Positions 1-64,000 of a DNA stretch of 64,000 bases are shown here, one piece after another. Location of the stretch: the NCBI GenBank assembly GCA_041482115.1, contig JBGPDC010000003.1, forward strand, positions 4,695 through 68,694. The letters are read 5' to 3'. The DNA comes from Terriglobia bacterium (GTDB taxonomy: Bacteria > Acidobacteriota > Terriglobia > Bryobacterales > JACQDG01). How positions within the stretch are numbered: the stretch's first letter is position 1; each line of letters opens with the position of its first letter. Position numbers and translations under genes: made by a program. The notes under the pieces are model-generated. The model did not search any database. It saw nothing but the letters and a program-made list of their open reading frames with translations, and was not told the DNA's origin.

Positions 1-1
1 G

Positions 2-70
2 GCCTTGTCGTATGCTGCGGAACTGGCTCGCGAGACCACTACGACGCTGCCTTTGGAAGTGGGTGGGTGA
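2..70 (+). CDS. 3' end of a DUF433-type antitoxin-like gene (5' part lies outside the window)
   Basis: Frame +2 reads ...ALSYAAELARETTTTLPLEVGG, then TGA at 68-70. The YAAEL tail resembles DUF433 C-termini. The stop overlaps the GTG start (67) of the next gene (GTGA), the usual toxin-antitoxin coupling. Confidence 0.35.
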   Translation, partial: ALSYAAELARETTTTLPLEVGG

Positions 71-429
71 GGTTCAAGGTCGACGAGAACCTCCCGCAAG
101 AAATCGCAGAACTCTTTCACACGGCGGGATTCGATGCCGACACGGTCGTCAATGAGGGCCTGAAGGGGGCGGGCGATGACGTGATCGCGAAGGCAATACA
201 GTCAGAGCGACGTGCCCTGGTCACGCTTGACACAGACTTCGGAAACATCCGGGCATATCCACCGGAGGATTATTGGGGTGTGATTGTCCTGCGTCCGGCT
301 TACCAGGACCAGAGGACGGCTCGCGGCCGGCTTACTCGTCTAGTGCCGGTGCTGCGCGAGCGCACCCCGGAGCACGAACTGTGGATCGTGGAACACGACC
401 GCATTCGCTTCCGCCGCCGTGAGAATTGA
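67..429 (+). CDS. DUF5615 / Mut7-C-like PIN-fold putative toxin
   Basis: 120 aa. MRFKVDENLP... near the N-terminus and ...ALVTLDTDFG... mid-protein match the DUF5615 pattern. Coupled to the upstream DUF433-like fragment. Confidence 0.6.
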   Translation: MRFKVDENLPQEIAELFHTAGFDADTVVNEGLKGAGDDVIAKAIQSERRALVTLDTDFGNIRAYPPEDYWGVIVLRPAYQDQRTARGRLTRLVPVLRERTPEHELWIVEHDRIRFRRREN

Positions 430-504
430 CCCCGCTGAATTATAATAGCTTCGAGATTCCGGCCCCGGAAGTGCTGCAGGAGGCCGGTCAGGGGTGGTCT
501 GCGA

Positions 505-1179
505 GTGAACTCGATTCTGGTCATCGACGACGACGAAACGGTGCGTGAAACCATCGGGGTGCTGCTCGAGCAGGAGGGGTTTCGCGTACACCTCTCAGGC
601 GACGGCCGGCAGGGGTTCGAGCAGGCCGTGACCCTCAAGCCGGACCTGATCATCGTCGATCTGCGGCTGCCCGGCATGAGCGGCATGGAGATCTGCAAGC
701 AGGTGCGGGCGTCGAACCTGAGCACGCCGATCCTGGTGCTCAGCGCGGTCGGAGACGAGATCGACAAGGTGCTGCTGCTCGAGATCGGGGCTGACGATTA
801 CGTGGTGAAGCCCTTCGGCCCGCGCGAATTGCTGGCGCGGATACGGGCGCTGCTGCGGCGCACGGCGGGCGACACCAAGAAGGTCCTGCATTTTGGCGAC
901 GTCGAAGTCGATTTCGATCGCCGCGTGGTCTCACGTAAGGGCCAGGCCGTGAAGTTCACGCCGTCGGAATACAACCTGCTGGTGTATTTCTTGCAAAACC
1001 CGGATCGCCCGCTGACCCGCGATATGATCCTGAATGCCGTGTGGGGCTATGACTCGTCACCCAATACGCGCACCGTGGACATTCACGTGGTCAAGCTGCG
1101 CCAGAAGCTCGAACCGGACCCCAACGTGCCGCGCCACTTCACCACGCTGCACGGCGTGGGCTACCGGTTCTTGCTGTGA
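505..1179 (+). CDS. OmpR-family response regulator (receiver + winged-helix DNA-binding domain)
   Basis: ILVIDDDE and DLIIVDLRLPGMSG receiver motifs. C-terminal FTPSEYNLLVYFLQNP...RTVDIHVVKLRQKLE...HGVGYRF winged helix. GTG start. Confidence 0.9.
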   Translation: MNSILVIDDDETVRETIGVLLEQEGFRVHLSGDGRQGFEQAVTLKPDLIIVDLRLPGMSGMEICKQVRASNLSTPILVLSAVGDEIDKVLLLEIGADDYVVKPFGPRELLARIRALLRRTAGDTKKVLHFGDVEVDFDRRVVSRKGQAVKFTPSEYNLLVYFLQNPDRPLTRDMILNAVWGYDSSPNTRTVDIHVVKLRQKLEPDPNVPRHFTTLHGVGYRFLL

Positions 1180-1248
1180 GGTGCAGGTTTTACAAGTAGT
1201 TAACACCAGCTGGCTCGCGCGCGGGCCGCGGCCCTATCGACAATTAAA

Positions 1249-1635
1249 GTGACTATGTCGCGAAGGATTCTTATTGTTGAAGACGCCGATACGGCCGCCA
1301 CGACGCTTGAGATCGCGCTGACCGGCATTCCGGGCGTGCAGGTGGACCGGGTCCGGGACGGGTTGCGCGCGCTCGAATACCTGGCCCCGGAGAGCGGGCA
1401 CATCGTCGATCTGGTCATCACCGACCTGGACATGCCGTTCCTCGATGGCTATGAGCTGATCGGGCGGCTGCGGGGACAGCCGCAGTTCGCGCGGCTGCCG
1501 ATTCTCGTGGTGAGCGGCGGCGGCGACCCGCAAACGGGAGAGCGCGTGCTGCGCCTGGGCGCCAACGCCTATTTTCCCAAGCCGTGGTCGCCGCTCGCGA
1601 TGCGGCGAACCGTAGAGGACATTCTGAAACCGTAG
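1249..1635 (+). CDS. Single-domain CheY-like response regulator
   Basis: RILIVEDADT, DLVITDLDMPFLDGYEL, PILVVSGGG, YFPKPW. GTG at 1249 or ATG at 1255 could be the start. Confidence 0.85.
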   Translation: MTMSRRILIVEDADTAATTLEIALTGIPGVQVDRVRDGLRALEYLAPESGHIVDLVITDLDMPFLDGYELIGRLRGQPQFARLPILVVSGGGDPQTGERVLRLGANAYFPKPWSPLAMRRTVEDILKP

Positions 1636-1659
1636 CTGCGAGTTACGAAGAGGCGTCTT

Positions 1660-3039
1660 ATGACATTCCGCTGCGAGCGACTGAGCCGGCTGCTGGTGTC
1701 GGCGGCCCTGGCGCTGGTTCCGGCCGGCGCGCAGACCGCATCGTCCCTCGAGGCGCTAAGCGAGCGCCTGGGGCAACTGGAGCGCCAGAATGGGGAGTTG
1801 CAGGAGCAGGTCCGGCTGCTGCGCCAGCAAGTGGACCAGCTTCGCCAGGCGGCGCCGGCGACCGAGAGCGAGCGGCTCACGGCTGTGGAGGAGCGGGTGC
1901 AGGTTCAGGAGGGACGCCTCGCCGAGCAGGACCAGGTGAAGGTCGAGACCGCCCAGCGGGTGCCGGTGCGGCTGACGGGCATGGCGCTGTTCAATCTGTT
2001 CACCAACGGGCAACACAGCGGCGGCGGCGACAACCCCACCATCGCGGCGATCAATCCCGCCCCGCGCAGCGCCGGCGGCACCTTCCGGCAGAGCGTCATC
2101 GGTCTCGACTTCAATGGTCCCCAGGGCGTGCTGGGGGGCCACTTCCGCGGACAAGTTATGCTGGATCTGTTTTCGGGTAGCGGCGACCAGTTGAACCAGC
2201 AGGTGCGGCTGCGGACGGCTTTCATCGAAGGCCAATGGCAAAGCTGGGGGCTGCTGGTGGGGCAGGATAAGCCGATCATGGCGCCGCGGGAGCCGAATTC
2301 GCTGGCCCAGGTGGGCGTCTCGCCGTTGACCGCGGCAGGCAATCTCTGGCGCTGGCGCCCGCAGGTGCGCTTTCAAAAAACGCTGGACCTGGGGGCCGGG
2401 TCCACGCTGCAGGCACGCGTGGGGGTTTCGCAGACCGACGAGCGCTATACGCCGATCGCGCCGCCGCCCGTCGATCTGACGGCCGAGGCCCGCCGCCCCG
2501 GATACGAAGGCCGTTTCCAGTTCGCACATGCCTTCGACGACTTCCGCCGGATCGAGATCGCCCCGGGGTTCCACTGGAGCAACACGCACGTGGGAGGCTT
2601 TTCCGTCCCGTCGAGTGTCTTCACGCTGGACTGGTTCTATAACCCGCACCGCCGCCTGGAGTTTACGGGGACCTTCTTTACCGGGCAGAACCTGGCCAAC
2701 CTGGGGGGCGGCGGGGTGCGCCAGGGCTATACGATTTTCCGCCAGAATGGAATCGTGAGCGTGGTTCCGGTCCGCACGGACGGCGGCTGGGCACAGTTGA
2801 CCTTCCTTGCCACACCGCGGCTGAGCTTCAACGTTTACACCGGCCTCGACGATCCGAACAATCGCGACCTCGGTCCGAACGGGGTGACCAAGAACCAGGC
2901 GGCGGCCGGGAACGTGTTCTACAAGGTGGGGCCGAACGTGGTGTTCGGCGTGGAGTTTTCCCGGGTCCGCACCCGGTACGTGACGGGTCCGCGCCCGATT
3001 AACAATCACTATGACTTCGCCGTGGCGTATCTGTTCTAG
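1660..3039 (+). CDS. Outer-membrane beta-barrel (porin-like) protein with N-terminal coiled coil
   Basis: Signal peptide (LVSAALALVPAGAQ), then a roughly 70-aa heptad-like segment (LERQNGELQEQVRLLRQQVDQLRQ). The rest has an amphipathic strand pattern ending in the aromatic terminus FAVAYLF. Confidence 0.6.
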   Translation: MTFRCERLSRLLVSAALALVPAGAQTASSLEALSERLGQLERQNGELQEQVRLLRQQVDQLRQAAPATESERLTAVEERVQVQEGRLAEQDQVKVETAQRVPVRLTGMALFNLFTNGQHSGGGDNPTIAAINPAPRSAGGTFRQSVIGLDFNGPQGVLGGHFRGQVMLDLFSGSGDQLNQQVRLRTAFIEGQWQSWGLLVGQDKPIMAPREPNSLAQVGVSPLTAAGNLWRWRPQVRFQKTLDLGAGSTLQARVGVSQTDERYTPIAPPPVDLTAEARRPGYEGRFQFAHAFDDFRRIEIAPGFHWSNTHVGGFSVPSSVFTLDWFYNPHRRLEFTGTFFTGQNLANLGGGGVRQGYTIFRQNGIVSVVPVRTDGGWAQLTFLATPRLSFNVYTGLDDPNNRDLGPNGVTKNQAAAGNVFYKVGPNVVFGVEFSRVRTRYVTGPRPINNHYDFAVAYLF

Positions 3040-3064
3040 ACTGGTAGGCAAGTGGGAGAGTAAC

Positions 3065-3766
3065 GTGAGGATATTGCCACTGCTGGCACTGTGCGCCGGG
3101 ACCGCCGCCGCGGCCACTCTCAGCGGCCACGTGGTCGTGCTGAGCGCGGACCAGGGCAGCGCGAAAAAGAGCCGGGACCCCGCCGGCGTCGTGGTGTGGC
3201 TCGAGCCCGATAGCGGGCCGCTCGCCGCCCCGCCGCTGGCGCGGGCGGTGATGGAGCAGCGCAACAAGACATTCAGCCCGCACGTGATGGCGGTGCAACT
3301 CGGCACGGCGGTGGACTTTCCGAATTTCGATCCCATCTTTCACAACGTTTTTTCCAACTACGACGGCCAGATCTTCGACTTGCAGCTTTACGCCCCGCAG
3401 ACCACGCGGCGCGTGGTGTTTCGCCGGCCGGGCATGGTGCGGGTCTTCTGCAACATTCACGCCACCATGAGTGCGATCATTGCGGTGTTGCCCACCCCCT
3501 ATTTCACGGTCACGGGGTCCGACGGCTACTTTGCAATCCAGGCGCCGCCGGGCGCTTACCGGTTCCACGTGTGGCATGAGCGCAGCCAGCTCGAAATGCT
3601 GGCCAAGCTGGAGCGGAGCTTCACGCTGCCGGCGGCGGGCCTCGCGCTGGGAGAAATCCACGTGTCGGAGCAGGGCTATTTGGCGCTGCCGCACAAGAAC
3701 AAGTATGGGGGCGACTACCGTCCGCCGCCGGAGGATACGGTGTTTTACCCGGGAGGGCGGCACTGA
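3065..3766 (+). CDS. Secreted cupredoxin-like protein (amicyanin-type Cu site) with carboxypeptidase-regulatory-like C-terminal part
   Basis: GTG at 3065 is preceded by GGGAGAG and avoids overlap with the upstream gene. Signal peptide VRILPLLALCAGTAAAA. CNIHATM (C-x2-H-x2-M) matches type-1 copper ligand spacing as in amicyanin. GSDGYFAIQAPPGAYRFHVWHE is carboxypeptidase-regulatory-like. Confidence 0.5.
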   Translation: MRILPLLALCAGTAAAATLSGHVVVLSADQGSAKKSRDPAGVVVWLEPDSGPLAAPPLARAVMEQRNKTFSPHVMAVQLGTAVDFPNFDPIFHNVFSNYDGQIFDLQLYAPQTTRRVVFRRPGMVRVFCNIHATMSAIIAVLPTPYFTVTGSDGYFAIQAPPGAYRFHVWHERSQLEMLAKLERSFTLPAAGLALGEIHVSEQGYLALPHKNKYGGDYRPPPEDTVFYPGGRH

Positions 3767-3769
3767 CCC

Positions 3770-5527
3770 GTGCGGCTGCTGACCAAAATCTGGCTCTCGA
3801 TCTCGCTGGCCATCACGATTCTGTTCGGGGCCACCGGTTGGCTGATCTCCCAGCAACTGATCAGCCAGAGCATGGGACAGATTACTGCGGAGGTAGCCAA
3901 CAGCCTGCAGGCTTACCGGACGCTGTGGCGGGAGCAGGCCCAGACGCTCCAGACGCTGAGCGCCCAGATCGCGCGCGCCCCGCAGGTGCGGGCGGCGTTC
4001 GGCACCGGGGACGCCGCGACCATCGCCGATACGTCGGGCGAGCTCTTACGTAGTTTGGAAAGCCGCCTGGGCGACCGGGGCCTGGTGGTGGTCACGGACC
4101 CGCACGGCCGCGTGATCACGCGCCTGGCCGCCGGAGGCGTCTCGCCGGCGATCGAGCAGTTGGCCTTCGTCGATCAAGTGCGCGGGCGCTTCCCGGCGCA
4201 GCAAAACGGCTTCGGGCTGATCGGAGAAGATCTTTACGAGTTCGTCGTCACCCCGGTCTACGTGCAGGCCGGGGGAGACCTGGCCCTGATCAACGTGCTC
4301 GTCACCGGTTTTGAGGTCACCGATGCGGTCGCGGCGCAGCTGCGGCTCTCGACGGGCAGCGACTTCCTGTTCTTCTCGGGCGGCCAGCTTTTTGCTTCCA
4401 CCTTGGGTGGCAACGCGCGGCGGCTGCTGCCGTTACTGGGCCGGCATCCGGCGGGCCGTCCGGAGCGGGTGAGCGCCGGGGGCCTGGAGTTCATTGAGCT
4501 CTCCGAGCCGCTGGCCGACCTGCAGGGCGGCACGGCCGGCACCCTGAGCATCCTGCGCAGCATGGAGGCCGCCGCCGCCGGCACCAGCATCCTGCGGCGG
4601 CAGGTGGCGCTGATCTGGGTCGTCGGGCTGGTGCTGAGCTTCGCGCTGACGTTCGTGCTGGCCCGCACGATCATCCGTCCGATCGAGGCGCTCGATCACG
4701 CGGCGGCGGAGGTCGCCCACGAAAATTACGCCTATCGTGTCGAGCCGAAGTCGAACGACGAGATGGGCCGGCTGGCGCGCACCTTCAACGACATGTGCGC
4801 CTCGATCCAGCACGCGCGCGACGAGCTGATTCGCAACGAGCGTCTGTATACGGTGGGACGGCTGGCCAGCTCGATCGTCCACGACCTGCGGAATCCGCTG
4901 GCGGCGATCTACGGATCGAGCGAAATGCTGCTCCATACCGAGCTGCCGGTCCATCAGCAGAAGCGCTTGCTGGCGAACCTGCACAAGGCCTCGCAGAAAA
5001 TCCAGGGGATGCTGGAGGATCTTCTCAACATCTCCCGCGGGCGGACGACGGCGGCCCGCGAGGAGTGCGGGGTCAGCGAGATCCTGCGGGCGGCGGTCGA
5101 CCCGGTGCACGAGACGGCTCTCCACCAAAAGGTCGAGATCACGGTTGAAGCGCCGGAGGACGCGCTGGTGGAGGTCAACCGCGGCCGGATCGAGCGCGCG
5201 GTCGGCAACCTGCTGGTGAATGCGCTGGAGGCGATGCCGGAGGGGGGGCGCATCGCGATCCGCGCCCGGGCGGAGAACGGGTCGATCGTGATCAGCGTGC
5301 AGGACACCGGCCCGGGCGTGCCGCCGGAGATCCGGCAGCGGCTGTTCGAGCCGTTTGCCAGCGCCGGGAAGAGAAACGGCACGGGCTTGGGGCTGGCGCT
5401 CGCGCGCCAGACGGTGGTGGATCATGGCGGGGAGATGTGGGCGGAATCCGAGCCGGGACGCGGCGCGACCTTCTATGTCCGGCTGCCGCTGCTGGTGGCG
5501 GTGCCGGAGGGCCAGCCGGCCGCTTGA
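3770..5527 (+). CDS. Sensor histidine kinase (periplasmic sensor, HAMP, HisKA, HATPase)
   Basis: Two TM segments flank a roughly 270-aa loop. HAMP (RTIIRPIEALD...FNDM), H-box SSIVHDLRNPLAAI, N/G boxes LLVNALEAM, DTGPGVP, GTGLGLALAR. GGGAGGG lies upstream of the GTG start. Confidence 0.9.
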   Translation: MRLLTKIWLSISLAITILFGATGWLISQQLISQSMGQITAEVANSLQAYRTLWREQAQTLQTLSAQIARAPQVRAAFGTGDAATIADTSGELLRSLESRLGDRGLVVVTDPHGRVITRLAAGGVSPAIEQLAFVDQVRGRFPAQQNGFGLIGEDLYEFVVTPVYVQAGGDLALINVLVTGFEVTDAVAAQLRLSTGSDFLFFSGGQLFASTLGGNARRLLPLLGRHPAGRPERVSAGGLEFIELSEPLADLQGGTAGTLSILRSMEAAAAGTSILRRQVALIWVVGLVLSFALTFVLARTIIRPIEALDHAAAEVAHENYAYRVEPKSNDEMGRLARTFNDMCASIQHARDELIRNERLYTVGRLASSIVHDLRNPLAAIYGSSEMLLHTELPVHQQKRLLANLHKASQKIQGMLEDLLNISRGRTTAAREECGVSEILRAAVDPVHETALHQKVEITVEAPEDALVEVNRGRIERAVGNLLVNALEAMPEGGRIAIRARAENGSIVISVQDTGPGVPPEIRQRLFEPFASAGKRNGTGLGLALARQTVVDHGGEMWAESEPGRGATFYVRLPLLVAVPEGQPAA

Positions 5528-5550
5528 GGCGCGGCGGGCCGTTCACGCGC

Positions 5551-6738
5551 TTACGCCGCCTTCCGGTGCGCCTCGAAATCGAATAGCGCGCCGCGAATGG
5601 AGACGCCGCGGACGTCGATCCGGCTGAGGTCCGCGCTGCCGATGCCTTTGGCCTCCGCCAGCAGCATAGGGTTGTCGGCCCACGTGGGCCCGCCGGGATG
5701 CTCGGACGGTCCCGTACGCCGGAAGGGTATCTCGCCCCGCTTGGCCCGCGGGTCGAAACCCATGACGGCCGCCGCCACCGCGTCCGTGCAGACCGGGTTG
5801 CGGCCCACCAGCAGCACCTCGGGTTTGGCATACTTGCTGCCCTTTACCCACGGTCCCTCGCCGCCTACGGCCGACTCGATGCCGTCGATGATGGCCAGGT
5901 CGATGGGACGCGCCGCTACCATATCGACGATGATGCGCGGCAGCCGGTAGCCCTCGAAACGAGGGGAGGCCGGCTCGACCTCCTGCGGGGCGCTCCTGGG
6001 AGGCTGCCGCTTACCGGAGTGGAGCACCAGCTCCCGGCCGCCCCGGGGCAGCTCGCTCGGCTCGTCCTCCGGTACCGTGTCGCCGTAGACCGTGCAGGGC
6101 GTGTTGCCGAAGCAATTCTTAAACGAGAGGGTAAGGCCAGCCTCTTCGTGCTGCTTCAGCTTGGCCAGGCTGACGAAGACGTCGGTGTCCTCAAAGACAG
6201 GATTCAGATCGAAGGCCGGATAAATATAGCCGCCGTAGGGAACTGGGAGCCGGGAGTAACGCTGGCCCGGTCTCAGGAGGTTGGTGTTTTCGAATTCCAC
6301 TCCCGCCGCGGAGTTCTCGAGGATGGGGACATCCCAGCCGGAGTTAGCGAGGTGTTCTTCGAGCGGATCGGCGCCGCGGCTTTCGACCAGGCGAATGCGC
6401 TTGGCGCCGGCGCGGCCGAAGAGGTGGCAGCAGGCGCCTACCAGGTTGGGATGCACCCAGTGCGTGACCCAGACGGGATAGTCTCCATACTGGGCCCGGG
6501 CCCCGCCGGTAAGGTTCATCTTGAGGGTGACGGTCTTGTTCCGGACGAGGGTGGAGATACCGCCGATCTGGTCGAACATGCGGTTCAAGACCGAGACCAG
6601 GTCGGTGTCATAGCTGGAGCACTTGGCGATCGACACGGGAGCGGCCGGGGCCGCCGGAGGGGCGGCCCCGCCGATCGAAACGCTACCAAGCGCGACGGCG
6701 GAATCGTACAGCCATTGGCGTCGGGTTAGGTCAGACAT
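5551..6738 (-). CDS. Tat-exported DUF362-like protein
   Basis: Twin-arginine signal MSDLTRRQWL. VTLKMNLTGG and DGIESAVGGEGPW resemble DUF362. Confidence 0.55.
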   Translation of the reverse strand: MSDLTRRQWLYDSAVALGSVSIGGAAPPAAPAAPVSIAKCSSYDTDLVSVLNRMFDQIGGISTLVRNKTVTLKMNLTGGARAQYGDYPVWVTHWVHPNLVGACCHLFGRAGAKRIRLVESRGADPLEEHLANSGWDVPILENSAAGVEFENTNLLRPGQRYSRLPVPYGGYIYPAFDLNPVFEDTDVFVSLAKLKQHEEAGLTLSFKNCFGNTPCTVYGDTVPEDEPSELPRGGRELVLHSGKRQPPRSAPQEVEPASPRFEGYRLPRIIVDMVAARPIDLAIIDGIESAVGGEGPWVKGSKYAKPEVLLVGRNPVCTDAVAAAVMGFDPRAKRGEIPFRRTGPSEHPGGPTWADNPMLLAEAKGIGSADLSRIDVRGVSIRGALFDFEAHRKAA

Positions 6739-6981
6739 GGGTTTTCCTCACCACATAAAATCACCTGCGCCCCGACCGGCAGCGCGAAAGCCACAAGAAA
6801 CAGAATAACGAGTATCAAAATCCTAAATAGACTCACACCCATACTCGACTTCCTGAACAGCTAGAGGACTGAGGAAGTTCCACTTCCAGTTTGCTCCCGG
6901 TGGGAAGGGAAATTCAAGAGTTTCCTGAGGCTGAAGCGGACCCGGGGATCCCGGACGAAGAGGGTGGGGTTAGTACGCGGT

Positions 6982-7242
6982 TTAGCCGCCGCTCAGCGCG
7001 CAGAGGATGTGGACTTCCTGGGCGCCGCGCAACGGGACCCGCAGATCGCGCACCTGCTCGCAGTTTACGAAAATCTTGAGGTGCTCTCGGATGCCGTCCT
7101 GCTCGTCGATGATGCGGAAGCGCAGGCCGGGGAAGCGCCGGTCGAGCTCGGCCAGCAGCTCGACCAGGCTCGCGCCGGTGCATTCCACCTGGCTCTTCTC
7201 TCCGGTATAGGACCGCAGCGGGGAGGGAATGTAGACGTTCAT
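6982..7242 (-). CDS. MoaD/ThiS/CysO-like ubiquitin-fold small protein ending in Gly-Gly
   Basis: 86 aa. MNVYIPSPLRSYTGEKS... has a beta-grasp pattern like CysO/MoaD. The C-terminus is ...CALSGG followed by stop. Confidence 0.75.
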   Translation of the reverse strand: MNVYIPSPLRSYTGEKSQVECTGASLVELLAELDRRFPGLRFRIIDEQDGIREHLKIFVNCEQVRDLRVPLRGAQEVHILCALSGG

Positions 7243-8378
7243 GTCTCCACCACCTCCAGGGAATATATCTCGGGCAGGTAAGCCGCGAGGCGCCGCCAGC
7301 TTTCGCCCTCGTTGCGGCTGGCCCAGATCTCACCGCTGGTCGTCCCGAAGTAGACGCCCACCGGGGAGCCGCAATCCGCGGTCATCGACTGGCGCTTCAC
7401 GCTGAAGTACGCCTGTTCCTTCGGCAGGCCCTGGTCTTGGCGCTTCCAGGTTTTGCCGGCGTTGCGCGTCGTGTACACGGCGGGCTTGCCGCCGGGACTG
7501 GTGCGCGGCCAAACGGTGGTGCCATCCATGGGAAAGACCCACGCGGTGTCGATGTGGCGGGGGTGCAGGACCATGGGAAATCCGATATCTCCGATTTTCT
7601 TTGGCATGTTGTCTCCGATGCGCACCCAGCGTCCTGCGGCGCGGTCGAGGCGGTAAATGCCGCAGTGGTTTTGCTGGTAGAGCCGGTCGGGCTGGAGGGG
7701 ATGCAGGCGCACGCAGTGGGGGTCCTGGCCGTATTCGGGGTCGGGAATGGGGATGAAATCCGCGACCGAACCTTTATTCAACGGCTTCCAGTCTTGGCCC
7801 CGGTCGGTGCTCTCGAAGACTCCCCCGACCGAGAGGCCGAGGTACATGTGCTTCGGATCGCGCGGATCGATGAGGATGGAGTGCAGCGTGGCGCCCCCGG
7901 GGGGAGCATCCTGCCGCTCGTCCCCCGACCAGGTGGGGCGCTGGGGATGGTCGTTGAAACCGGCCACGCCGTCCCAGGTATTACCGCCGTCCTCGGAGCG
8001 GAACAGGCCGTGGGGAGAGGTGCCGGCATACCACACACCCTTCTCGGAGGCGTGTCCGGGCGTGAGCCAAAAGACATGCGCCACCACGCGCCCGGGCTTT
8101 CCTTCCGGAGCTTTGGGGAAGGCCGGGGGACGCTCGGCCTCTTTCCAGGTCTTGCCGGAATTGGTGGAGCGGAAAACCGTGGGGCCGAGGTGGCCGGCGC
8201 GGGCGGCCATTAGGAAGGTCCTTGGGGCGCGGGGGTCGGCGACCAGGTGATGGACGATATTTCCCAGCATGATGGGGCCACTGAGTATCCAGGAGCGGCG
8301 GGTGCGGTCGGTGCGCAGCAGAAAAGCGCCCTTGCGGGTGCCTGCCAAAAGAGTAAGAGAACCGCGCTGACTGGCCAT
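7239..8378 (-). CDS. BNR/Asp-box repeat beta-propeller protein (sialidase-fold, function unknown)
   Basis: Five Asp-box-like motifs (STNSGKTW, SEDGGNTW, STDRGQDW, TRNAGKTW, SRNEGESW). I chose ATG at 8378 (MASQRGSLTLLAGTRKG). The longer track ORF would run into the divergent kinase gene. The stop overlaps the MoaD-like start (ATGA). Confidence 0.65.
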   Translation of the reverse strand: MASQRGSLTLLAGTRKGAFLLRTDRTRRSWILSGPIMLGNIVHHLVADPRAPRTFLMAARAGHLGPTVFRSTNSGKTWKEAERPPAFPKAPEGKPGRVVAHVFWLTPGHASEKGVWYAGTSPHGLFRSEDGGNTWDGVAGFNDHPQRPTWSGDERQDAPPGGATLHSILIDPRDPKHMYLGLSVGGVFESTDRGQDWKPLNKGSVADFIPIPDPEYGQDPHCVRLHPLQPDRLYQQNHCGIYRLDRAAGRWVRIGDNMPKKIGDIGFPMVLHPRHIDTAWVFPMDGTTVWPRTSPGGKPAVYTTRNAGKTWKRQDQGLPKEQAYFSVKRQSMTADCGSPVGVYFGTTSGEIWASRNEGESWRRLAAYLPEIYSLEVVET

Positions 8379-8547
8379 AAGATTCCTCTTTCGTGCTAGT
8401 TTACCCGAAGGAGGGGGCCTCTCTGGGGCCAGCGCCCTTGAGCCCAGCGCTCTTAGGCCCCGCGCTCGGCGAAACGCCTTATGCCCATTGGCAACGAAAG
8501 GCAGTAGAATTGTTTGGATGCCAGGCAGCGTGGCCGGAACGGGCCGG

Positions 8548-10569
<2,022 letters not shown>

Positions 10570-10711
10570 GAAGCCCAGCCGGTGCATTCTGCTCTTGACT
10601 TCGGCGGGGCCTGCACCCAGAATGAACGGAAGCGGTCAGGCGTACGGTCGAGTGGCGTACTGCCGATTAGAGAGTGCAGGAAGGGCCCGGCGCCTTTCCA
10701 GCCGGCTAAAA

Positions 10712-11908
10712 ATGCAGGATTGGAGAGGATGCGTGCAATTTAAGGGAATCTTTTTTGCGGGCCTGGCGCTGAGCGGGCTGATCGTTTTCGGCCTGAGCGC
10801 CCAGAGCGCCGACCCTCCACAGGCGTCCAAGAGTAAGAAATCGTCCAAAACAACTTCGAAGCGTTCTGTTCCGGGCGCCAAGGCGACGGCCAAGACGGGT
10901 GTCCGGCGCACGGTGGCCAAGGGGACGACGGGCCAGACCTGGACGGTCCGTTCCTTTGGCGACTCGACGGCCGGCGATGTGACCGAGGGCGAAGATCTGG
11001 CGGTACGCGAGGCGGCCGTGCAGGCGCTCGGCCCCCTGAACGGCAGCGTCGTGGTGGTGGAGCCCAACAGCGGGCGCATCCTGACGATGGTCAACCAGAA
11101 GCTGGCGCTGGCGAGCGGCTTTATCCCCTGCTCGACGATCAAGGTTCCGGTGGCGCTCGCGGCTCTGAACGAGGGCATCATCAGCCTCCACAGCAAGGTG
11201 CGGCTGGGCAAGCAGTGGTACATGAGCCTCACCGACGCGCTGGCGATCTCGAACAACGTGTTCTTTGCGCGGCTGGGCGAGGCGCTCGGGTTTGAGAAAG
11301 TCCGCGAGTATGCCCAGACCTTCGGGTTCGGTGAGAAGGCGGGCTGGAACATTCCCGGCGAGCAGCTCGGCACCTTTCCAGAAGTCGTGCCGAAGTACGG
11401 CGGGGTGGGACGGCTGTGCAGCTTCGGCCAGGAGATCGCCGCCACGCCCTTGCAGCAGGCCGCCTTCGTCGCGGCGCTGGCCAACGGCGGGACGCTCTAC
11501 TACTTGCAATACCCCCGCACCCAAGAAGAGATTGAGCAATTCGAGCCGAAAATCAAGCGCCGCCTGGAGATCGCTCCGCTGATCCCGCTGGTTTCGCCCG
11601 GTATGCAGGCGGCGGTGAAGCGGGGCACGGCCCGGCGCGCCTACGATCCCACCGACCCGATCATGGGAAAGACCGGCACGTGCAGCCAGGACGGCGCGCG
11701 GATGGGCTGGTTCACCTCCTATAACGACCGGGACAACACCAAGCTCGCCGTCGTGGTGATGCTGCGCGGCGGCCGCGACGTCTTCGGCCCGCGGGCGGCG
11801 GAGGTGGCGGGGCACGTTTACAAGAGCCTCTCGGACCAGAACTATTTCGCGGCCCGCCGGGAAACGGCGTCGGCGGGGAGTCTCTCGGGCGATAACGGCG
11901 GCCAGTAG
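10712..11908 (+). CDS. Penicillin-binding transpeptidase-domain protein
   Basis: SxxK (STIKV), SxN (SNN) and KTG (KTGT) motifs in the correct order. N-terminal TM/signal segment. An alternative GTG start at 10733 is preceded by GGAGAGG. Confidence 0.8.
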   Translation: MQDWRGCVQFKGIFFAGLALSGLIVFGLSAQSADPPQASKSKKSSKTTSKRSVPGAKATAKTGVRRTVAKGTTGQTWTVRSFGDSTAGDVTEGEDLAVREAAVQALGPLNGSVVVVEPNSGRILTMVNQKLALASGFIPCSTIKVPVALAALNEGIISLHSKVRLGKQWYMSLTDALAISNNVFFARLGEALGFEKVREYAQTFGFGEKAGWNIPGEQLGTFPEVVPKYGGVGRLCSFGQEIAATPLQQAAFVAALANGGTLYYLQYPRTQEEIEQFEPKIKRRLEIAPLIPLVSPGMQAAVKRGTARRAYDPTDPIMGKTGTCSQDGARMGWFTSYNDRDNTKLAVVVMLRGGRDVFGPRAAEVAGHVYKSLSDQNYFAARRETASAGSLSGDNGGQ

Positions 11909-11944
11909 TTTTTCGCGTCACCAGACCAGAGGGCCCGGGCTTTT

Positions 11945-13852
11945 ATGGGTCTCATTCGCATCCTACCCGACCGGGTCGCCAACCAGATCGCGGCCGGCGA
12001 GGTGGTGGAGCGTCCCGCTTCCGTCGTCAAAGAGCTGCTCGAAAACTCGCTGGATGCCGGCGCCCGCCGCATCCGCATCGAGGCCGACGCCGGCGGCAAG
12101 CGGCTGATCCGCGTGGCGGACGATGGCTGCGGCATGCTGCGCGACGACGCGCTGCTGGCCTTCGAGCGGCACGCCACCAGCAAGCTCCGCGAGGCGAAAG
12201 ACCTGCTGGCCATCTCGACGCTAGGTTTTCGCGGGGAAGCGCTGCCGTCGATCGGCGCCGTCGCCCGGGTGCAGCTCGAGACCCAGCACGCGCAGGCCAC
12301 GACCGGAACGCGCCTCGAGATCGCCGGCGGCAAGCTGCTCACCGTCGAAGAAGTGGCGCTCGCGCCCGGCACGACGCTGACTGTCCGCGACCTTTTCTTC
12401 AACGTGCCGGCTCGCAAGAAATTCCTGCGCAGCGAGCAGACGGAGCTCGGGCACCTCGCGACGCTGGTAACGCACTATAGCCTGGCCCATCCGGACAAGA
12501 CCTTCGAGCTGAGCACGCCGCGCGGGTCGCTGCTGCACGTGACGCCCGTCGAGACGCTGCGCGAGCGCGTGTTCCAGGTGTTCGGCTCGGAGACGCTCGA
12601 GGAGCTGGTGTCGCTCGGCGAGTGCGAGCGGCAGATGGCGTCGAATCCGCCGCCGGACGCTCCCGGCCTCGAGCCCGAAACGCCTGCCGTGCGGACCTTC
12701 CGCCTGACGGGCTTCGTCTCCCGGCCGCAAATACAGAAGCTCAACCGCAATTCGATTTTTATCTTCGTGAACCGGCGGCTCATTCGGGACCGCCTGCTGC
12801 TCCACGCGCTCTCCTCGGCCTATCACAACCTGATGCCGGGCGGCTGCTATCCGTTTGCGCTGCTGTTCCTCGAGATCCCCCATGAAGAGGTGGACGTGAA
12901 CGTGCACCCCTCGAAGACGGAAGTGCGGTTCCGTCACCAGTCGTTCGTGCACGATTTCCTGCGCGACGCGATACGTGAACGGCTGATCGAATCGAAGCCG
13001 GTTTCGACGCTTCCCGTTTCAGCGCGGCCCGGGTGGTCCGGGCAGCCCTCCGCTGCCATGCCGTATTCGGAAACGACGCTGCTGGTCGAGCAGGCCGACG
13101 CCGAGCGTCCGCCGTCCGACTTTGCCTTGCGGCCCTCTTCCGGTGGGGCGGGACGCTTCGACTTCGGCGCCGCCACTTCCCTAGACGTCGGCCCCATCCC
13201 GGTGCTGGCCGGCGCGCTGCCCGCGGTCGAAGCTGGCCCCGTTGCGGACGACGAGGCGTCTTCGCTCGCGTCCCTCGGCGACCTGCGGCCCCTCGGCCAG
13301 GTGCGCGACAGCTTCATTGTGGCCGCGGGCAATGACGGGCTGTGGATCGTCGACCAGCACGTGGCCCATGAGCGCATCCTGTTCGAAAAGGTGCTGCGGG
13401 AACGTTCGCGCGGGGAGGTGCAGTGCCAGCAGTTGTTGCTGCCGATGGTGGTGCGGCTGAGCCTCGCGCAACAGCTCAACTTTCCCCGCCTCGTGGAGGA
13501 GCTGAACGCCGGGGGCTTTGAGCTGGAGCCCTTCGGCCACGGTACGATCGCCGTCAAGGCGGCCCCGGCCGGACTCGCACAGACCGAGATCGAGAAGCTG
13601 CTGCAGGAAATCCTCGATACGCCGGAGACCGAGCTGCGGCAACTCTCACCCGACGACCTGCGGCGCAAGGTCGCGGCCTCCATCGCCTGCCACGCTGCTA
13701 TCAAGATCAACACGCCGCTCGAGCCGCGCAAGATGCAATGGCTGCTCGACGAGCTGGCCAAGACCGACTGTCCGATGAGCTGCCCGCACGGCCGTCCCAT
13801 CGTGCTGCGGTACAGCATGCGCGAGATTTTGAAGGCCTTTCACCGCACCTGA
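11945..13852 (+). CDS. mutL: DNA mismatch repair protein MutL
   Basis: MGLIRILPDRVANQIAAGEVVERPASVVKELLENSLDAG... (GHKL ATPase N-terminus), DDGCGM, and C-terminal dimerisation region ...CPHGRP. Confidence 0.95.
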   Translation: MGLIRILPDRVANQIAAGEVVERPASVVKELLENSLDAGARRIRIEADAGGKRLIRVADDGCGMLRDDALLAFERHATSKLREAKDLLAISTLGFRGEALPSIGAVARVQLETQHAQATTGTRLEIAGGKLLTVEEVALAPGTTLTVRDLFFNVPARKKFLRSEQTELGHLATLVTHYSLAHPDKTFELSTPRGSLLHVTPVETLRERVFQVFGSETLEELVSLGECERQMASNPPPDAPGLEPETPAVRTFRLTGFVSRPQIQKLNRNSIFIFVNRRLIRDRLLLHALSSAYHNLMPGGCYPFALLFLEIPHEEVDVNVHPSKTEVRFRHQSFVHDFLRDAIRERLIESKPVSTLPVSARPGWSGQPSAAMPYSETTLLVEQADAERPPSDFALRPSSGGAGRFDFGAATSLDVGPIPVLAGALPAVEAGPVADDEASSLASLGDLRPLGQVRDSFIVAAGNDGLWIVDQHVAHERILFEKVLRERSRGEVQCQQLLLPMVVRLSLAQQLNFPRLVEELNAGGFELEPFGHGTIAVKAAPAGLAQTEIEKLLQEILDTPETELRQLSPDDLRRKVAASIACHAAIKINTPLEPRKMQWLLDELAKTDCPMSCPHGRPIVLRYSMREILKAFHRT

Positions 13853-15099
13853 TGCGACGGCCACCGGACTGGCGAAGCGCGGCGATCCTAGCCGCCTTCG
13901 CCCTGCTGCTCGGCGGCGTCGCTGCACAGTACCCCAACCCCGGCGTGCATGCGCGGCCCGGCTGGTACCCGGACCGGGTGCTGATCGGAGTGGACTTCTA
14001 TCCGCCTTACATTGCCGCTCACGCGCTGCGTGCCGGCTTGCCGCTCTACGAGGATCTGCGCGGCCGGGGCGGCCCTTTCACCGACCCGATCGGTGCCCAC
14101 GAGGGATTGGGTAGCCGCTATACCTATCCGCCTCCAGTCGCCTATCTGTACTTGCCGCTAAGCTGGTTCCCGGTCCCGGCAGCCTGGAGGATCCACACTG
14201 CGCTGGCCATCGCCGGACTGACCCTGACCCTCTGGCTCCTGACTCGCCTGGCCGGCGGTGGGGCCGGCTTCTGCCTGCTCCTGGCGGCGTTGACCGCTGT
14301 CTTTTACCCCGTCTATCTGGCCCTGGTGAACGGCAACGTGGCGCTCTGGTGTTACGTGCTGCTGGTGATTGGAATGTGGTCTTGGACCTGCCGGGGCTCG
14401 GACACGCGCGGAGCGCTCGGCTTGGCCCTTTCGATCGTCGTCAAGGTTTATCCAGTGGTATTCCTGGTTTACTTCGCCCTGCGAAAACGCTGGCGGCTGC
14501 TTTGCTACACCGGCGCCGCGTTGCTGATCATGGTGGCGCTGACGGCCCAGGGCGGCGCGTATCCGCTATTTTTCGAGCGGGCGCGCGAGTTCGACCGCTT
14601 TGTCCAGGCGTGGCATCTGAATGCTTCCTTCTTCGGAATCCTTATGATGCGGGGCGTCTCGCACGGTACGGCTTATCTCGCGGCGAGAATCTTCTCGGGT
14701 GTGGTGGTGGGGCTGGCACTGCTCGCGGTGCGGCGTCCGTCGGCGGAGCGGTTTGGGGAGCTCCTCGACGGCGGACTGCTGGGCGCTGCGATGCTCCTCG
14801 TGCCGAACACCAATTACGATTACAACCTGATCTTCCTGCTGCCGGGTGTGGCGGCGCTGCTGGCTGTAGCGCGCGATGACGCGGCCCGCGTGAGGGGTCC
14901 GCTGGTCCTCGGGGCCATTTCGTTCTTGGCCCTGGCGGTGCCCACCGAGTGGATGGCGAGAATGGTGTCAGGCTGGGGACTGCACGGGCATGACGCCGAG
15001 CCCGCGGCCAGTAAGTTCGGGTGGTTGCTGCTGTTCTTTGCGGCGCTGCTGTGGCGGCGGCTGGCCGGGCCTGCCCGGACAGTTGCCTCGCCAACCTGA
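13852..15099 (+). CDS. GT87/DUF2029-like polytopic membrane glycosyltransferase
   Basis: The ATG overlaps the mutL stop (TGATG). Highly hydrophobic multi-TM protein. The N-terminal loop motif VDFYPPYIAAHAL is shared with the paralogues at 41158 and 45552. Confidence 0.55.
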   Translation: MRRPPDWRSAAILAAFALLLGGVAAQYPNPGVHARPGWYPDRVLIGVDFYPPYIAAHALRAGLPLYEDLRGRGGPFTDPIGAHEGLGSRYTYPPPVAYLYLPLSWFPVPAAWRIHTALAIAGLTLTLWLLTRLAGGGAGFCLLLAALTAVFYPVYLALVNGNVALWCYVLLVIGMWSWTCRGSDTRGALGLALSIVVKVYPVVFLVYFALRKRWRLLCYTGAALLIMVALTAQGGAYPLFFERAREFDRFVQAWHLNASFFGILMMRGVSHGTAYLAARIFSGVVVGLALLAVRRPSAERFGELLDGGLLGAAMLLVPNTNYDYNLIFLLPGVAALLAVARDDAARVRGPLVLGAISFLALAVPTEWMARMVSGWGLHGHDAEPAASKFGWLLLFFAALLWRRLAGPARTVASPT

Positions 15100-15122
15100 A
15101 CCTGCGAAACTACTTTCCAATT

Positions 15123-16400
15123 ATGAGGCTTATGACACTTGCGTTCCTTGCGTTGTTTGCCGCGTCCGCCGAGGCGCAGCAGTACGACCTGCTCCTCAAG
15201 GGCGGCCACGTCATCGATCCGCGCAACAACCGCGACGGCGCGATGGACGTGGCCATCGCCGCCGGCAAGATCGCCGCGGTCGCGCCCAACATCAACCCGG
15301 CGCAGGCTAAGCAGACCATCGACGCGAGCGGCCTTTATGTGGCCCCCGGCCTGGTGGACATGCACGTGCACCTGTTTTACACTCCCGACCTCCACGGCGC
15401 GTGGGCGGGCGATCAGAGCATCATGCCCGACGGGTTCAGCTTCCGCGCCGGGGTTACAACGATGGTGGACGCGGGCACCGCCGGCTGGCGTAATTTCGAG
15501 GCCTTCCGCTATGGAGTGATCGATCATGTCAAGACACGTGTCTTCTCCCTGATCAATATCGCGGGCCTCGGAATGTCTACCAACTCGGCCGAGCAGGTGA
15601 AAAGCGAATTCCAGCCCGAGCAGGTGGCGAAGCTCGCGGCCAAACACAAGGACATCGTGGTCGGGATCAAGTCGGCCCACTACGAGGCGCCCGACTGGGA
15701 GTCGGTCGACAAGGCCGTCGCGGCCGGGAAGCTGGCGAACATCCCGGTCATGGTCGATTTTGGTTTCTTCCGCGCCGAGCGGCCCTACTATCAACTGGTC
15801 ACCGAACATCTGCGTCCTGGCGATATCAGTACCCACTGCTACCGCTCGGCGGTGCCGTGGATCGACGATAACGGCAAGGTCTATGACTACCTGTACAAGG
15901 CGCGGGCGCGCGGCGTGAAGTTCGACGTCGGGCACGGTGGCGGCAGCTTCGTCTTCCGCAACGGCGTGCCGGCCATCCAGCAGGGTTTCTATCCGGACTC
16001 GATCTCGACCGATCTTCACGGCGGCAGCATGAACGCGCCCATGATGGACATGACCACGACGATGTCGAAGTTCCTGGCGATGGGCATGCCGATGAAGGAG
16101 ATTATCCTGCGCTCCACGTGGAACCCGGCACAGATGATTCACCATCCCGAGGTGGGGCATCTTTCGGTGGGCGCGGTCGCGGACGTGGCGGTGCTGCGGG
16201 TCGAGAAGGGCGAATTCGGATACGCCGATTCGGCCGGCGGCCAGTTGCGCAGTAACCAGCGGATTTTCGCCGAGCTGACGCTCAAAGACGGCGAGGTTGC
16301 CTGGGACTTGAACGCCCGTGCGGCGAAGGACTACAAGACCCTGGGGCCCACCTACGGGCTGCGTCCCGCCCCAGGCGACGTTCTCGTGAGGCCTAAATAG
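15123..16400 (+). CDS. Secreted amidohydrolase-superfamily metallohydrolase (dihydroorotase/deacetylase-like)
   Basis: Signal peptide MRLMTLAFLALFAASAEA. YDLLLKGGHVIDP...GLVDMHVHLF (HxH metal motif). Confidence 0.8.
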   Translation: MRLMTLAFLALFAASAEAQQYDLLLKGGHVIDPRNNRDGAMDVAIAAGKIAAVAPNINPAQAKQTIDASGLYVAPGLVDMHVHLFYTPDLHGAWAGDQSIMPDGFSFRAGVTTMVDAGTAGWRNFEAFRYGVIDHVKTRVFSLINIAGLGMSTNSAEQVKSEFQPEQVAKLAAKHKDIVVGIKSAHYEAPDWESVDKAVAAGKLANIPVMVDFGFFRAERPYYQLVTEHLRPGDISTHCYRSAVPWIDDNGKVYDYLYKARARGVKFDVGHGGGSFVFRNGVPAIQQGFYPDSISTDLHGGSMNAPMMDMTTTMSKFLAMGMPMKEIILRSTWNPAQMIHHPEVGHLSVGAVADVAVLRVEKGEFGYADSAGGQLRSNQRIFAELTLKDGEVAWDLNARAAKDYKTLGPTYGLRPAPGDVLVRPK

Positions 16401-16401
16401 A

Positions 16402-17763
16402 GTGGCAGAACCCAAACTTCTCAAAGAGCTGCATTTTTGGGACGTGCTGGCGCTGATGCTGGGCGTCACGATCGGGGCGGGAATCTTCGCCGTTCCGGGC
16501 CGGATCGCGCAATACTTTCCGTCTTTCCAGGCGATCGCCATCGCGTGGATCGCGGCCGCGGCGTTCTATTTTATCGGGACGCTGGTCTACTCCGAGCTGG
16601 GGGCGCGGCTGCCGCACACCGGCGGCGAGTACGTCTATATTCACAAGGCCTTCGGACCCTTGCCGGCGTTCATTTACGGGTGGGCGCAACTGTTGATTGT
16701 GCGGACCAATCCGGTGGCGGCGCTCTCGCTGGTATTCGCGCAGTACGCGAGCAGCCTGGTGCCCATGAGCGACGGGGGACAGCACCGGCTGGCGGCAGCG
16801 ATGATTGTGAGCTTGGCCGCCGTCAATTATTGCGGTCTGCGGCCGGGCAAGCGGGTGCAGGTTGTGACGTCCATCATCAAAGTCGGCGGCCTGCTCACCT
16901 TCGCCGGCGTCGCATTGTTTTCGCTTCACAACATCGGACCCAACCTCGCGAGCACGCATCCCATCAACCAGCAAGTGGGCGCCGTCGGCGGCGTTGCGAC
17001 CGCCATGCTGCTCGTGATGTGGGCCTTTGTGGGCTGGGACCGCGTCGGATATGTGGCCGGCGAGATGCGCAACCCCCAGCGGGACCTGCCGCTCGGGTTT
17101 GCCTGCGGCGCCCTGCTGATCGCGTTCCTGTATATGTCGATGAATTTCACCTACCACGCCGCACTGCCGATTTCGAAAGTCACCGGCTCAAAAGTGGTGG
17201 CGGCCGACGTGGCGCGCCTGCTGTGGGGGACCACGGGCGTGTCCCTGCTGGCGCTGCTGGTGATGGTCTCGACCCTGGGCGCCAACAACGGCAACATCCT
17301 GGCGTCGTCGCGGGTCTACTACAAGATGGCCAACGACGGGTTGTTCTTCCGGTCGCTCGCGTCGGTGCACCCGCGCTGGCACTCGCCGCATATCTCGATT
17401 CTGGTGCATTGCGGCTGGGCCCTGGTGTTGCTGTTTGCGGCCGGGACTGTCGAGAACCTGGTCAGCTCGTTCGTCTTTATCGGGCAATTGTTCTGGGGCC
17501 TCTGCACGATAGCGTTCTTCAAGTTCCGGTGGCAGGGGGGGGCCACTCCCTTCAAAGCGCCCGGCTACCCGGTGCTGCCGGCGCTCTACCTCACGGCGAT
17601 CGCCGCCATGACGGTGGCGACCTGCTACTACAGTCCCCGTTCTGCCCTGGCCAACCTGGCCATCCTAGCCACGGCCTTCCCTTTCTACTTTTTCTGGCAA
17701 CGGAGACAACGGCGCCTCGAGGCGGCTGCGCCCTCTCCAACGCCTGCCCTGGTTGAAGACTGA
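16402..17763 (+). CDS. APC-superfamily amino acid/polyamine permease
   Basis: About 12 TM segments. N-terminal GVTIGAGIFAVPG motif and GGEYVY motif are typical of APC transporters. Confidence 0.85.
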   Translation: MAEPKLLKELHFWDVLALMLGVTIGAGIFAVPGRIAQYFPSFQAIAIAWIAAAAFYFIGTLVYSELGARLPHTGGEYVYIHKAFGPLPAFIYGWAQLLIVRTNPVAALSLVFAQYASSLVPMSDGGQHRLAAAMIVSLAAVNYCGLRPGKRVQVVTSIIKVGGLLTFAGVALFSLHNIGPNLASTHPINQQVGAVGGVATAMLLVMWAFVGWDRVGYVAGEMRNPQRDLPLGFACGALLIAFLYMSMNFTYHAALPISKVTGSKVVAADVARLLWGTTGVSLLALLVMVSTLGANNGNILASSRVYYKMANDGLFFRSLASVHPRWHSPHISILVHCGWALVLLFAAGTVENLVSSFVFIGQLFWGLCTIAFFKFRWQGGATPFKAPGYPVLPALYLTAIAAMTVATCYYSPRSALANLAILATAFPFYFFWQRRQRRLEAAAPSPTPALVED

Positions 17764-18881
17764 TGATCGAACTTTGTTCCCCGGCGGAACTCCGGCCGCA
17801 ACTGGAGTCTGCCTTCCGCTTCGCCCAGCAGCAGGTGCGGGGACTTGTGGAGCGCGACCCCGATTTCTACCCGATGTACACGCGCGACGGCCGCTGGCGC
17901 CACTCGGGCGAGGCCTGGACCCACTGGTGCGACGGCTTCCTGCCGGGCATGATGTGGATCTTCCACGAGCGCACCGGCGATCCCTCGTGGCGCGAGCTAG
18001 CCGAGCGGTACTCCCGGCCGCTTGAGCCGCGCAAGCTCGACCGCGCTGTCCACGACCTGGGTTTCATCTTCATGTCGACCTACTACCGCTGGTTCCGGCT
18101 GACGGGCGACCCGGCGATCGAAGAGGTGGTAATCCAAGGCGGCCGCACGCTGGCGCTGCGCTTCCAGGGGAAGGGCCAATATTTGTGCTCGTTTCTCGGC
18201 CCCGAGTCGTTGTTCATCGACATCATGATGAACGTGGGCATTATCTTCTACGCCGCCCAGCGCACTGGCGACCGCGCCCTCGAAGACGTCGCCCGCCGCC
18301 ACTCGCTGACCACCCGCCGGGTGCTGGTGCGCGGCGACGGCAGTGCGGCTCACGAAGGCATGTATAACACCGCCACCGGCGAATTCCTGCACCAGTCCAC
18401 GCGCCAGGGTAAGCGCGGCGACTCGTGCTGGTCGCGCGGCCTCACCTGGGCACTCTACGGTTTCGGCACCGTCTACCACTACACGCGCGACCCGCGGTTC
18501 CTGGCCACGGCCGAGGCCTGCGCCGAGTACTACATCCGGAACACCCCGTCCGACGGCGTGCCTCCCTGGGATTACGACCTCGAGCCGGGCGATCCGCAGC
18601 ACGTCGACACTTCGGCGGGGGCGATCGCGGCGTCGGGTCTCCTGCAGCTTGCGGACCTTACGAGCGATGCCTCGCGGGCCGTGCTCTATCGCAACGTCGC
18701 GCTGCGCAGCCTGAAGACACTCACAGGGCCGGCTCACCTGGCAGCGGGGCATCCCGGCTGGGAAGGCATTCTGCGCAACGGCGTCTATCACATCCACAAG
18801 GGACTCGGCGTCAGCGAGAGCGTGACGTGGGGCGAGTACTTCTTCGTCGAAGCCCTGCAGCGCGCGCTGGCCCTTTGTTAG
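17763..18881 (+). CDS. Glycoside hydrolase family 88-like (unsaturated glucuronyl hydrolase-like)
   Basis: (alpha/alpha)6-type sequence with WTHWCDGFLPGMMWIF, DHDLGF-like (VHDLGFIF) and PWDYD motifs. The start overlaps the permease stop (TGATG). Confidence 0.65.
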   Translation: MIELCSPAELRPQLESAFRFAQQQVRGLVERDPDFYPMYTRDGRWRHSGEAWTHWCDGFLPGMMWIFHERTGDPSWRELAERYSRPLEPRKLDRAVHDLGFIFMSTYYRWFRLTGDPAIEEVVIQGGRTLALRFQGKGQYLCSFLGPESLFIDIMMNVGIIFYAAQRTGDRALEDVARRHSLTTRRVLVRGDGSAAHEGMYNTATGEFLHQSTRQGKRGDSCWSRGLTWALYGFGTVYHYTRDPRFLATAEACAEYYIRNTPSDGVPPWDYDLEPGDPQHVDTSAGAIAASGLLQLADLTSDASRAVLYRNVALRSLKTLTGPAHLAAGHPGWEGILRNGVYHIHKGLGVSESVTWGEYFFVEALQRALALC

Positions 18882-18895
18882 GATGAAAAGAGGTT

Positions 18896-18972
18896 GCCGG
18901 TGTAGCTCAGCCAGGTAGAGCGAGGGTCTCATAATCCCTAGGTCGGCGGTTCGAGTCCGCCCGCCGGCACCA
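18896..18972 (+). tRNA. tRNA with CAT anticodon (elongator tRNA-Met, or tRNA-Ile2 if lysidine-modified), CCA encoded
   Basis: I folded the cloverleaf by hand. Acceptor GCCGGTG/CGCCGGC; D arm GCTC-AGCCAGGTA-GAGC; anticodon loop CT-CAT-AA (anticodon 18930-18932); T arm GGCGG-TTCGAGT-CCGCC; discriminator A plus CCA. G1-C72 is paired, so this is not an initiator. Confidence 0.9.
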
Positions 18973-19042
18973 AGTCCTTCAAGACAGAACGCCCCGAACT
19001 TGTTAAGATAGGAGTTTGCGCATTCCGCGCAGGAGTCGCTAG

Positions 19043-19354
19043 ATGTACGCCATTATTGAGACCGGCGGGAAGCAGTACCGGGTGGCCCCGGGCGATGAGA
19101 TCCGGGTCGAGAGCCTCCCGGGAGAACTCAACGCCCCGGTCGAGTTTTCGCGGGTGCTGGCCGTGGCGCAGGATAACGGCAGTGTGCTGGCCGGTTCCGA
19201 CGCCAGTTCGGCCAAGGTGCTCGGCGCCATTACGGGAACCGGCCGGGCCCCGAAAATTATCGTCTTCAAGTTCAAGCGCAAGAAGCAGTATAAGCGCCTG
19301 AACGGCCATCGCCAGAACTTCACCAAGGTGAAGATCAGTGAGATCGTGGCATAA
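19043..19354 (+). CDS. rplU: 50S ribosomal protein L21
   Basis: [23 protein letters not shown]... is a canonical L21 N-terminus. 103 aa. Confidence 0.95.
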
Positions 19355-19357
19355 GCT

Positions 19358-19630
19358 ATGGCACACAAAAAGGGTTTAGGAAGCTCCCGCAACGGCCGGG
19401 ACTCGCAATCGCAGCGGCTCGGCGTCAAGCGCTTCGGCGGACAGCTGGTGAGCGGCGGCTCGATACTGGTCCGCCAGCGCGGCACTAAGATCCAGGCCGG
19501 CGAGAACGTCGGGCGCGGCAAAGACGACACGCTTTTCGCCAAGATCACCGGCACGGTGGAGTTTGTGGACCGGGGTCGTCATGGAAAGGCTGTCCACATT
19601 CGCGTAGCGCCCGCTCCCGCTGTCGCCTAG
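19358..19630 (+). CDS. rpmA: 50S ribosomal protein L27
   Basis: [28 protein letters not shown]... is a canonical L27. Confidence 0.95.
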
Positions 19631-19662
19631 GTTTCCGGCGTTCGTCTACGCTCGTTCGCATC

Positions 19663-19691
19663 TTGACTTCCCCTCCCGCGGGTCCATAATA
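19663..19691 (+). promoter_or_regulatory. Sigma70-like promoter candidate upstream of the obg leader
   Basis: TTGACT (19663-19668), 16-nt spacer, CATAAT (19685-19690). The alternative reading is a 17-nt spacer and ATAATA. Confidence 0.4.
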
Positions 19692-19708
19692 GAGGTGGCC
19701 TTAAAGAT

Positions 19709-19797
19709 AGGCGGAAGACGCCGGACGGCACTCCACCCGAATGGAGCGGAGGACCACCCGATGGGTGGCCGAAAGGGTCCGACACGTTCTTCCGCCT
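19709..19797 (+). ncRNA. Structured RNA element (unassigned cis-regulatory leader or small RNA) between rpmA and obg
   Basis: A 10-bp closing helix AGGCGGAAGA (19709-19718) / TCTTCCGCCT (19788-19797) encloses three hairpins: CTCCA-CCCGAA-TGGAG (19731-19746), CCACCC-GAT-GGGTGG (19754-19768) and CC-GAAA-GG (19769-19776). GGA/TCC closes the last two. A T-rich tract follows (ttctctattttct). Confidence 0.4.
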
Positions 19798-19812
19798 TCT
19801 CTATTTTCTGCC

Positions 19813-20835
19813 GTGTTCGTTGACGAAACCCGCATTTACGTAAAGGCCGGCGACGGCGGCGACGGCTGCATGGCCTTCCGGCGCGAGAAATTCGTCCCGC
19901 GTGGGGGGCCGAGCGGCGGTGACGGCGGCCGCGGCGGCGACATCATCCTTGAAGCCAGCGAGCGGCACAATACGCTGGTGCATTTCCGCTTCAATCCCGA
20001 GCACAAGGCGGAGCGCGGGCGTCATGGGGAAGGCAGCAACCGCACCGGACGCGAGGGCCAGAGCGCTGTTCTCAAGGTGCCGGTGGGAACCGTGGTCTAC
20101 GACGCCGATACCGGCGAGCTGCTGCATGACTTCTCGCAGCCGGACGAAAGGCTGGTTATCGCCCACGGGGGCCGCGGGGGGCGTGGCAACGCCCGCTTTG
20201 CCACCTCGACCCACCAGGCCCCCCGGGAATTCGAGCGCGGCTTTCCAGGGGAAGAGCGGCGGCTGCGGCTGGAGCTGAAGCTTATGGCCGAGGTGGGGCT
20301 GGTCGGGTTCCCCAACGTGGGGAAATCCACCTTGATCTCCCGGATTTCGGCGGCCCGCCCGAAGATCGCCGACTACCCGTTCACCACCCTCGAGCCGCAC
20401 CTGGGCGTCGTCACGGTGGGGGAGGACGAGAGCTTCGTGGTGGCCGACATCCCCGGGCTGATCGAAGGGGCCCACCAGGGGCATGGGCTGGGGACCCGTT
20501 TTCTGCGCCATATCGAGCGCACCGGACTGCTCGTCCACCTGGTGGACGTGAGCGAGTCGAGCGGCCGCGACCCGGTCGAGGATTTCCAGGTGATCCGGGG
20601 CGAACTGGCCAGTTTTAATCCCCTTCTTGCCGAGAAGCCGGTTCTCGTTGTAGCATCCAAGATTGACGCGGCGCAGACCCCCGAGCGTATCGAAAAACTG
20701 AGACAGCTCTGCCGGGACCGCCATCTGCCGTTCGTGCCGATCTCGGCGGTTACGGGAGCCGGTCTGGACGAGTTGAAGTATCAGATGGCCGAACGGGTGC
20801 GGGAGGCGCGCTTGCTACAGACGGCAAAAGCGTGA
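19813..20835 (+). CDS. obg: GTPase Obg/CgtA
   Basis: [27 protein letters not shown] (Obg fold) plus G-domain motifs [24 protein letters not shown] chose the GTG start at 19813 because Obg proteins normally begin at the (M)FVDE motif. The track ORF starts at 19741, inside the RNA structure. Confidence 0.9.
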
Positions 20836-21551
20836 ACCTGGCGATTTTCGGCGGCACGTTCGATCCCATTCACAACGCGCATTTGGACGTGGCTCGGGCG
20901 GCCCGCCGGGAGTGCTTCCTCGACCGCATTTTCTTCGTGCCGGCCGGCGAGCCGCCCCACAAGCCTGGCCAAAAGACCGCCGACTACGAGCATCGCTACG
21001 AGATGGTGCGGCTGGCCAGCTCCGACCACCCGTCTTTTGAGCCTTCCCGCCTGGAGGAGCCCGGCCGCGACCAGGGACAAAGCTACGCCATCTTTACCAT
21101 CCACCGGGTTGCGGCCCAGCTTACGCGGCACGACCGTCTGTTTTTTCTCATTGGGGCCGATGCGTTCCGGGAGGTCGCTTCCTGGTACCACTGGCGCCGG
21201 GTGGTCAAGGAAGTGGAATTTATCGTCGTCAACCGGCCGGGTTTCGCGGTGGATGAGGCCCTGGTACCGGAAGGGGCCCGGATTCACGTCCTGCGGTCGG
21301 TGAATTCGCCGCTGTCTTCAACCGAGATCCGCCGGCGGCTGGAGGCCGGGCAGAGCATCCGCGGTTTGGTCCCGCCGGCTGTAGCTCGTTATATTTCCAA
21401 GCATCAATTGTACCGTCCGCCCCCGCCGCGACCCCGCCGGCGGCCAGTGAAAGCGAAAGTGAAAGCTAAGGCCCAAGTTAAAGTCAGGGCGAAAGTTAAG
21501 GCGAAAGTTAAGGCTAAGGTCACCCGCTCGAAGCGCCGAAGGCGGAACTGA
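20832..21551 (+). CDS. nadD: Nicotinate-nucleotide adenylyltransferase NadD with a 44-aa Pro/Lys/Ala/Val/Arg-rich C-terminal tail
   Basis: [13 protein letters not shown] (HxGH-type motif), [18 protein letters not shown]. The start overlaps the obg stop (GTGA). Tail: [45 protein letters not shown]. Confidence 0.85.
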
Positions 21552-21574
21552 GGACTGATAGTACTAGAGCGAGC

Positions 21575-21601
21575 GGGCCTCATTATAGGCCTTGTGCTTT
21601 T
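21575..21601 (+). terminator. Weak intrinsic terminator candidate after nadD
   Basis: GGGCCT-CATTAT-AGGCCT hairpin (5-6 bp) followed by tgtgcttttt. Confidence 0.3.
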
Positions 21602-21661
21602 GCCAGCCGGTCCTTTAACCTTAACCGATAGATTCGGTGGATTATCAGCGAGATAAGGATC

Positions 21662-24600
21662 ATGGGAAGAATCCTCGTGTTTCTCGCCGCCTGTTTTGCG
21701 CTCCAGGCGGCTCCGTTTGGTCAGACCTATCCCCTGCTGGGGGAGTTCAGCGACCTGGCACTCGATGAGGCGCGCTCCGTCGTCTATGCTGCAAACTTCA
21801 CGGCTAACCGCATTGAAGTTTTCTCGACGGCGACCAAAACCTGGCAGACTCCGATTCGAATTGGCATCGTCCCGTCGGCGCTGGCGCTGGCGCCGGATGG
21901 AAGGACCCTGCTGATCCTCAACTTCGGCTCGGAGTCCCTGTTCCAGCTCGATCTCAGCACCCGCGAGCAGCGGCCCGTGGCCATCCCTCCGCCGGCGGTG
22001 GCAACTGGAGTCGCTGACCGTCCGAGAGCCGTGGCCTTTGGATCCGACGGAGCGGCGCTGCTGATCACGACGACGCGCGTGCTCCGCTTCGATCCCATCA
22101 CCGGGGTGATAGACGAACTGTTGGCCAATCTGCGGCCCCTGTTTGGGGATGTCCCGGCGCCGCAGCTCTCCGGCCCCGCCGAAATCGTGAGCGCCAGGAT
22201 GGCAGTGTCCCAGGACGGCAAGACGATTTTTGCGGTCGGCACGCTGAACCCCGGCTTGTATTTCGCGTTCCGGTATTCCGCGCCGACCCGGGATTTTCTG
22301 TTCCGCTGTTCTTCGATCGTGCGTCAGCCGGTGACGTCTGCCTCTATCGCGCCGGACGGGACCCGGTATATGGGCGGGCACGTGCTGCTGACCGAGACGC
22401 TGAATCCGGTGCTGGCGCAGCCCCAGATGCGCGTGCTGGCCGACTTTACGCCCACCGGCGTGCTGCCTATCCAGGAGCCTCCGGCGGTGCCCACCGCGCC
22501 GCCGCCCAACACCCCGGCGCCGCGCCCGGCGGCCGTGATCGGCGGCTCCGTCTTCAGCCCCGACGGGAAGACCATTTACGCCAGCCTGGTCGACACGCCC
22601 GGCTCGAACGAGGCGCCGCTGCTCTACGTGCTGGATGCGGACAACCTGACGATTCGGCAGCGGATCCGCCTGCCGGAACGGCTGACCGGCAAGATGATCT
22701 CGGACGCGGCCGGCCGCACGCTATACGCGGTGTCGGAAGGCGGACTGACGGCGATTCCGGTGAGCACTCTCTCCGCGGCGGCCTTGATCGCGGTGAGCGC
22801 CGACACGCTGGCCTTCCGTTTCGACGCGTGCAGCAAGCTGCCGGCTACCGCTACCTTCGATATCGTGCATACCGGGGGCGCGAGCGTCGATTTCACCCTC
22901 TCGAGCAGCATGCCGGGTCTGGGCTTTTCACCGACGCGCGGCACCACCCCGGCGCGCATCACCGTCAGCTTCGACCCGGATCAACTTTTCAATGTGCAGG
23001 GCACGGCGGTGGGGCTGATTACGATCACCAGCAACGCCAGCGTGAATCTCATCGACCCGGTCCGCGTGCTGGCTAACCTGCGCGACACCGACCAGCGCGG
23101 CACCGTCTTCGTCCAGAGCGGCCAGTTGCGCGACATCCAGATCGACGAGCGCCGCCAGCGCTTTTACATCCTGGACGCGACTCGCAACCGCTTGCTGGTT
23201 TTTGGACTGAACGATTTCGCCCTGCAGCGCGAGGTGCGCACCGGACACTTCCCCTTACAGATGGCGCTCGCCCCGGACCAGAAAACGCTGCTGGTCACCA
23301 ACGCCCAGAGCGAAACGATCTCCCGCATCAATCTCGACACGCTCCAGCAGGACGGCGTGGTCTATTGCCCGTGCAGCAACTATCCGCGCTCGATTGCCGT
23401 TTCGACCAATGCGACGCTGGTTACCACGGCCGTCGACCGGGCGCTGGTGCTGCAGACGGCGGACAATAAACAGGTCACGGTAACCGTCACCGAAGGACGC
23501 ATGAACCGGGTGCTCCTCGATCGCGGGGAAGCCATCCAGCCCACCGCCATGGGCGTGTTCCAAAACAAGCTCTCGGCCCGGAGCCTGCTCACCGCCACGC
23601 CGAGCGGCGCGCGGATTCTGATCGCAGAGGATGTCGCCGCCGATGGCAGTGTCAGCGGGGTGGCCAAGGTCTACGATGCGGACGCCGACACGTTTGTCTC
23701 CGCTCGCGCCATTTCCGCGAAGGCCCTCAAGGGCGGAGCGGCCGCGAACGATACCGGCCTCTACAGCGCCGGCGCCGTGATTCTCGGTTCCTCGCTCACA
23801 CCCCTGGCCGAGTTCCAGGACGCTCCTAACGAGCACAACAGCCTGGTGTTCTTCGGCTCGCAAATGGTGCGGACGATGAAACCGGCGACCGGCAGCGGAC
23901 CGGGTCTGATCTCCCGCGTGGATACCTCCACGCTGCGCTCTATCCGGCCGGTGAAGCTGACCGAGTCGCCCTTGAACCTGCTGGGGGATCAGCCGCTGCG
24001 GCGCACCCTGGCGGCGACGAACGACGGCCGTACCTTCATCACGCTATCGTCCTCGGGCTTTGAAGTGGTTCCGGGCAATTTTGACGCCTTCATACCTCCG
24101 GCTGTGATTCGCTCGGTGACCAATGCTGCCACCTTCAACCCGCCGGTGGCTCCCGGTTCTCTAATTTCCATCTTCGGAGACGGCCTGGCATCTTTGATGA
24201 CCAAAGCCGGCGTCGTGCCGCTGCCGACCTTCCTCGCCGATACGTGCCTCACGGTGAACAACCGGCCGGTCCCGCTGCTGTTCCTTTCGCCGGGCCAGAT
24301 CAACGCGCAGCTTCCCTTCGAGATCACCGGAGCGGCGACGCTGGTGGTGCACAGCCCGGGTGGCGTCAGCGACGCGTTCCAGTTCCAGGTGCCCGACACG
24401 GCGCCGGCCTTGTTCAGTTCCAATTTTGGCGACCAGGCCAACCCGCCGATTCCGATCATTTTCCGCGCGTTCAATCAGGAGCCGGTGACACTGTCGAATC
24501 CTGTACGTCGCGGCGACGTGCTGACCATGTTCGGCAATGGCTTCGGCCGGGTGACCCCGGCGCTGGCATCGGGAGCGGCGGCTCCGCTCGATGCCTTGCT

Positions 24601-24814
24601 GAGCACCCAGATCACCCCCACGATCACGATCGGGGGGGCGTCGGCCACGGTGCTGTTTTCCGGCCTGGCGCCGGGCTTCGTGGGTCTCAATCAGTTGAAC
24701 ATACAGGTCCCGCTGGATGCGCCGCTGGGCTTCAACGTGCCGCTGGTAATCACCGCCGGCACTCTGAATTTCCAGGTCATCCTGCCGCGCGTGGCGGCCG
24801 TGATCGAGCCATAA
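21662..24814 (+). CDS. Large secreted beta-propeller-repeat protein with Solibacter-type (TIGR03437-like) C-terminal Ig-like tandem domain
   Basis: Signal peptide MGRILVFLAACFALQAAP. Repeated YVTN-like units (e.g. RSVVYAANFTANRIEVFS, DGRTLLILN, DGKTIYASL, RFYILDATRNRLLVF, DQKTLLVTN). The C-terminus (...VTNAATFNPPVAPGSLISIFGDGLA...LFLSPGQINAQLPFEI... and ...VLFSGLAPGFVGLNQLNIQVP...) matches the pattern I recall for TIGR03437. Confidence 0.7.
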   Translation: MGRILVFLAACFALQAAPFGQTYPLLGEFSDLALDEARSVVYAANFTANRIEVFSTATKTWQTPIRIGIVPSALALAPDGRTLLILNFGSESLFQLDLSTREQRPVAIPPPAVATGVADRPRAVAFGSDGAALLITTTRVLRFDPITGVIDELLANLRPLFGDVPAPQLSGPAEIVSARMAVSQDGKTIFAVGTLNPGLYFAFRYSAPTRDFLFRCSSIVRQPVTSASIAPDGTRYMGGHVLLTETLNPVLAQPQMRVLADFTPTGVLPIQEPPAVPTAPPPNTPAPRPAAVIGGSVFSPDGKTIYASLVDTPGSNEAPLLYVLDADNLTIRQRIRLPERLTGKMISDAAGRTLYAVSEGGLTAIPVSTLSAAALIAVSADTLAFRFDACSKLPATATFDIVHTGGASVDFTLSSSMPGLGFSPTRGTTPARITVSFDPDQLFNVQGTAVGLITITSNASVNLIDPVRVLANLRDTDQRGTVFVQSGQLRDIQIDERRQRFYILDATRNRLLVFGLNDFALQREVRTGHFPLQMALAPDQKTLLVTNAQSETISRINLDTLQQDGVVYCPCSNYPRSIAVSTNATLVTTAVDRALVLQTADNKQVTVTVTEGRMNRVLLDRGEAIQPTAMGVFQNKLSARSLLTATPSGARILIAEDVAADGSVSGVAKVYDADADTFVSARAISAKALKGGAAANDTGLYSAGAVILGSSLTPLAEFQDAPNEHNSLVFFGSQMVRTMKPATGSGPGLISRVDTSTLRSIRPVKLTESPLNLLGDQPLRRTLAATNDGRTFITLSSSGFEVVPGNFDAFIPPAVIRSVTNAATFNPPVAPGSLISIFGDGLASLMTKAGVVPLPTFLADTCLTVNNRPVPLLFLSPGQINAQLPFEITGAATLVVHSPGGVSDAFQFQVPDTAPALFSSNFGDQANPPIPIIFRAFNQEPVTLSNPVRRGDVLTMFGNGFGRVTPALASGAAAPLDALLSTQITPTITIGGASATVLFSGLAPGFVGLNQLNIQVPLDAPLGFNVPLVITAGTLNFQVILPRVAAVIEP

Positions 24815-24830
24815 CGTCCAGGAGTGTTAC

Positions 24831-25487
24831 ATGCGGATTGTTGCAGTGGTGGTGCTGCTTTGTGGCGTGACGAGCGCCGTTTGGGCTCAGACCCGGGACC
24901 GGTGGGAGGTCAGCGGCCAAGCCGGCGTGAGCCTCTACAACGACATCAAAGCCACGGGCACCAGCCCTACCCGGGCCGCCAACGCCGGCTTCTTTGACGG
25001 CGTGGCGGTGGGCGCCATCTGGACCCAAAACGGCGGCCACCACTGGGGCGGCGAATTCCACTATTTATTTCAGACCAACAATATGCGTCTCAAGGGCGCG
25101 GACAGCACCACCGGCCAGGCCGATTTCGGAGCCCAGTCCCACAGCTTCCATTACGATGCGGTGCTCTACTTCACCGACCGCGAGGCGCGCGTCCGGCCCT
25201 TCATCGCGGGGGGACCCGGCCTCAAGGTCTACCAGGCTACCGGTCAGGAGCGCGCGTTCCGTCCGCTGGATACGATCGTGGTCTTTTCCCACGATAATCA
25301 AGTCAAGTTCATGGCTTCCGGGGGCGGCGGAGTCAAGGTACGGGTGGGACGCAACACCCTGCTGCGGTTCGATTTCCGGGATTATGTGACGGGGATTCCG
25401 AAGGGATTCGTGACCTTTCCGGGCGTCAAGTTCGGCGGCCAGTTCCACAACCTGGTGGGGACCGCCGGCCTGGGGATCACGTTCTAG
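24831..25487 (+). CDS. Small outer-membrane beta-barrel protein (OmpA-like/OMP_b-brl type)
   Basis: Signal peptide ...SAVWAQ, alternating strand pattern, C-terminal ...GTAGLGITF. Confidence 0.65.
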   Translation: MRIVAVVVLLCGVTSAVWAQTRDRWEVSGQAGVSLYNDIKATGTSPTRAANAGFFDGVAVGAIWTQNGGHHWGGEFHYLFQTNNMRLKGADSTTGQADFGAQSHSFHYDAVLYFTDREARVRPFIAGGPGLKVYQATGQERAFRPLDTIVVFSHDNQVKFMASGGGGVKVRVGRNTLLRFDFRDYVTGIPKGFVTFPGVKFGGQFHNLVGTAGLGITF

Positions 25488-25499
25488 GCGGTCTTTTTT

Positions 25500-25808
25500 C
25501 TAGGCGGTCTTCGCCAGGATCATACAAACCAGGTTCCACACCACCACGCCGCTGTAGCCCAGGTTCGCCAGCTTCATCACCCGTTCCTTGTGGTGATGCA
25601 CTGCAATAATCGCGATGATAACCGTGCCCAGCTTGGCCAGGAGAATGCCCACCAGCGGGCTCCAGCGGATCAGGGCCGCCACCAGCCAGCTCGCCTCGAA
25701 GAGTCCCATCTTCAAGAACAGGAGGGTGGTAAGAAGATCCAGCAATTGCAGATAAACAAACAAGGCAAGTGGTCCGCTGGCCCAGCCCCAACTCCGAATA
25801 GTGTCCAT
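25500..25808 (-). CDS. Small 3-4 TM membrane protein (DUF5658-like)
   Basis: 102 aa, hydrophobic. The YLQLLDLLTT motif resembles DUF5658. Confidence 0.45.
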   Translation of the reverse strand: MDTIRSWGWASGPLALFVYLQLLDLLTTLLFLKMGLFEASWLVAALIRWSPLVGILLAKLGTVIIAIIAVHHHKERVMKLANLGYSGVVVWNLVCMILAKTA

Positions 25809-25970
25809 GGTTCCAGGATACGGAAGGGGCCTTCTCGGGCCAATTGGGGCTTCGCTCTAACCCGGTAAGTTTTCTCTTGTAGAGGGGCTTCCAAGCATCG
25901 CCTTAGAAAGGGGGTCGGAAGGTCATACGACTCATGCTATGATTCCCTATCACCTTGGTTCGGTAACGGC

Positions 25971-27899
25971 GTGGAATACGAGCCTTTCAGCCACGTACTG
26001 TTGGAACAGCGAAGGGGGAGCCGCGCGTTTCTGGCCTCCAGTTCCACGCATGTCAACCTGGTGCTGGTGCTGGTCTTCTGGCGGTTCATCAGCCCGGCGC
26101 CCGACCTGAATTTTCGCCCTAAGGTATACGAAACAAGGATCATACGGTACGAAGTGCCGGAGCCGCTGCTGTTCGCCGGCGCGGGACGTGCCGGGGGCGC
26201 GGGCGGCGGACAGGGCGGCCGCGCCGGAGCCTCGGGCGGCCAGAGCGGCGGGGGCGGGCAGTTGCGTCCGCCGAAGCTGACGATAGAGATCCCGCGGATG
26301 CCAGGCCTGAGCCTGCCCGGACCAGCCGCCCCGAAGGCTCCCGAAGCGGCGGCGCAGGCCCCCGCCCCGGGGCCACCGAAGCCGACCTTCGAGCTGCCGC
26401 AGTCCAAGCCTACGCCGCATCGCGACCTGATCATCCAGCCGGAATTCTCGCCGGACACGGCGATCGCGGGCCGGCCGCAACTGCCGAATCTGTTCCTGTG
26501 GTCGCAGCGGGAAATCAAGCCGCTCGAACGGCAGTTGCGGACCTTCACTCCCGGCGAGCCGGTGCGCCAGCAGCAGCCGCGTCCGCAAGCCTTGCCCGAC
26601 GCGCCGCCGAAGCTGGAGCTCCCCAACCAGGAAGTGCAGGTCACGGATTTGAAGGTGGCCGAGGTCACCACCAAGGTCGAGAAACCGAAGCTGCCGGTTT
26701 TTGCCGCGACCACGTCGCCGGTGCGGCTGCCACGGCGGAATCTCGACGCGCCTTCCGAGATCCCCGGCATGGCGCTGCCGCCCAAGGGTGAGCCGGTGAA
26801 CCTTCTGGCGATCATGGACCGGCTCGCTCCGCCCTCGTCGAGTTACGCGGTCGAGGCGGGGAACCGTTTCCCGTCGCCGGAGCCCGGCGGCGGAGGCGGA
26901 GAGAACGGGACCGGAATGGCCGCGGGTGGGGCGGGCAACGCGGCGGCCGGCGCGGGAAGCGGAACAGGCTCCCAACCGGGCGCGGCCGGCGCGGGCGCCG
27001 GTGGCGCGGGAGCAGCCGGAGGCGGGGCGCGGGCCGGAACTGGAGCCGGAGCCGGGACGGGCGGCGGCACGGGCAGTGGCGCGGGCGCCGGAACAGGCCC
27101 TGGGACTGGTGCGGGCACCGGCGCCGGCAGCGGCAGCGGAAGTGGCCGCGGCGCGGGATCGGGGACCGGCGGCAGCGGTAGCGGCAGTGGCGCGGGAGCG
27201 AGCGGTCCCGGCACGGGAGCCGGACGGCCGGGCTTGGGTGCAGGCGGCGGAAGCGGAAACGGCGCGGGCGCCGGAGGCAGCGGGGCTGGGCTCGGCGCGG
27301 GATCCGGGACGGGGGCGGGCGGGCGAGGCTCGGGTTCCGGCTCGCGGCCCGGCGGGCAGGGGAGCGCGGTCGATATCGGCGGACTGAGCATCGCCGGCGG
27401 AGGCATCGCCATCCGCACGGAGTCTCCCAACACGTCTACCTTCGACGTTGTGGTGGTGAACCCCAACGCCGGGGAGATGCTGCCGGAGAGCGCCGGCGTC
27501 CTGAGCGGCCAGCCGGTCTATACGGTCTATCTCACGGTGCCGGGCTCGCCGCGCGAGTGGATCCTGCAATTCGCCGTGCCGCACGCGCGCGAGCCGGTGG
27601 AGCAGCGCACCACGACCTCCGTTCGGATCGGGGCGGCGGCGCCGGTGCGGCCGCCGTTTCCGCTCCGCAAGCCCAACCTGCAACTGGGACCGGAAGCGGC
27701 CGGGGCCACCGGCCGCATCGTGATTTTCGGCAACATCAACGTCAAGGGAACTCTCGAAGAGCTGCGCGTGATTCGCAGCGTGCGCAGCGAAATCGATCAA
27801 GCGGTAATCACCTGCCTGAAGCAGTTTCAGTTCCGTCCGGCAGTGCGCGACGGCGCGCCGGTGCTGGTGGAAGCGCTGTTCGGAATTCCTCTGAACTGA
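25971..27899 (+). CDS. TonB-like energy-transducer family protein with Pro-rich and very long Gly-rich low-complexity spacers
   Basis: N-terminal TM segment (VNLVLVLVFWRFI). Pro-rich region (PGPAAPKAPEAAAQAPAPGPPKP...). About 160 aa of G/A/S/T repeats. C-terminal TonB-C-like module (...AVITCLKQFQFRPAVRDGAPVLVEALFGIPL). Confidence 0.6.
   Translation: MEYEPFSHVLLEQRRGSRAFLASSSTHVNLVLVLVFWRFISPAPDLNFRPKVYETRIIRYEVPEPLLFAGAGRAGGAGGGQGGRAGASGGQSGGGGQLRPPKLTIEIPRMPGLSLPGPAAPKAPEAAAQAPAPGPPKPTFELPQSKPTPHRDLIIQPEFSPDTAIAGRPQLPNLFLWSQREIKPLERQLRTFTPGEPVRQQQPRPQALPDAPPKLELPNQEVQVTDLKVAEVTTKVEKPKLPVFAATTSPVRLPRRNLDAPSEIPGMALPPKGEPVNLLAIMDRLAPPSSSYAVEAGNRFPSPEPGGGGGENGTGMAAGGAGNAAAGAGSGTGSQPGAAGAGAGGAGAAGGGARAGTGAGAGTGGGTGSGAGAGTGPGTGAGTGAGSGSGSGRGAGSGTGGSGSGSGAGASGPGTGAGRPGLGAGGGSGNGAGAGGSGAGLGAGSGTGAGGRGSGSGSRPGGQGSAVDIGGLSIAGGGIAIRTESPNTSTFDVVVVNPNAGEMLPESAGVLSGQPVYTVYLTVPGSPREWILQFAVPHAREPVEQRTTTSVRIGAAAPVRPPFPLRKPNLQLGPEAAGATGRIVIFGNINVKGTLEELRVIRSVRSEIDQAVITCLKQFQFRPAVRDGAPVLVEALFGIPLN
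26886..27366 (+). repeat. Gly-rich low-complexity coding repeat (GxG/GSG/GTG units) inside the TonB-like gene
   Basis: The DNA is dominated by ggc/gga/ggg-gcg/gcc-(a/t)cc triplets. Translation: GGGGENGTGMAAGGAGNAAAGAGSGTGS...GSGSGSGRGAGSGTGGSGSGSGAGASGPGTGAG...GSGSRPGGQGS. Confidence 0.8.
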
Positions 27900-28094
27900 G
27901 GCGCCCGGGACCTTTCGAAGGCCTGCGAAGAGAACTTTTCAAATTCCAGGCAGGCTATCCGGCAGTACCTTAAGTACCGTTGAGTCGAAGTGTTAGTTTG
28001 TAGGTCCGCATTTTGGCCGAAATATAAGAAACTGTTGCGTGAGGTACGTATAGAACTACTAAGTGCTCTATTAATTAGCTGCCGTCTCGTTCTA

Positions 28095-28123
28095 TTGACC
28101 GCTTACGAAAAACCGTTTAGATT
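28095..28123 (+). promoter_or_regulatory. Sigma70-like promoter candidate for the tad operon, inside an AT-rich island
   Basis: TTGACC (28095-28100), 17-nt spacer, TAGATT (28118-28123). Lies in the low-GC stretch at about 27900-28165, upstream of tadE. Confidence 0.3.
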
Positions 28124-28209
28124 CTTCTTAGTCGTCACAGGATCGCCGCGCTCATCTGGCGGGACTCTTGCGCCCGGATACTGCTGTCCTGGCGACTCGG
28201 AGGTATGTC

Positions 28210-28653
28210 TTGCGCACGCCGCGATTGCCGTTGTTTTGTAAGCGTCGCGGGCAGGCTCTGATCGAGGCAAGCCTGATGATGCCCATGCTGTTCTTCCTGT
28301 TTTTGGGTATGACGAATTTCGGGTTTTATATTTACGCGTTCATCGAGGTGGGCAACGCGGCGCGTGTGGCGGCGCAATTTACGGCGAACGGGCTAGGTGG
28401 CAACCAGGCAGCAGCGTGCCAGGCGGCCCTTCGCGAACTCAAGAGTATGCCGAACGTGTATACCTTAGCTGACAACTATGCGTGCGGCGCCAATCCCCTA
28501 ACCGTGACGGTGGTGCCCCCGACCGACCCGGACCCGGGGGTAAGCAAGACGTGGGTGCAGGTCAGTTACCAGACGATCAAGTTGTTTCCGCTGCCTTTCA
28601 TGTCGGGGCAGATGATCATCAACCGCCATGCGGTCATGCGGACCATGAACTAA
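28210..28653 (+). CDS. tadE: TadE-like pseudopilin 1
   Basis: ...KRRGQALIEASLMMPMLFFLFLG is the TadE/TadG N-terminal motif (G followed by xxxxE plus a hydrophobic helix). TTG at 28210 lies 6 nt after GGAGG. The track start at 28168 is an alternative. Confidence 0.75.
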   Translation: MRTPRLPLFCKRRGQALIEASLMMPMLFFLFLGMTNFGFYIYAFIEVGNAARVAAQFTANGLGGNQAAACQAALRELKSMPNVYTLADNYACGANPLTVTVVPPTDPDPGVSKTWVQVSYQTIKLFPLPFMSGQMIINRHAVMRTMN

Positions 28654-28663
28654 GTCAAGGGCG

Positions 28664-29212
28664 ATGAAGGACCAGGCGAACGGCAAACGCGGGCAGCAAC
28701 GAGGGAACGCTAACGTGGAGTTTGCGCTGTGCGCGATCTTCATTATTTTCCTGATGATCTCGATGGTGGACATGGCGCGGGGTCTGTGGATTTACCATAC
28801 GCTGGCGGAAACAGTACGCGATGGGACACGCGCCTCGATTGTGCGCGGCAGCCGGTATGCGAACCCAAACACCAAGGTCCGGATGACGGATACCAAGCTG
28901 GCGGACACTCTCAGCGTGATGCGGAAATTCGCCATTGGGCTCGACTCCGCTGTCTTGGACGTGGTGTTCGAGACGGTCAACCCCAACACCGGGGTGGCTA
29001 CAACTTACGCTACCTGCAAGGCGAATGGAACTGGTTGCGCTGCGACCCAACCCTGGCCGCCGGACGCGTTCGACACGGCCGGCCAGGTCATTGGCATAAC
29101 GGCACGCTATCCATACAACTCCATGGTGGTGATGTATTTCCCAGGGATGAAAGGTGTGCAATTTGGCAAGTACGTGCTCGGCAGCACGTCGCGGGCAAGC
29201 ATTGTTTTTTAG
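28664..29212 (+). CDS. TadE-like pseudopilin 2 (TadE/TadF class)
   Basis: ...QRGNANVEFALCAIFIIFLMISMVD is a TadE-like N-terminal motif. Confidence 0.75.
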   Translation: MKDQANGKRGQQRGNANVEFALCAIFIIFLMISMVDMARGLWIYHTLAETVRDGTRASIVRGSRYANPNTKVRMTDTKLADTLSVMRKFAIGLDSAVLDVVFETVNPNTGVATTYATCKANGTGCAATQPWPPDAFDTAGQVIGITARYPYNSMVVMYFPGMKGVQFGKYVLGSTSRASIVF

Positions 29213-29240
29213 GCGGAGGGCCTCAGTGGAGGAAGCTGCC

Positions 29241-31067
29241 ATGAAGAGACAGATCCGAAGCGGGCGGACGGGCTCGGTCATCGTGATGGTCACCGTTGCA
29301 GCGCTGCTGTTGTTCGGCATTGTCGGCATCGTCGTCGACATCGGGTTGGCCTATTACTACAGGCGGGCGGCCCAGGCGTCGGCCGACGCAGCGGCCCAAG
29401 CGGGAGCCAAGAATGCGTACGAGCAGGGCCTGGCCAAGGGTAATTTCACCAGCATCGACGGCGCCCAGGTTCAGGCTGCGGCGATTAAATACGGTACCTT
29501 GAACGGCTTCACGGATGGAGGCGACAACAGTAGACAGACGGTCGTGATCACGTCGGGTACGGATAAGAGTGGCCTTCCGGGAGACCTCAACAACCTCAAT
29601 ATCTACTACTGGGTCCAGGCGCAGGTGAAGACCAAAGTTAACTCGCTCTTCATTACGGCGGCTGGCGGAGGGGACAAACTGGAATCCGGAGCGGTCGCAA
29701 TCGCCGCCGTCCTGCAAGCACCTTTGTTGGGATCCGTTTATGTTCTAGACCGCGCTTGTGAACCACTGGCTGGAGGCGCCTTCGATTGTTCCACTGCGAA
29801 ACAGGACAACGCGGGCCTGGGCAAGGGCGTGGACGTATTTCGAAGCGGAAACGGCTCGATCACGGTGGACGGCGGGGTCTTCATCAATTCGTCGGCGAAT
29901 AACAATGGTCCGAGTGGGAATCCACCAGGGCCTGTTTCTAAGAATTACGCCCTCGAACAAAACGGAAGCCCGAACAATTTGCCGATCGTCGCGCCACTCA
30001 TTCAGTTTGCGTGGGACGGCAATTACAAGGGGGCGCCGGACCCGAAGTCCGGTCTGACGTACACCAACGGCCCGCAGGTCCCGGATCCGACGTACAGCAT
30101 GAACGTCAACGGTAAGCAGCCGACGGTCAAGACGGTAACCGACCTGGTGACGTCGTCGACGCCGATTTACGGTGTCGTCGGCAACGCCCTCAGCGGGACC
30201 TTCGGCCCTGGCGTGTATGTGGGTATCAACCCTCCGATAGTGGGCAATCCGATCACCTTTACCGGTGCGCCGATCCTGTTAAACGGCGTAACGTTTACAG
30301 GCACATCATCGACCAACAACACGTTCATCTTTCTCGGTGGAATGAAGGTGACTGATGCTACCTTCGCGCCCGGGATCTATGTCGCAGGAGGCGTGACTGG
30401 TAATAACTTTGCCCTGGATCTCGGTAAGGCGACCGCCAAGGACGGTGGAGGCGGCCAGTTCGGAGAGATGTTCCTGTTGACGAAGCCCGATTACCAGCCG
30501 ACTGCAAGCGCGACGAAACTCCTAGACCTTGCTCCTACCAATGGGCAATTTCCGATCCAGCCTATTGCGACCACCGGTACGGCAATTGGAGCCCTCCGCC
30601 AGGGGGATTTCACAACGGTAGCGACTTGGGGCTTCGGCTCGACCAATTTGAAATCGGGCCAGGGCAACGCCGACATTAATCTGACTGGTCTCAAGGGTCG
30701 TGCCGCCTGTGATGCGGGCGCGTGCCCGGCTGGTGATGCTGAACTGTATCTTTATCAGCCCGCTTTGTTGTGGCAGGATCGGCGCAACTGCGTCGGTGTG
30801 ATCCCGATACCCGGTTACACGCCCGGTCCCGGCTGCCAGGGTACTACGGACTCCGTCAAGATCACAGCCGACGCTTCCTCGTTCGGGGGACTGAACGGGA
30901 TGATCTATCAGCCGCGAGGCGCTCTCTTCGACCTATCCGGGAACGGCACCAAGCAGGACGCCACCAAGCTCATTACGGGGGCAATAAGCCTAAGCGGCGG
31001 ACCGAACATCACTTTGACCCCCAATCCTACTTCGACCAATCAGATCATCGTTTCTCTAATTCGCTAG
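29241..31067 (+). CDS. tadG: TadG-like large pilus-associated protein
   Basis: ATG at 29241 is preceded by GGAGGAAG. MKRQIRSGRTGSVIVMVTVAALLLFGIVGIVVDIGLAYYYRRAAQASADAAA is a TadG N-terminal domain. The long G/T/N-rich extracellular part contains no vWA motif that I could recognise. Confidence 0.7.
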   Translation: MKRQIRSGRTGSVIVMVTVAALLLFGIVGIVVDIGLAYYYRRAAQASADAAAQAGAKNAYEQGLAKGNFTSIDGAQVQAAAIKYGTLNGFTDGGDNSRQTVVITSGTDKSGLPGDLNNLNIYYWVQAQVKTKVNSLFITAAGGGDKLESGAVAIAAVLQAPLLGSVYVLDRACEPLAGGAFDCSTAKQDNAGLGKGVDVFRSGNGSITVDGGVFINSSANNNGPSGNPPGPVSKNYALEQNGSPNNLPIVAPLIQFAWDGNYKGAPDPKSGLTYTNGPQVPDPTYSMNVNGKQPTVKTVTDLVTSSTPIYGVVGNALSGTFGPGVYVGINPPIVGNPITFTGAPILLNGVTFTGTSSTNNTFIFLGGMKVTDATFAPGIYVAGGVTGNNFALDLGKATAKDGGGGQFGEMFLLTKPDYQPTASATKLLDLAPTNGQFPIQPIATTGTAIGALRQGDFTTVATWGFGSTNLKSGQGNADINLTGLKGRAACDAGACPAGDAELYLYQPALLWQDRRNCVGVIPIPGYTPGPGCQGTTDSVKITADASSFGGLNGMIYQPRGALFDLSGNGTKQDATKLITGAISLSGGPNITLTPNPTSTNQIIVSLIR

Positions 31068-31070
31068 CCA

Positions 31071-32741
31071 ATGACCCAAGGCGCCACAATCCGGTCCCGG
31101 CTGTTTCCGTCGCTGAGCGACGTGGTGTTCTGCACCACGCTGCTGCTGCTGTTCCTCATGGCGGAAGGGGCGACGTCGCTGCTGAAGGATTCGGACACCG
31201 GCTGGCACATCCGGACCGGTCAGTGGATCCTGCAGCACCACGCTGTGCCGAGGCAGGACCTATTCTCGTTCAGCAAGCCCGGCGAGCCGTGGTTTGCCTG
31301 GGAGTGGGGGAGCGACGTGCTCTTCGCGCTGGTGCACCAGTACGCGGGTCTGGCGGGCGTGGCGCTGCTGGCGGGCGTGGTGATCGCGCTGCTCTACGCG
31401 CTGCTCTACCGGCTGATGCTCCGCCAGGGGGTCAACCTGGTGGTGGCCTTGCCCCTGGTGATGCTGGCCAGCTATGCCGGGTCGATCCACTGGCTGGCGC
31501 GGCCGCACATGTTTAGCTGGCTCTTTGGATTGCTCTTCTACTGGGTGCTGCTCGAGGTCCCGGTGGAACAGCCGCGCGTGTTCTGGCTGGTCCCGCTGAC
31601 GGCGTTATGGACCAACCTGCACGGGAGCTTCGTGCTGGGCCTGGTGCTGATCGCGGTATTCGCGGCGGGCGAGGTGGTGCGGGCGGCGGTCACGTCCGGC
31701 CAGGAGAGCGGGAACAGCCGGCGCGAGGCGCTGGGGCGGGCGGGCCGGTATGGCCTGCTGCTGGCGGCCTGCGCCGCAGCGAGCCTGGTGAACCCGTATT
31801 TCTTCCGGGTCCACCTGCACATCTTCAAGTACTTGCAGGACGACTACATCCTGAATCACATCGGCGAATTCTTCTCGCCGAACTTCCGGTTTACGCCGGC
31901 GAAGTTCTTCGAGGTCCTGCTGGTGCTGGGGGGTGGGGCGGCGGTGTGGGCGGTGCGGCGCGGGCGGTACGCGCAGGCGCTGCTGGTGGTGGCGTTCACC
32001 CACTTCAGCCTGCAATCCGCGCGGCACATTCCGCTCTATGCGATTTTCGTCGCGCCGGTGATCGGGGGCGCGCTCACCGAGGCGCTGGAGGCGGCGAAGA
32101 ATTCGGTGGGCCTTTCCGGCTGGCTGCGCTCCACGCTGGTGGGTTTCAAGAAGTTCGGCGACGATAATCGGCCCCTCGACTTGCGGCCGCGCGTCTATGC
32201 GCTGTCGGTCGTGGTTACGATTTTTACCTGCGCGCTGGTGATTCTCTCCACGCAGGCGGGGCGTCCTAAGGAGCTGCGGGCGCAGTTCAATCCCCAGCAA
32301 TTTCCCGCGCGGGCGGCCGATTACCTGGCCCTCTCCGGTCCGGATACGGATATCTTCACCACCGACCAGTGGGCCAGCTACCTGATTTACCGGTTCTATC
32401 CCCGGGTGCGGGTCTTTATGGACGGGCGGAGCGATTACTACGGCGCCGCGGTGGGCAACCTGTATCTGAACGTGATCGGCGTGCAGTACACGTGGGAAAA
32501 GACGCTGGACGACTACCGGGTTCGCACCGTGCTGCTGCCGGCCTCCGAGGGGCTGGCCGGGGCGATGAAGGAATCCCGCCGCTGGCACGTGGACTACGAC
32601 GACGGCATAGCGATTTTGTTTTCGCGCACTGCGGAAGGACCGGCGCAACTGGCCGCCAACCGCGCGGACGACCGGACGAAGGAAGTCCGGCCAACTCTCA
32701 ACCCGGCGACGGCGTCTGGGGAGGCGCCGGACCGGCCCTAG
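31071..32741 (+). CDS. Polytopic (about 12+ TM) membrane protein, GT-C-fold glycosyltransferase-like, embedded in the tad operon
   Basis: Starts 3 nt after the tadG stop. Multi-TM protein with an acidic first-loop motif (LLKDSDTGWHIRTGQWIL...DLFSFSKPGEPWFAWEWG) and a roughly 170-aa soluble C-terminal domain. Assigned from architecture and motifs, not from a search. Confidence 0.5.
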   Translation: MTQGATIRSRLFPSLSDVVFCTTLLLLFLMAEGATSLLKDSDTGWHIRTGQWILQHHAVPRQDLFSFSKPGEPWFAWEWGSDVLFALVHQYAGLAGVALLAGVVIALLYALLYRLMLRQGVNLVVALPLVMLASYAGSIHWLARPHMFSWLFGLLFYWVLLEVPVEQPRVFWLVPLTALWTNLHGSFVLGLVLIAVFAAGEVVRAAVTSGQESGNSRREALGRAGRYGLLLAACAAASLVNPYFFRVHLHIFKYLQDDYILNHIGEFFSPNFRFTPAKFFEVLLVLGGGAAVWAVRRGRYAQALLVVAFTHFSLQSARHIPLYAIFVAPVIGGALTEALEAAKNSVGLSGWLRSTLVGFKKFGDDNRPLDLRPRVYALSVVVTIFTCALVILSTQAGRPKELRAQFNPQQFPARAADYLALSGPDTDIFTTDQWASYLIYRFYPRVRVFMDGRSDYYGAAVGNLYLNVIGVQYTWEKTLDDYRVRTVLLPASEGLAGAMKESRRWHVDYDDGIAILFSRTAEGPAQLAANRADDRTKEVRPTLNPATASGEAPDRP

Positions 32742-32772
32742 TTTTTTGATTTCGGTCAGTGAGGAGAATACT

Positions 32773-32964
32773 GTGAAGTTTTTCGCGCTAACTCGGAAGT
32801 TTCTAAAAGAAGAGGCGGGGCAGGACACGATGGAGTACACGCTGCTGCTGGGTTTTGTGGCCCTGGCGGCGGCGGCTATTTTCCCGATCGTCACCGACAG
32901 CATCAAGACGATCTGGAACGTGGCGAGCAACCACTTGTCCAACGCGGCCAAGGCGGCCTCTTAA
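32773..32964 (+). CDS. flp: Flp-family type IVb pilin, copy 1
   Basis: GTG at 32773 lies after GAGGAG. VKFFALTRKFLKEEAG/QDTMEYTLLLGFVALAAAAIFPIV... contains the Flp motif G-xxxxEY plus a hydrophobic helix. 63 aa. Confidence 0.85.
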   Translation: MKFFALTRKFLKEEAGQDTMEYTLLLGFVALAAAAIFPIVTDSIKTIWNVASNHLSNAAKAAS

Positions 32965-33137
32965 CGCCCGTGGTGGTGTTTTCGCGCGCTGCGGAAGGAC
33001 GGGCTCAACTGGCCGCCAACCGTAGCGCTTACGGCGGGACCCCCGCGGTCCAGCCAGCTTTCAACCCGGCGGCGGCGTCTGGGGAGGCGCCAGGCCGGCG
33101 GTAGTTTTCTGATTTCGGTCAGGGAGGAGAATCGGTT

Positions 33138-33329
33138 GTGAAGTTTATCGCGCTCACTCGAAAGTTTCTCAGAGATGAAGCTGGGCAAGACACGATGGAA
33201 TACACCCTGCTGCTGGGTTTTGTGGCCCTGGCGGCGGCGGCTATTTTCCCGATCGTCACCGACAGCATCAAGACGATCTGGAACGTGGCAAGCAACCACC
33301 TGTCGAATGCGGCTAAAGCGGCCGCCTAA
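33138..33329 (+). CDS. flp: Flp-family pilin, copy 2
   Basis: GTG start after GGGAGGAG. The predicted mature sequence is identical to copy 1 except for the last residue. Confidence 0.9.
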   Translation: MKFIALTRKFLRDEAGQDTMEYTLLLGFVALAAAAIFPIVTDSIKTIWNVASNHLSNAAKAAA

Positions 33330-33349
33330 CGCACCGGAAGGAGGTGGAC

Positions 33350-33541
33350 ATGTGGTTCTTGAAACGAACACGTGAGCTTCTCCAGCAGGAAGACGGGCAG
33401 GACACGATGGAATATACGCTGCTGCTGGCCTTTGTGGCTATGGCAGCAGCGGCTATCTTCCCCGTCGTTACGGACAGTATCAAGGTTATCTGGAACGTGA
33501 TGCGTAACCACCTGTCCAATACGGCCAAGGCGGCAAGCTAA
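33350..33541 (+). CDS. flp: Flp-family pilin, copy 3 (divergent)
   Basis: ATG at 33350 lies after GGAAGGAGG. MWFLKRTRELLQQEDG/QDTMEYTLLLAFVAMAAAAIFPVV.... About 6-7 substitutions in the mature part relative to the other copies. Confidence 0.85.
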   Translation: MWFLKRTRELLQQEDGQDTMEYTLLLAFVAMAAAAIFPVVTDSIKVIWNVMRNHLSNTAKAAS

Positions 33542-33649
33542 CTCCCGTCTTGACCACTAACCCTCAGGCGGCTGCTGGTGTCCGGTACGCAGGGGACGCT
33601 GCCAGCGGCCGGTAAGGCGGGAGCATCCCGCAGGAAAATGGGAGTTTAA

Positions 33650-33844
33650 ATGACACGATTACTTGTACACGGCAAGCGTTTTCTCCGGCAAGAAGACGGA
33701 CAGGACACGATGGAATACACGCTGCTGCTGGGTTTTGTGGCCCTGGCGGCGGCGGCTATTTTCCCGATCGTCACCGACAGCATCAAGACGATCTGGAACG
33801 TGGCGAGCAACCATCTGTCGAACGCGGCTAAAGCGGCGGCCTAG
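33650..33844 (+). CDS. flp: Flp-family pilin, copy 4
   Basis: MTRLLVHGKRFLRQEDG/QDTMEYTLLLGFVALAAAAIFPIV.... The mature part is identical to copy 2, but the leader differs. Confidence 0.85.
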   Translation: MTRLLVHGKRFLRQEDGQDTMEYTLLLGFVALAAAAIFPIVTDSIKTIWNVASNHLSNAAKAAA

Positions 33845-34059
33845 AACTGTTGTGGGACGTCGCCACGTGGTTGGAGAGCTGGCTGCAGGCCGTAGCAGGC
33901 AGCCAGCGGTGGTGGCAATTCTGAATCGTAGGGGAACATCCCCCGGTTCCCCCGCGGTCAGATGGACAGTGGGGCAGGCATGAGGCAAGTAGGCAGGCAG
34001 GTAAGCGAGAATCAGGCGTCCGGCGGCCGCATGGACCGCGGGACGGGAGCAGGTGAGAT

Positions 34060-34944
34060 ATGAACCGACGGTTAATGACCGTACTTGGGTTTGCATTTTT
34101 GGTGGCCCTGGGAGCGACGTTCCTGCTTTACGGGCTGATCGCGAGCCGGGTGCGGGGGAGCAATCAGCCGGTGGCGAACCAGCAGTTGATAGTCGCGGTT
34201 CGCGATTTGCAGCGCGGTGAGCTGATCAAAGATGCGGACCTCAAGACGGTAGCGTGGGGCTCTTCCGAATCGCCTAAAGGATCTTCTGCCGATCGCAATC
34301 TTCTCGTCGGGCGCGGCGTTATCAGCGAGATCGTCGCCGGCGAGCCTATCATCGACTCCCGGTTGGCGCCGAAGGATTCGGGCGCGGGCCTGGCGCCGGC
34401 GATTCCGATCGGCAAGCGGGCGGTCGCGCTCCGCGTCAACGATGTGGTGGGTGTCTCCGGCTACGTGCTGCCGGGCTCGCGCGTGGACGTGCTGATCACC
34501 GGCAATGCCCCCGGGCAGAACCCGCAAGGACCCGAGATCCGGACCATCCTCCAGAATGTGGAGGTGCTTTCGGCGGGCACGAACATCCAGCGCGACGCCG
34601 AGGGCAAGCCGATCCAGGTGCCGGTGATCACGGTGCTGGTGACGCCGGAAGACGCGGAAACGTTGAGCCTGGCGAGCAACGAGACGCGTATCCAACTGGT
34701 GCTGCGCAATCCGCTGGACGACCAGAAGGGGGAGTCGAAGGGCACCGCCGTGGGACGGCTGTTCAAGGGCGGGCCCGCGCCGGAAGACAAGGGGCCGCGG
34801 CGTCCGGCCGCGCCCAGGACGGTGGTGGTGAAGGCGCCGGAGCCCCCGCCGCCCCCGCCCCCCCCGCCGCCCATCGTGGTGGAACTGTTGAAGGGACCGA
34901 CGCGCAGCAGCCAGAATTTTGAGCCGGCGCCGGTAGCGCCGTAA
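34060..34944 (+). CDS. cpaB: Flp pilus assembly protein CpaB/RcpC
   Basis: N-terminal TM segment, SAF-like region (VAVRDLQRGELIKDADL), and RcpC beta-clip region (AVALRVNDVVGVSGYVLPGSRVDVL...VTVLVTPEDAETLSLA). Pro-rich tail. Confidence 0.9.
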   Translation: MNRRLMTVLGFAFLVALGATFLLYGLIASRVRGSNQPVANQQLIVAVRDLQRGELIKDADLKTVAWGSSESPKGSSADRNLLVGRGVISEIVAGEPIIDSRLAPKDSGAGLAPAIPIGKRAVALRVNDVVGVSGYVLPGSRVDVLITGNAPGQNPQGPEIRTILQNVEVLSAGTNIQRDAEGKPIQVPVITVLVTPEDAETLSLASNETRIQLVLRNPLDDQKGESKGTAVGRLFKGGPAPEDKGPRRPAAPRTVVVKAPEPPPPPPPPPPIVVELLKGPTRSSQNFEPAPVAP

Positions 34945-34983
34945 CGGACTGGGAGGCTGACGAGTGACGACAAGGAGCGCCGC

Positions 34984-36420
34984 GTGAGAAAGACGCGACT
35001 GGGATGGGCAGGGCTCGCACTTTTGATAGCTGTGGCAGTTCCCACGGCCGCTCGGGGCCAGGCGGCCGGGGAAACGCGGGAACTCTCCGTGCTGGCGGGC
35101 AAGTCGGTGATGATCGACTCGACCCCGGTGATCCAGCGCGTCTCAGTAGCCACGCCGGAGGTCGCCGACGCCATCGTGGTGAACCCGCACGAGGTCTTGA
35201 TCAACGGCCGCTCGGCGGGCGCCACCAGCCTGATCTTGTGGCAGGAAGGCGGCGGGCGTATTTTCTTCAACCTGGTGGTGAGGCTCGACTTGCAGCCGAC
35301 CCTGCAGCAGTTACAGGAGAGCTTTCCGGACGGCAACGTGCAGGCCACTTACGAGAACGGCACCTGGTTCCTGCGGGGAACCGTGCGCGATGCGACGGAG
35401 GCCGAGCGCGCCCAGGCCATCGTGGCCACCGCCGGAGGCGGAAGAGTCGTAAACCTGCTGCGGTTGCAGCCTCCGGCCGCCGAACCGCAGATCATGCTCA
35501 AGGTCCGCTTTGCCGACGTGGACCGGGCGGCGGTCCAGGACCTCGGGGTGAACCTCATCTCGAATGGGGCCCTGAATACGATCGGCACCATTCAGACCGG
35601 CCAGTTCGGCGCGATAACGCGGCCCAACGTCGGGGGCGCCACCGGCAGCGGCAACCAGCAGCCGTTCCTGGTGCAGGACCTGCTGAACATCTTCGCTTTT
35701 CGCCGCGACATCAACCTCGGCGCTACCATCCGCGCCTTGCAGCAGAAGCGGCTGCTGCAACTGCTGGCGGAGCCCAACCTGGTGACTTTGAACAACCGCG
35801 AGGCGAATTTCCTGGCGGGCGGCGAGTTCCCCTTCCCGGTAGTGCAGGGCGGGGCGGCGGCCGGGGCCGTCACCATCCAGTTCCGGGAGTTCGGCGTGCG
35901 GATCAACTTCCTGCCGAGCCTGACGCCCCGCAACACCATCCGGCTGCGGGTGCGGCCGGAGGTCAGCTCGCTCGATTTCAGCAACGCGATTACCATTTCC
36001 GGTTTCACCGTGCCGGCCATCTCCACGCGGCGGATCGATTCGGAGGTGGAACTGGCCGACGGACAAAGCTTCATTATCGGCGGCTTGCTCGACAACCGCA
36101 CGATTGAGTCGTTCACCAAGATTCCAGGGTTGGGGGACATCCCGATCCTGAAGAACCTGTTCCGGAGCCGGTCGGTGACCAAGAATAATTCGGAGCTGAT
36201 GGTGCTGGTGACGCTCGACCTGGTGCAGCCTTTCGAGGCCGGCCAGCCGCCGCCGCCTCCCAAGACCGACATGCCCTACCTGGAGATTCCGGGCCAGCAC
36301 CCGGTGACCAACCAGAAGGCCGCTGAGCCACTGGCGCCGCCCGCGCCCGCGCCGGCGCCCACGGCGGCCCCGGCGGCTCCGGCCCCGGCTCCGCCGCCGG
36401 CGCCAGGAGGTAACCGTTGA
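34984..36420 (+). CDS. cpaC: Tad secretin CpaC/RcpA
   Basis: Signal peptide, BON-like N-terminal domain and secretin core (LLAEPNLVTLNNREANFLAGGEFPFPV...GQSFIIGGLLDNR...IPGLGDIPILKNLFRS). GTG start after AAGGAG. Confidence 0.9.
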   Translation: MRKTRLGWAGLALLIAVAVPTAARGQAAGETRELSVLAGKSVMIDSTPVIQRVSVATPEVADAIVVNPHEVLINGRSAGATSLILWQEGGGRIFFNLVVRLDLQPTLQQLQESFPDGNVQATYENGTWFLRGTVRDATEAERAQAIVATAGGGRVVNLLRLQPPAAEPQIMLKVRFADVDRAAVQDLGVNLISNGALNTIGTIQTGQFGAITRPNVGGATGSGNQQPFLVQDLLNIFAFRRDINLGATIRALQQKRLLQLLAEPNLVTLNNREANFLAGGEFPFPVVQGGAAAGAVTIQFREFGVRINFLPSLTPRNTIRLRVRPEVSSLDFSNAITISGFTVPAISTRRIDSEVELADGQSFIIGGLLDNRTIESFTKIPGLGDIPILKNLFRSRSVTKNNSELMVLVTLDLVQPFEAGQPPPPPKTDMPYLEIPGQHPVTNQKAAEPLAPPAPAPAPTAAPAAPAPAPPPAPGGNR

Positions 36421-37583
36421 GACCCATTAGCGCCGCACTGGTCGTGGAGCGGCAGGCTTTCCGCACGCAGGTACTGGAGGAGTTGAAAGCCGCCCCAGTG
36501 CGGATCGTACTCGACCAGGGCGCTTTCGGCGCCTGGCAAGTCGTGCAGGAAAAGCTCCAGCGGCTGGCGCCGGACGTGGTGGTGGTGGACCTGTCGGATC
36601 AAACCGAAGACCGGTTTGAGTGCATCCGCCGGCTGCGGACGCTTTCTCAACCGCCCGCGGTAGTGGTGATCCACGATTCCGACGAGGCCGCGGTAATTCT
36701 GAAGGCCATGCGGGCTGGGGCGACGGAGTTCCTGACGGTGCCCCTGGAGGCCGGGAGTCTGCAGACGGCGCTCGATCGCATCGCCGCGCTGCTGCCGGGC
36801 CGGGAGGTCCACAGCGAGTCGGGAGGCCAGGTGCTGGCGTTTCTTTCGGTGAAGGGCGGGGCTGGCGCCACGACACTGGCTTGCGGAACGGCGGCCGTGC
36901 TCGGCAAGGGGGCCAGCCGGGAGGTCCTGCTCGCCGACCTCGATGTCGAAACCGGCAACGTGGCGTTCGCGATGAAGGCCAACTCGCACTACAGCATCCT
37001 GGACGCCTGTCGCAGTATCAGCCGGCTGGATGCGCACTACTGGAAGGGCATTATCTCGAACGGCCTGCCCGGCCTGCACATCCTGACGGCGCCGGCCGAC
37101 CCGCGGGCGATCGAGACCCCCCAGGGCGTGGAAGTGCGCCAGGTGCTGAACTTCGCGCGGACCCTCTACCCCTTCAGCGTCATTGACCTGCCGAGCCACC
37201 TCGGCCCGCTGACGCTGGCGGCGCTCGAGGACGCGGACCGGGCCTTCCTGATCACGACCACGGAACTACCCTCCCTGCACCTGGCCAAGCGGACCCTGCA
37301 GATGCTCTCCTTCCAGGGCTACCCCCAGCAGCGCCTGGCCCTGGTGCTCAATCGCGCTACGCGGCGGGATGAGGTGACCACGGAGGACATCGAGCGCAAC
37401 CTGGGCGTGCCGGTGTTCTGGCGGTTTCCCTTCGATGCGGAAGGCGTCAACGAGTTTTATGTGAAAGGCGGGACGATCGGGCCCAAGTCGGACCTGGGCC
37501 GGTCGATCCGCCAGTTTACGGAAAAGATCTCCGGCGCCCCGGCGCCCGCGGAGAAGACGAAGAAGTCGTTCCTAGGTATCTGA
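36417..37583 (+). CDS. cpaE: CpaE/TadZ: receiver-like N-domain fused to a MinD/ParA-type ATPase
   Basis: The TTG start overlaps the cpaC stop (TTGA) and lies after AGGAGG. Deviant Walker A VKGGAGATT. REC-like N-terminal part (VVVVDLSD...). Confidence 0.85.
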   Translation: MRPISAALVVERQAFRTQVLEELKAAPVRIVLDQGAFGAWQVVQEKLQRLAPDVVVVDLSDQTEDRFECIRRLRTLSQPPAVVVIHDSDEAAVILKAMRAGATEFLTVPLEAGSLQTALDRIAALLPGREVHSESGGQVLAFLSVKGGAGATTLACGTAAVLGKGASREVLLADLDVETGNVAFAMKANSHYSILDACRSISRLDAHYWKGIISNGLPGLHILTAPADPRAIETPQGVEVRQVLNFARTLYPFSVIDLPSHLGPLTLAALEDADRAFLITTTELPSLHLAKRTLQMLSFQGYPQQRLALVLNRATRRDEVTTEDIERNLGVPVFWRFPFDAEGVNEFYVKGGTIGPKSDLGRSIRQFTEKISGAPAPAEKTKKSFLGI

Positions 37584-37623
37584 CGACTGGGCAGTGGCGG
37601 GATGAAAACGCGAGGAGGCCATT

Positions 37624-38976
<1,353 letters not shown>

Positions 38977-38983
38977 AGGAGCT

Positions 38984-39952
38984 ATGTTTTCCACTCTGCT
39001 GGTTGTCGCGTTCCTGGTGGTGTTCGGCATGGTGCTGATCGCCGCCTCGCTCGCCTGGAATGTTACCGAAAGAAAGCGGCAGCGCGTGCTGGACAAGCGG
39101 CTGCAGCGCACGCTTGCCGAGATGACCGAGGTGGACACCGACCTCCTCAAGAAGAGCTCCGCCAGCGAGGTGGAGTTCTATGGCAAGCTGCTGGACCGAT
39201 TTTCGTTCACCGCGACCCTGCAGGATCAACTGGCGCAGGCCAACATGAAGTGGTCGGTGGGCTTCCTGGTCGGACTCATGCTGGTGAGCGGGCTTTTAGC
39301 TCTCAACATTCTGATGCGGGTCCGTTACGTGCCGGGCTACCTCGTTCCCCTGGGAGTGGCGGCGGTGGGGTTCCTGCCCTACTGGGTGGTGCTGCGGAAG
39401 CGTACCCGTCGCCTGGCCCAGTTCGAGGAGGAATTCCCGGAGGCGCTGGACTTTCTGGCGCGCGCCATGCGGGCCGGCCACGCCTTCTCCATCAGCCTGG
39501 AGCTGCTCTCGCAGGAGTCGCCCGACCCGCTGGCCACGGAGTTCCGGCAGGTGACGGAGGAGCACAATCTGGGCTTGCCGCTGGAGGCCTCGCTCGTGAA
39601 CCTGGCGCGGCGCGTGCCGCTGCTCGACGTGCGGTTCTTCGTCTCGGCGGTCATGCTCCAAAGCCGGACCGGCGGCAACCTCAGCGAGATCCTGATTAAG
39701 CTCGGCTACGTAATTCGCGAGCGGTTCAAGTTGAAGGGACAGGTCCGGGCGCTGAGCGCCCAAGGCCGCCTGACCGGCAAGTGCCTGGCGGTGATGCCGA
39801 TCGTCGTGGTCTTACTGATGATGGTTGTGAATGCCGAATACATGCGCGGACTGTTTGACTTCCCTTACGGCCGGCATCTTATCGGAGCGGCCGTCATCTT
39901 GCAGTGTCTGGCTTTTTACGTGATCCGCCGGATCGTCGACATTAAGGTGTGA
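38984..39952 (+). CDS. tadB: TadB inner-membrane platform protein (T2SSF domain)
   Basis: ATG at 38984 lies after GAGGAG. EEFPEALDFLARAMRAGHAFSISL is a T2SSF signature. 3-4 TM segments. Confidence 0.85.
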   Translation: MFSTLLVVAFLVVFGMVLIAASLAWNVTERKRQRVLDKRLQRTLAEMTEVDTDLLKKSSASEVEFYGKLLDRFSFTATLQDQLAQANMKWSVGFLVGLMLVSGLLALNILMRVRYVPGYLVPLGVAAVGFLPYWVVLRKRTRRLAQFEEEFPEALDFLARAMRAGHAFSISLELLSQESPDPLATEFRQVTEEHNLGLPLEASLVNLARRVPLLDVRFFVSAVMLQSRTGGNLSEILIKLGYVIRERFKLKGQVRALSAQGRLTGKCLAVMPIVVVLLMMVVNAEYMRGLFDFPYGRHLIGAAVILQCLAFYVIRRIVDIKV

Positions 39953-39959
39953 TGTCATC

Positions 39960-40895
39960 ATGCTGATGGTCATTATTGCGTTGTGGTTTGTGGCGGTGCT
40001 GGGCGCCATTTCGTGGGTCGGATACCGTTACTGGGTCAAGCCGGCGGCCTACCTGGACCGTGTCGGCGGCGAGGGCGGCGCAGTGGCCGTCGAACTCGAT
40101 GATCATGACCCGGCTCCCATGACCGGGGTCACCAGGATGATGCGGCAGGTAGGGGAGTCGGTTCCGACCAACCCCGGCGCCTTGCGCCAGAAGCGCAAGC
40201 TGCTCATCGCCGCGGGTTACCGCTCCGATTCGGCGGTGGCCGTGATGTACGGCCTCCAAATTGCCTGCGGAGTAATGCTGGGCCTGCTGACCGCCGTCGC
40301 CCTCACCAGCACCCGGGTCCTCTCGCCGCCGCAAGCCCTCGGGGCCGGTATCCTGGTCGGGCTGTTGGGCTACGCCCTGCCCAACGAGATTCTGCGCCTG
40401 CTGATTCAGCGGCGCCGGCAAATCTTGCGGCATTCCCTGCCCGACGCGCTCGACCTGCTGGTCATCTGCGTGGAATCCGGGCTGGGTCTGGATCAGGCGC
40501 TGCAAGAGGTTTCTCAGGAGCTGCTCTTAACTCACCGCGAGCTCAGCGAGGAGCTGGCGCTGGTGAACTACGAACTGCGCGCCGGCAGCCGGCGGTCCGA
40601 GGCGCTGCGCAATCTGGCCTCCCGGACCGGCGAAGGGGAGATCAAGAAGCTGGTGGCTATTCTGATCCAGACCGACCGCTTCGGCACCTCCATCGCCCAG
40701 GCGCTCCGGACCCACGCCGACTTCATGCGGGTGCGCAGGCGCCAGGTGGCCGAGGAAAAGGCCAACAAAGTGGGCGTCAAGCTCGTGTTTCCGATCTTCT
40801 TCTTCATTCTGCCTTCGATGTTCTTAGTGACGGTGGGCCCGTCGCTGCTCTACCTGTTGTTCGAGTTCCTGCCGAAGATGAAGCAGGGCTTGTAG
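39960..40895 (+). CDS. tadC: TadC inner-membrane platform protein (T2SSF domain)
   Basis: LPDALDLLVICVESGLGLDQAL is a T2SSF signature. TM segments at both ends. Confidence 0.85.
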   Translation: MLMVIIALWFVAVLGAISWVGYRYWVKPAAYLDRVGGEGGAVAVELDDHDPAPMTGVTRMMRQVGESVPTNPGALRQKRKLLIAAGYRSDSAVAVMYGLQIACGVMLGLLTAVALTSTRVLSPPQALGAGILVGLLGYALPNEILRLLIQRRRQILRHSLPDALDLLVICVESGLGLDQALQEVSQELLLTHRELSEELALVNYELRAGSRRSEALRNLASRTGEGEIKKLVAILIQTDRFGTSIAQALRTHADFMRVRRRQVAEEKANKVGVKLVFPIFFFILPSMFLVTVGPSLLYLLFEFLPKMKQGL

Positions 40896-40943
40896 TGCAC
40901 GCCACACCCAAAGTGGTGTAGACTACCCTTCGATGGAGGAAGA

Positions 40944-41039
40944 ATGGACTCCACGACAGTCCGGGTGATATGCGCCGTTCTGGCGGTGCTGCTGTTGGCT
41001 GTTATCGTGATGCGTCGACGAGGGAAGAGAGAGGAGTAA
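40944..41039 (+). CDS. Unannotated 31-aa single-TM micro-protein candidate downstream of tadC
   Basis: My own translation: GGAGGA lies 3-4 nt upstream of ATG at 40944. MDSTTVRVICAVLAVLLLAVIVMRRRGKREE, then TAA at 41037-41039. Below the ORF-track size cutoff. Confidence 0.35.
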   Translation: MDSTTVRVICAVLAVLLLAVIVMRRRGKREE

Positions 41040-41157
41040 GAAGCGCGCCGGCTCGCGGTGGCCGGCCTGAGAGAGAACAATTTCTCCCTTACGACGCGGT
41101 CGACTTGTCGAGGGTGGGCTCCAAGCACATGTTCGGGACAGCCTGAAGGCCGGGTCT

Positions 41158-42282
41158 GTGGCACCAGGAAGTGTAGTGCGCCCGCGGTCCGTCGCGGCAT
41201 TAACCTGGGTTGCGGCTGGGCTCTTGGCTGGCTTCTGGCTCGGGGCCATCTTTGGGGCGGCCGCTCGCACCGGCGACCCGGGCGACTTCTCGGCGTTCTA
41301 TGGCGGAGCTAGAGTGCTGCGGACCGTAGGACCCCGGGCCCTCTACGATTTTCCCGCCATGGAACGGATCACCCGGGCGTCCTTTCCCGGCCCCTACGCC
41401 GTTCTTCCTTTCATTCGGCCTCCTTTCTACGCCCTGCTGCTCCAGCCGCTGGCGGTGTTACCGCCTCACGCGGCACTACTTGCTTGGCTGGTGTTGAATG
41501 CCGCGGCCTTGCTCGGGAGCGTCTTTCTCCTGGCCGGCGTCACCGGCCGGGAGGCGCCGGTAGTTGCCTGGCACGCGGCGATCTTCTTTCCGGCCCTGGC
41601 CGCCTTTTTCAACCGGCAGGACGTGCCGCTACTGCTGCTGGCCGCTACCCTGGCCTATCGGCTGTTGAACCGTGGCCGGCCGTTCGCTGCCGGCTTGGCG
41701 CTGGCCGCCTGCACCGTCAAGTTTCACCTCGGGCTGTTGCTCCCGCTTGTCCTGGTGGTCCAGCGGAGTTGGAGGCTGCTAGCTGGCCTCGCGGCGGGAG
41801 CGGGTGTCGCCCTGGCGCTGTCCTTGCTCTTGGTAGGCCCCAGTGGCTGCTGGGGGTATGTCCGGATGCTCTTCGAGCGCACGGCGCCCAATATCGAAAA
41901 CTATCCCGAGCGGCAAGCGAACCTCTCCAGTGTGGCGCGCGACTCGGGCCTGGAAATTCCGCTGGTGCTGCTCACTGCCGCGGCGGCCGCCGCCGCCGGC
42001 CGGCGGCTCCAGGCTCGCGAAGCGCTCGCGGCCGGCTGGCTGGGATCCCTGGCCATCGCGCCGCACGCGGTGATCTCTGACTACCTCCTGGCCCTTCCGG
42101 CCCTGCTGCTGCTGGCCCCGCTCGGGCGCGCCTGCTTTGTGCCTGGCGTGCTGCTACTTTTTCCAGTGGTTCCCCTGCTGCTGGTATGGGACGAGCGACT
42201 GATCGGATTGGCCCCCTTGCTGGCCCTCGCTTGCCTGCTGGGGGCGGTGATCCACGGCAGTTCGCGCCGGAGTGAAGTGTGA
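41158..42282 (+). CDS. GT87/DUF2029-like polytopic membrane glycosyltransferase
   Basis: Multi-TM protein. N-terminal loop GDFSAFYGGARVL...LYDF parallels the paralogues at 13852 and 45552. Confidence 0.55.
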   Translation: MAPGSVVRPRSVAALTWVAAGLLAGFWLGAIFGAAARTGDPGDFSAFYGGARVLRTVGPRALYDFPAMERITRASFPGPYAVLPFIRPPFYALLLQPLAVLPPHAALLAWLVLNAAALLGSVFLLAGVTGREAPVVAWHAAIFFPALAAFFNRQDVPLLLLAATLAYRLLNRGRPFAAGLALAACTVKFHLGLLLPLVLVVQRSWRLLAGLAAGAGVALALSLLLVGPSGCWGYVRMLFERTAPNIENYPERQANLSSVARDSGLEIPLVLLTAAAAAAAGRRLQAREALAAGWLGSLAIAPHAVISDYLLALPALLLLAPLGRACFVPGVLLLFPVVPLLLVWDERLIGLAPLLALACLLGAVIHGSSRRSEV

Positions 42283-43652
42283 AGCGCGCGGCGGCGCCAC
42301 CTCTCTCGACGCGACGGGCGGGCATCCTGATATTCATCGCCTGCCTGTTGCTCTATAACCTGAACCACCAATACCGAGGCACAGCCGACACGGCGCCCAA
42401 TGTCTACCTGCCGATCAGCATCCTGCTCCACGGCGACCTGTACCTGGACCGCTACCCCACCCTCCCTGGAACCCAGCCCGGGCCGCCCTATCCTTACTAC
42501 CTCCAGCCGTTTCACGGCCGGTTGATCTCCTCCTTCCCACCCACCCCGGCGTTGGTGGCTCTGCCCGTCTACCTGGTGCCGGCGCTGTGGCTCCGCGCCT
42601 CTCACACCCCTTACACCAGTGAAACTTTTTATCTCGTCTGCGTCACCGCGGCCAAACTGGCGGCGGCGGTGATCGCGGCAGCCGCCGTGGTGGTGGTGTT
42701 TCTGACGCTCGCGCCGCCGCTCGGCGTACCGCGGGCGCTGCCCCTCGCGCTGCTCTTTGCCTTTGGCACCTCGGCATTTCCAATTGTGAGTCAGGGGCTG
42801 TGGAGTCACGGGCCGGCGATGTTGTTTCTGGCGGGGGCCGCCTACCTGTCGTTGCATCAGCCCCAGCGGGTCGCGGCGCTTGGAACTCTGCTCGGCCTGG
42901 CCGTGGCCTCTCGCCCGCCGGCAGTGGTTCCGGCGATAGTCTTTGCCGCCTGTGCCGCCGCGCGAGACCCTCGACGCCTGTTGCAACTCCTAGGGGCCCC
43001 GCTTCTGATCGCAACCGGACTCGCAGCCTACAACTACCATTTCTTCGGCTCGGTTAGCGGCGGATATGAGCAGGTGAACCGCGCCGTCCTGGAGCGCCAG
43101 CAACTGACCGCCTTGTGGACCGTTAACCCCGGCCCAGCTCTGGCCGGTCTGCTCGTCAGTCCCAGCCGCGGCCTGCTGATTTTCTCGCCCTTTGCAGTGG
43201 CTGCCTTCGCCGGTCTCTGGCGGACTCTGCGCGACCCGCGCTGGTCGGAGTGGAAGCCAGTGGGACTCTCCGTAGCCGGCTACCTGCTGTTCTTCAGCTT
43301 CTATACCGGCTGGTGGGGCGGCATGTGTTACGGGCCGCGCTACCTCACCGACGTTTCTCCCTTCCTGGTGCTGTTGCTCGTCCCCGTCTGGCAGGATCTG
43401 CAGGCCGTCCGCTGGCGGCGGCTGGGATTTCATCTTTTGGTTTGGACCAGCATCTTCATCCAGACCCTGGGCGCCATGATGTGGGACGGGGAGTGGTACA
43501 TCCGGCCCACTCACGTAGACGTCGATCACGCCCGGCTGTGGGATTGGAAGGATTCCGAGATCACGCGGCTCCTCCGGAATTATCGCTGGTCGCAGACCTC
43601 TTCCCAGGTGCCGGCCTTCGGCGGGCCCTCGCCGGATCAATCTCGTGAGTAG
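42279..43652 (+). CDS. Polytopic membrane protein, GT-C-like (weak assignment)
   Basis: 4-bp overlap with the upstream gene. More than 10 hydrophobic segments with an N-terminal loop (GTADTAPNVYLPISILLHGDLYLD). No soluble catalytic domain. Confidence 0.45.
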   Translation: MKRAAAPPLSTRRAGILIFIACLLLYNLNHQYRGTADTAPNVYLPISILLHGDLYLDRYPTLPGTQPGPPYPYYLQPFHGRLISSFPPTPALVALPVYLVPALWLRASHTPYTSETFYLVCVTAAKLAAAVIAAAAVVVVFLTLAPPLGVPRALPLALLFAFGTSAFPIVSQGLWSHGPAMLFLAGAAYLSLHQPQRVAALGTLLGLAVASRPPAVVPAIVFAACAAARDPRRLLQLLGAPLLIATGLAAYNYHFFGSVSGGYEQVNRAVLERQQLTALWTVNPGPALAGLLVSPSRGLLIFSPFAVAAFAGLWRTLRDPRWSEWKPVGLSVAGYLLFFSFYTGWWGGMCYGPRYLTDVSPFLVLLLVPVWQDLQAVRWRRLGFHLLVWTSIFIQTLGAMMWDGEWYIRPTHVDVDHARLWDWKDSEITRLLRNYRWSQTSSQVPAFGGPSPDQSRE

Positions 43653-43655
43653 GCG

Positions 43656-45449
43656 GTGCTGACCAATCCAGTGGCGGCTCCCTTGCCGCCCGCCGTTCAC
43701 GCGCCGCCGGGCACCGGCCGCGGCGATATCCTGGCGCGGGCCGCGATCGTCGTGGCGTGGCTGCTGCTCGGGTGCCTGACCTGGGGACACTGGGGGGAAG
43801 TGGCCCGCTACGACACCGGTCGCGAGATGTACGTGCCCTACGCGATGCTGCAGGGCAAGGCGCTCTATAAAGACCTGTGGTACACCTATGGCCCCCTCGC
43901 TCCCTGCTGGAATGCGCTGTTGTTCGCCGTGTTCGGCAGTCGGCTGGAGGTGCTTTACGCTTCCGGGCTGACGCAGGCCCTGGCTTTCGCGCTGCTGCTC
44001 TATGCCATCGCGCGGCGGTTTCTGCCGGTAGCGGCCGCGTCGCTGGCGGCCGGCTGCTTTCTGCTGCAGGCTTTCCAGCCCGACCTCTTCAACTTCGCGC
44101 TGCCCTACGCGCACGCCGCCACGCTGGGGGCCCTGTTCAGTCTTTGCACGCTCTACGGTTTGGTCCGTCACGTCCTGCGGGAGCCGGGGCCGAATCTGGC
44201 GGCGGCCGGGATGGCGGCCGGCCTGGCCCTGCTCACCAAGCAGGAGTTCGGGGCGGCGTGTTATTTGATCCTGGGCTTTGTGCTGGTCCTCGAGGCCCGC
44301 AGTCAGCGCTCCGCCGGCCGGTTGTTCGGGGGCCTGTGGCGCTGCCTGCCGGGCCTGCTGGTCAACGTCGCCGTGTATGGCTGGCTCGCCTGGCGGCTGA
44401 CGCCGGCCGCCTTGTTTCTCGACAATCTCAACACGCCGTGGTCCTATCACATGCGCGCGGCAGGAATGCCATGGCTGGCGCGCAACGGCTTCCGCTTTCA
44501 GCCCCAGGAGATGCTGGCCGCTGCGTTTAGCGGGCTGATCTCTCTGGCCTTGTGGTTCCTCGTGGCGGCGCTCCTCGAGCGCCTGCTCGCCTGGCGCGGG
44601 ACCTTGCCGGTGGCGGGCCTGTCGGTGATCGCCTTCGGGACCGCCGCTCATCTGAAGGACTGGCCTCTGGCCGGTGCTCTCTTTTTAGGGGTCCCGCTGC
44701 TGTTCTTCCCGATGGGCCTGCCGTGGCTGGCGGCGGGCTTGCTCGCGGTGTCGCTGTTGGAGTGGCGGCGCGACCACCACCCCCGCCACCTGGCAATTGC
44801 GGTGCTGTGCCTCTACGCCCTGGCGATCGGCCTGCGGGTTCTGTTTCTCACGCTGCCTGTCTACTATGGCGTCTATCACAGTCAGGCGTTGTTCCTCGTC
44901 TTCCTCATTCTGCTCACCCGTTTGACGGGCCACATGGGCCGGGCCTTTCCGGCTATCCTGGTACTCGAAGCGGCCGGACTGCTGGCGGCCGTGGCTCCGC
45001 GCCCCTCCAGCCTGCCCGCGCCCCTTCACACCGCGCGCGGCACGATTTACGCTGGTTCCTCCGAGGCGGCGGTTTACAAGCCGCTTCTCGCTTTCCTCGC
45101 GGAGCAACAAGCTCACGGCCGGACGTTCGTCGTGCTGCCGCAAGAGGTATCGCTCTACTTTTTCACCGGAACGCTGGCGCCCAGCCGCTGGTTCGGGCTG
45201 ACCCCTGGCACCCTAGCCCCCGAGGCGCGACAGCAAGACTACATCGCGGATCTCGAACGGTACAACGCCGACTTCATCGTCGTCTCCAACCGTGACACCA
45301 AGGAGTACGGCCTGCCCTACTTCGGCCTCGACTACGACCGCGCGGTCTATGCCTGGATCCTGCAGCATTACGAGCCCGCGGGAGAATTCGGACGCTTCGT
45401 CCGCGACGTTCCGGGCGCTTACGGCGTGCGCATCTATCGCCGGCGATGA
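43656..45449 (+). CDS. Polytopic membrane protein, GT-C (ArnT/PMT-like) with C-terminal soluble domain
   Basis: Starts 3 nt after the upstream stop. First-loop motif YDTGREMYVPYAMLQGKALYKDLWYTYGPL, many TM segments and a roughly 130-aa C-terminal non-membrane domain. Confidence 0.5.
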   Translation: MLTNPVAAPLPPAVHAPPGTGRGDILARAAIVVAWLLLGCLTWGHWGEVARYDTGREMYVPYAMLQGKALYKDLWYTYGPLAPCWNALLFAVFGSRLEVLYASGLTQALAFALLLYAIARRFLPVAAASLAAGCFLLQAFQPDLFNFALPYAHAATLGALFSLCTLYGLVRHVLREPGPNLAAAGMAAGLALLTKQEFGAACYLILGFVLVLEARSQRSAGRLFGGLWRCLPGLLVNVAVYGWLAWRLTPAALFLDNLNTPWSYHMRAAGMPWLARNGFRFQPQEMLAAAFSGLISLALWFLVAALLERLLAWRGTLPVAGLSVIAFGTAAHLKDWPLAGALFLGVPLLFFPMGLPWLAAGLLAVSLLEWRRDHHPRHLAIAVLCLYALAIGLRVLFLTLPVYYGVYHSQALFLVFLILLTRLTGHMGRAFPAILVLEAAGLLAAVAPRPSSLPAPLHTARGTIYAGSSEAAVYKPLLAFLAEQQAHGRTFVVLPQEVSLYFFTGTLAPSRWFGLTPGTLAPEARQQDYIADLERYNADFIVVSNRDTKEYGLPYFGLDYDRAVYAWILQHYEPAGEFGRFVRDVPGAYGVRIYRRR

Positions 45450-45551
45450 CCATCGCCGTGAGCCTAGCCGGACGCCGCCTATACTGACGTGTTGCGCCTT
45501 CACTAACGCGAGAGGGTCACCTCTCTAGCGCGACTCAGCTACACTAAGAAC

Positions 45552-46685
45552 TTGCACGCAGAGGGAGTCGAGGCTTCTCCGGCATATTTGCGACCTCCAC
45601 CTCGGAGAGCCAGTCGGGCCCTGTGGGCGGTATGCTTGGTGGCCTTTCTGGCTTTTGCCTCCCTCTGGGCCTCTCACGCCCGGACGTACCGGGAAATGGG
45701 CTGGGACTTCACGATGTTTTACGTCGCCTCCCATCTTCCCGCGGGCCAGCTCTACAACCGGACGGCTTATCTGGAAACGGCGGAGCGCCTTCTGGGTGGC
45801 TCCGAGGTCAAATACTTCCCTCCTTACATCCGGCTCGCCATCTTCGCGCTGCCCTTGAGGCCCCTGGGCTGGTTTTCTTACAAGAATGCTTTTCTCATTT
45901 GGACCGCCATCCAATTTGGCTGTTATCTCGCAAGTCTGTTCCTGCTGCGGTCGATCTACCCTTTCCCCCCCGAGGCGCTCCTCGGTTGGGCGCTATTCTA
46001 TCCTTCCATGCATGGCATCTGGCAAGGACACGACGAATCCGCCCTGCTGCTGCTGGTTGTCGTGGCTTTCTTTCTCTTGAAATCCGGCCGCGAAAAGCTG
46101 GCGGGCGTCCTGTTCGCTCTCTGCGCCTACAAGTTTAATTTGTTCGTTCTTATCCCCCTTTATCTCCTGATCCGGCGGCAATGGCAGGCCCTGGGGTATG
46201 GGATCGGAACCACGGCGATCCTGGTCGGTGTTTCTTTCTCCCTCCAATCCCCCCGGACCTACTTCGATTATCTGAAGCGTGTGCCCGAGATGAGCATTAA
46301 CTTTGATCCCGCCTCTATTACCAGCCTGCGAGGCCTGACACTGGGGCACCCCTGGCTATACGGGGTCACCGTAGTGGCGGTCGTGCTTCTGGCGTTATGG
46401 GCGATATCGGTGACGGACGAAACTTCCGGATTCGCCATAGCCATAACCGGCTCCTTGCTGATCGCCTACTATACGTTCTATTACGATCTGACGCTGCTCG
46501 CCATTCCCATTATGGTGATCCTGGCGAAAGGGGGGCGGTGGTCCAGGATAGCTCCATTAACCTTGCTGGTAGGCGTACCCTTATGGTTCGGTCCGCCGCG
46601 CTATATGGCTATCCTGGTGGTGGCGCTCTTGGGAGGCCTCGTGTGTTTGGCACCGTCCGGACCTGACGCGAAGGAATCGTCGTAA
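45552..46685 (+). CDS. GT87/DUF2029-like polytopic membrane glycosyltransferase
   Basis: WDFTMFYVASHLPAGQLYN motif. Multi-TM protein. The TTG start is uncertain. Confidence 0.55.
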   Translation: MHAEGVEASPAYLRPPPRRASRALWAVCLVAFLAFASLWASHARTYREMGWDFTMFYVASHLPAGQLYNRTAYLETAERLLGGSEVKYFPPYIRLAIFALPLRPLGWFSYKNAFLIWTAIQFGCYLASLFLLRSIYPFPPEALLGWALFYPSMHGIWQGHDESALLLLVVVAFFLLKSGREKLAGVLFALCAYKFNLFVLIPLYLLIRRQWQALGYGIGTTAILVGVSFSLQSPRTYFDYLKRVPEMSINFDPASITSLRGLTLGHPWLYGVTVVAVVLLALWAISVTDETSGFAIAITGSLLIAYYTFYYDLTLLAIPIMVILAKGGRWSRIAPLTLLVGVPLWFGPPRYMAILVVALLGGLVCLAPSGPDAKESS

Positions 46686-48265
46686 TGGGCGGCCCCGCCT
46701 CGCGCGAGGGAGCGGCTCTCCCGTGGAATACAGACGCGGATCCCGACGAAAAATGGCTTTACTCGCTAGCTATCCTCTTTGGCATTGGCCTGCGGGTCTT
46801 TCGATTCTGGGGACCCAGCCTCTGGCTGGACGAATTGAGCACCGCGTGGGTGGCTACTGCGCACGGCTGGGAGGCGCTATGGCAGCGGTGCCTGCTGGCG
46901 CACCAGCCTCCTATCTATTTCCTGGTCGTCAAGGCATTCTTACTTCTCGGCCACAATGAGCTTTTTCTCCGGCTGCCCACTATCATCTTCGGACTGGCCT
47001 CTCTGGCGGCTCTGGTAGTGACTATGCGCCGCGTGTTAGGGACGCGCGCGGCCCTGTACGGGGGCGCCCTCTATGCGCTGAACTCCCGGGGTATCTACCA
47101 CGGCCAGGAAGCTCGGATGTACGCCCTGGCTTGGTTTGTTACTCTCGTTTCGATCTATTTCTTCGTCTCATTGTTTGAAGATAGCCAGAGGTGGCGGTGG
47201 CTGGGGTACGCGGCCGCGACCCTGACCGTTTGTTACATCCACATCATCTACATTTGCGTCTTAGTGGGTCAGACCATCGTCGTTCTGTGTTTCTATTATG
47301 TGCTCCAACGCCGTACTCCTATTCTGCGCCGCCTCCTCTGGACCCAAATGACGTTGTTCCTTCTTGCCGCTCCGCTCACGCCCCTGTTGTTTGCCACTGC
47401 GACTGCCAGCAGAGCTTTGGGAAGCTTTATGTCCAAGCCGAACGTAGGCGGATTTTTATACCTCCTTACGTATCCGGAAACTGGCGCAGCGGCAGCCCTC
47501 TTCGTTTTGATTCTTGTCAGGATCTGGGGCCGGCGTCAGGCCTTCGTGGCCCTGACGGAACCAGAGACGGCTTTGGTGGGCGTCGGGATCGTGTATGCCG
47601 CCATGCTTCCTTGTGCTGCGGTGTTAGCCGCCGCCGGTATCGTGAACATTCTGGAGGGAAGATACCTGCTGTTGCCACTCCTCGGCGCTATTATCTCCGC
47701 GGCTTTCGTTGTAGCCAGGGCGAATGACCGCGTACTTCGGCGCGGACTGTGGACGTTTGTCCTGCTGACCGCCATCCTGCAAGGGGCCATCGCGGCGCAG
47801 ATCGGACCCTGGGTTGGAATGCCACGGGAGGACTGGCGCGGCGCTATCGGCTGGATCGGGGAGCGTTATCGAGAAGGCGATCTCATTCTGATGCGTTCGG
47901 GTTTGATCGAGGCGAAGTATCTCTCCCTGGACCTTCCCCAGAATCGGGAATACCTGGGGTTGCCATTGGCCGGCTTCTATGGCCCCGGCGGGCTGAATGT
48001 TGTCAATCTACCGTGGACGGCTGAGGAACTGAACTCGGGCCCGTACCTCCGCGCCTCTCTGCGGGAGAGGATGGGCCGGGCCAGGCAGATCATTGTGGTG
48101 CTGAACTCCCAAACGGTTCCTTGGAGCTGGACGGTATTCGAACAGTGGCTCCAGGAATCCGGCCGCCGGCCCGGATCGAGCGAGAAACGCCAATTTCAGG
48201 TTCTGGAGGTTCGCGTCTATCGCAGTCCGGAGAGCCAATCTGGGGTCTCTGTACCAGCCATGTAG
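46685..48265 (+). CDS. GT39/PMT_2-like (ArnT-type) GT-C membrane glycosyltransferase
   Basis: 1-nt overlap with the upstream stop. SLWLDELSTAWVA acidic first-loop motif, multi-TM region and C-terminal soluble domain. Confidence 0.6.
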   Translation: MGGPASREGAALPWNTDADPDEKWLYSLAILFGIGLRVFRFWGPSLWLDELSTAWVATAHGWEALWQRCLLAHQPPIYFLVVKAFLLLGHNELFLRLPTIIFGLASLAALVVTMRRVLGTRAALYGGALYALNSRGIYHGQEARMYALAWFVTLVSIYFFVSLFEDSQRWRWLGYAAATLTVCYIHIIYICVLVGQTIVVLCFYYVLQRRTPILRRLLWTQMTLFLLAAPLTPLLFATATASRALGSFMSKPNVGGFLYLLTYPETGAAAALFVLILVRIWGRRQAFVALTEPETALVGVGIVYAAMLPCAAVLAAAGIVNILEGRYLLLPLLGAIISAAFVVARANDRVLRRGLWTFVLLTAILQGAIAAQIGPWVGMPREDWRGAIGWIGERYREGDLILMRSGLIEAKYLSLDLPQNREYLGLPLAGFYGPGGLNVVNLPWTAEELNSGPYLRASLRERMGRARQIIVVLNSQTVPWSWTVFEQWLQESGRRPGSSEKRQFQVLEVRVYRSPESQSGVSVPAM

Positions 48266-48286
48266 CCTGGAACCAATCGCCCAAGT

Positions 48287-49990
48287 CTAACGGATTCGCG
48301 CCCCAGCTTCGCTCCAGCCGGCGAGATCGTAGACCTGGACGCCTCCGGTCGGACTGCGAAACACGACGGGCTGCGCTGCCAGTAGCTGCCCCACCCGCTG
48401 CCGGTAGGCGTCTCGCGCTGATTCAAACCGGAAGTCATCTTCCGTAACGACCCAGTAGCGGGCCCCGATAGCGCGAGCGACATCGGCCAGGTGCGTCAGG
48501 TCCTGCTCCCGTATCGCCGGCTCGAGCGACGCCGTGGGACGACAGGCCAAGGGCCACATCGCTTGCCGGCCCGTGTAAAGGTACAAAGCGGCGTCCTGCT
48601 GCGTCACGAACCGCGTATCCAGGCTCGTGTGGTGGCGGACCCAGTCGTAGGTTTCCTGCGCCTCCCGGAGGGAGGCCGTGCGCGGGTCGAGCCCGGCCTG
48701 GACCATCTCAGGGGAGTCCACGAAGTAATGAATCAATCCGCGGGAAAGTACCGCCAGAAGTCCGGCCGTCAGGACGATAATCAACGCCCGATTGAAGAAC
48801 CCGCGGTCGCGGTCCCAGTCGGTCCGGAAGGTGCCCGCCAGATGCCGGCCTTCCCACCACAGTCCGGCATAAAAGAACGGCAAATAGAGCAGCAAGGCCC
48901 GATCGAGGAAGGTGTAGTTCCAGACCAACAGTACGGCAGCATAGAAGGGAAATAGGAAGTGGATCGCCGTCCAGCCCTGGTGGCGTGCCTGACGGATCAG
49001 TCCCGCCAGGATGGCGACCGACAGACAGATGCCCAGTAGGACTCCGGGGTAAGAGGCCAGCCCCCCCCAAGGCGGGAACAGGCAAAACATGGAGGGCGTC
49101 AGCAGGAATCCCCGGAGATTGAACAGGAACATAGCCCACAGCGTGGCGGCGTCGGGTACGGATAGCCGCCAAAAGCCCGAATAGCTGGTGTGATAGAGCC
49201 AGGTCTGCCGGAAGCCCTCCCCCGCTCCTTGCGCCCAGTCCGGCCAGCCCGCCGGAGCCGAGGCCAAGAGCCCCGCCAGGGCCACCAACGGTGTAACGCC
49301 CAGAAGCAGAAAGAGCAGTTGCCGGTACGCCCGCCGATAGAGCGCCAGGGCCACGCACGCCCCCACCAACGTGAATCCGATGGTGCGCGTGAGTACCGCC
49401 AAACCGGCTAGCAGCGCCACGGGGAGGGCCGCTCGGCCGGTGCGCTCCGGCCGCAGGGCGGAGTCCGCTGCCAACGTCCCAGTCAGGGCCAGGGCCATGA
49501 AGGGAATATCGCTCATCACCCGGCGGCTCAAGGCCAGGAAGATCGGATGAAAGGCACACAGGCCGGTGATGAGCACCGAGCCCCAGCGACCCATACCGCC
49601 CAGCCGCCGCAGACATTGAAACGCGGCGGTCAGAAACCAGCAGCAAAAAAGTGCTGTTACGGCGGTGGCGGCCGCGAGATTCTCCGGAAACGAGGGACGC
49701 CACCTCCAGACCCAGGAGAGCAGCCAGGGGTAGAGGGGCGGATACTTGGTTTGCGGCGGTGAGCCCGGCAGGCTGGGCAACACGTATCCACGGCCCTCCG
49801 CCAGGGCCTGGGCCGTGCTGAAATAGATACTATCGTCGTAGAATTCTCCGAAGACTTCGGTGGGGCGTAAACGCGACCAGCAGACCAGGAAGAGCAGCAG
49901 GACCAGCGCCAGTCCCACCCAGGGGAGCAGGTCCTCGCGCTGCTCGGCGCCTCGCGGGCCGGCCCTGGGGCTCGAAGAAGAAAGGGACAC
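48287..49990 (-). CDS. GT39/GT83 ArnT-like GT-C membrane glycosyltransferase
   Basis: EFYDDSIYFSTAQALAEGRGY (DD motif in the first loop) ...YPPLYPWLLSW. More than 10 TM segments and a C-terminal soluble domain. Convergent with the preceding gene. Confidence 0.6.
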   Translation of the reverse strand: MSLSSSSPRAGPRGAEQREDLLPWVGLALVLLLFLVCWSRLRPTEVFGEFYDDSIYFSTAQALAEGRGYVLPSLPGSPPQTKYPPLYPWLLSWVWRWRPSFPENLAAATAVTALFCCWFLTAAFQCLRRLGGMGRWGSVLITGLCAFHPIFLALSRRVMSDIPFMALALTGTLAADSALRPERTGRAALPVALLAGLAVLTRTIGFTLVGACVALALYRRAYRQLLFLLLGVTPLVALAGLLASAPAGWPDWAQGAGEGFRQTWLYHTSYSGFWRLSVPDAATLWAMFLFNLRGFLLTPSMFCLFPPWGGLASYPGVLLGICLSVAILAGLIRQARHQGWTAIHFLFPFYAAVLLVWNYTFLDRALLLYLPFFYAGLWWEGRHLAGTFRTDWDRDRGFFNRALIIVLTAGLLAVLSRGLIHYFVDSPEMVQAGLDPRTASLREAQETYDWVRHHTSLDTRFVTQQDAALYLYTGRQAMWPLACRPTASLEPAIREQDLTHLADVARAIGARYWVVTEDDFRFESARDAYRQRVGQLLAAQPVVFRSPTGGVQVYDLAGWSEAGARIR

Positions 49991-50176
49991 AACGAACTCT
50001 GCCGCCCAGCGGGCCGCGCTGCCATCTTAGCACCCACGTCCGGCGTGCTCCGCCTGCCGCTCTCGTACCGTCTCTGGCCAGGTCTATTCCCCTGTATGAA
50101 GTTTCTCCATTCCAGCGCCGATTAAATCACTGCCGGTCAGCCTCGGCCGTTCCAGGATGCACCTCGACTACTTCGA

Positions 50177-51844
50177 TTGCGACTCGACTGCCCGCCGGAG
50201 GCCGGCGTGAGAAAGCGAGCGGGTCCGGTCCTCCTCCGCATGACGGCCGACGCCCTGTTGGCCTCGGTGGCGCTCGCCGCAGGCCTCGCGATCCGCTTCC
50301 CGCCGCCCGCCGGGCTGTGGCGTAACTTTGCCGCGCCGTATGGCCTCGACCTGCTTTTGCTCGCGGCCCTGGTGATCGGCTCGAACGCCTTCTGCGGCCT
50401 CTACTACCGCACCCGCTTCTATACCCGGCGCTCCAAGGTTCTGGCGCTGGCACAGTCCATTTCACTGGCTTATGCGGCGCTGGTGTGCGTTCTCCCTTTC
50501 ACCAGCCCGCCAGCTCGCAGCCTTCCGGGAACTGCGCTCGTGCTCTCCTACCTCTTCACCCTGGCCACCGTCGGAGGGTCGCGGCTCGGCCGGGACTACT
50601 TCCGCCGCCGCTTTACCCTGGAGCTGCAAGAGCGGCGGCCCGGCCGCGCCGTCCGGCGGGTGCTGGTAGTGGGCGGAGCGGGCTACATTGGCAGTGGCCT
50701 CGTGCGGGACCTGCTGGCCGACGGTTACCGCGTGCGGGTGCTGGACTCGCTCGCCTGTGGTGACGAGGCCCTTCGCCCGCTTTACGGGTGTCCGGATTTC
50801 GAGCTGGTCCAGGGCGATTTCTGCCACGTGGGACCGGTGGTGCAGGCGACCAAAGGCGTCGACGCGGTCCTGCACCTCGGGGCCATCGTGGGCGACCCGG
50901 CCTGCGCGGTCGACGAAGACGAGACGCTTGAGACCAACCTGGCCGCTACCCGCCTGCTGGCCGAGGTCTCGCGCGCAGCGGGGGTTTCGCGCCTCCTGTT
51001 TGCCTCCACGTGCAGCGTCTACGGCGCCTGTGACCACCTGGTCGACGAGCGCTCGCCCCTGCATCCCGTCTCGCTCTATGCCGCGACCAAAATCGATTCC
51101 GAGCGCGTGCTGCTCGCAAAACGCGATTCCCGCTTCCACCCCGTGATCCTGCGGCTCGGAACCGCCTTTGGCTGGTCCCTGCGGCCGCGCTTCGATCTGG
51201 TCGTCAATCTGCTCGCGGCCCGTGCCGCCGTCGAGGGCCAGATCCAGATCTTCAATGGCGGCCAGTGGCGGCCCTTCATCCACGTCGCGGACATCTCCCG
51301 CGCCTTCCGAGCCGTGCTGGCGGCGCCCCTCGCGGTTACCAGCGGCCAGATCTTCAACACCGGCTCGAACTCCCTGAACCTCACCCTGCGGCAACTGGCC
51401 AGTGAAATCGCGAGCCTCGTACCGGGCCTGGAGGTCGCCTATCTCCCCGGCGCCGACACCCGCAACTATCGCGTGTCGTTCGACAAGATCCGCGACCGGT
51501 TGGGCTTCGAGTGCCAGATGGGAATCGAGGCGGGCGTCCGCGAGATCCTGACCGCGTTCGACCGGGGCCAGGTGGCGGACTTCCGCGACCCGCGTTACAG
51601 CAACGTCCAGTTGATCGAGCGCCGTCGCCGGGAAAGGTCAGGACCCCCCGCAGGACCGCCCGCGATCGAGTTGACCGCCTTGCAGTTTGCCCGCAAGAGC
51701 CGCTGGTGGCGCAGCGTCGCCCTGGGCGCCTCGGGAGCCTCTCTGCTGCAGGACCCCGCTAGCGACCTGCTGCATCTGGCGCGAATGGTCGAGCCGGCCA
51801 AGGTTTCCGCTATGGCCGCGGCCTGGGGGCGGGACAGTCTCTGA
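50177..51844 (+). CDS. Membrane-anchored NAD-dependent sugar epimerase/dehydratase (SDR)
   Basis: About 4 N-terminal TM segments, then VLVVGGAGYIGSGL (GxxGxxG) and YAATKIDSE (YxxxK). The architecture recalls CapD/WbpM-type enzymes. Confidence 0.8.
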   Translation: MRLDCPPEAGVRKRAGPVLLRMTADALLASVALAAGLAIRFPPPAGLWRNFAAPYGLDLLLLAALVIGSNAFCGLYYRTRFYTRRSKVLALAQSISLAYAALVCVLPFTSPPARSLPGTALVLSYLFTLATVGGSRLGRDYFRRRFTLELQERRPGRAVRRVLVVGGAGYIGSGLVRDLLADGYRVRVLDSLACGDEALRPLYGCPDFELVQGDFCHVGPVVQATKGVDAVLHLGAIVGDPACAVDEDETLETNLAATRLLAEVSRAAGVSRLLFASTCSVYGACDHLVDERSPLHPVSLYAATKIDSERVLLAKRDSRFHPVILRLGTAFGWSLRPRFDLVVNLLAARAAVEGQIQIFNGGQWRPFIHVADISRAFRAVLAAPLAVTSGQIFNTGSNSLNLTLRQLASEIASLVPGLEVAYLPGADTRNYRVSFDKIRDRLGFECQMGIEAGVREILTAFDRGQVADFRDPRYSNVQLIERRRRERSGPPAGPPAIELTALQFARKSRWWRSVALGASGASLLQDPASDLLHLARMVEPAKVSAMAAAWGRDSL

Positions 51845-51853
51845 GGCGGGTCC

Positions 51854-52636
51854 CTACCGTCCCTTGAACCCCGGGCGGCGCTTCTCAAGAAACGCCTGGG
51901 TACCTTCCGCCTTGTCTTCGGTTGCGAAACACACGGTCTGGGCCAGCGTCTCGAGAATCAGCCCGGCGTGCTCCGGGGCATGGCTCGAGGCGTTGAGCAC
52001 CAGCTTCGCCATGCGCAGCGCCACGGGACCTCTCGTCAGCATCTTGTCAGCATAGCGCCGGGCCGTAGCCATGAGTTCGGCGGGCGGCACCACCGCCGCC
52101 ACCAGTCCCGCGGTGAGCGCCTGCCGGGCGTCGATCACCTCGCCGGTCAGGATCAGTTGTTTCGCAAGCGCCAGGCTGATCAGGCGCGGCAGCCGCTGCG
52201 TGCCCCCCGCCCCCGGGATGATCCCCAATCCCGTTTCCGGAAAGCCGAACTTGGCCGTTTCACTCGCCACGCGCAGGTCGCAGGCGATGGCCAGCTCACA
52301 CCCCCCGCCGAGGGCGTAGCCGTGAACGGCGGCGATCACCGGCCACGGGAAGTTCTCGACCGCCGTCATGAGCCGCTGGTTGATGGCGGCGAGCGCGTCC
52401 CGCTGGGTGCGCTGGTGGAGCTGCGCAATGTCGGCCCCCGATACGAAGGCCTGGTCGCCGGCCCCCCGCAGGATCACCACGCAACCCGCCTCCCCGGCCG
52501 CGGCCTCCGCTTCCCGGAGCGCCTCTTGCGCCTCGTTGACCGTCGGCAGGTCGAGCGCGTTGCGCTTCTCCGGACGGTTGAAGGTCAGCGTCCAGATGCG
52601 GCCATCCCTTTCGAGCTTGACGTTTTCGCCTGTCAT
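51854..52636 (-). CDS. Enoyl-CoA hydratase/isomerase (crotonase family)
   Basis: WTLTFNRPEKRNAL, FVSGADI, GYALGGGCELAIACD, GIIPGAGGTQRL. Confidence 0.9.
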   Translation of the reverse strand: MTGENVKLERDGRIWTLTFNRPEKRNALDLPTVNEAQEALREAEAAAGEAGCVVILRGAGDQAFVSGADIAQLHQRTQRDALAAINQRLMTAVENFPWPVIAAVHGYALGGGCELAIACDLRVASETAKFGFPETGLGIIPGAGGTQRLPRLISLALAKQLILTGEVIDARQALTAGLVAAVVPPAELMATARRYADKMLTRGPVALRMAKLVLNASSHAPEHAGLILETLAQTVCFATEDKAEGTQAFLEKRRPGFKGR

Positions 52637-52643
52637 GGTGGCT

Positions 52644-52985
52644 TCATCCCGCCAGTTTCTCCAGTCCCGTGGGGTCGAAGCCGAGTACGAGTTGCCTGCC
52701 CCGCACCGTGATGGGCCGCCGGATCAGGTTGGGGTGCGCGGCCATCAGCTCCAGGGCCTCCTTCCGGGACGGCGGCTTCTCCTTCATCTTCTTCTCCCGG
52801 TAGAGCTCATTCTTCGTGTTCAGGAACAGGGTGTAATCCCGCTCCCCGATGAGCCGGTCCAACTCCTCGGTGGAGAGCCCGCGGTTCAGGTCCTGCATCT
52901 CCAGTTCCGCGCCTTGTTCGAGCAAGAAACTTCTCGCTTGGCGGCACGTGGTTCAAGTGGGCTTCGTGTAAAACCGGATTTTCAT
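52644..52985 (-). CDS. ArsC/Spx/YffB-family thiol oxidoreductase-like protein with in-frame TGA at the first Cys of CxxC (candidate selenoprotein, UxxC; alternatively a pseudogene)
   Basis: My own translation from ATG at 52985: MKIRFYTKPT-TGA(52955-52953)-TTCRQARSFLLEQGAELEM... This continues in frame into the track ORF 52644..52925. The 113-aa total fits the family. ...HPNLIRRPITVRGRQLVLGF is the family C-terminal signature. Confidence 0.6.
52910..52943 (-). promoter_or_regulatory. Candidate bacterial SECIS-like hairpin downstream of the in-frame TGA
   Basis: Minus strand: CGCC-AAG-CGAG-AAGTTTCTTG-CTCG-AACAA-GGCG. The hairpin starts 10 nt after the UGA. The G/U-containing apical region lies about 24 nt from the UGA. 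Confidence 0.3.
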
Positions 52986-52995
52986 GGCCTCGATC

Positions 52996-53361
52996 TTAGG
53001 TGTAACGCGGTATGGCCGGGTCGATCTCCAGGCTCCAGCGATCGATCCCGCCGGCCAGGCTCTGCACGTCCTCCAGGCCCTGGTTCCGCAGCCAGGCCGC
53101 CACCCGCAGGCTGCGCACCCCATGGTGGCAGTAGACCACCAGCGGCTCCTCGATCCCTTCGAGCTGTGGCAGCGCGGCCGGAACGTCGCCCATCGGTATC
53201 AACTCGGCCCCTTCCAGGCGGGCCGTCTGGTACTCCCACGGCTCCCGGACATCGACCAGCCGCACCTTTTGCCCGGCTGCCTGCCGGCGCTGCAGCTCCT
53301 GGGGGGTGATCTCGAAGGAAAGGGGTTCCGGCACGGCGTCGCCCTCCGCCAGAAAGACCAA
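52996..53361 (-). CDS. Single-domain rhodanese-like sulfurtransferase
   Basis: VRLVDVREPWEY...VVYCHHGVRS (active-site Cys loop) ...LAGGIDRW. The start is uncertain: TTG at 53361 or GTG at 53334. Confidence 0.85.
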   Translation of the reverse strand: MVFLAEGDAVPEPLSFEITPQELQRRQAAGQKVRLVDVREPWEYQTARLEGAELIPMGDVPAALPQLEGIEEPLVVYCHHGVRSLRVAAWLRNQGLEDVQSLAGGIDRWSLEIDPAIPRYT

Positions 53362-53452
53362 TAGTGTAACATTAAGGAGTATCCAGGCTCGGGGCTGGGA
53401 GCCCCGGTGGGGTGCGTGATATGCCCCACCGATACTGGTGTTAACCTTTTCT

Positions 53453-53480
53453 GGAACTTTTTCAAATCCCCATGATCCAA
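53453..53480 (+). promoter_or_regulatory. ECF(RpoE)-type promoter candidate overlapping the annotated sigma-factor start
   Basis: GGAACTT (53453-53459), 16-nt spacer, TCCAA (53476-53480). If this promoter is used, the sigma gene would start at GTG 53511 rather than ATG 53472. Confidence 0.3.
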
Positions 53481-54098
53481 TCTGATAGCCCCGCCCAGGT
53501 AGACCAAGAGGTGGAGCTGGTTGACCGTGCCAGGAGTGGGGACGTAGCTGCCTTTACCGAACTGGTCAACCGTTACGAGCGAAATATATACCGTCTGGCC
53601 CGTCACATCACGCAGAACGACGAGGATGCCGAGGATGTGCTGCAAGAAGCGTTTCTCAAGGCGTTTGCGAATTTGAAGCAGTTTCAGGGTCAGTCGAAGT
53701 TTTACACATGGCTGGTACGAATCGCGGTCAACGAATCGCTCATGAAGCTGCGCCGCCGCAAGGCGGACAAGATCGTGTCGCTCGACGAGCGCCTCGAGAC
53801 CGAAGACGATTCCGTGCCGCGCGAGATCGCCGATTGGTCCGAGAACCCGGAGCAGCAGTACAGCCGCGCCGAGATGCAGGGTTTCCTGACCCGCGCCATC
53901 GACAGTTTGAGCCCCGGTTTTCGGACTGTTTTCCTGCTGCGCGACGTCGAAGAACTCTCGACGGAAGAAACCGCCAGCGCCCTCAACCTTTCCATCCCCG
54001 CCGTGAAATCGCGCCTCCTCCGGGCGCGGCTGCAGTTGCGGGAGAAACTGAATCGGATTTTTCGTAAACATGGGGACCACGCGCCAATTCACCTGTAA
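53472..54098 (+). CDS. ECF (group IV) sigma-70 family RNA polymerase sigma factor
   Basis: Region 2 (VELVDRARSGDVAAFTELVNRYERNIYRLARHITQNDEDAEDVLQEAFLKAF), region 4 (LRDVEELSTEETASALNLSIPAVKSRLLRAR). Confidence 0.9.
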   Translation: MIQSDSPAQVDQEVELVDRARSGDVAAFTELVNRYERNIYRLARHITQNDEDAEDVLQEAFLKAFANLKQFQGQSKFYTWLVRIAVNESLMKLRRRKADKIVSLDERLETEDDSVPREIADWSENPEQQYSRAEMQGFLTRAIDSLSPGFRTVFLLRDVEELSTEETASALNLSIPAVKSRLLRARLQLREKLNRIFRKHGDHAPIHL

Positions 54099-54330
54099 GC
54101 ATCTGCTCAAGGAGCTCACCGACTACCTCGACGGGTCGCTCGATCCCGAGATGCGGACGCAGCTCGAAGCCCACCTCGCCAAGTGCCCGAATTGCTGGGT
54201 AGTCTGCGATACGACGAAGAAGACGATCGAGGTTTTCAAGGGCCTCGACCCGTATCCGTTGCCGGACGAAGTCAAGGGCCGGCTGGTAAAAGCACTTCAG
54301 AAGCGCTGTTCCGAGTCCGGGAAGTCCTAG
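54070..54330 (+). CDS. Small soluble ZAS-type anti-sigma factor (zf-HC2)
   Basis: 86 aa with no TM segment. FTCKHLL...AHLAKCPNC contains the H-x3-C-x2-C zinc motif. Overlaps the sigma gene by 29 nt. Confidence 0.75.
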   Translation: MGTTRQFTCKHLLKELTDYLDGSLDPEMRTQLEAHLAKCPNCWVVCDTTKKTIEVFKGLDPYPLPDEVKGRLVKALQKRCSESGKS

Positions 54331-54517
54331 GACCAGCCCCTCGCCCCCTTGCCTGGGCATCCCCCCTTTCCCAGAGGGTTTTTCATTACAAGCCATGTAG
54401 TATCAAGCGGATAGCGACCTCTGCCTCTCCCCTATAATCTCCTCACTCCCGGCCTACGTTTTATGGAACCTGGAGGGTACGGGATCAATCTAACGCTTTA
54501 GGGCGCAGAGGTTCATT

Positions 54518-54811
54518 ATGTTTTCGACCTTGGCGAACTGGTTGTTCGGATGCTCTCACCGCAGGACGAGCTTCCCCATGACGCGCCGCACCGGCCTCCG
54601 CGCGGAGGGGCAGGGAAAGGCGCCACGGAGCGAGACCTACGTGGTGTGCCTGGATTGCGGGAGGCGTTTTGCATACGACTGGAGTGAGATGCGGATCGCC
54701 AAACCGCCGGAGGCGCCAGTCGGCGGCGCCCCGGCTCAGCACATATACCGGAAGCGCCGGGCGCTTCCTGCGGCTCACCGTTTCTTCCACCGGCTGGTGC
54801 ACCATACCTAG
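54518..54811 (+). CDS. Hypothetical small basic protein with a C-x-H ... C-x2-C putative zinc-ribbon
   Basis: MFSTLANWLFGCSHRRT...YVVCLDCGRRFAYDW. AGAGG lies upstream of the ATG. I do not recognise the family. Confidence 0.4.
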   Translation: MFSTLANWLFGCSHRRTSFPMTRRTGLRAEGQGKAPRSETYVVCLDCGRRFAYDWSEMRIAKPPEAPVGGAPAQHIYRKRRALPAAHRFFHRLVHHT

Positions 54812-54861
54812 CCGGCCAGGACGGAAATGTGCGCAGCCGCGACCAAGAGGAGTTTGAGTCG

Positions 54862-55533
54862 ATGTCTTCGACAGCCACCAACTTGTTTAGCTATCCCTCG
54901 GGCACGGATGACCCGCTCGAGCTGCTGCCGCACACCCCCGTGCGGGAGTACAAAAAGAATGACGTCATCCACGACGCCGAGGACCGTCCGGAGTACCTTT
55001 ACCTGGTCGTCGACGGCCGCGTCAAGGCCTCGCGGCAGCCGGAAGGCCGGGAGGTGATCCTGGATTTCTACCACAAGGATGACTTCTTCGGCGAAGCCGC
55101 TTTCCTGGGCGCCGAGCGCTACGGCGAGCAGGCGACGGCGCTCGATAGGACGACGGTCATGGCCTGGTCGGTAGCCGACCTGCGGCGCCTGATGGGCCGC
55201 ACCCCGACGCTGGGACCGGCGCTGTTGCGCGTAGTCGCCCGCAAGCTCGCCGACGCCAACGAGCGGGTCGAGAGCTTTTGCCTCGATCCGATCAACCGCC
55301 GGCTGGTGAAGGCCCTGCTGCGCCTGGGCGCACGGTCCGGGCAGGTCTCCGAGACGCCGCTCCTGCACGTGCCGCCGGTCACGCACGAGCAACTGGCGCG
55401 GTACGTGGGGACCTCCCGCGAGATCGTGACCCAGTACATGAACCAGTTCCGCCGCGACCAGCTTCTAAAATATTCCCGGCGCGGCCTGGAACTGGACCTG
55501 GAAGCCTTGCGCCAGTATCTGGCCAAGGCCTAG
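54862..55533 (+). CDS. Crp/Fnr-family transcriptional regulator
   Basis: cNMP-binding fold (YLVVDGRVKASRQPEGREVILDFYHKDDFFGEAAFL). C-terminal HTH (THEQLARYVGTSREIVTQYMNQFRR). Confidence 0.85.
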   Translation: MSSTATNLFSYPSGTDDPLELLPHTPVREYKKNDVIHDAEDRPEYLYLVVDGRVKASRQPEGREVILDFYHKDDFFGEAAFLGAERYGEQATALDRTTVMAWSVADLRRLMGRTPTLGPALLRVVARKLADANERVESFCLDPINRRLVKALLRLGARSGQVSETPLLHVPPVTHEQLARYVGTSREIVTQYMNQFRRDQLLKYSRRGLELDLEALRQYLAKA

Positions 55534-55610
55534 CGGCGGCTGGCGGCTGGCGGCAGCTTCGTCCCAAGTAGTGAGCCCGTCCCCTACCCTTTTTCCATCG
55601 GCAACCTTGA

Positions 55611-58325
55611 TCACTGGACGGGAACCCGGTAAATGTTGCGCTGCGTGGCAAACCGGGGGAAGGCATATATCGAGGGATTGGGTCCAGGAATCGCTTCCGG
55701 CTCCGGGATCAGCCGTGCTCCGGGCAAAGCAGCCAGCTCTTGCTTGGTTTGAAATCCGGAGGCCGGCAGGGGCGGCAACCCCTGGCCAGGCCGCAGCGGA
55801 ATTGCATAAACGGACCCCTGAAAGTTCAGATAGAGGAATTTTCCGTCCGGCGTCCAGTCCACATAGAGAGATTGCCAGCCCCGCTCAAAATTGGGGGCTT
55901 CGGCGCACGCGCCGCAGACCAGTGTGGGAGAACCGCCGCTGGCCGGATACACGACCACTGCGCCCCACGCTTTTTCGATCCCACCCTGCACCACTACCCA
56001 CTTTCCGTCCGACGAAACACTAGGTTGGCCGCCCGTAAAGTCTAGCTGCCGCCCCTGGTAGAGCGGCGCCGGTACTACCTTGGGTAATTCACTGCCATCT
56101 TCCTTGACGCGATAAAGGAAAATGTTTGTCTTCTCCCGGCCCACGAAGAGCACGTCGCCGCCTGCGCCGAAGAACGCCATGAGGCCGCCGCTGGCGGCGA
56201 GCTGCCGCGGCGCGGAACGCCGATCGAGCGCCGCGATCCACACCGGAGAGCGCCCCGCGTCGTCGGCCACGACAAACACCACGCGCTGGCCGTCGGCGGA
56301 GATCGTGTAGTGCTGCATTAGAAAGTCGGGCAGCAGCCGCTGGCGCTGCCCCGATTCCAGATCCGCGACCCAGAGTTCTCCGCTCATCCAGCTCCGCGCT
56401 CCCCCGGCGCGCAACAGGTAATATAGCTTTTTGCCATCGGGAGAGAGGGACGGAAGAAGGGCGAAGCCTTCTGAAGTGATCTGCCTGTCGCCGCGCGAAT
56501 CGTGGAACCACAACGTGCTCTGGCTCGTGCCGACCGCGGTGACGAAGGAGCGGCCGTCGGGAGCGAATGCGATTCCCTCTTCTTGCGTGGCGCCGGACGT
56601 GACCTGCTGGGGCGCCCCGTCGGGGAAGCGCTGCCGCCAGATGTGATACCCGTTTCCGGCATTGGCGGTGAAATACATCCACTTCCCATCGGGGGACCAG
56701 GCAGCGGCGGTACACTGCGCCGGCGCCGGGCCGACGGGGTTTCCAGGAGAGCTGCCGTCGAAAGGCACCAACCGGCAGGGCAGCCACGAGCTGGCGTCCA
56801 TCTCAGCCAGGAGGATCCACTTCCGATCGGGCGAGAGATAAGAGAAGTGGGCCATGCCGCTGTCCTCGGCGCGCGGCATGTAGATTGTGCGCTGCTGGGC
56901 GCGGCTCTCCGTCGAGGTGAAAATACCCATCTGCGCGCCCTTGCCGGTCAACTCCGAAAACAGGACCCGGGGCTGACCGGCGCCGGTCTCGATCCAGGTG
57001 AGCCCCATCGAGTTAGGTAAAAAGCGGCGCGGCTCCCCTCCCAGTACGGGCACCACCCAGGTGTCCAAAGCCCAATTCTCCATGGCCCCGTATGCGATGC
57101 GCGCCCCATCGGGCGAGAACTGGGGTCTAGTAACGGTCAAGTTCGGGCCGTTGTGTGTGAGCTGCAACGGCTCCCCGTCGGGCAGGAGCTTGACGTAAAT
57201 CTGCCCTGGACCGCCGATGGTACTCTCCCCCCGGATGAACGCCAGCATGCGGCCGTCCGGCGAGAGCGCCGGCGAGGTGGCGGAGTCGGCGAAGTTGGTG
57301 AGCTGCGTGTATTCGAGGCGCGCCGACGCGACGGGCGCCCGGGAGCGGAATTCCGTCAGCGCGCCGATGGCCAGCAGCCCCAGCAGGCCGCCCGCGGCGA
57401 TCCACCACCACTTCCAGCGCGTCGCGGGCGGGCCGGCGGGAACTACCGTGGCCGACGAGGTTTCCCCCAGCGGCTTTCGCGCCAGCCGGCGCAGGTCGAC
57501 GACCATCTCCCGCATGGACTGGTAGCGCTCCGCCGGGTCCTGTTCCAGGGCTTTTTCCACCACCGCCCGCAGCGCGCCCGGAACCTGTTCCGGCAGCGGC
57601 TGAGCCTCCCCGTTGATGATCGTCTGCAAGACTTCGAGATCCGTCGCGCCGGTGAACGGCCGATGCCCGGCCAGTAGTTCATACAGCACTACGCCGAAGG
57701 AAAAAATATCGCTGCGTGCGTCGGTCGGCCGGCCGGAGGCCTGCTCCGGTGACATGTAGGCGACTGTGCCCAGAATCACGCCAGGGCGTGTAGGTTCCCC
57801 CGCGTCCGTGCGGGTCTCGTCCCCCGGCGTGGCGTCTTCCGCCAGCTTGGCCAAGCCAAAATCCGCCAGCTTGGCGTAGCCGTTCTTAGCTACCAGTATG
57901 TTGGCGGGTTTGATGTCGCGGTGCGTCATCGCCGCCGCGTGCGCCGCGGCCAGCCCGTCGGCAACGCCTGCCAGCAATTCCACGATCTGCCGCCAGGTGC
58001 GCCTTTCGGCACGGGCCCAGTCTTTTAGCGTGCCGCCGTCGACAAACTCCGTGACCAGGTACTGCCGGCCCTCGAACTCACCCGCATCGTGGACTGTCAG
58101 AATGTGCGGATGGTTCAGCGAAGACGCCATTTGCGCCTCGCGCTGGAAGCGGCGCCGCGCGGCCGCGTCGGCCACCTCGCTCGAGAGGAGCTTGATGGCT
58201 ACCGGACGGTTGAGCTTGGTGTCGAGCGCCCGGTAGACAGTCCCCATGCCGCCCTTGCCGAGTAGGGACTCGAGGCGGTAGGGGCCGATCTGCGCGCCGG
58301 CGATACTCCCTGGGTCGGAGCTCAT
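55611..58325 (-). CDS. Ser/Thr protein kinase fused through one TM segment to TolB-like PD40/WD40 beta-propeller repeats
   Basis: Kinase motifs GKGGMGTVY...VAIK, HRDIKPANIL, DFGLAK, GTVAYMSPEQ. TM segment WWWIAAGGLLGLLAIGAL. Repeated SPDG(R/K)xxAF/Y units. Confidence 0.85.
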   Translation of the reverse strand: MSSDPGSIAGAQIGPYRLESLLGKGGMGTVYRALDTKLNRPVAIKLLSSEVADAAARRRFQREAQMASSLNHPHILTVHDAGEFEGRQYLVTEFVDGGTLKDWARAERRTWRQIVELLAGVADGLAAAHAAAMTHRDIKPANILVAKNGYAKLADFGLAKLAEDATPGDETRTDAGEPTRPGVILGTVAYMSPEQASGRPTDARSDIFSFGVVLYELLAGHRPFTGATDLEVLQTIINGEAQPLPEQVPGALRAVVEKALEQDPAERYQSMREMVVDLRRLARKPLGETSSATVVPAGPPATRWKWWWIAAGGLLGLLAIGALTEFRSRAPVASARLEYTQLTNFADSATSPALSPDGRMLAFIRGESTIGGPGQIYVKLLPDGEPLQLTHNGPNLTVTRPQFSPDGARIAYGAMENWALDTWVVPVLGGEPRRFLPNSMGLTWIETGAGQPRVLFSELTGKGAQMGIFTSTESRAQQRTIYMPRAEDSGMAHFSYLSPDRKWILLAEMDASSWLPCRLVPFDGSSPGNPVGPAPAQCTAAAWSPDGKWMYFTANAGNGYHIWRQRFPDGAPQQVTSGATQEEGIAFAPDGRSFVTAVGTSQSTLWFHDSRGDRQITSEGFALLPSLSPDGKKLYYLLRAGGARSWMSGELWVADLESGQRQRLLPDFLMQHYTISADGQRVVFVVADDAGRSPVWIAALDRRSAPRQLAASGGLMAFFGAGGDVLFVGREKTNIFLYRVKEDGSELPKVVPAPLYQGRQLDFTGGQPSVSSDGKWVVVQGGIEKAWGAVVVYPASGGSPTLVCGACAEAPNFERGWQSLYVDWTPDGKFLYLNFQGSVYAIPLRPGQGLPPLPASGFQTKQELAALPGARLIPEPEAIPGPNPSIYAFPRFATQRNIYRVPVQ

Positions 58326-58399
58326 GGCGTTGGCGACTCGCTCGGAGAATCGTCAGCAGGATATCACAGTTTTCGCGAAGCCCTGCTGGCGTCGACAGG

Positions 58400-59386
58400 C
58401 TACGCGACCGGCGACCCCACCCCCGCTGTGCCCCCCAGCGGCTGCGACTCGAAGAAGTTGCCCATCTGGCGAAACCGCTCGTAGCGGTGGGCTACCAACT
58501 CGGGACCCGAGAGCGGCGTGAGAAGGTCGAGAGCCGCTTCGAGCGCCTGCTTCAATAGCAAGGCCGCGCCATCCACGTCTTTGTGAGCCCCGCCTTCGGG
58601 CTCCGGCACGATTCCATCGATCAACTGCAGTTCCTTCAGATCCTGGGCCGTGAGCCGCAGCGCGGCCGCTGCCAGCTCGGCCCGTCCCGAATCCCGCCAG
58701 ATGATCGCGGCGCAGCTTTCCGGCGAGATCACGCTGTAGACGGCGTTCTCGAGCATCAGCACCGTGTTCCCCACGCCCAGCGCCAGCGCCCCGCCGCTGC
58801 CGCCCTCGCCAATGCAGGTCACCACGATCGGCGTTTCCAGGCGCGCCATCTCGCGCAGGTTATAAGCGATCGCTTCGGCCTGCCCGCGCTCCTCGGCGTC
58901 GATGCCCGGATACGCCCCGGGCGTGTCGAGAAACGCCAGCACCGGACGCCGGAATTTCGCCGCCACCTGCATCGCCCGCAGCGCCTTGCGGTATCCTTCC
59001 GGCTTCGACATGCCGAAGTTCCGGTAGAGCTTCTGCTTGGTGTCGCGGCCCTTCTGCTGCCCCACCAGCATCACCTCGCGCGTCCCGAGGCGCGCCATCC
59101 CGCAAATGATGGCCGGATCGTCCCCAAAGCGCCGGTCGCCGTGGATCTCGGCGAAGTTCGTGAAGATTCGCGAGACGTAGTCGAGGGTATGCGGCCGCTG
59201 GGGATGCCGCGCCAGCAGCACGCGCTCCCAGGCGGTGGAACCCTCGCCCAGGTGCTGCAGCGCCACCACCTCGGCGGCCATTTCCTCCAGCCGCGCCTCT
59301 ACCGCCGGATCGTGCTGCAAGGCCCGCAGCTCGGAGATCTCGCTCTCCAGTTGCGCGACCCGGTCCTTCAGTTCTTCAGGAGACAT
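58400..59386 (-). CDS. accA: Acetyl-CoA carboxylase carboxyltransferase alpha subunit
   Basis: ARHPQRPHTLDY, FGDDPAIICGMARL, FLDTPGAYPG, GEGGSGGALAL. ATG at 59386 (MSPEELKDRVAQLE) lies 2 nt after the dnaE stop. Confidence 0.95.
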   Translation of the reverse strand: MSPEELKDRVAQLESEISELRALQHDPAVEARLEEMAAEVVALQHLGEGSTAWERVLLARHPQRPHTLDYVSRIFTNFAEIHGDRRFGDDPAIICGMARLGTREVMLVGQQKGRDTKQKLYRNFGMSKPEGYRKALRAMQVAAKFRRPVLAFLDTPGAYPGIDAEERGQAEAIAYNLREMARLETPIVVTCIGEGGSGGALALGVGNTVLMLENAVYSVISPESCAAIIWRDSGRAELAAAALRLTAQDLKELQLIDGIVPEPEGGAHKDVDGAALLLKQALEAALDLLTPLSGPELVAHRYERFRQMGNFFESQPLGGTAGVGSPVA

Positions 59387-59388
59387 AT

Positions 59389-62300
59389 TTATACCGGTAC
59401 AATCTCGACGGCGCCCGGCCCCAGGATCTGCTCGGCCGCGGTGCAAAACTCGCGGTCGGCGCGCACGCGCAGCCCGGAATCGACTAGCGCCACGAAGTCC
59501 CCGCGCCGCTCGAGGCGGAAGCAGACATCGGTTTCGCCCGGCTTGTGCTGAAACAGCTCGGCCAGCCGGTCCGGCAGGTCGGTCTTCTCGCTCCCGTTCA
59601 GCCGCACCTTGACGAAGATCTGCCGCGGGACCCGAATGCGCGCCAGATCGAGCGGCGTGATGTCCGAGACGGCCACCTTGGGAGGGCCGTTCTCGTCGGG
59701 ACGCAGGCTGCCCCGCACCAGCAGCGCCGTATCCGGCTCGAGCATCGGGCGCAGCCCTTCATAGGAAGCCGCAAACACGAGCAGATCGATGTTGCCCGTG
59801 CGGTCTTCGAGCACCGCCGCCGCCCACGGCTTGCCCTCCCGGTTGCGCTTCACCGTCACGCTCGAGAGCATCCCGCACAGCGCCACCTCGGCGCCCTGCG
59901 CGAGCCCCTCGAGGGTCGAGCTGTCGTGCGTCGAGAGCTCGCGAATCTTCTCCTCGTAATCGTTCAGCGGGTGTCCGGTAACGTAAAAGCCCAGGACCTC
60001 TTTTTCGTGCTTCAACTTCTCCCGCTCCGTCCACGGCGCGACGTCCGGCAGCGTTTCGGCCGTCTGGCTCTCCTCGGGCGCCGGCGCGCCGAACAGCCCG
60101 TGCTGCCCCGATTCGCGGTCGCGTCCCGCCTTCTGGCCGTTCTCCATGGCGCGGTCGAGCGCGGCCACGAGCTGCGCGCGCGTGCCCCCCAGCGAATCCA
60201 TCGCGCCGCCCTTGATCGTGCTCTCGAGCGCCCGCTTGTTGAGCGGCCGCATGTCCACCTGCTCGCAGAATTGGAACAGCGAGTGGAAGCTGCCCACGCG
60301 CTCCCGCGCCTCCCGGATCGCGGCCACCGCCGACTGCCCCAGGTTCCGCACCGCCCCCAGTCCAAACCGGATCGCCTCCCCCGCCGGCGTGAAGCTCCAG
60401 TCGCTCGAATTCACGTCCGGCGGCAGGACCTTGATCCCCATCTCCCGGCACTCGTTGATGTACTTCACGACCTTGTCGGTGTTGCCGGTTTCCGAGCTGA
60501 GCAGCGCGGCGAAAAACTCCACCGGATAATGCGCCTTCAGGTACCCCGTGACGAAGGCCAGGTAGGCATAAGCCGCCGAGTGCGATTTGTTGAACCCGTA
60601 CCCGGCGAACTGCTCCATCAGGTCGAAAATCTTCTCGATCTTCTTGCGTGGGTGCCCCCGCTCGGCCCCGCCTTTCAGGAACCTCTCCCGCTGCTGGGCC
60701 ATCTCCTCGGGCTTCTTCTTGCCCATCGCCCGCCGCAGCAGGTCGGCCTCGCCCAGGCTGTAGCCCGCCAGGCGATTCGAGATCTGCATGACCTGTTCCT
60801 GATACAGGATCACCCCGTACGTTTCGGAGAGGATCTCTTGCAGCTCCGGCAGGTCGTAGGACACCGGCCGCCGCCCGTGCTTGCGGTCGATGAAGTCCGC
60901 GATCATCCCGCCCTGAATCGGCCCTGGACGGTACAGGGCGTTGAGCGCCGTGAGGTCTTCGAGACGCGTAGGCTGATAGCGGCGCAGCACGTCCCGCATG
61001 CCCTCGCTTTCAAACTGGAACACGCCGCTCGTGAGTCCTTTCGAAAACAGCGCGTAGGCCGCCGGATCGTCGAGTGGCAGATCCTCCACCACGATATCGA
61101 CGCCCCGGCCCGCCTTGATGAGCTTCAGCGCGTCGTCCACGACCGTCAGCGTCGTGAGGCCCAGGAAGTCCATCTTGAGAAGCGACAGCTTCTCGAGGCC
61201 GTTCATGTCGTACTGCGTGACAATTTCGTCGCGGTTGGTCTTATAGAGCGGAACCAGCTCCCGCAGCGGCTGCGGCGCGATCACCACCCCGGCGGCATGT
61301 ACCGAGGCGTTCCGCGACATGCCTTCCAGGCGCTGGGCGACCTCCATGACCTCGTTTACGCGCGGGTCTTTCTGCATCGCCTCGCGCAGCCGCGGCTCCT
61401 GCTCGATCGCCGTCTTCAGCTCGATGTTCAGCACGTTCGGCACCAGCTTGGTCAGCCGGTCCACGTCGGCGTAGGGCACGTCGAGCGCCCGCCCCACATC
61501 CTTGATCGCCGCCTTGGCGCCGAGCGTCGTGAAGGTGATGATCTGCGCCACCCGGTCCCGGCCGTACTTCTCCGTCACGTACCGGATCACCTCGCCCCGC
61601 CGGTTCATGCAGAAGTCGATGTCGATGTCGGGCATCGAAACCCGCTCCGGGTTGAGGAACCGCTCGAACAGCAGCTCATACTGCAGCGGGTCGAGGTCGG
61701 TGATCTGCATGGCGTAGCTGACGAGGCTCCCCGCCGCCGAGCCACGCCCCGGCCCCACCGGTATGTCCTTCGATTTAGCGAAGCGAATAAAATCCCAGAC
61801 GATAAGGAAATACCCAGAAAACTTCATCTTCTGAATCATCTGTATTTCCCGCTCCAGCCGCTCCACGTATTCCGCCAGATCGTGCTTCAGCCGCCCCTGC
61901 GCGCGCAGCGCCTCCAGGCGCGGACGCCGCTTCTCGAACCCCTCCCGCGCGACCCACTCGAAATAGCTGTCGGGCGAGTGCTCCTGCGGCACATCGAAGC
62001 GCGGGAAAGGTTCCTGCACCTTCTCGAGCTTCAACTGGCAGCGCTGGGCGATCTCCCACGTGCGGTCGAGCGCGTCCTCGCACTCGGCGAACAACTGCAG
62101 CATTTCCTCCCGCGACTTGATGTAAAAGTCGGGGTTCTCCCACCGCATCCGCGCCGGGTCGGACATCGTTTTTCCGGTCTGGATGCACAGCATGATCTCG
62201 TGCGCCCGGGCGTCCTCGCGGCGCAGGTAGTGGGAGTCGTTCGTGGCCACGAGCGGCACCCCCATTTCTTGCGACAGCCGGTAGACCTGCGGCAGCAGCC

Positions 62301-62853
62301 GCCGGTCCTTCTCGAGCCCGTGGTCCTGCACCTCCAGAAAAAAATTCCCCTTGCCGAAGATCTGCTTGTAATCCTCGGCGATCCGCCGGCCATCTTGATA
62401 ATCCTTCTCAAGCAGCGTCTCGTTGATCTCGCCTCGCAGGCAGGCCGAAAGCGCAATGAGACCCTTGCTATGCGCGGCGAGCAGGTCCTTGTCGATGCGC
62501 GGCTTGCGGTAGAACCCCTCCAGGTAGCCGCTCGATACGAGTTGAATCAGGTTGCGGTACCCCTCCTCGTTCTCGCACAGCAGCACGAGGTGGTGATACC
62601 GGTTCGAGTCGGTCTGGATGTGCCGGTCCTGCTGCGAAAGGTACACCTCGCAGCCGATCACCGGATGGATGCCGCGCTTCTGCGCCTCATTGTGAAACTG
62701 CACCGCGCCGAACAGGTTGCCGTGGTCGGTCATCGCCACCGCCGGCATCTTCTGCTGCTCGACGATCTCCATAAGCTGCGAGATTTCGCAGGCGCCGTCG
62801 AGCAGGGAATAATCGGTGTGGCAGTGCAGATGAACGAACGGGGGAGCCGCCAT
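59389..62853 (-). CDS. dnaE: DNA polymerase III alpha subunit
   Basis: The PHP domain start MAAPPFVHLHCHTDYSLLDGA gives ATG at 62853. Polymerase core ...GLLKMDFLGL..., OB fold at the C-terminus. Confidence 0.95.
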   Translation of the reverse strand: MAAPPFVHLHCHTDYSLLDGACEISQLMEIVEQQKMPAVAMTDHGNLFGAVQFHNEAQKRGIHPVIGCEVYLSQQDRHIQTDSNRYHHLVLLCENEEGYRNLIQLVSSGYLEGFYRKPRIDKDLLAAHSKGLIALSACLRGEINETLLEKDYQDGRRIAEDYKQIFGKGNFFLEVQDHGLEKDRRLLPQVYRLSQEMGVPLVATNDSHYLRREDARAHEIMLCIQTGKTMSDPARMRWENPDFYIKSREEMLQLFAECEDALDRTWEIAQRCQLKLEKVQEPFPRFDVPQEHSPDSYFEWVAREGFEKRRPRLEALRAQGRLKHDLAEYVERLEREIQMIQKMKFSGYFLIVWDFIRFAKSKDIPVGPGRGSAAGSLVSYAMQITDLDPLQYELLFERFLNPERVSMPDIDIDFCMNRRGEVIRYVTEKYGRDRVAQIITFTTLGAKAAIKDVGRALDVPYADVDRLTKLVPNVLNIELKTAIEQEPRLREAMQKDPRVNEVMEVAQRLEGMSRNASVHAAGVVIAPQPLRELVPLYKTNRDEIVTQYDMNGLEKLSLLKMDFLGLTTLTVVDDALKLIKAGRGVDIVVEDLPLDDPAAYALFSKGLTSGVFQFESEGMRDVLRRYQPTRLEDLTALNALYRPGPIQGGMIADFIDRKHGRRPVSYDLPELQEILSETYGVILYQEQVMQISNRLAGYSLGEADLLRRAMGKKKPEEMAQQRERFLKGGAERGHPRKKIEKIFDLMEQFAGYGFNKSHSAAYAYLAFVTGYLKAHYPVEFFAALLSSETGNTDKVVKYINECREMGIKVLPPDVNSSDWSFTPAGEAIRFGLGAVRNLGQSAVAAIREARERVGSFHSLFQFCEQVDMRPLNKRALESTIKGGAMDSLGGTRAQLVAALDRAMENGQKAGRDRESGQHGLFGAPAPEESQTAETLPDVAPWTEREKLKHEKEVLGFYVTGHPLNDYEEKIRELSTHDSSTLEGLAQGAEVALCGMLSSVTVKRNREGKPWAAAVLEDRTGNIDLLVFAASYEGLRPMLEPDTALLVRGSLRPDENGPPKVAVSDITPLDLARIRVPRQIFVKVRLNGSEKTDLPDRLAELFQHKPGETDVCFRLERRGDFVALVDSGLRVRADREFCTAAEQILGPGAVEIVPV

Positions 62854-62900
62854 CGGAGAGCTACAGTGTAGCATTGCCGGGCACCGCGTGACAGCTCGGA

Positions 62901-62946
62901 TTGACACCGCGCTCCAAATGTCCTACTATCAAGTAAGAATAGTAGG
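62901..62946 (+). promoter_or_regulatory. Near-consensus sigma70 promoter with overlapping palindromic operator upstream of vapB
   Basis: TTGACA (62901-62906), 17-nt spacer, TACTAT (62924-62929). Perfect 8-bp inverted repeat CCTACTAT (62922-62929) / ATAGTAGG (62939-62946). Confidence 0.5.
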
Positions 62947-62952
62947 ATCAAT

Positions 62953-63201
62953 ATGTTAAAAACTACAGTGTCAACCAAAGGTCAGGTGACCCTGCCGAAA
63001 TCCGCCCGCGAACAATTGGGACTCGAACCTGGGTCGCAACTCGAGGTGGTGGTCGAGCCCGGCACCATCCGGCTGCGCAAGCTAGAGCCCCGGTGGCGGC
63101 AGTGGTCCGGCGCTCTGCGAGGCAGCGAAGCTCTCCGGGACCTCGAGCGCGAGCATCGCGAGGAGGTCAGCCGGGATGAATCGCGGCTCCCCCGACGGTA
63201 A
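62953..63201 (+). CDS. vapB: AbrB/SpoVT-fold antitoxin (VapB-like)
   Basis: MLKTTVSTKGQVTLPKSAREQLGLEPGSQLEV is a SpoVT/AbrB swapped-hairpin motif. Confidence 0.8.
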   Translation: MLKTTVSTKGQVTLPKSAREQLGLEPGSQLEVVVEPGTIRLRKLEPRWRQWSGALRGSEALRDLEREHREEVSRDESRLPRR

Positions 63202-63604
63202 GGTCTTGGACGCTTGGGCGGTCCTCGCCTGGATCTACGGGCAGCCCTCCGCCTGGGGAGCGCTCGATCGCCTTCTCGAGCGCGCGCAAGCCGGTCAGGT
63301 GGTCCTCAGCATAAACATGGTGAATCTCGGCGAGGTCTACTACACCCTGACGCGGCGCGAGGGTGCGGAACGGGCCGACCGATTTCTGGATGACTTTGAG
63401 ACTATGCCGGTGCGCGTGGCGCCGGCGCCGAACTCGCTCATTCTCGAAGCCGCGCGGTGGAAGAGCCGGTTCCGCCTCTCGTACGCCGATGCGTTCGCCG
63501 TCGCGACTGCGGTCGGCGAGGATGCCGTTCTCGTGAGCGGCGATCCGGAGTTGCGCGAGTTGGCCGAGGCGGGAGTCGTGCGCCTGGAGTGGGTAGGGGC
63601 TTAG
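63176..63604 (+). CDS. vapC: PIN-domain toxin (VapC-like)
   Basis: LDAWAVLAWI... (first acidic residue), ...YADAFAVATA..., ...LVSGDPEL (PIN acidic residues). The start may instead be TTG at 63206, just after the vapB stop. Confidence 0.75.
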   Translation: MNRGSPDGKVLDAWAVLAWIYGQPSAWGALDRLLERAQAGQVVLSINMVNLGEVYYTLTRREGAERADRFLDDFETMPVRVAPAPNSLILEAARWKSRFRLSYADAFAVATAVGEDAVLVSGDPELRELAEAGVVRLEWVGA

Positions 63605-64000
63605 CTTCCGCAGGGAAAATGTTATAACCGCTCTCTACGGTCGCCGCGCGGCACCGCGTTGCTGAGCCGCGCGCGTAGCAAGCGGTATCGCGATATTAAC
63701 GAATTCATTGCGACAGGCCGCGAGATCTTGCGCCACCGCTTTGCCGACGAACACCTGGGCGCTAAACTTTCACTTCGAGTGTGTTTTTATTGGAGGAGCT
63801 TATCGCATCCCGTCCGCTCCACCCGCGTTAGCAAACGGCTGGGCGGAGGCCACACTGGCCCGCGACGGGATCGACGCGCCGGCCCGGGGTTTGCAGTGGG
63901 CGGGCCGGCGTCGGCGCGCAAGGCTCCGTGGAGCTGACCTCGCTCAGCCACCGCTAGGAAAAGTGCAATAGCCGTGGTGGGCGCACTCTAAGTAAGCCTG

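Follow-up and report, generated by a model that had tools for sequence, protein, structure and literature searches.

Why should a tad operon carry, between its tadG-like gene and its flp pilin genes, a gene for a large polytopic membrane protein, and on what might that protein act? Tad/Flp pili are widespread organelles of adhesion and biofilm. The question is raised by a stretch of 64,000 nucleotides from a Terriglobia bacterium of the order Bryobacterales (hereafter the window), in which a gene that we call gene X (31071–32741) starts with ATG and encodes a 556-aa polytopic membrane protein with a predicted GT-C fold. Gene X and all other window features described below lie on the + strand. 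The initial annotation had regarded the protein as a GT-C-like candidate glycosyltransferase of the Flp pilin (or of a pseudopilin).

Gene X and its neighbours

The ORF coordinates bear out the gene as it was first described, a same-strand ORF of 556 aa that lies 3 nt past tadG and 31 nt before the first flp copy. The tadG-like gene stops with TAG at 31065–31067, followed by 'cca' and then by the ATG of gene X at 31071; at the other end, 31 nt separate the gene X stop from GTG 32773, the start that the initial annotation assigned to flp copy 1. We consider gene X a real gene because its GC3 (0.88) is similar to that of the neighbouring genes and because it has more than 4,300 database homologues.

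Upstream lie a tadE-like gene (28168–28653) and a tadF/tadE-like gene (28664–29212), both matching Pfam TadE (E = 1.4e-9 and 2.2e-7), and the tadG-like gene (29154–31067), which matches Pfam Tad (PF13400, E = 5.9e-8). Downstream of the flp copies, rcpC/cpaB, a secretin gene, tadZ, tadA, tadB and tadC occupy 34060–40895, as identified by Pfam RcpC, Secretin, AAA_31/TadZ_N, T2SSE and, twice, T2SSF. Directly past tadC are five membrane glycosyltransferase-type genes (41158–48265; in order GT87, unknown, PMT_2, GT87 and PMT_2), possibly an accessory gene cluster; in three other loci, which are 60% identical (L001–L003), a GT87 gene is likewise found past tadC. A search of the window for a GT2-type polyprenyl-phosphate glycosyltransferase, a GtrA-type flippase and DprE1/E2 found none of them, and tadV was not found in its 64 kb. 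A role for gene X as a stand-in prepilin peptidase was considered and rejected, as its predicted fold is that of GT-C enzymes and a normal tadV adjoins gene X in other loci.

The window contains four flp copies, all with the G/QDTMEY cleavage motif: copy 1 (32746–32964, an ORF from TTG 32746 with GTG 32773 as its probable start and a mature pilin reading QDTMEY...NAAKAAS), copy 2 (33138–33329), copy 3 (33344–33541), which is the most divergent, and copy 4 (33650–33844). Between copies 1 and 2 lies a remnant of the 3' end of gene X (approximately 32977–33104). Tandem Repeats Finder reports here a 365-bp unit in 2.0 copies with 86% match (32617–33332), and by alignment the remnant upstream of copy 2 corresponds to the last ~125 nt of gene X plus the intergenic spacer. 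The remnant ORF (32970–33104) reads ...FSRAAEGRAQLAANR...NPAAASGEAPGRR, where the tail of gene X reads ...FSRTAEGPAQLAANR...NPATASGEAPDRP. Repeat and alignment confirm the earlier proposal that flp and the end of gene X were duplicated together; the portion so duplicated is the disordered tail of the protein, residues 524–556.

A predicted GT-C fold without a sequence match

Sequence comparison placed gene X in no known family. Pfam and NCBIfam searches gave no match, and phmmer and profile searches against PDB sequences were empty at E ≤ 10. When 44 aligned family members were searched against Pfam at E ≤ 5, a single one produced a match, a weak one to PMT_2 (E = 0.016), and hhalign comparison of the family profile with the PMT_2 and unknown membrane proteins of the window gave probabilities below 1%. 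The wider family is very large: clustering at 50% identity leaves about 33,000 groups. It includes paralogues without tad linkage, and at least 582 GTDB species representatives carry a relative.

Structure prediction was more informative. The AlphaFold (AF2) model of gene X has a pLDDT of 88.2 and a pTM of 0.87, and the top 22 Foldseek matches to it in the PDB are all GT-C proteins (STT3, AftA, AglB, DPY19, PglB and ArnT; E = 2.5e-7 to 7e-3, probability 1.0, TMq 0.40–0.59). STT3 (8age_A) is the best match to the whole model (E = 2.5e-7, TMq 0.59). The soluble C-terminal domain proposed in the initial annotation appears in the model as a folded alpha/beta domain, predicted to be periplasmic, with high pLDDT and conserved motifs (residues ~394–523; 32250–32639), followed by a disordered and poorly conserved tail (residues 524–556, pLDDT < 50; 32640–32741 with the stop codon). 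Searched alone, this domain matched best the C-terminal globular domain of AglB-S2 (3vu0; E = 1.3e-3, probability 1.0, TMq 0.60–0.64, rmsd 3.8–4.6 Å, a match of modest significance), and then DPY19 and ArnT.

Could the GT-C likeness be a modelling artefact, and gene X a transporter or some unrelated membrane protein? The lack of a sequence-level match to any glycosyltransferase family would fit such a reading. However, the model is of high confidence, its significant fold matches are all GT-C, and the separate search with the C-terminal domain again returned GT-C enzymes, while transporter-related structures (MFS, ABC, pyrophosphatase) appeared only at probability ≤ 0.15 with TM-scores of about 0.1. 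We give this explanation hardly any credence. The GT-C-like class first suggested for gene X thus stands, in that the predicted fold points solely to GT-C glycosyltransferases, and gene X is best read, on the strength of its model, as a putative inner-membrane GT-C glycosyltransferase of a sequence family not previously annotated.

Conserved residues on the predicted periplasmic face

Hydropathy and the positive-inside rule predict 11 TM helices for gene X, with the N-terminus in the cytoplasm and the C-terminus in the periplasm. Scored over the 44 aligned sequences, invariance is concentrated on the periplasmic side of this predicted topology: 44 of 51 invariant residues fall in periplasmic loops or the periplasmic domain, six in TM helices and one in the short cytoplasmic N-terminus, whereas the five cytoplasmic loops in the interior of the chain contain none. 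The acidic first-loop motif noted at the outset, KDSDTGWHIRTG...DLFSFSKPGEPWFAWEWG, spans residues 39–80 and proved to be the most conserved stretch of the family, with D42, T43, G44, H46, R48, G50, W52, D63, F65, S66, W74 and A76–W79 invariant. It belongs to the predicted first periplasmic loop, the putative catalytic loop (residues 38–80; 31182–31310), which has sixteen invariant columns and the motifs D40-x-D42-T-G-W-H-x-R, D63-x-F-S and W74-x-A-W-E-W. Of its acidic residues, D42, D63 and E78 are invariant, D40 reaches at least 90% conservation, and all four lie within the predicted periplasmic loop 32–91. In the C-terminal domain, the invariant motifs are D432-x-W434-x-x-Y437 and F449-x-D-G-R-S-D-x-Y-G458.

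The catalytic acid of GT-C enzymes usually belongs to a DxD directly past TM1. By predicted topology the DxD of gene X sits 9–11 residues past TM1, and TfpW has an essential DDX motif at the corresponding position (bioRxiv 10.1101/2020.04.19.049825). Taken together, the DxD, a belt of invariant His and Arg residues and the periplasm-facing invariants form the pattern that would be expected of an active site.

This pattern bears on whether gene X might lack catalytic activity and serve the Tad inner-membrane platform as a scaffold with a GT-C fold, in a role like that of PIG-U in GPI transamidase. GPI transamidase subunits (9ub7_B, 8imx_U) are indeed among the weaker Foldseek matches of gene X, and its strict co-occurrence with tadZABC in Bryobacterales would suit a structural part. 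Yet the invariant D42 within the DxD, the His/Arg belt and the periplasm-facing invariants resemble an active site, and to our knowledge the Tad systems of other phyla function without a gene-X-like protein, so that we regard a scaffold as very improbable.

Linkage to flp across Bryobacterales

To what is this putative enzyme tied? Linkage was counted in the 80 best species-level Bryobacterales loci, of which 79 were informative (the 80th ends too early). All 79 have rcpC-secretin-tadZABC downstream of gene X, and 77 of them have one to three canonical flp genes between gene X and rcpC, a result that upholds the proposed linkage of homologues to pilin genes. Gene X is a fixed component of the Tad pilus operon in Bryobacterales. 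Since tadE/F/G adjacency is variable, occurring in only about a quarter of the loci and sometimes on the opposite strand, the junction that has been kept is X-flp-rcpC. In several clades gene X is flanked by tadV, directly upstream in five loci (L024, L038, L046, L047 and L086) and directly downstream in another (L089), which groups gene X with the pilin maturation genes. Genomes with two tad loci have gene X at each of them (L008/L054, L021/L077). In one locus (L090) gene X lies outside a tad operon, with an orphan flp 1.7 kb away. An apparent X-Flp fusion (P0112) was set aside as evidence because it comes from a single 2.2-kb contig and probably reflects a lost stop codon or a sequencing error.

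Among more distant Tad-linked relatives, five (L067, L080, L088, L089 and L092) have no canonical flp beside gene X, and what stays next to it at this distance is the rcpC-tadZABC operon or tadV, not flp itself. Tad genes were absent nearby in three of six sampled distant relatives.

These neighbourhoods bear on the acceptor. Gene X could be a Tad-tied GT-C enzyme that acts not on the major pilin but on the TadE/TadF/TadG pseudopilins or RcpC, as might be suggested by its position 3 nt past tadG in the window and by three loci (L088, L089 and L092) in which it directly precedes tadV or rcpC and canonical flp is lacking. Older work on A. actinomycetemcomitans also tied RcpC to Flp glycosylation, according to a later account (PMC12307814). 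Against this, it is the X-flp junction that recurs in 77 of 79 loci, and adjacency to tadE/F/G does not, and we therefore think another Tad acceptor decidedly unlikely.

A second possibility is that gene X glycosylates a non-protein acceptor (exopolysaccharide, lipid or LPS-type) whose product serves adhesion and is expressed together with Tad pili, in which case the tad linkage would be regulatory rather than enzymatic. The structural relatives include the lipid and polysaccharide enzymes ArnT and AftA, the family is very large with paralogues outside tad, and five more GT-C-type genes follow tadC in the window, with GT87 genes recurring beside gene X in other loci. Set against these points are the position of gene X inside the operon, between pseudopilin or tadV genes and flp, the presence of its own copy at each tad locus, and the fact that the nearest structural matches of both its domains modify proteins (STT3, AglB, DPY19). 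We consider a non-protein acceptor unlikely, if worth keeping in mind.

Flp as a candidate acceptor

The preferred reading is that gene X acts on Flp itself. Tail statistics were compiled for pilins of gene-X-carrying loci only, and the Flp tails in this set (106 unique sequences) are Ser/Thr-rich: position 27 is Ser or Thr in 83%, and 85 of the 106 (80%) end in Ser. There is, on the other hand, no invariant Ser/Thr position in gene-X-linked Flp, and the last residue is Ala in two of the four copies of the window. Ser/Thr-rich tails are also found in Flp pilins that lack glycan density, among them the pilin of the C. crescentus Tad pilus (PMC10710030). The known pilin enzymes target a C-terminal Ser in the case of TfpO and Ser/Thr in that of TfpW (bioRxiv 10.1101/2020.04.19.049825). 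N-glycosylation in the manner of oligosaccharyltransferases was rejected as the default, given that the WWDYG motif is absent and that the N-x-S/T sequon occurs in only 28% of the 106 linked Flp sequences (and in none of the four window copies).

In the mechanism that we propose, gene X would bind its donor, a sugar or oligosaccharide linked to polyprenyl phosphate, on the periplasmic side of the membrane, using the acidic first loop (D40-x-D42, D63, E78) and the invariant His/Arg belt (H46, R48, H140, R144, H146, H184, H248, H250, H311, R318). Flp would receive the glycan on its short C-terminal segment in the periplasm, at a stage when it remains anchored in the inner membrane and has yet to be polymerised by TadABC, and the AglB-like C-terminal domain may hold the acceptor. 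The likely linkage would be to Ser/Thr, with position 27 (Ser) and the C-terminal Ser as candidate sites. The analysis establishes the gene with its conservation, its predicted GT-C fold, the periplasm-facing pattern of invariants and the operon linkage; that the protein is catalytically active, that its donor is lipid-linked, that it acts on Flp and that the linkage is to Ser/Thr we infer. On balance, we judge the chances to be about even that gene X is a GT-C glycosyltransferase fixed in the Bryobacterales Tad operon that glycosylates the periplasmic tail of Flp in a manner analogous to TfpW.

Comparison with known glycosyltransferases

TfpW of Pseudomonas aeruginosa group IV strains, one of the closest known systems, is an arabinofuranosyltransferase of the GT-C class and O-glycosylates PilA, a type IVa pilin. 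Its gene adjoins the major pilin gene, and gene X has, by prediction, a like layout. The two differ in setting, since tfpW follows pilA in a type IVa system and gene X precedes flp in an operon of the Tad (type IVc) kind. They differ also in the C-terminal periplasmic domain, which consists of TPRs in TfpW but in gene X is small, alpha/beta and AglB-like, without a TPR match; C-terminal TPRs do occur in one outlier member of the gene X family (P0182). No D-Araf pathway genes were found in the window. Gene X is best read as a member of a new GT-C family.

Structurally, STT3/AglB/PglB (CAZy GT66) are nearest, giving the best matches to the whole protein, and their first external loop contains, as in gene X, an acidic DxD. 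Among the substrates of AglB, moreover, are type IV pilins of archaea, to which Flp is related. In contrast to these enzymes, gene X has neither a Pfam STT3 match nor WWDYG, carrying instead DQWxxY and DGRSD(Y/F)YG. Their 13 TM helices compare with 11 predicted ones in gene X, whose second external loop (HWLARPH) is without an acidic residue. ArnT, PMT and DPY19, whose donors are polyprenyl-monophosphate monosaccharides, share the fold class, and DPY19 and ArnT are among the matches of the full-length model as well as of its C-terminal domain, but apart from the one weak PMT_2 hit there is no profile-level sequence similarity to gene X. The pilin O-oligosaccharyltransferases TfpO/PilO and PglL (Wzy_C/O-antigen-ligase-like) are a different protein family: Pfam found no Wzy_C in gene X, and neither WaaL nor PglL was among the Foldseek matches. 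The resemblance to TfpO lies rather in its setting, as tfpO is beside pilA and its product modifies a C-terminal Ser, the residue in which 80% of gene-X-linked Flp end. That gene X founds a very large GT-C family with STT3/AglB as nearest structural relatives, whose Tad-linked clade would be a dedicated type IVc (Tad/Flp) pilin glycosyltransferase, we rate at slightly below an even chance.

Implications for Tad pili

The initial annotation had suggested that a GT-C enzyme within a Tad operon was new, and our full-text literature searches, which turned up no Tad/Flp-dedicated glycosyltransferase, agree. Flp glycosylation is mentioned only for A. actinomycetemcomitans, without an enzyme being named (PMC12307814). 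Gene X is probably the first dedicated sugar-adding enzyme to be proposed for Tad pili, a proposal based on its conservation, its predicted lipid-linked-sugar-transferase fold and its position just upstream of flp in Bryobacterales. It offers a concrete and genetically testable candidate, fixed in the tad operon throughout an order of Acidobacteria that are abundant in soil. It also defines a GT-C family that is dark at the sequence level, its tens of thousands of members being annotated at present as 'hypothetical'. If the proposal is true, gene X would supply the missing enzyme class for Flp glycosylation, would extend the principle of pilin-adjacent glycosyltransferases from type IVa (TfpW, TfpO) to type IVc pili, and would add a structural link to archaeal and eukaryotic oligosaccharyltransferases. 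Acidobacterial Tad pili would then be glycosylated filaments, like the archaeal pili that are related to Tad systems.

Genomic context of gene X

Gene X, encoding a 556-aa polytopic membrane protein, runs from an ATG start over positions 31071–32741 (+ strand). It is preceded by two TadE-like genes (Pfam) and a 637-aa tadG-like ORF (29154–31067; TadG-type N-terminus, Pfam Tad E 5.9e-8), whose TAG stop ends at 31067, leaving the 3 nt gap to the ATG of X that the initial annotation described. Downstream are four Flp-type ORFs with a G/QDTMEY processing motif, followed by rcpC/cpaB, secretin, tadZ, tadA, tadB and tadC, which confirms that X lies on the strand of the tad operon and ahead of flp. 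The codon signature of X is that of its neighbours (GC3 0.88). The window contains no prepilin peptidase gene (tadV, Peptidase_A24) across all 64 kb; the remaining tad operon is complete. Just 5' of the tad genes are a TonB_C-domain protein containing about 250 aa of low-complexity sequence rich in Gly, Ala, Ser and Pro (25971–27899, +) and a small DUF5658 membrane ORF (25500–25808, −), both conserved at the same place in relatives L001 and L002.

The 3' end of X was co-duplicated with flp, as had been proposed: Tandem Repeats Finder identified a 365-bp unit in 2.0 copies (32617–33332), and alignment showed that the stretch before flp2, at about 32977–33104, derives from the last ~125 nt of X and the X–flp spacer and has since decayed. 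The duplicated part of X encodes a disordered, unconserved tail (residues 524–556, pLDDT below 50).

Fold and putative active site

X matched no Pfam or NCBIfam family and no PDB sequence, even using a 44-sequence profile at E ≤ 10, nor was there a consistent weak Pfam match among the 44 aligned family members; its sequence family is new. The protein is strongly conserved (51 invariant columns in the 44-sequence alignment, 40–69% identity), and AlphaFold2 run on this alignment gave a confident model (pLDDT 88.2, pTM 0.87). Searched against the PDB with Foldseek, this model retrieved GT-C glycosyltransferases in all of the first 22 places, headed by yeast and human STT3 (E 2.5e-7, TMq up to 0.59), with other GT-C matches to mycobacterial AftA, archaeal AglB, the C-mannosyltransferase DPY19, PglB and ArnT. 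Transporters matched only at probability 0.15 or less, and we rejected that reading. The predicted structure thus upholds the GT-C-like nature first suggested for X, which is very probably a GT-C enzyme. Modelled on its own (pLDDT 81), the C-terminal domain best matched, at modest significance, the C-terminal globular domain of the short archaeal oligosaccharyltransferase AglB-S2 (3vu0, E 1.3e-3, TMq 0.60–0.64); next came the luminal/periplasmic domains of ArnT and DPY19.

Hydropathy and the positive-inside rule predict 11 TM helices, with the N-terminus in the cytoplasm and the C-terminal domain in the periplasm. On this topology, 44 of the 51 invariant residues are periplasmic, in loops or in the C-terminal domain; six are in TM helices, one is in the short cytoplasmic N-terminus and none is in the five internal cytoplasmic loops. 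The predicted first periplasmic loop carries D40-x-D42-T-G-W-H-x-R, D63 and W-x-A-W-E78-W. In GT-C enzymes (PglB, STT3, ArnT, PMT) catalytic or metal-binding acids lie at a DxD directly after TM1; TfpW, the pilin arabinofuranosyltransferase of Pseudomonas aeruginosa, has an essential DDX motif directly after TM1 (bioRxiv 10.1101/2020.04.19.049825). Alignment, models and predicted topology agree on the acidic first-loop motif and soluble C-terminal domain noted earlier.

In structure, X is nearest to the GT66 oligosaccharyltransferases. However, it has no STT3 profile match and no WWDYG motif, its predicted second external loop is without the acidic residue of GT66, and the candidate acceptor Flp, unlike GT66 acceptors, has no conserved sequon. 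Because these defining features are absent, we rejected membership and X should not be filed in GT66. A Wzy_C-type O-oligosaccharyltransferase was likewise rejected, as Pfam gave no Wzy_C match and the Foldseek matches included neither WaaL nor PglL. The nearest functional analogue is TfpW, a GT-C enzyme adjoining its pilin gene that, like predicted X, has about 11 TM helices, an acidic loop-1 motif and a periplasmic C-terminal domain. Unlike TfpW, X belongs to a Tad system and precedes its pilin gene, and its C-terminal domain, as modelled, resembles that of AglB, whereas that of TfpW is TPR.

Linkage to tad and flp

With each GTDB species represented by a single genome, a scan yielded at least 582 relatives of X, the best 80 of which all come from Bryobacterales or Acidobacteriota MAGs (a few bin labels are discordant). 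When the window's proteins were mapped onto these 80 loci, rcpC-secretin-tadZ-tadA lay 3' of X in 79, the 80th ending 240 nt after X, and 77 of these 79 had one to three canonical flp copies in the interval from X to rcpC. The gene order in a 60%-identical relative is tadE-tadE-tadG-X-flp x3-rcpC-secretin-tadZABC-GT87, and in relatives at 43% identity, which lack tadEFG there, PilZ-X-flp-rcpC-...-tadC. Five loci (L024, L038, L046, L047, L086) have the prepilin peptidase gene tadV immediately upstream of X; in two more (L050, L057) it separates flp from rcpC, and in L089 it comes next after X. Genomes with two tad loci carry one X at each. Given this rcpC and flp linkage, the tadV adjacency and an X per locus, the tad operon of Bryobacterales has X as a constant component at its pilin end, and X is probably tied functionally to the Tad pilus.

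In the commonest Bryobacterales layout, a small PilZ-domain gene (132–133 aa; L004 7595–7993, L005 510–908, L006 7595–7996) directly precedes X, with a divergent GerE/LuxR-type regulator upstream; this layout hints at c-di-GMP control of the operon. Two tandem X copies precede flp in other genomes (P0014; L059 2626–5768), and a single 2.2-kb metagenomic contig (P0112) encodes an in-frame X–Flp read-through protein of 618 aa, which probably reflects a sequencing error or the loss of a stop codon.

Searched with the family profile, 1.84 billion representative proteins gave 33,192 X-family clusters at E ≤ 1e-3 and 7,785 at the stricter cut-off of E ≤ 1e-30; the family is therefore far larger than its Tad-linked group. 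Among six more distant members sampled (L087–L092), three head tad operons without an adjoining canonical flp (L088: X, small ORF, rcpC; L089: X-tadV-rcpC; L092: X-rcpC), and three have no tad machinery nearby (L087, L090, L091), L090 having an orphan flp 1.7 kb from X. The linkage of homologues to flp, which the initial annotation proposed to check, holds in 77 of the 79 informative loci; in more distant Tad-linked relatives the constant partner is rcpC-tadZABC or tadV. Put most cautiously, the family includes a large clade dedicated to the Tad system, one that in Bryobacteraceae is tightly joined to flp.

Paludibaculum-type loci encode, after X or fused to it, a short conserved peptide bearing the motif WRLPxG(E/Q)xLxxFALxxGF (L088 8671–8904; in L089 a C-terminal extension of the X homologue, about 8650–8935), which by its sequence looks like a degenerate Flp leader and N-terminus minus the hydrophobic helix. 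Another member, P0182 (917 aa), ends in about 200 aa of TPR repeats, an architecture also found in TfpW and eukaryotic TMTC-type GT-C enzymes.

Flp as candidate acceptor

In the inner membrane, type IV prepilins keep their leader on the cytoplasmic side and expose their C-terminal part to the periplasm. Mature Flp in the window is 47 residues long, which leaves only about 20 of them to protrude at the periplasmic surface, where the active site of GT-C enzymes lies. Among 106 unique X-linked Flp sequences, Q1, D2, E5 and Y6 never vary and W32 is 95% conserved; Ser/Thr occupies position 27 in 83% and positions 33 and 37 in about 65%, and 80% have Ser as their last residue. Only 28% contain an N-x-S/T sequon, and the window's copies contain none. 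Because of these Ser/Thr-rich positions and the scarcity of sequons, we favour a mechanism in which X would O-glycosylate Ser/Thr in the periplasmic part of Flp from a polyprenyl-phosphate-linked donor; that Flp is the acceptor we regard as an even call. Pilin precedents include both TfpO, which targets a C-terminal Ser, and TfpW, which targets internal Ser/Thr (bioRxiv 10.1101/2020.04.19.049825). All X-linked Flp mature to an N-terminal Gln-Asp (G/QD[LT][IVM]EY; window 32818–33844, L001–L086), and this Gln could cyclise to pyroglutamate.

No donor-pathway genes were found in the 64-kb window. Directly after tadC comes a run of five genes for membrane proteins of glycosyltransferase type (GT87, an unknown 457-aa protein, PMT_2, GT87, PMT_2; 41158–48265, +), several with overlapping or near-abutting stop and start codons. 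A GT87 gene also follows tadC in the 60%-identical loci L001–L003, and L057 and L090 have one upstream of X in divergent orientation. These GT-C-type genes fit periplasmic glycan building and may have a connection with X.

The initial annotation considered a GT-C enzyme in a Tad operon undescribed, and this stands within a full-text corpus covering part of the journals, where no paper reported that a tad operon encodes a glycosyltransferase or assigned such an enzyme to Flp. For Flp glycosylation, the literature searched holds only an old, unsettled observation tied to RcpC (PMC12307814), and the C. crescentus Tad pilus has no glycan density (PMC10710030). As far as computation goes, the reading of X as a Flp pilin glycosyltransferase is supported, and X would extend the pilin-adjacent GT-C glycosyltransferases to Tad-class pili with a member of a new sequence family.

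Follow-up and report, generated by a model that had tools for sequence, protein, structure and literature searches.

A Bryobacterales-type Tad (Flp) pilus cluster of a soil acidobacterium carries seven genes encoding integral membrane proteins that are very probably glycosyltransferases of the GT-C superfamily, and this suggests that its pili receive a sugar coat through an as yet undescribed route. Six of these proteins (G1 to G6) are encoded by an array that follows tadC, and the seventh, X31071, is encoded between tadG and flp, inside the operon and directly 5' of flp, a position that is fixed across the order. It is X31071, which lies outside the coordinates of the preliminary description of the array, that provides the strongest link to the Tad system, and it is proposed to be the pilin-proximal glycosyltransferase. 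We tentatively favor the Tad pilus itself as the target of the GT-C enzymes, which would glycosylate the Flp pilin in the periplasm using polyprenyl-phosphate sugars.

Organization of the tad locus and the adjoining array

The window, meaning the whole 64 kb stretch of DNA that was analyzed, contains the Tad locus immediately 5' of the array, as Pfam searches confirmed. On the forward strand are two pseudopilin genes with Pfam TadE matches, tadE-like (28168-28653) and tadE/F-like (28664-29212), a tadG-like pseudopilin gene (29154-31067; Pfam Tad, PF13400), the gene for X31071 (31071-32741; 556 residues), four flp pilin genes in tandem (32746-32964, 33138-33329, 33344-33541, and 33650-33844) that were recognized by the G/xxxxEY motif in their translations, rcpC (34060-34944; Pfam RcpC), a secretin gene (34984-36420; Pfam Secretin), tadZ (36417-37583; Pfam AAA_31/TadZ_N), tadA (37624-38976; Pfam T2SSE), and tadB (38951-39952) and tadC (39960-40895), both of which match Pfam T2SSF. 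The micro-ORF noticed earlier between tadC and G1 is real (40944-41039, forward strand) and, as read from the sequence, encodes a single-pass peptide of 31 residues, MDSTTVRVICAVLAVLLLAVIVMRRRGKREE.

The seven ORFs that follow have the coordinates and strands previously assigned to them. G1 (41158-42282), G2 (42279-43652), G3 (43656-45449), G4 (45552-46685), and G5 (46685-48265) are on the forward strand, with a 4-bp overlap between G1 and G2 (42279-42282), gaps of 3 nt between G2 and G3 and of 102 nt between G3 and G4, and a 1-nt overlap between G4 and G5, while G6 (48287-49990, reverse strand) is convergent and G7 (50177-51844, forward strand) is divergent. The start codons of G1 and G4 are uncertain because the gene callers used for other assemblies predict G1 as a protein of 368 aa and G4 as one of 329-348 aa.

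Fold and family of the membrane proteins

Each of the six array proteins spans the membrane several times, as shown by 6-9 strong peaks of hydropathy, and profile searches found no GT-A or GT-B domain in any of them, as had been claimed from the letters alone. Their membership of the GT-C superfamily is borne out by Pfam, profile-profile homology, and predicted structure, although the count of six GT-C candidates missed X31071. The family GT87 was correctly named for G1 (82.9 bits), G4 (80 bits), and a paralogue adjoining mutL (13738-15099; 76 bits), all above the Pfam threshold. For PMT_2 the Pfam cut-off is 26.1 bits, which places G5 (36.3 bits) within the family and leaves G3 (25.0 bits), a probable PMT_2-like GT-C with a C-terminal periplasmic domain, borderline and below it. 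G2, G6, and X31071 have no Pfam match of their own, nor was an NCBIfam family found for X31071. G2 matches the NCBIfam LA_3751/2 putative glycosyltransferase model (49 bits) and many of its homologues carry PF13231, consistent with a GT-C family related to ArnT and PMT_2. The G2 family aligns with the G6 family (hhalign probability 95%, E 3.8e-8) and with the N-terminal module of G3, including its first-loop DT (probability 57.5%), and the C-terminal domain of G3 resembles that of G6. The AF2 model of G6 (pLDDT 92.8) retrieved STT3, ArnT, and DPY19 in Foldseek at a probability of 1.00, and also PimE, AftB, and Pmt4, and that of X31071 (pLDDT 88.8, pTM 0.88) retrieved STT3, AftA, AglB, DPY19, PglB, and ArnT at the same probability.

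It is very improbable that these polytopic proteins, all or in part, are transporters, scaffolds, or degenerate GT-C relics and not glycosyltransferases. Such a reading could draw on the sub-threshold score of G3, the missing Pfam matches of G2, G6, and X31071, and the PDB sequence searches with G1, G3, G5, the G2 family, and the X family, which gave nothing significant, but it conflicts with the structural matches of G6 and X31071 at E <= 0.001, all of which are GT-C-fold glycosyltransferases (transporters appear only at probabilities below 0.2), with GT87 scores that are three times the threshold, and with acidic residues after TM1 that are invariant in 47-49 homologues each (D37 in G2, D52 and D53 in G6, and D42 in X31071).

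From its sequence, G7 is assigned as an extended-SDR sugar-nucleotide epimerase or dehydratase (Pfam Epimerase, 150 bits), with intact GGAGYIGS (GxxGxxG) and YAATK (YxxxK) motifs, and among solved structures 6vo6 and PelX (6wj9/6wjb) come closest to it, matching the SDR domain at 125-128 bits. It had been described as a membrane-anchored epimerase, and the Epimerase domain, the motifs, and a hydrophobic N-terminus of 146 residues (in-frame GC3 0.74-0.90) agree with this, but such anchoring is not typical of the family because the orthologues of relatives, which are 60-62% identical with an alignment confined to residues 147-510, have no membrane segment.

A GT-C gene fixed in front of flp

In 78 of the 79 species-representative loci that were informative, a relative of X31071 stands in front of flp-rcpC-(secretin)-tadZABC. 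The X family is large (∼33,000 representative clusters), and its distant members (profile E 1e-41 to 1e-56) include the last gene of GT2-methyltransferase-GtrA-X cassettes on three plasmids; one member has a C-terminal TPR fusion like that of TfpW. The flp genes form a repeat family (D1, 4 copies) whose duplication unit takes in the 3' end of X31071. The mature Flp is of ∼47 residues, begins QDTMEYTLLL, and has a Ser/Thr-rich exposed C-terminal half, a property that does not discriminate since unmodified Flp pilins are also rich in these residues. In the Caulobacter Tad pilus no density for a modification is seen (PMC10710030), which counts against a pilus target.

Might X31071 and the other enzymes bypass the major Flp pilin and modify another periplasmic or membrane component of the locus, such as the TadE/TadG pseudopilins, the 31-residue peptide, RcpC, or the secretin, or else serve general protein O-glycosylation? 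We consider this unlikely. The nearest structural matches of X31071 are indeed protein-modifying GT-C enzymes (STT3, AglB, PglB, and DPY19), its gene has tadG directly before it and flp after it, and a peptide like that of 31 residues is encoded after tadC in 61 of the 68 loci with a tadC match, sometimes in two copies; the short N-terminus of this peptide faces the periplasm, fits the pattern M-(D/N)-x-T, and often contains an N-x-T sequon. However, the peptide of the window (MDSTT...) and those of close relatives lack the Asn, direct reading of the C-terminal domain of X31071 revealed no WWD-type motif, a sequon is present in only 31 of 118 Flp sequences, and the known pilin-adjacent transferases, TfpW and TfpO, modify the major pilin.

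A conserved core and a lineage-specific addition after tadC

G1, G2, G3, and G7, the last through its SDR part, constitute a core module that was appended after tadC in one subclade. Three to four related lineages have this core after tadC, with G1 orthologues (49-53% identity) following tadC in loci L007-L010 and L091-L094 and G3 orthologues at 54% identity, and the order tadC-GT87-G2 is retained where TadC identity is only 58-66%. G4, G5, and G6 were not found in the relatives that keep the core (G4 is absent from L091-L093), and the GC content of G4 and G5 (0.581, with GC3 of 0.70, and 0.596, respectively) is 0.58-0.60 compared with 0.65-0.69 in their neighbors; these three genes therefore look like a later insertion in this lineage only. 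The array had been read as a duplicated module, which did not hold up, as G1 and G4 are 30% identical and the comparisons of G3 with G5 and of G2 with G5 are not significant. Similarly, the proposed adjacency of tadC to GT87/GT-C genes is kept in relatives but is not general in the Acidobacteriota: GT87 follows tadC in 6 of 59 species-representative tad loci of more distant Bryobacterales/Terriglobia, where the usual following genes are an SQHop_cyclase-like gene and DUF362.

The distribution of the array bears on a second reading, which is quite possible if somewhat doubtful, that G1 to G7 make or decorate a glycoconjugate of the envelope that has nothing to do with the pilus (for instance, an exopolysaccharide, a lipoglycan, or an LPS-like molecule) and are beside tad through inherited synteny in one subclade, while X31071 might still be pilus-related. 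Characterized GT87 enzymes act mostly on glycolipids (phosphatidylinositol mannosides and lipomannan), and the substrate of ArnT is lipid A, so that known substrates lean this way and against the pilus. The same is true of the array being missing after tadC in ∼90% of the sampled Bryobacterales/Terriglobia loci, of G2 homologues at 48-50% identity that are not tad-linked, of the Wza-like polysaccharide export (Poly_export) gene that follows G2 in L094, which hints at a polysaccharide, of the swappable behavior of G4 to G6, and of the third GT87 being next to mutL, far from tad. The synteny seen in relatives could likewise be inherited without functional coupling. What this reading does not accommodate well is the tight junction of tadC with GT87, which in L010 share 4 bp at the tadC stop and the GT87 start, the array's lack of the polymerase, flippase, chain-length regulator, and cytoplasmic glycosyltransferase usual for polysaccharide loci, and the recurrence of GT87 and G6-family genes at X-tad cores: 17 of 82 loci have extra genes of these two families no more than 10 kb from the core, variously arranged, with G6-family genes beside X or after tadC in L011, L029, L046, L052, L084, L086, and L089. 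No intrinsic terminator was predicted between tadC and G1.

Proposed pathway of pilus glycosylation

Under the preferred reading, glycosylation of the Tad pilus, the donors would be made elsewhere in the genome, and the window does, as first stated, lack a GT2 polyprenyl-phosphate sugar synthase, a GtrA or Wzx flippase, Wzy, and a cytoplasmic glycosyltransferase. By analogy with the plasmid GT2-GtrA-X cassettes, these donors would be single sugars carried on a monophosphate and not oligosaccharides on a diphosphate. A GT2 synthase would attach each sugar to polyprenyl phosphate, a flippase would turn the product to the periplasmic side, and there X31071 would transfer the first sugar to a Tad pilus subunit, most likely to Ser/Thr of the exposed C-terminal half of Flp. 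Further sugars would then be added singly by the GT87 and ArnT/PMT-like enzymes, a stepwise extension that would parallel actinobacterial protein O-mannosylation, which is begun by a PMT and continued by a GT87. In the cytoplasm, G7 may supply one of the transfer steps by epimerizing a UDP- or GDP-sugar.

Comparison with known systems

The SDR domain of G7, including its GxxGxxG and YxxxK motifs, is like that of PelX/GalE-type enzymes, and its N-terminal hydrophobic segment is reminiscent of WbpM and PglF; from these membrane-anchored dehydratases and from CapD, G7 differs by scoring only 23 bits on Polysacc_synt_2 and by having orthologues free of membrane segments. STT3, AglB, and PglB are the best structural matches of X31071 and G6 (query-normalized TM-score 0.5-0.6, probability 1.00), and AglB glycosylates archaeal type IV pilins; unlike these enzymes, X31071 has a C-terminal domain without WWD and Flp pilins are mostly without N-x-S/T sequons. 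Gtr-type systems, to which ArnC/ArnT are related, combine a GtrB-like GT2, a GtrA flippase, and a GT-C transferase, and it is this GT-C slot that distant X-family members fill in the plasmid cassettes, just as G6 is structurally close to ArnT; however, neither a GT2 nor a GtrA partner is encoded in the window, and known Gtr/Arn systems target O-antigen, teichoic acids, or lipid A and not pilins.

In actinobacteria, protein O-mannose is initiated by a GT39 PMT and extended by the GT87 PimE, stepwise, in the periplasm, and from polyprenol-phosphate mannose (PMC12757957), and the array similarly combines GT87 (G1 and G4) with PMT_2 matches (G5 and, borderline, G3). The actinobacterial genes are dispersed and serve many secreted proteins with no link to a pilus, whereas here, in a Gram-negative acidobacterium, up to seven enzymes are clustered at a Tad locus. 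TfpW, the pilin arabinosyltransferase of Pseudomonas aeruginosa group IV strains, is a GT-C enzyme whose gene adjoins pilA and which glycosylates the type IVa pilin on the periplasmic side, with a polyprenyl-phosphate sugar as donor (bioRxiv 10.1101/2020.04.19.049825). It has a TPR domain and its gene is 3' of pilA, while X31071, which has no curated family model, belongs to a Tad/Flp system, has an alpha/beta C-terminal domain, and is encoded 5' of flp. The likeness is drawn from fold, loop motif, and gene position: both are polytopic GT-C proteins with an acidic first-loop motif, which is essential in TfpW, and both are encoded directly beside the major pilin gene.

The Tad locus and the genes that follow it

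The Tad locus is complete and lies 5′ of the array, with all of its genes on the forward strand: two tadE-like genes come first, then tadG, the four flp pilin genes in tandem, rcpC, a secretin gene, tadZ, tadA, tadB and tadC (39960-40895). The seven genes of the array, G1 (41158-42282), G2 (42279-43652), G3 (43656-45449), G4 (45552-46685), G5 (46685-48265), G6 (48287-49990, reverse strand) and G7 (50177-51844), stand where the preliminary description had placed them and with the junctions that it gave, and all six of the proteins G1 to G6 are polytopic. The micro-ORF of 31 aa that it had noted after tadC (40944-41039) is also real. Past 51844 there are unrelated housekeeping genes, including those for enoyl-CoA hydratase, rhodanese, an ECF sigma factor, accA and dnaE.

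The 64-kb window contains no GT2 synthase, flippase, Wzx/Wzy or cytoplasmic glycosyltransferase, as had been stated from the sequence. Among the scanned ORFs of the tad locus (28168-40895) there was no match to the Peptidase_A24 prepilin peptidase family, a member of which is encoded just 3′ of tadC in two of 59 related loci. A scan for promoters and terminators gave no promoter-like sites, and terminator-like sites occurred within genes only, at a frequency close to chance, a result that is compatible with co-transcription or its absence alike and neither proves nor excludes it. The nearest named relatives belong to the Bryobacterales and the Bryobacteraceae. An exact copy of the G5 protein is present in the MAG GCA_041488195.1 with the gene order unchanged, and an exact-protein look-up returned no database record for G1 or for X31071 (see next section), probably due to differences in the start codon or in a single residue.

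A conserved GT-C-type gene beside flp

The strongest link between a glycosyltransferase and the Tad system is not the array but a gene outside the coordinates of the preliminary description, X31071 (31071-32741), which encodes a 556-aa membrane protein. It starts 4 nt past tadG, stops at 32741 and is separated by at most ~35 nt from the first flp ORF. Among relatives with 39-45% identity, flp-rcpC-(secretin)-tadZABC comes after the gene in 78 of 80 species-representative loci; of the other two, one is cut off by the end of its contig and does not inform on the order, which leaves 78 of 79 informative loci. The pair of this gene and flp is also present in MAGs of the Candidatus Solibacter type (L039 and L053). 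A transferase gene directly beside the major pilin gene and conserved across taxa, which is a feature of the TfpW/TfpO type, is therefore found for X31071.

Searches of Pfam, NCBIfam and the PDB by sequence gave no match to X31071, and its family shows no profile similarity to that of G6. Its predicted structure (pLDDT 88.8, pTM 0.88) nevertheless matches STT3, AftA, AglB, DPY19, PglB and ArnT, each with a probability of 1.00. In the first loop, D42 is invariant and D40 is conserved in at least 90% of 49 homologues, and D42 is also present in five relatives encoded on plasmids. The role of a classical N-oligosaccharyltransferase was set aside as the lead model, and is unlikely, because the WWD motif (WWDxG) was not found in residues 400-556 of X31071 and because just 31 of 118 Flp sequences contain an N-x-S/T sequon.

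In the region 32617-33132, the tandem duplication unit of flp (~360 nt) takes in the last ~125 nt of X31071, and a remnant ORF (32970-33104) duplicates the tail that encodes its C-terminus (repeat families D2 and D5, 81-93% identity). In the database protein P0112, the reading frame of an X-family protein continues into a Flp pilin. P0014 (890 aa) includes a partial X-family copy and a full one, arranged in tandem, and in one locus (L054) two copies stand side by side.

The X family is very large and is without any curated model. It comprises 33,194 representative clusters (defined at 50% identity) at E ≤ 0.001 and 7,811 at E ≤ 1e-30, and among ten divergent members a Pfam domain was found only in one, which is a C-terminal TPR fusion. 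Distant members (profile E 1e-41 to 1e-56) retain the loop D-x-D-x-x-W-H with an invariant D42. A context clue to the function of this unannotated family comes from proteobacterial plasmids, those of Phyllobacterium, Pararhizobium and Sulfuricystis, which carry a GT2-methyltransferase-GtrA-X cassette with X as the last gene. The cassettes (L100, 6772-10431; L101, 6621-11959; L103, 3722-7377) encode GT2, a class I SAM methyltransferase, GtrA and one or two X-family proteins. Three-component periplasmic glycosylation systems have this same layout, which points to polyprenyl-monophosphate sugars as the probable donors of the X family, whereas the GT2 and GtrA partners of such a Gtr-type system were both absent from the 64-kb window.

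Identity of the array enzymes

The assignment of the array to GT87 and other GT-C families in the preliminary description was correct, as judged by Pfam and NCBIfam profiles, hhalign, and Foldseek on the G6 model. G1 and G4 match Pfam GT87 (PF09594, cut-off 25) with 82.9 and 80.0 bits, and the paralogue that adjoins mutL (13738-15099) with 75.8 bits. An Asp residue that may correspond to the essential Asp of PimE is located just after TM1 in G1 (GDFSAFY) and in G4 (WDFTMFY); a phmmer search against the PDB, for a residue-level alignment to PimE, gave no match. With the PMT_2 profile (PF13231, cut-off 26.1), G5 is above the threshold (36.3 bits) and G3 just below it (25.0 bits), and there was no match to G2, G6 or X31071 themselves. 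G2 has no Pfam match and G6 no match to any family, yet PF13231 or PF02366 is present in some homologues of both, and PF13231 in many of those of G2. The families of G2 and G6 are homologous (hhalign probability 95%, E 3.8e-8), and the N-terminal module of G3 and its orthologues aligns with the G2 family, including the first-loop Asp (hhalign probability 57.5%); a profile comparison of G5 with the G6 family gave no signal.

Sequence and profile searches of the PDB with X31071, G1, G3, G5 and the G2 and G6 families yielded no usable match, and only fold comparison was successful. The AlphaFold model of G6 (pLDDT 92.8) matches STT3, ArnT, DPY19, ALG3/12, PimE, AftB and Pmt4, each with a Foldseek probability of 1.00, while the scores of transporters are near zero. 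Acidic residues after TM1 are invariant in the families of G6 (D52 and D53) and G2 (D37), and by the positive-inside rule the first loop that carries them is predicted to be periplasmic. It is highly probable that G1 to G6 and X31071 are GT-C enzymes. Taken singly, the GT87, PMT_2-like and SDR families are ordinary.

G7 is an extended SDR that matches Pfam Epimerase (PF01370) with 150.4 bits, above threshold, and its motifs are intact: GGAGYIGS (the GxxGxxG NAD site), STCSVYG and YAATK (YxxxK). The best relatives of solved structure are 6vo6 and PelX, the latter a UDP-GlcNAc C4-epimerase. Its 146 N-terminal residues (50177-50614) are coding, with an in-frame GC3 of 0.74-0.90, and contain three to four hydrophobic segments; NCBIfam weakly matches this part of G7 to the N-terminal end of EPS sugar-phosphate transferases.

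A core with an insert

The proposal that the array is a duplicated module is rejected on the basis of pairwise comparisons, as G1 and G4 are 30% identical and the comparisons of G3 with G5 and of G2 with G5 are not significant. The array is instead a core (G1-G2-G3-G7) with an insert (G4-G5-G6). The order tadC-micro-ORF-G1-G2-G3-G7 is kept in three relatives at 50-62% identity without G4, G5 and G6. A fourth relative (L094) has tadC-micro-ORF-GT87-G2 and then a Poly_export (Wza-like) gene, which together with a 452-aa ORF cut by the contig end replaces G3 and G7 (both genes within 11391-13747), and in a fifth the GT87 gene overlaps tadC by 4 bp. The GC content of G4 and G5 is 0.58-0.60, compared to 0.65-0.69 in their neighbors. 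As the 385-aa G7 orthologues of L091-L093 are without the N-terminal segment, G7 seems to have acquired its membrane anchor along with the insert.

Three further, independent assemblies of the same organism (L001 from NCBI, L002 from JGI and L003 from Logan) all end ~225 nt past the G5 stop, at window position ~48490 inside the 3′ end of G6, which suggests strain heterogeneity with a variable junction, or a feature that breaks assemblies, at the G5/G6 boundary. A repeat search found no repeats flanking the insert or at this boundary, and a metagenome scan with G5 for the origin of the low-GC G4-G5 pair gave only matches of 29% identity.

Neighbors of tadC in other Tad loci

The tadC-GT87 adjacency does not extend across wider relatives. 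In 59 species-representative tad loci the sequence continues past tadC, by a median of 2.6 kb. Just six of them have GT87 there, a GT87 or other GT-C gene falls within 3 kb of tadC in 16, and the commonest genes after tadC encode a SQHop_cyclase-like protein (29/59) and DUF362 (33/59). G2 homologues of 48-50% identity, in addition, lie away from tad, so the appended array is limited to one subclade. An extra GT87 or G6-family gene was found within 10 kb of the tad core in 17 of 82 loci, on either side and in several arrangements, and GT-C genes, which do recur here, may be enriched near it.

Other genes were observed at this position. In most tad loci of the Bryobacterales/Terriglobia (within L011-L090), a ~290-aa protein with squalene-hopene-cyclase-type repeats and a ~320-aa DUF362 protein are encoded 0.1-2.3 kb past tadC and the micro-ORF, and the next gene in both L011 and L029 encodes a GT-C of the G6 family. 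In seven loci (L020, L066, L069, L074, L077, L084 and L090) tadC is directly followed by a further polytopic family (490-580 aa, 7-10 hydropathy peaks, 33-80% identity between members) with a conserved first-loop motif, CFWQ..IQ.(G/S/N)DL.SH.YNAWL; it has no Pfam or NCBIfam model, and one member weakly matches EpsG (24 bits). The micro-ORF, found in the window and in loci among L004-L090, lies 3′ of tadC in 61 of the 68 loci in which tadC was matched, and in some of them there are two copies in tandem. It encodes a single-pass peptide of ~31 aa with the consensus M-(D/N)-x-T ... W..AG ... RRRKRK and a short N-terminus, often N-x-T, that is predicted to face the periplasm. We know of no described Tad component that resembles it.

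A possible role in pilin glycosylation

Attached to this Tad locus are genes for seven GT-C-type enzymes and an epimerase, and one of the seven has a fixed place in the operon beside the pilin genes. In the proposed mechanism, polyprenyl-phosphate sugars would come from a GT2 synthase and a flippase whose genes lie elsewhere, X31071 would add the first sugar to a pilus subunit, most likely to Ser/Thr in the exposed half of Flp, GT87 and ArnT/PMT-like enzymes would extend the glycan, and G7 would provide an epimerised nucleotide sugar. Mature Flp has ~47 aa, and its exposed half is 28.5% Ser/Thr. There is precedent in TfpW, which is encoded beside pilA (bioRxiv 10.1101/2020.04.19.049825), and in actinobacterial protein O-mannosylation, which combines PMT and GT87 (PMC12757957). 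Against a pilus target is the Wza-like gene after G2 in one relative. Characterised GT87 enzymes, moreover, work mainly on glycolipids. The Tad pilus of Caulobacter also shows no modification (PMC10710030). Overall, the gene arrangement would fit pilin-linked periplasmic glycosylation in which the Flp glycan itself is a prediction, and we consider the Tad pilus a credible target of these enzymes at slightly less than even confidence.

Tad pili are widespread adhesion organelles, and their tiny Flp pilins are generally regarded as unmodified. To our knowledge, pilin glycosylation has so far been known from type IVa and archaeal pili, and a GT-C enzyme fixed in the Tad operon of a dominant soil lineage would bring the Tad class into its range. 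Such an enzyme would also open a first way to the function of a family with tens of thousands of as yet unannotated membrane proteins, and the variable transferases beside the Tad locus would be a model for surface-glycan diversification. What is new is a conserved GT-C enzyme beside flp within a Tad operon, its membership of a very large family that no curated model covers, and the variable GT-C add-ons that flank the Tad locus. In a search of the literature on Tad/Flp glycosylation and on GT-C enzymes with Acidobacteria pili, mostly outside subscription journals, neither such a locus nor a dedicated Flp-modifying enzyme was found.

A more far-reaching and rather unlikely proposal is that X31071 founds a large GT-C family whose Bryobacterales branch is the first dedicated Tad/Flp pilin glycosyltransferase, with GT87/ArnT-like add-ons that lengthen the glycan stepwise in the periplasm, and with lineage-specific inserts such as G4-G6 that diversify the pilus coat. 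In Pseudomonas, variation of the pilin glycan shields the pili from phage, and the diversification of the pilus coat that inserts of the G4-G6 type would bring may be likened to it.

Follow-up and report, generated by a model that had tools for sequence, protein, structure and literature searches.

A gene of the ArsC/Spx superfamily in the window (the whole stretch of 64,000 nucleotides that was analysed) carries an in-frame TGA codon, which raises the question whether this codon is read as selenocysteine (Sec) or ends the protein. Translation of the minus strand confirmed the layout given in the preliminary description: the ATG opens MKIRFYTKPT, the TGA follows, and the frame continues with TTCRQARSFLLEQ... 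until the terminator of the gene (coordinates of all features in Table 1). The internal TGA is the sole interruption of the 113-codon frame and, read as Sec, represents residue 11 in a U11-T-T-C14 redox motif. Since the terminator of the gene is also TGA, UGA is an ordinary stop codon in this organism, and a global reassignment is excluded. As had been stated, the mechanically derived ORF list contains only the part behind the internal TGA (52644-52925, 93 aa, TTG start), and in public annotations of MAGs and metagenomes the gene product is cut to 93 aa or 84 aa. The TTG at 52925 is not the true gene start. The sequence GAGG at 52991-52988, 2 nt before the ATG, is a possible ribosome-binding site with weak spacing. 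The reported distances to the adjacent genes were also correct, with 10 nt to the stop codon of a rhodanese gene (TAA, 52998-52996) and 7 nt to the start codon of an enoyl-CoA hydratase gene (ATG 52636).

Table 1. Features of the ArsC/Spx-like gene, its hairpin, and the adjacent genes.
Feature	Position	Strand	Description	Basis
Predicted ArsC/Spx-like selenoprotein CDS	52644..52985	minus	113 codons + stop	translation, Pfam ArsC, TIGR01617
ATG start codon	52983..52985	minus	10 nt past rhodanese stop	sequence
In-frame TGA, read as selenocysteine	52953..52955	minus	first position of CxxC motif	
Terminator TGA of the gene	52644..52646	minus		translation
TTG	52923..52925	minus	start of 93-aa ORF from mechanical calling; within hairpin 3' arm	
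SECIS-like hairpin	52921..52938	minus	codons 17-22 (A-R-S-F-L-L), 14-nt spacer from UGA	
Hairpin 5' arm	52938-52932	minus	AGCGAGA	conserved register
Hairpin loop	52931-52928	minus	AGUU, conserved G-U at 52930-52929	
Hairpin 3' arm	52927-52921	minus	UCUUGCU	conserved register
Single-domain rhodanese gene	52996..53361	minus	active-site loop CHHGVRS	Pfam PF00581, E 4.5e-17
Enoyl-CoA hydratase/isomerase family gene	51854..52636	minus	7 nt downstream	Pfam ECH_1, E 4e-61

Profile searches were carried out with the 113-aa protein in which Cys was substituted for the TGA-encoded residue. Pfam ArsC (PF03960) matched residues 6-109 over profile positions 1-77 of 79 (E 8e-18; 64.9 bits versus a cutoff of 24), bearing out the end-to-end match to the ArsC/Spx/YffB family that had been claimed. 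The NCBIfam model TIGR01617 (Spx/MgsR) covered residues 3-110 and scored marginally under its cutoff (72.3 versus 75.05 bits); it was the top-scoring model for 30 of 30 family members tested. Scores were far lower relative to the cutoffs for TIGR00014 (glutaredoxin-dependent ArsC; 45.7 versus 106 bits) and for NF041106 (ArsC family (seleno)protein; 30 versus 85 bits, with a best E-value of 8.9e-11 among the 30 family members tested), and the latter model misses the TGA-form clade. When the family profile was compared with solved structures, Spx proteins were the best matches (E 1.5e-21).

We regard the protein as a UxxC oxidoreductase with a thioredoxin fold, and its residue pattern differs from that of both well-studied relatives. 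Gly52 of Spx aligns to Asp50, a residue that hardly varies across the family, and the chain ends at residue 113 versus 131-132 in Spx, so that a C-terminal tail of ~18 residues is absent. We take Gly52 to be needed for binding of the RNA polymerase alpha C-terminal domain, and the tail to be a further RNA polymerase-binding determinant. The protein is probably not Spx. In the alignment with R773 ArsC, Cys12, Arg16, and Arg94 correspond to U11, R15, and R90, Arg60 aligns to an invariant Asn56, and Arg107 is unaligned; ArsC catalysis involves Cys12 plus an Arg60/Arg94/Arg107 triad (PMC3169414). Judged by these residues and by its TIGR00014 score, the protein is not a classical arsenate reductase.

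The TGA is conserved well beyond the window. The same codon is present in three further assemblies (NCBI GCA_041488195.1, JGI 3300052990, and Logan SRR29604914), which excludes a sequencing error, one of the possibilities that had been named at the outset. Three diverged metagenome copies with 89-95% nucleotide identity retain the TGA, and their 10 upstream codons vary synonymously only; MKIRFYTKPT is unchanged in loci L001-L004, with swaps between CGG, CGT, and CGC, between ACG and ACT, and between CCC and CCG. A search of species genomes with a degenerate DNA pattern requiring TGA at this codon recovered at least 119 species, mostly Acidobacteriota, that have a full-length UxxC homologue. 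At all 119 of the listed genome loci the motif reads K-P-[TSNPA]-U-x-x-C-R, mostly KPTUT[TS]CRKA, and the N-termini are conserved. Protein identities of the related loci to the window protein were 52-64%. The translation is conserved on both sides of the TGA, and the varied disruptions expected from pseudogenisation are missing from these TGA-form homologues, which show no other interruption. Most members of the TGA-form clade are Acidobacteriota from soil and freshwater (Bryobacterales, Solibacteraceae, Acidoferrales, and others). The TGA form also occurs in the cultured isolate Paludibaculum fermentans T20B24 (NZ_JBPJAQ01) and in long-read MFD MAGs.

Homologues with a Cys codon (TGC/TGT) at this position are abundant and interleaved with the TGA forms, reaching up to 89% protein identity, which is the pattern that a Sec/Cys pair should give. 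Cys10 of Spx, Cys12 of R773 ArsC, and the first Cys of the CxxC motif in every full-length homologue inspected all align to the TGA, and the position assigned to it in the preliminary description is thereby confirmed.

Directly downstream of the TGA the transcript can form a hairpin, which taken alone is unexceptional in the window (minimum free energy (MFE) -19.7 kcal/mol, z = -1.41). Among related sequences, a hairpin of 6-8 bp with a G-U in the loop at +25/+26 from the U of UGA was found in 120 of 122 TGA forms versus 38 of 113 Cys (TGY) forms, where it is weaker; the MFE was -8.87 kcal/mol in TGA forms and -5.42 kcal/mol in Cys forms (Mann-Whitney p = 8e-23). At codon 19, 117 of the 122 TGA forms have AGU or GGU and none has AGC or GGC, whereas GCC, AAG, and others occur in Cys forms. 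This preference for a terminal U stands against a G+C content of 65% in the window. Loop sequences in the TGA forms are GGUC (48 cases), (A)GUU(U), AGUUUG, and AGUUGG; GGUC is what we take to be the loop sequence of the E. coli fdhF SECIS element. In the closest Sec/Cys pairs, GGU is changed to GGC or AGU to AGC and the stem is broken, and the hairpin is lost or decayed in Cys forms including those that are 85-89% identical in protein sequence.

The two arms covary. In the conserved register 87.7% of the hairpin cells are paired, compared with at most 57% in slid registers, and 131 two-sided (compensatory) cells were counted versus 38.9 ± 11.7 after shuffling (0/500), counts that are biased upward by the choice of a loop length of 4-6 nt for each sequence. 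Because the 3' arm occurs in three registers (loops of 4, 5, or 6 nt), loops were padded by hand before pairs were counted. When all TGA forms were aligned by codon without gaps, RNAalifold returned no consensus structure. No Rfam family matched the hairpin; a permissive scan gave two chance matches (E ~3-4), neither of them a SECIS. The downstream hairpin proposed in the preliminary description was thus found to be present, conserved, covarying, and specific to TGA forms, and its G/U apex at about 24 nt from the UGA was placed correctly (25-26 nt after the U), but neither the CGAG/CTCG register nor the CGCC/GGCG stem named there is the conserved one. The CGCC/GGCG outer stem was rejected as a signal, as a C to A change breaks it already in the nearest relatives and its Gly codon varies among GGC, GGA, GGT, and GGG alike in TGA and Cys forms. 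The predicted fold in the conserved register matches a bacterial SECIS element.

Neither selA, selB, selD, nor tRNA-Sec was found within the 64-kb window or within 1.64 Mb of related loci (246 loci). ARAGORN and Rfam identified only a tRNA-Met in the window, and ARAGORN found two tRNAs, none of them tRNA-Sec, in 247 sequences (1.64 Mb). Searches of the related loci by tblastn, with approximate sequences of SelD and SelA from E. coli as queries, gave no match. When the window was scanned roughly by GC3 for further genes with in-frame TGA, the lone match was two adjacent genes sharing a frame, and a scan of all loci for Sec/Cys pairs yielded off-frame noise and one ordinary stop codon only. For Acidobacteria as a phylum, selenoproteins are on record (PMC1794560).

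In 82 of 127 TGA loci and 71 of 120 Cys loci, the next gene upstream, in the same orientation, is the single-domain rhodanese gene, and the active site of the rhodanese is always Cys. The two genes are probably co-transcribed. Homologues of the enoyl-CoA hydratase recur nearby in variable order and lie upstream in most other genomes; with so loose an association and a varying gene order, a functional link to this enzyme was rejected. An upstream pair of an ECF sigma factor and a zf-HC2 anti-sigma factor was likewise discarded as a candidate regulator, as it adjoins the gene in few loci only.

We hold the selenoprotein assignment to be highly probable, and each refuting condition from the preliminary description that was put to the test turned out in its favour. 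Very probably, the gene as a whole is a genuine selenoprotein gene with SECIS-driven Sec insertion and a UxxC thioredoxin-fold product. Translation would begin at the AUG at 52985. With the UGA in the ribosomal A site, the hairpin located 14 nt downstream would be exposed at the mRNA entrance and present the conserved G-U in its loop. The hairpin would then recruit SelB-GTP-Sec-tRNASec, and Sec would be inserted in place of termination. The predicted product has 113 residues and the thioredoxin fold of the ArsC/Spx/YffB superfamily, and its U11-x-x-C14 centre would cycle between the selenol/thiol and selenenylsulfide states.

Other readings of the TGA were weighed against this assignment. A gene that is intact but for one in-frame stop looks as if it had recently acquired a nonsense mutation or contained a base-calling error, yet the codon recurs in four independent assemblies and at least 119 species without other disruptions, the neighbouring changes are synonymous only, the TGA is accompanied by a covarying hairpin specific to it, and the divergence of the related loci speaks against an artefact from a single contaminant. 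A pseudogene or assembly/sequencing error thus has a negligible probability and, from these sequence comparisons, appears already refuted. The TGA might alternatively be a true stop behind a 10-residue leader, with a truncated protein starting at TTG 52925 or ATG 52898 and the hairpin serving translational coupling or regulation. The products of 93 aa and 84 aa in public annotations and the location of the TTG inside the hairpin would fit this reading, but conservation at the protein level covers the 10 codons ahead of the TGA and the 9 between it and the TTG, both segments have homologous counterparts in strand beta-1 and the CxxC helix of full-length Cys homologues (at least 119 species), and the Pfam and TIGR01617 alignments begin at residues 3-6. 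A truncated product would be devoid of the redox centre and of part of the thioredoxin fold, and we regard a true stop as highly improbable.

Recoding of UGA to Cys, Ser, or another residue by a suppressor tRNA would in practice give a CxxC or SxxC protein. Such a tRNA could be an allo-tRNA(UCA) or a selC*-type tRNA-Cys carried by a SelB paralogue; allo-tRNAs with suppressor potential are known in Acidobacteria, and selC* tRNA-Cys together with a SelB paralogue in other phyla (PMC5389517). The Sec machinery of the host genome is presumptive, which also counts in favour of such recoding. On the other side, selC* was described from Firmicutes, Thermodesulfobacteria, Nitrospirae, and Proteobacteria and not from Acidobacteria (PMC5389517), the codon occupies a classic Sec/Cys redox site, and the loop carries the G-U signature of SelB-dependent SECIS elements, with GGUC in 48 sequences. 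A general suppressor would need no gene-specific hairpin, and UGA also ends the same gene. Non-Sec recoding is accordingly considered very improbable. A further alternative accepts the selenoprotein but assigns to it the function of an Spx/MgsR-type redox-sensing regulator acting on RNA polymerase instead of that of an enzyme. TIGR01617 as the best NCBIfam model, Spx proteins as the best structural matches, and the CxxC-type motif common to Spx argue for this function; the score below the TIGR01617 cutoff, the replacement of Gly52 by Asp50, and the missing tail of the 113-aa protein argue against it, as does the conserved rhodanese partner, which suggests sulfur chemistry. The origin of the characterised Spx regulators from Firmicutes (PMC7496741) likewise speaks against it. 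A regulatory function appears very improbable. We know of no selenoprotein that is a transcription regulator.

For the favoured UxxC oxidoreductase, a role as dedicated selenol/thiol reductant or sulfane-sulfur acceptor of the probably co-transcribed rhodanese may be proposed with about even confidence, because by analogy thioredoxin serves single-domain rhodaneses. The functional link to the rhodanese is read from gene adjacency only. Bolder is the idea of a Sec-containing Spx-like redox sensor on RNA polymerase or, in a milder version, of a selenol-based sulfane-sulfur relay with the rhodanese that would be widespread in soil Acidobacteriota; we give it little credence. If true, a relay by this pair would be previously undescribed.

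Most likely, the gene is real, has escaped annotation, and belongs to a class of selenoproteins that is already known. As ArsC-like/Spx-like UxxC selenoproteins were predicted in 2006-2008, the member is new and the kind is known, and the understanding of how selenoproteins work is unchanged. Earlier surveys credited only a handful of selenoproteins to Acidobacteria. Recognition of the clade would allow many annotations to be corrected (the ORFs of 84-93 aa in public MAGs and metagenomes), would add a well-defined SECIS variant as a possible seed for a covariance model, and would show that selenium matters to bacteria abundant in soil. A clean natural data set for Sec/Cys exchange is offered by the Sec and Cys forms, which are interleaved and gain or lose the hairpin accordingly.

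The statement in the preliminary description that ArsC-like families are listed in selenoproteome surveys proved correct: UxxC selenoproteins named ArsC-like or 'Arsenate reductase 2' (cd03032 ArsC_Spx) were predicted in 2006 (PMC1794560) and 2008 (PMC2398784) and are included in a 2022 review (PMC9312934). They share with the present family the ArsC/Spx thioredoxin-like fold, the UxxC motif with Sec in place of the first Cys of an N-terminal CxxC, the more common Cys homologues, and the status of computational predictions. By the published descriptions used for this comparison, the surveyed examples derive from Deltaproteobacteria (Desulfotalea, Desulfuromonas) and ocean metagenomes, whereas the present ones are from Acidobacteriota and usually paired with a rhodanese. 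The gene may belong to the GOS 'Arsenate reductase 2' family (cd03032), with whose published description (PMC2398784) its UxxC motif and Spx-like profile agree. The NF041106 model is meant for Sec-containing ArsC relatives of the same superfamily, and the window protein scores well under its cutoff.

Spx/MgsR proteins (TIGR01617; PDB 1Z3E, 3GFK, 6GHB) are the nearest solved structures, have CxxC in the same place, and likewise contain the HP(G/N)L(L/I)RRPI segment; the present protein differs from them by its sub-cutoff score, Asp in place of Gly52, the lack of the tail, its non-Firmicute origin, and the rhodanese partner. R773 ArsC (TIGR00014; PDB 1I9D) is matched at Cys12, Arg16, and Arg94 and unmatched at Arg60 and Arg107, and has CxxS where UxxC is found here. 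The hairpin resembles the E. coli fdhF SECIS in its location inside the reading frame directly behind the UGA, in the conserved G-U of the apical loop, and in the covarying stem. In fdhF, the SelB-contacting G23/U24 are part of a minimal stem-loop located 11 nt from the UGA (PMC8659212). Compared with this element, the spacer is 14 nt instead of 11 nt, the G-U is found at nt 26-27 instead of nt 23-24 from the U of UGA and thus one codon further, the window loop is AGUU, and the 5' arm is free of a bulged U of the fdhF U17 kind.

Translation of the minus strand from 52985 to 52644 (read within 52500-53150) gave MKIRFYTKPT*TTCRQARSFLLEQGAELEM...GLEKLAG*, of which the mechanical ORF list shows just a 93-aa piece starting at TTG 52925. 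The preliminary description had proposed a missed UxxC selenoprotein here, tightly spaced between a rhodanese and an enoyl-CoA hydratase gene, and all its coordinates for the TGA, the ORF piece and the neighbors were correct by strand reading, translation and the ORF list. Public annotations hold 84-aa or 93-aa products termed 'arsenate reductase-like glutaredoxin family protein' (L005 [GCA_041488195.1] 9739-9993 and L006 9712-9993, both related loci; database proteins P0001, P0002, and P0004), and the three best protein-database matches (90-94% identity) are shortened calls of 93 or 84 aa. Public annotation systematically overlooks the ArsC-like selenoprotein.

Coordinates of the ArsC-like gene elements and other features (window positions)
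Feature	Position	Strand	Remark
Internal in-frame TGA	52955-52953	minus	sole internal stop in the translated 52985-52644
Terminal TGA	52646-52644	minus	from translation
Hairpin stem	52938-52932 with 52927-52921	minus	comparative register
Hairpin loop	52931-52928	minus	G-U at 52930-52929; comparative register
Rhodanese gene	52996-53361	minus	end 10 nt ahead of ArsC-like ATG
Enoyl-CoA hydratase gene	51854-52636	minus	start 7 nt past ArsC-like stop
ECF sigma factor gene	53472-54098	plus	divergent from rhodanese/ArsC-like operon
zf-HC2 (ZAS-type) anti-sigma factor gene	54070-54330	plus	29-nt overlap with ECF sigma factor gene
904-aa Ser/Thr protein kinase fused to PD40/Tricorn-type beta-propeller repeats	55611-58325	minus	
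accA	58400-59446		after kinase gene
dnaE	59389-62907		after accA

JGI contig L247, which matches the window exactly over the ArsC-like gene and the neighboring genes checked, has a PIN-domain toxin gene paired with a MazE-type antitoxin gene (896-1547) just past dnaE.

The ArsC-like gene was 100% identical, including the TGA, on three contigs located as encoding the neighboring hydratase protein (NCBI GCA_041488195.1, JGI 3300052990, and Logan SRR29604914). Contigs L001-L004, the source of the three best protein-database matches and 88.6-95.3% identical in DNA to the window gene, retained both the TGA and an uninterrupted MKIRFYTKPT; the ten codons before the TGA showed synonymous changes only (CGG/CGT/CGC, ACG/ACT, CCC/CCG). 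A degenerate DNA pattern (K-P-x-TGA-x-x-C-R-x-A ... E-x-Y-x4-M-K) scanned against one genome per species yielded at least 119 loci; all 119 listed encode full-length homologues with U at the site and conserved N-terminal strands. Among the matches listed, identity to the window protein was 52-64%, and most hosts were Acidobacteriota (Bryobacterales, Solibacteraceae, Acidoferrales/Acidiferrales, Polarisedimenticolia, gp2, gp13), with Paludibaculum fermentans T20B24 as an isolate. A sequencing error or a pseudogene was rejected, since the same TGA recurs in independent contigs, diverged relatives and this large set of loci, and relatives showed no varied disruption. The window AccA shares 65-78% identity with proteins labeled Bryobacterales, Bryobacteraceae or Acidobacteria, and the window therefore derives from Acidobacteriota. 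TGA forms were also seen in MAGs labeled Bacillota (L030), Arcobacter (L045), Cybelea (L052), and Limnocylindrales (L079, L084), which could reflect horizontal transfer or mis-binning.

The comparative data on a predicted hairpin downstream of the TGA were decisive. By itself, the hairpin of the window does not stand out (MFE -19.7 kcal/mol, z = -1.41). As a control, the pattern was run on metagenomes with TGY instead of TGA, giving 120 loci with 113 distinct Cys-form sequences, and 30-nt segments from +15 to +44 (counted after the U of UGA) were folded. A hairpin with G-U at +25/+26 in the loop was found in 120/122 TGA forms, with uninterrupted stems mostly of 6-8 bp and a mean MFE of -8.87 kcal/mol, whereas only 38/113 Cys forms had any hairpin across this site, with shorter stems and a mean MFE of -5.42 kcal/mol (p = 8e-23). 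Loops of TGA forms were GGUC (48; the tetraloop also found in E. coli fdhF), GUU (21), AGUUUG (20), AGUU (9, the window among them), AGUUGG (9), and a small number of further types. Although the G+C content of the window is 65%, codon 19 was AGU (69) or GGU (48) in 117/122 TGA forms and never AGC/GGC, versus GCC, AAG, GCG and others in Cys forms; flanking Arg/Lys and Leu codons were skewed to AGA/AGG/AAG and UUG/CUU in TGA forms only. The five TGA forms lacking AGU/GGU (L026, L032, L036, L041, L097) have other small hairpins, e.g. AAGCGC-GGACG-GCGCUU or one with a CGGG loop, with G-rich loops and no G-U at +25/+26; these may represent a second SECIS variant.

For a 7-bp helix, with sequences aligned at loop lengths of 4-6 nt, 87.7% of helix cells were paired versus ≤57% in slid registers, the former value being somewhat inflated because the loop length was picked per sequence to maximize pairing. 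Both-sided changes occurred in 5/7 helix pairs, and 131 compensatory cells were counted versus 38.9 ± 11.7 in shuffles (0/500 reached the observed value). The closest Sec/Cys pairs differ at the hairpin: between L100 (Sec) and L201 (Cys; 89% protein identity), GCAAGAGGUCUCUUGC is replaced by GCAAAGGGCCUCUUGC, and between L123 (Sec) and L180 (Cys; 85%), AGU by AGC. Therefore, the hairpin follows the TGA and not the protein lineage. The earlier proposal of a hairpin 3' of the TGA was borne out, TGA and Cys forms both being found and the hairpin being conserved in the former, but its CGAG/CTCG register and CGCC/GGCG outer stem were unsupported; the latter is disrupted in the nearest relatives, and its Gly codon mix is the same in both sets.

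Searches of the 64-kb window and of 1.64 Mb of related loci revealed no tRNA-Sec, SelD or SelA, and a Sec/Cys-pair scan of those loci gave no second selenoprotein gene. Phylum-level support for Sec decoding was taken from the literature only, which credits Acidobacteria with three selenoprotein families and four selenoproteins (PMC1794560). Acidobacteria do have suppressor-type tRNAs (PMC5389517), but we consider a reading of UGA as something other than Sec very improbable: the SelB-type hairpin is specific to this gene, and the gene itself terminates with TGA, both of which speak against it. The selenoprotein interpretation is supported. ARAGORN detected two tRNA genes only in the window and L001-L246 (1.64 Mb), a tRNA-Met (window 18896-18972) and one tRNA-Leu, a low density probably due to the loci largely representing one syntenic region.

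With Cys placed at the TGA, the protein matched Pfam ArsC PF03960 (residues 6-109, 64.9 bits, cutoff 24). The best NCBIfam model was TIGR01617 (Spx/MgsR, 'arsC_related'), at 72.3 bits below its cutoff of 75.05; TIGR00014 for true arsenate reductases (45.7 bits, cutoff 106), the YffB-type NF008107 (42, cutoff 121) and NF041106 'ArsC family (seleno)protein' (30, cutoff 85) all fell far short of their cutoffs. A single-sequence search gave 3GKX, 2M46, Spx and YffB as nearest solved structures (E 1e-11 to 1e-8), and a 30-member family profile was nearest to Spx (E 1.5e-21; R773 ArsC ~1e-8). In the profile alignment, U11, R15 and R90 fall on the catalytic Cys12, Arg16 and Arg94 of R773 ArsC, but Arg60 lies opposite an invariant Asn56 and Arg107 beyond the alignment; the Arg60/Arg94/Arg107 triad is the defining mark of classical arsenate reductases (PMC3169414). 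Spx differs by Gly52, opposite a nearly invariant Asp50 of the clade, and by a C-terminal tail missing from the window protein. Given these scores and alignments, the protein is no classical arsenate reductase and not demonstrably an Spx; it is a member of an uncharacterized CxxC/UxxC clade of the ArsC/Spx/YffB superfamily.

A single-domain rhodanese gene immediately precedes the ArsC-like gene, in the same orientation, in at least 82/127 TGA loci and 71/120 Cys loci, at least 153/247 in all (L008-L246 and the window); the counts are minimum values, as many of the contigs are short. No other neighbor is tightly associated with the gene, and the pairing is independent of Sec or Cys at the site; in every case the active-site loop of the rhodanese reads CHHG[MVI]RS, its Cys never being replaced by TGA. 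Thioredoxin-dependent rhodaneses exist, and together with the gene adjacency they suggest that the UxxC protein might act on the rhodanese as its selenol/thiol partner, either as reductant of the persulfide or as acceptor of sulfane sulfur. An enoyl-CoA hydratase homologue recurs nearby, usually upstream: it is downstream solely in close relatives of the window (compared with L008-L246), and some 85 other loci carry it ~1.6 kb upstream in the same orientation, implying local rearrangement. Subsets of loci have 3-hydroxyacyl-CoA dehydrogenase-, macro-domain-, or CoA-transferase-subunit-like genes nearby (judged by sequence alone), and the ECF sigma/zf-HC2 pair adjoins the gene in few loci only and is not broadly conserved.

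Rfam contained no family matching the hairpin element. The minimal SECIS of E. coli fdhF, a stem-loop of 17 nt, is separated from the UGA by 11 nt, and SelB contacts its loop G23 and bulged U17 (PMC8659212); the present hairpin differs in having G-U at nt 26-27, a 14-nt spacer and no bulged U. ArsC-like selenoproteins are already a known kind, in line with the preliminary description: Desulfotalea and Desulfuromonas have predicted members (PMC1794560), the GOS survey lists 'Arsenate reductase (ArsC) 1, UxxS' as well as 'Arsenate reductase 2, cd03032, UxxC' (PMC2398784), a 2022 review has an 'arsenate reductase-like protein, COG1393, UxxC' (PMC9312934), and NCBI keeps a (seleno)protein model for the ArsC family. 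What appears new is the mostly acidobacterial UxxC clade itself, its spread over at least 119 species, the SECIS variant it carries, its rhodanese pairing, and the shortening of its genes in current annotation.
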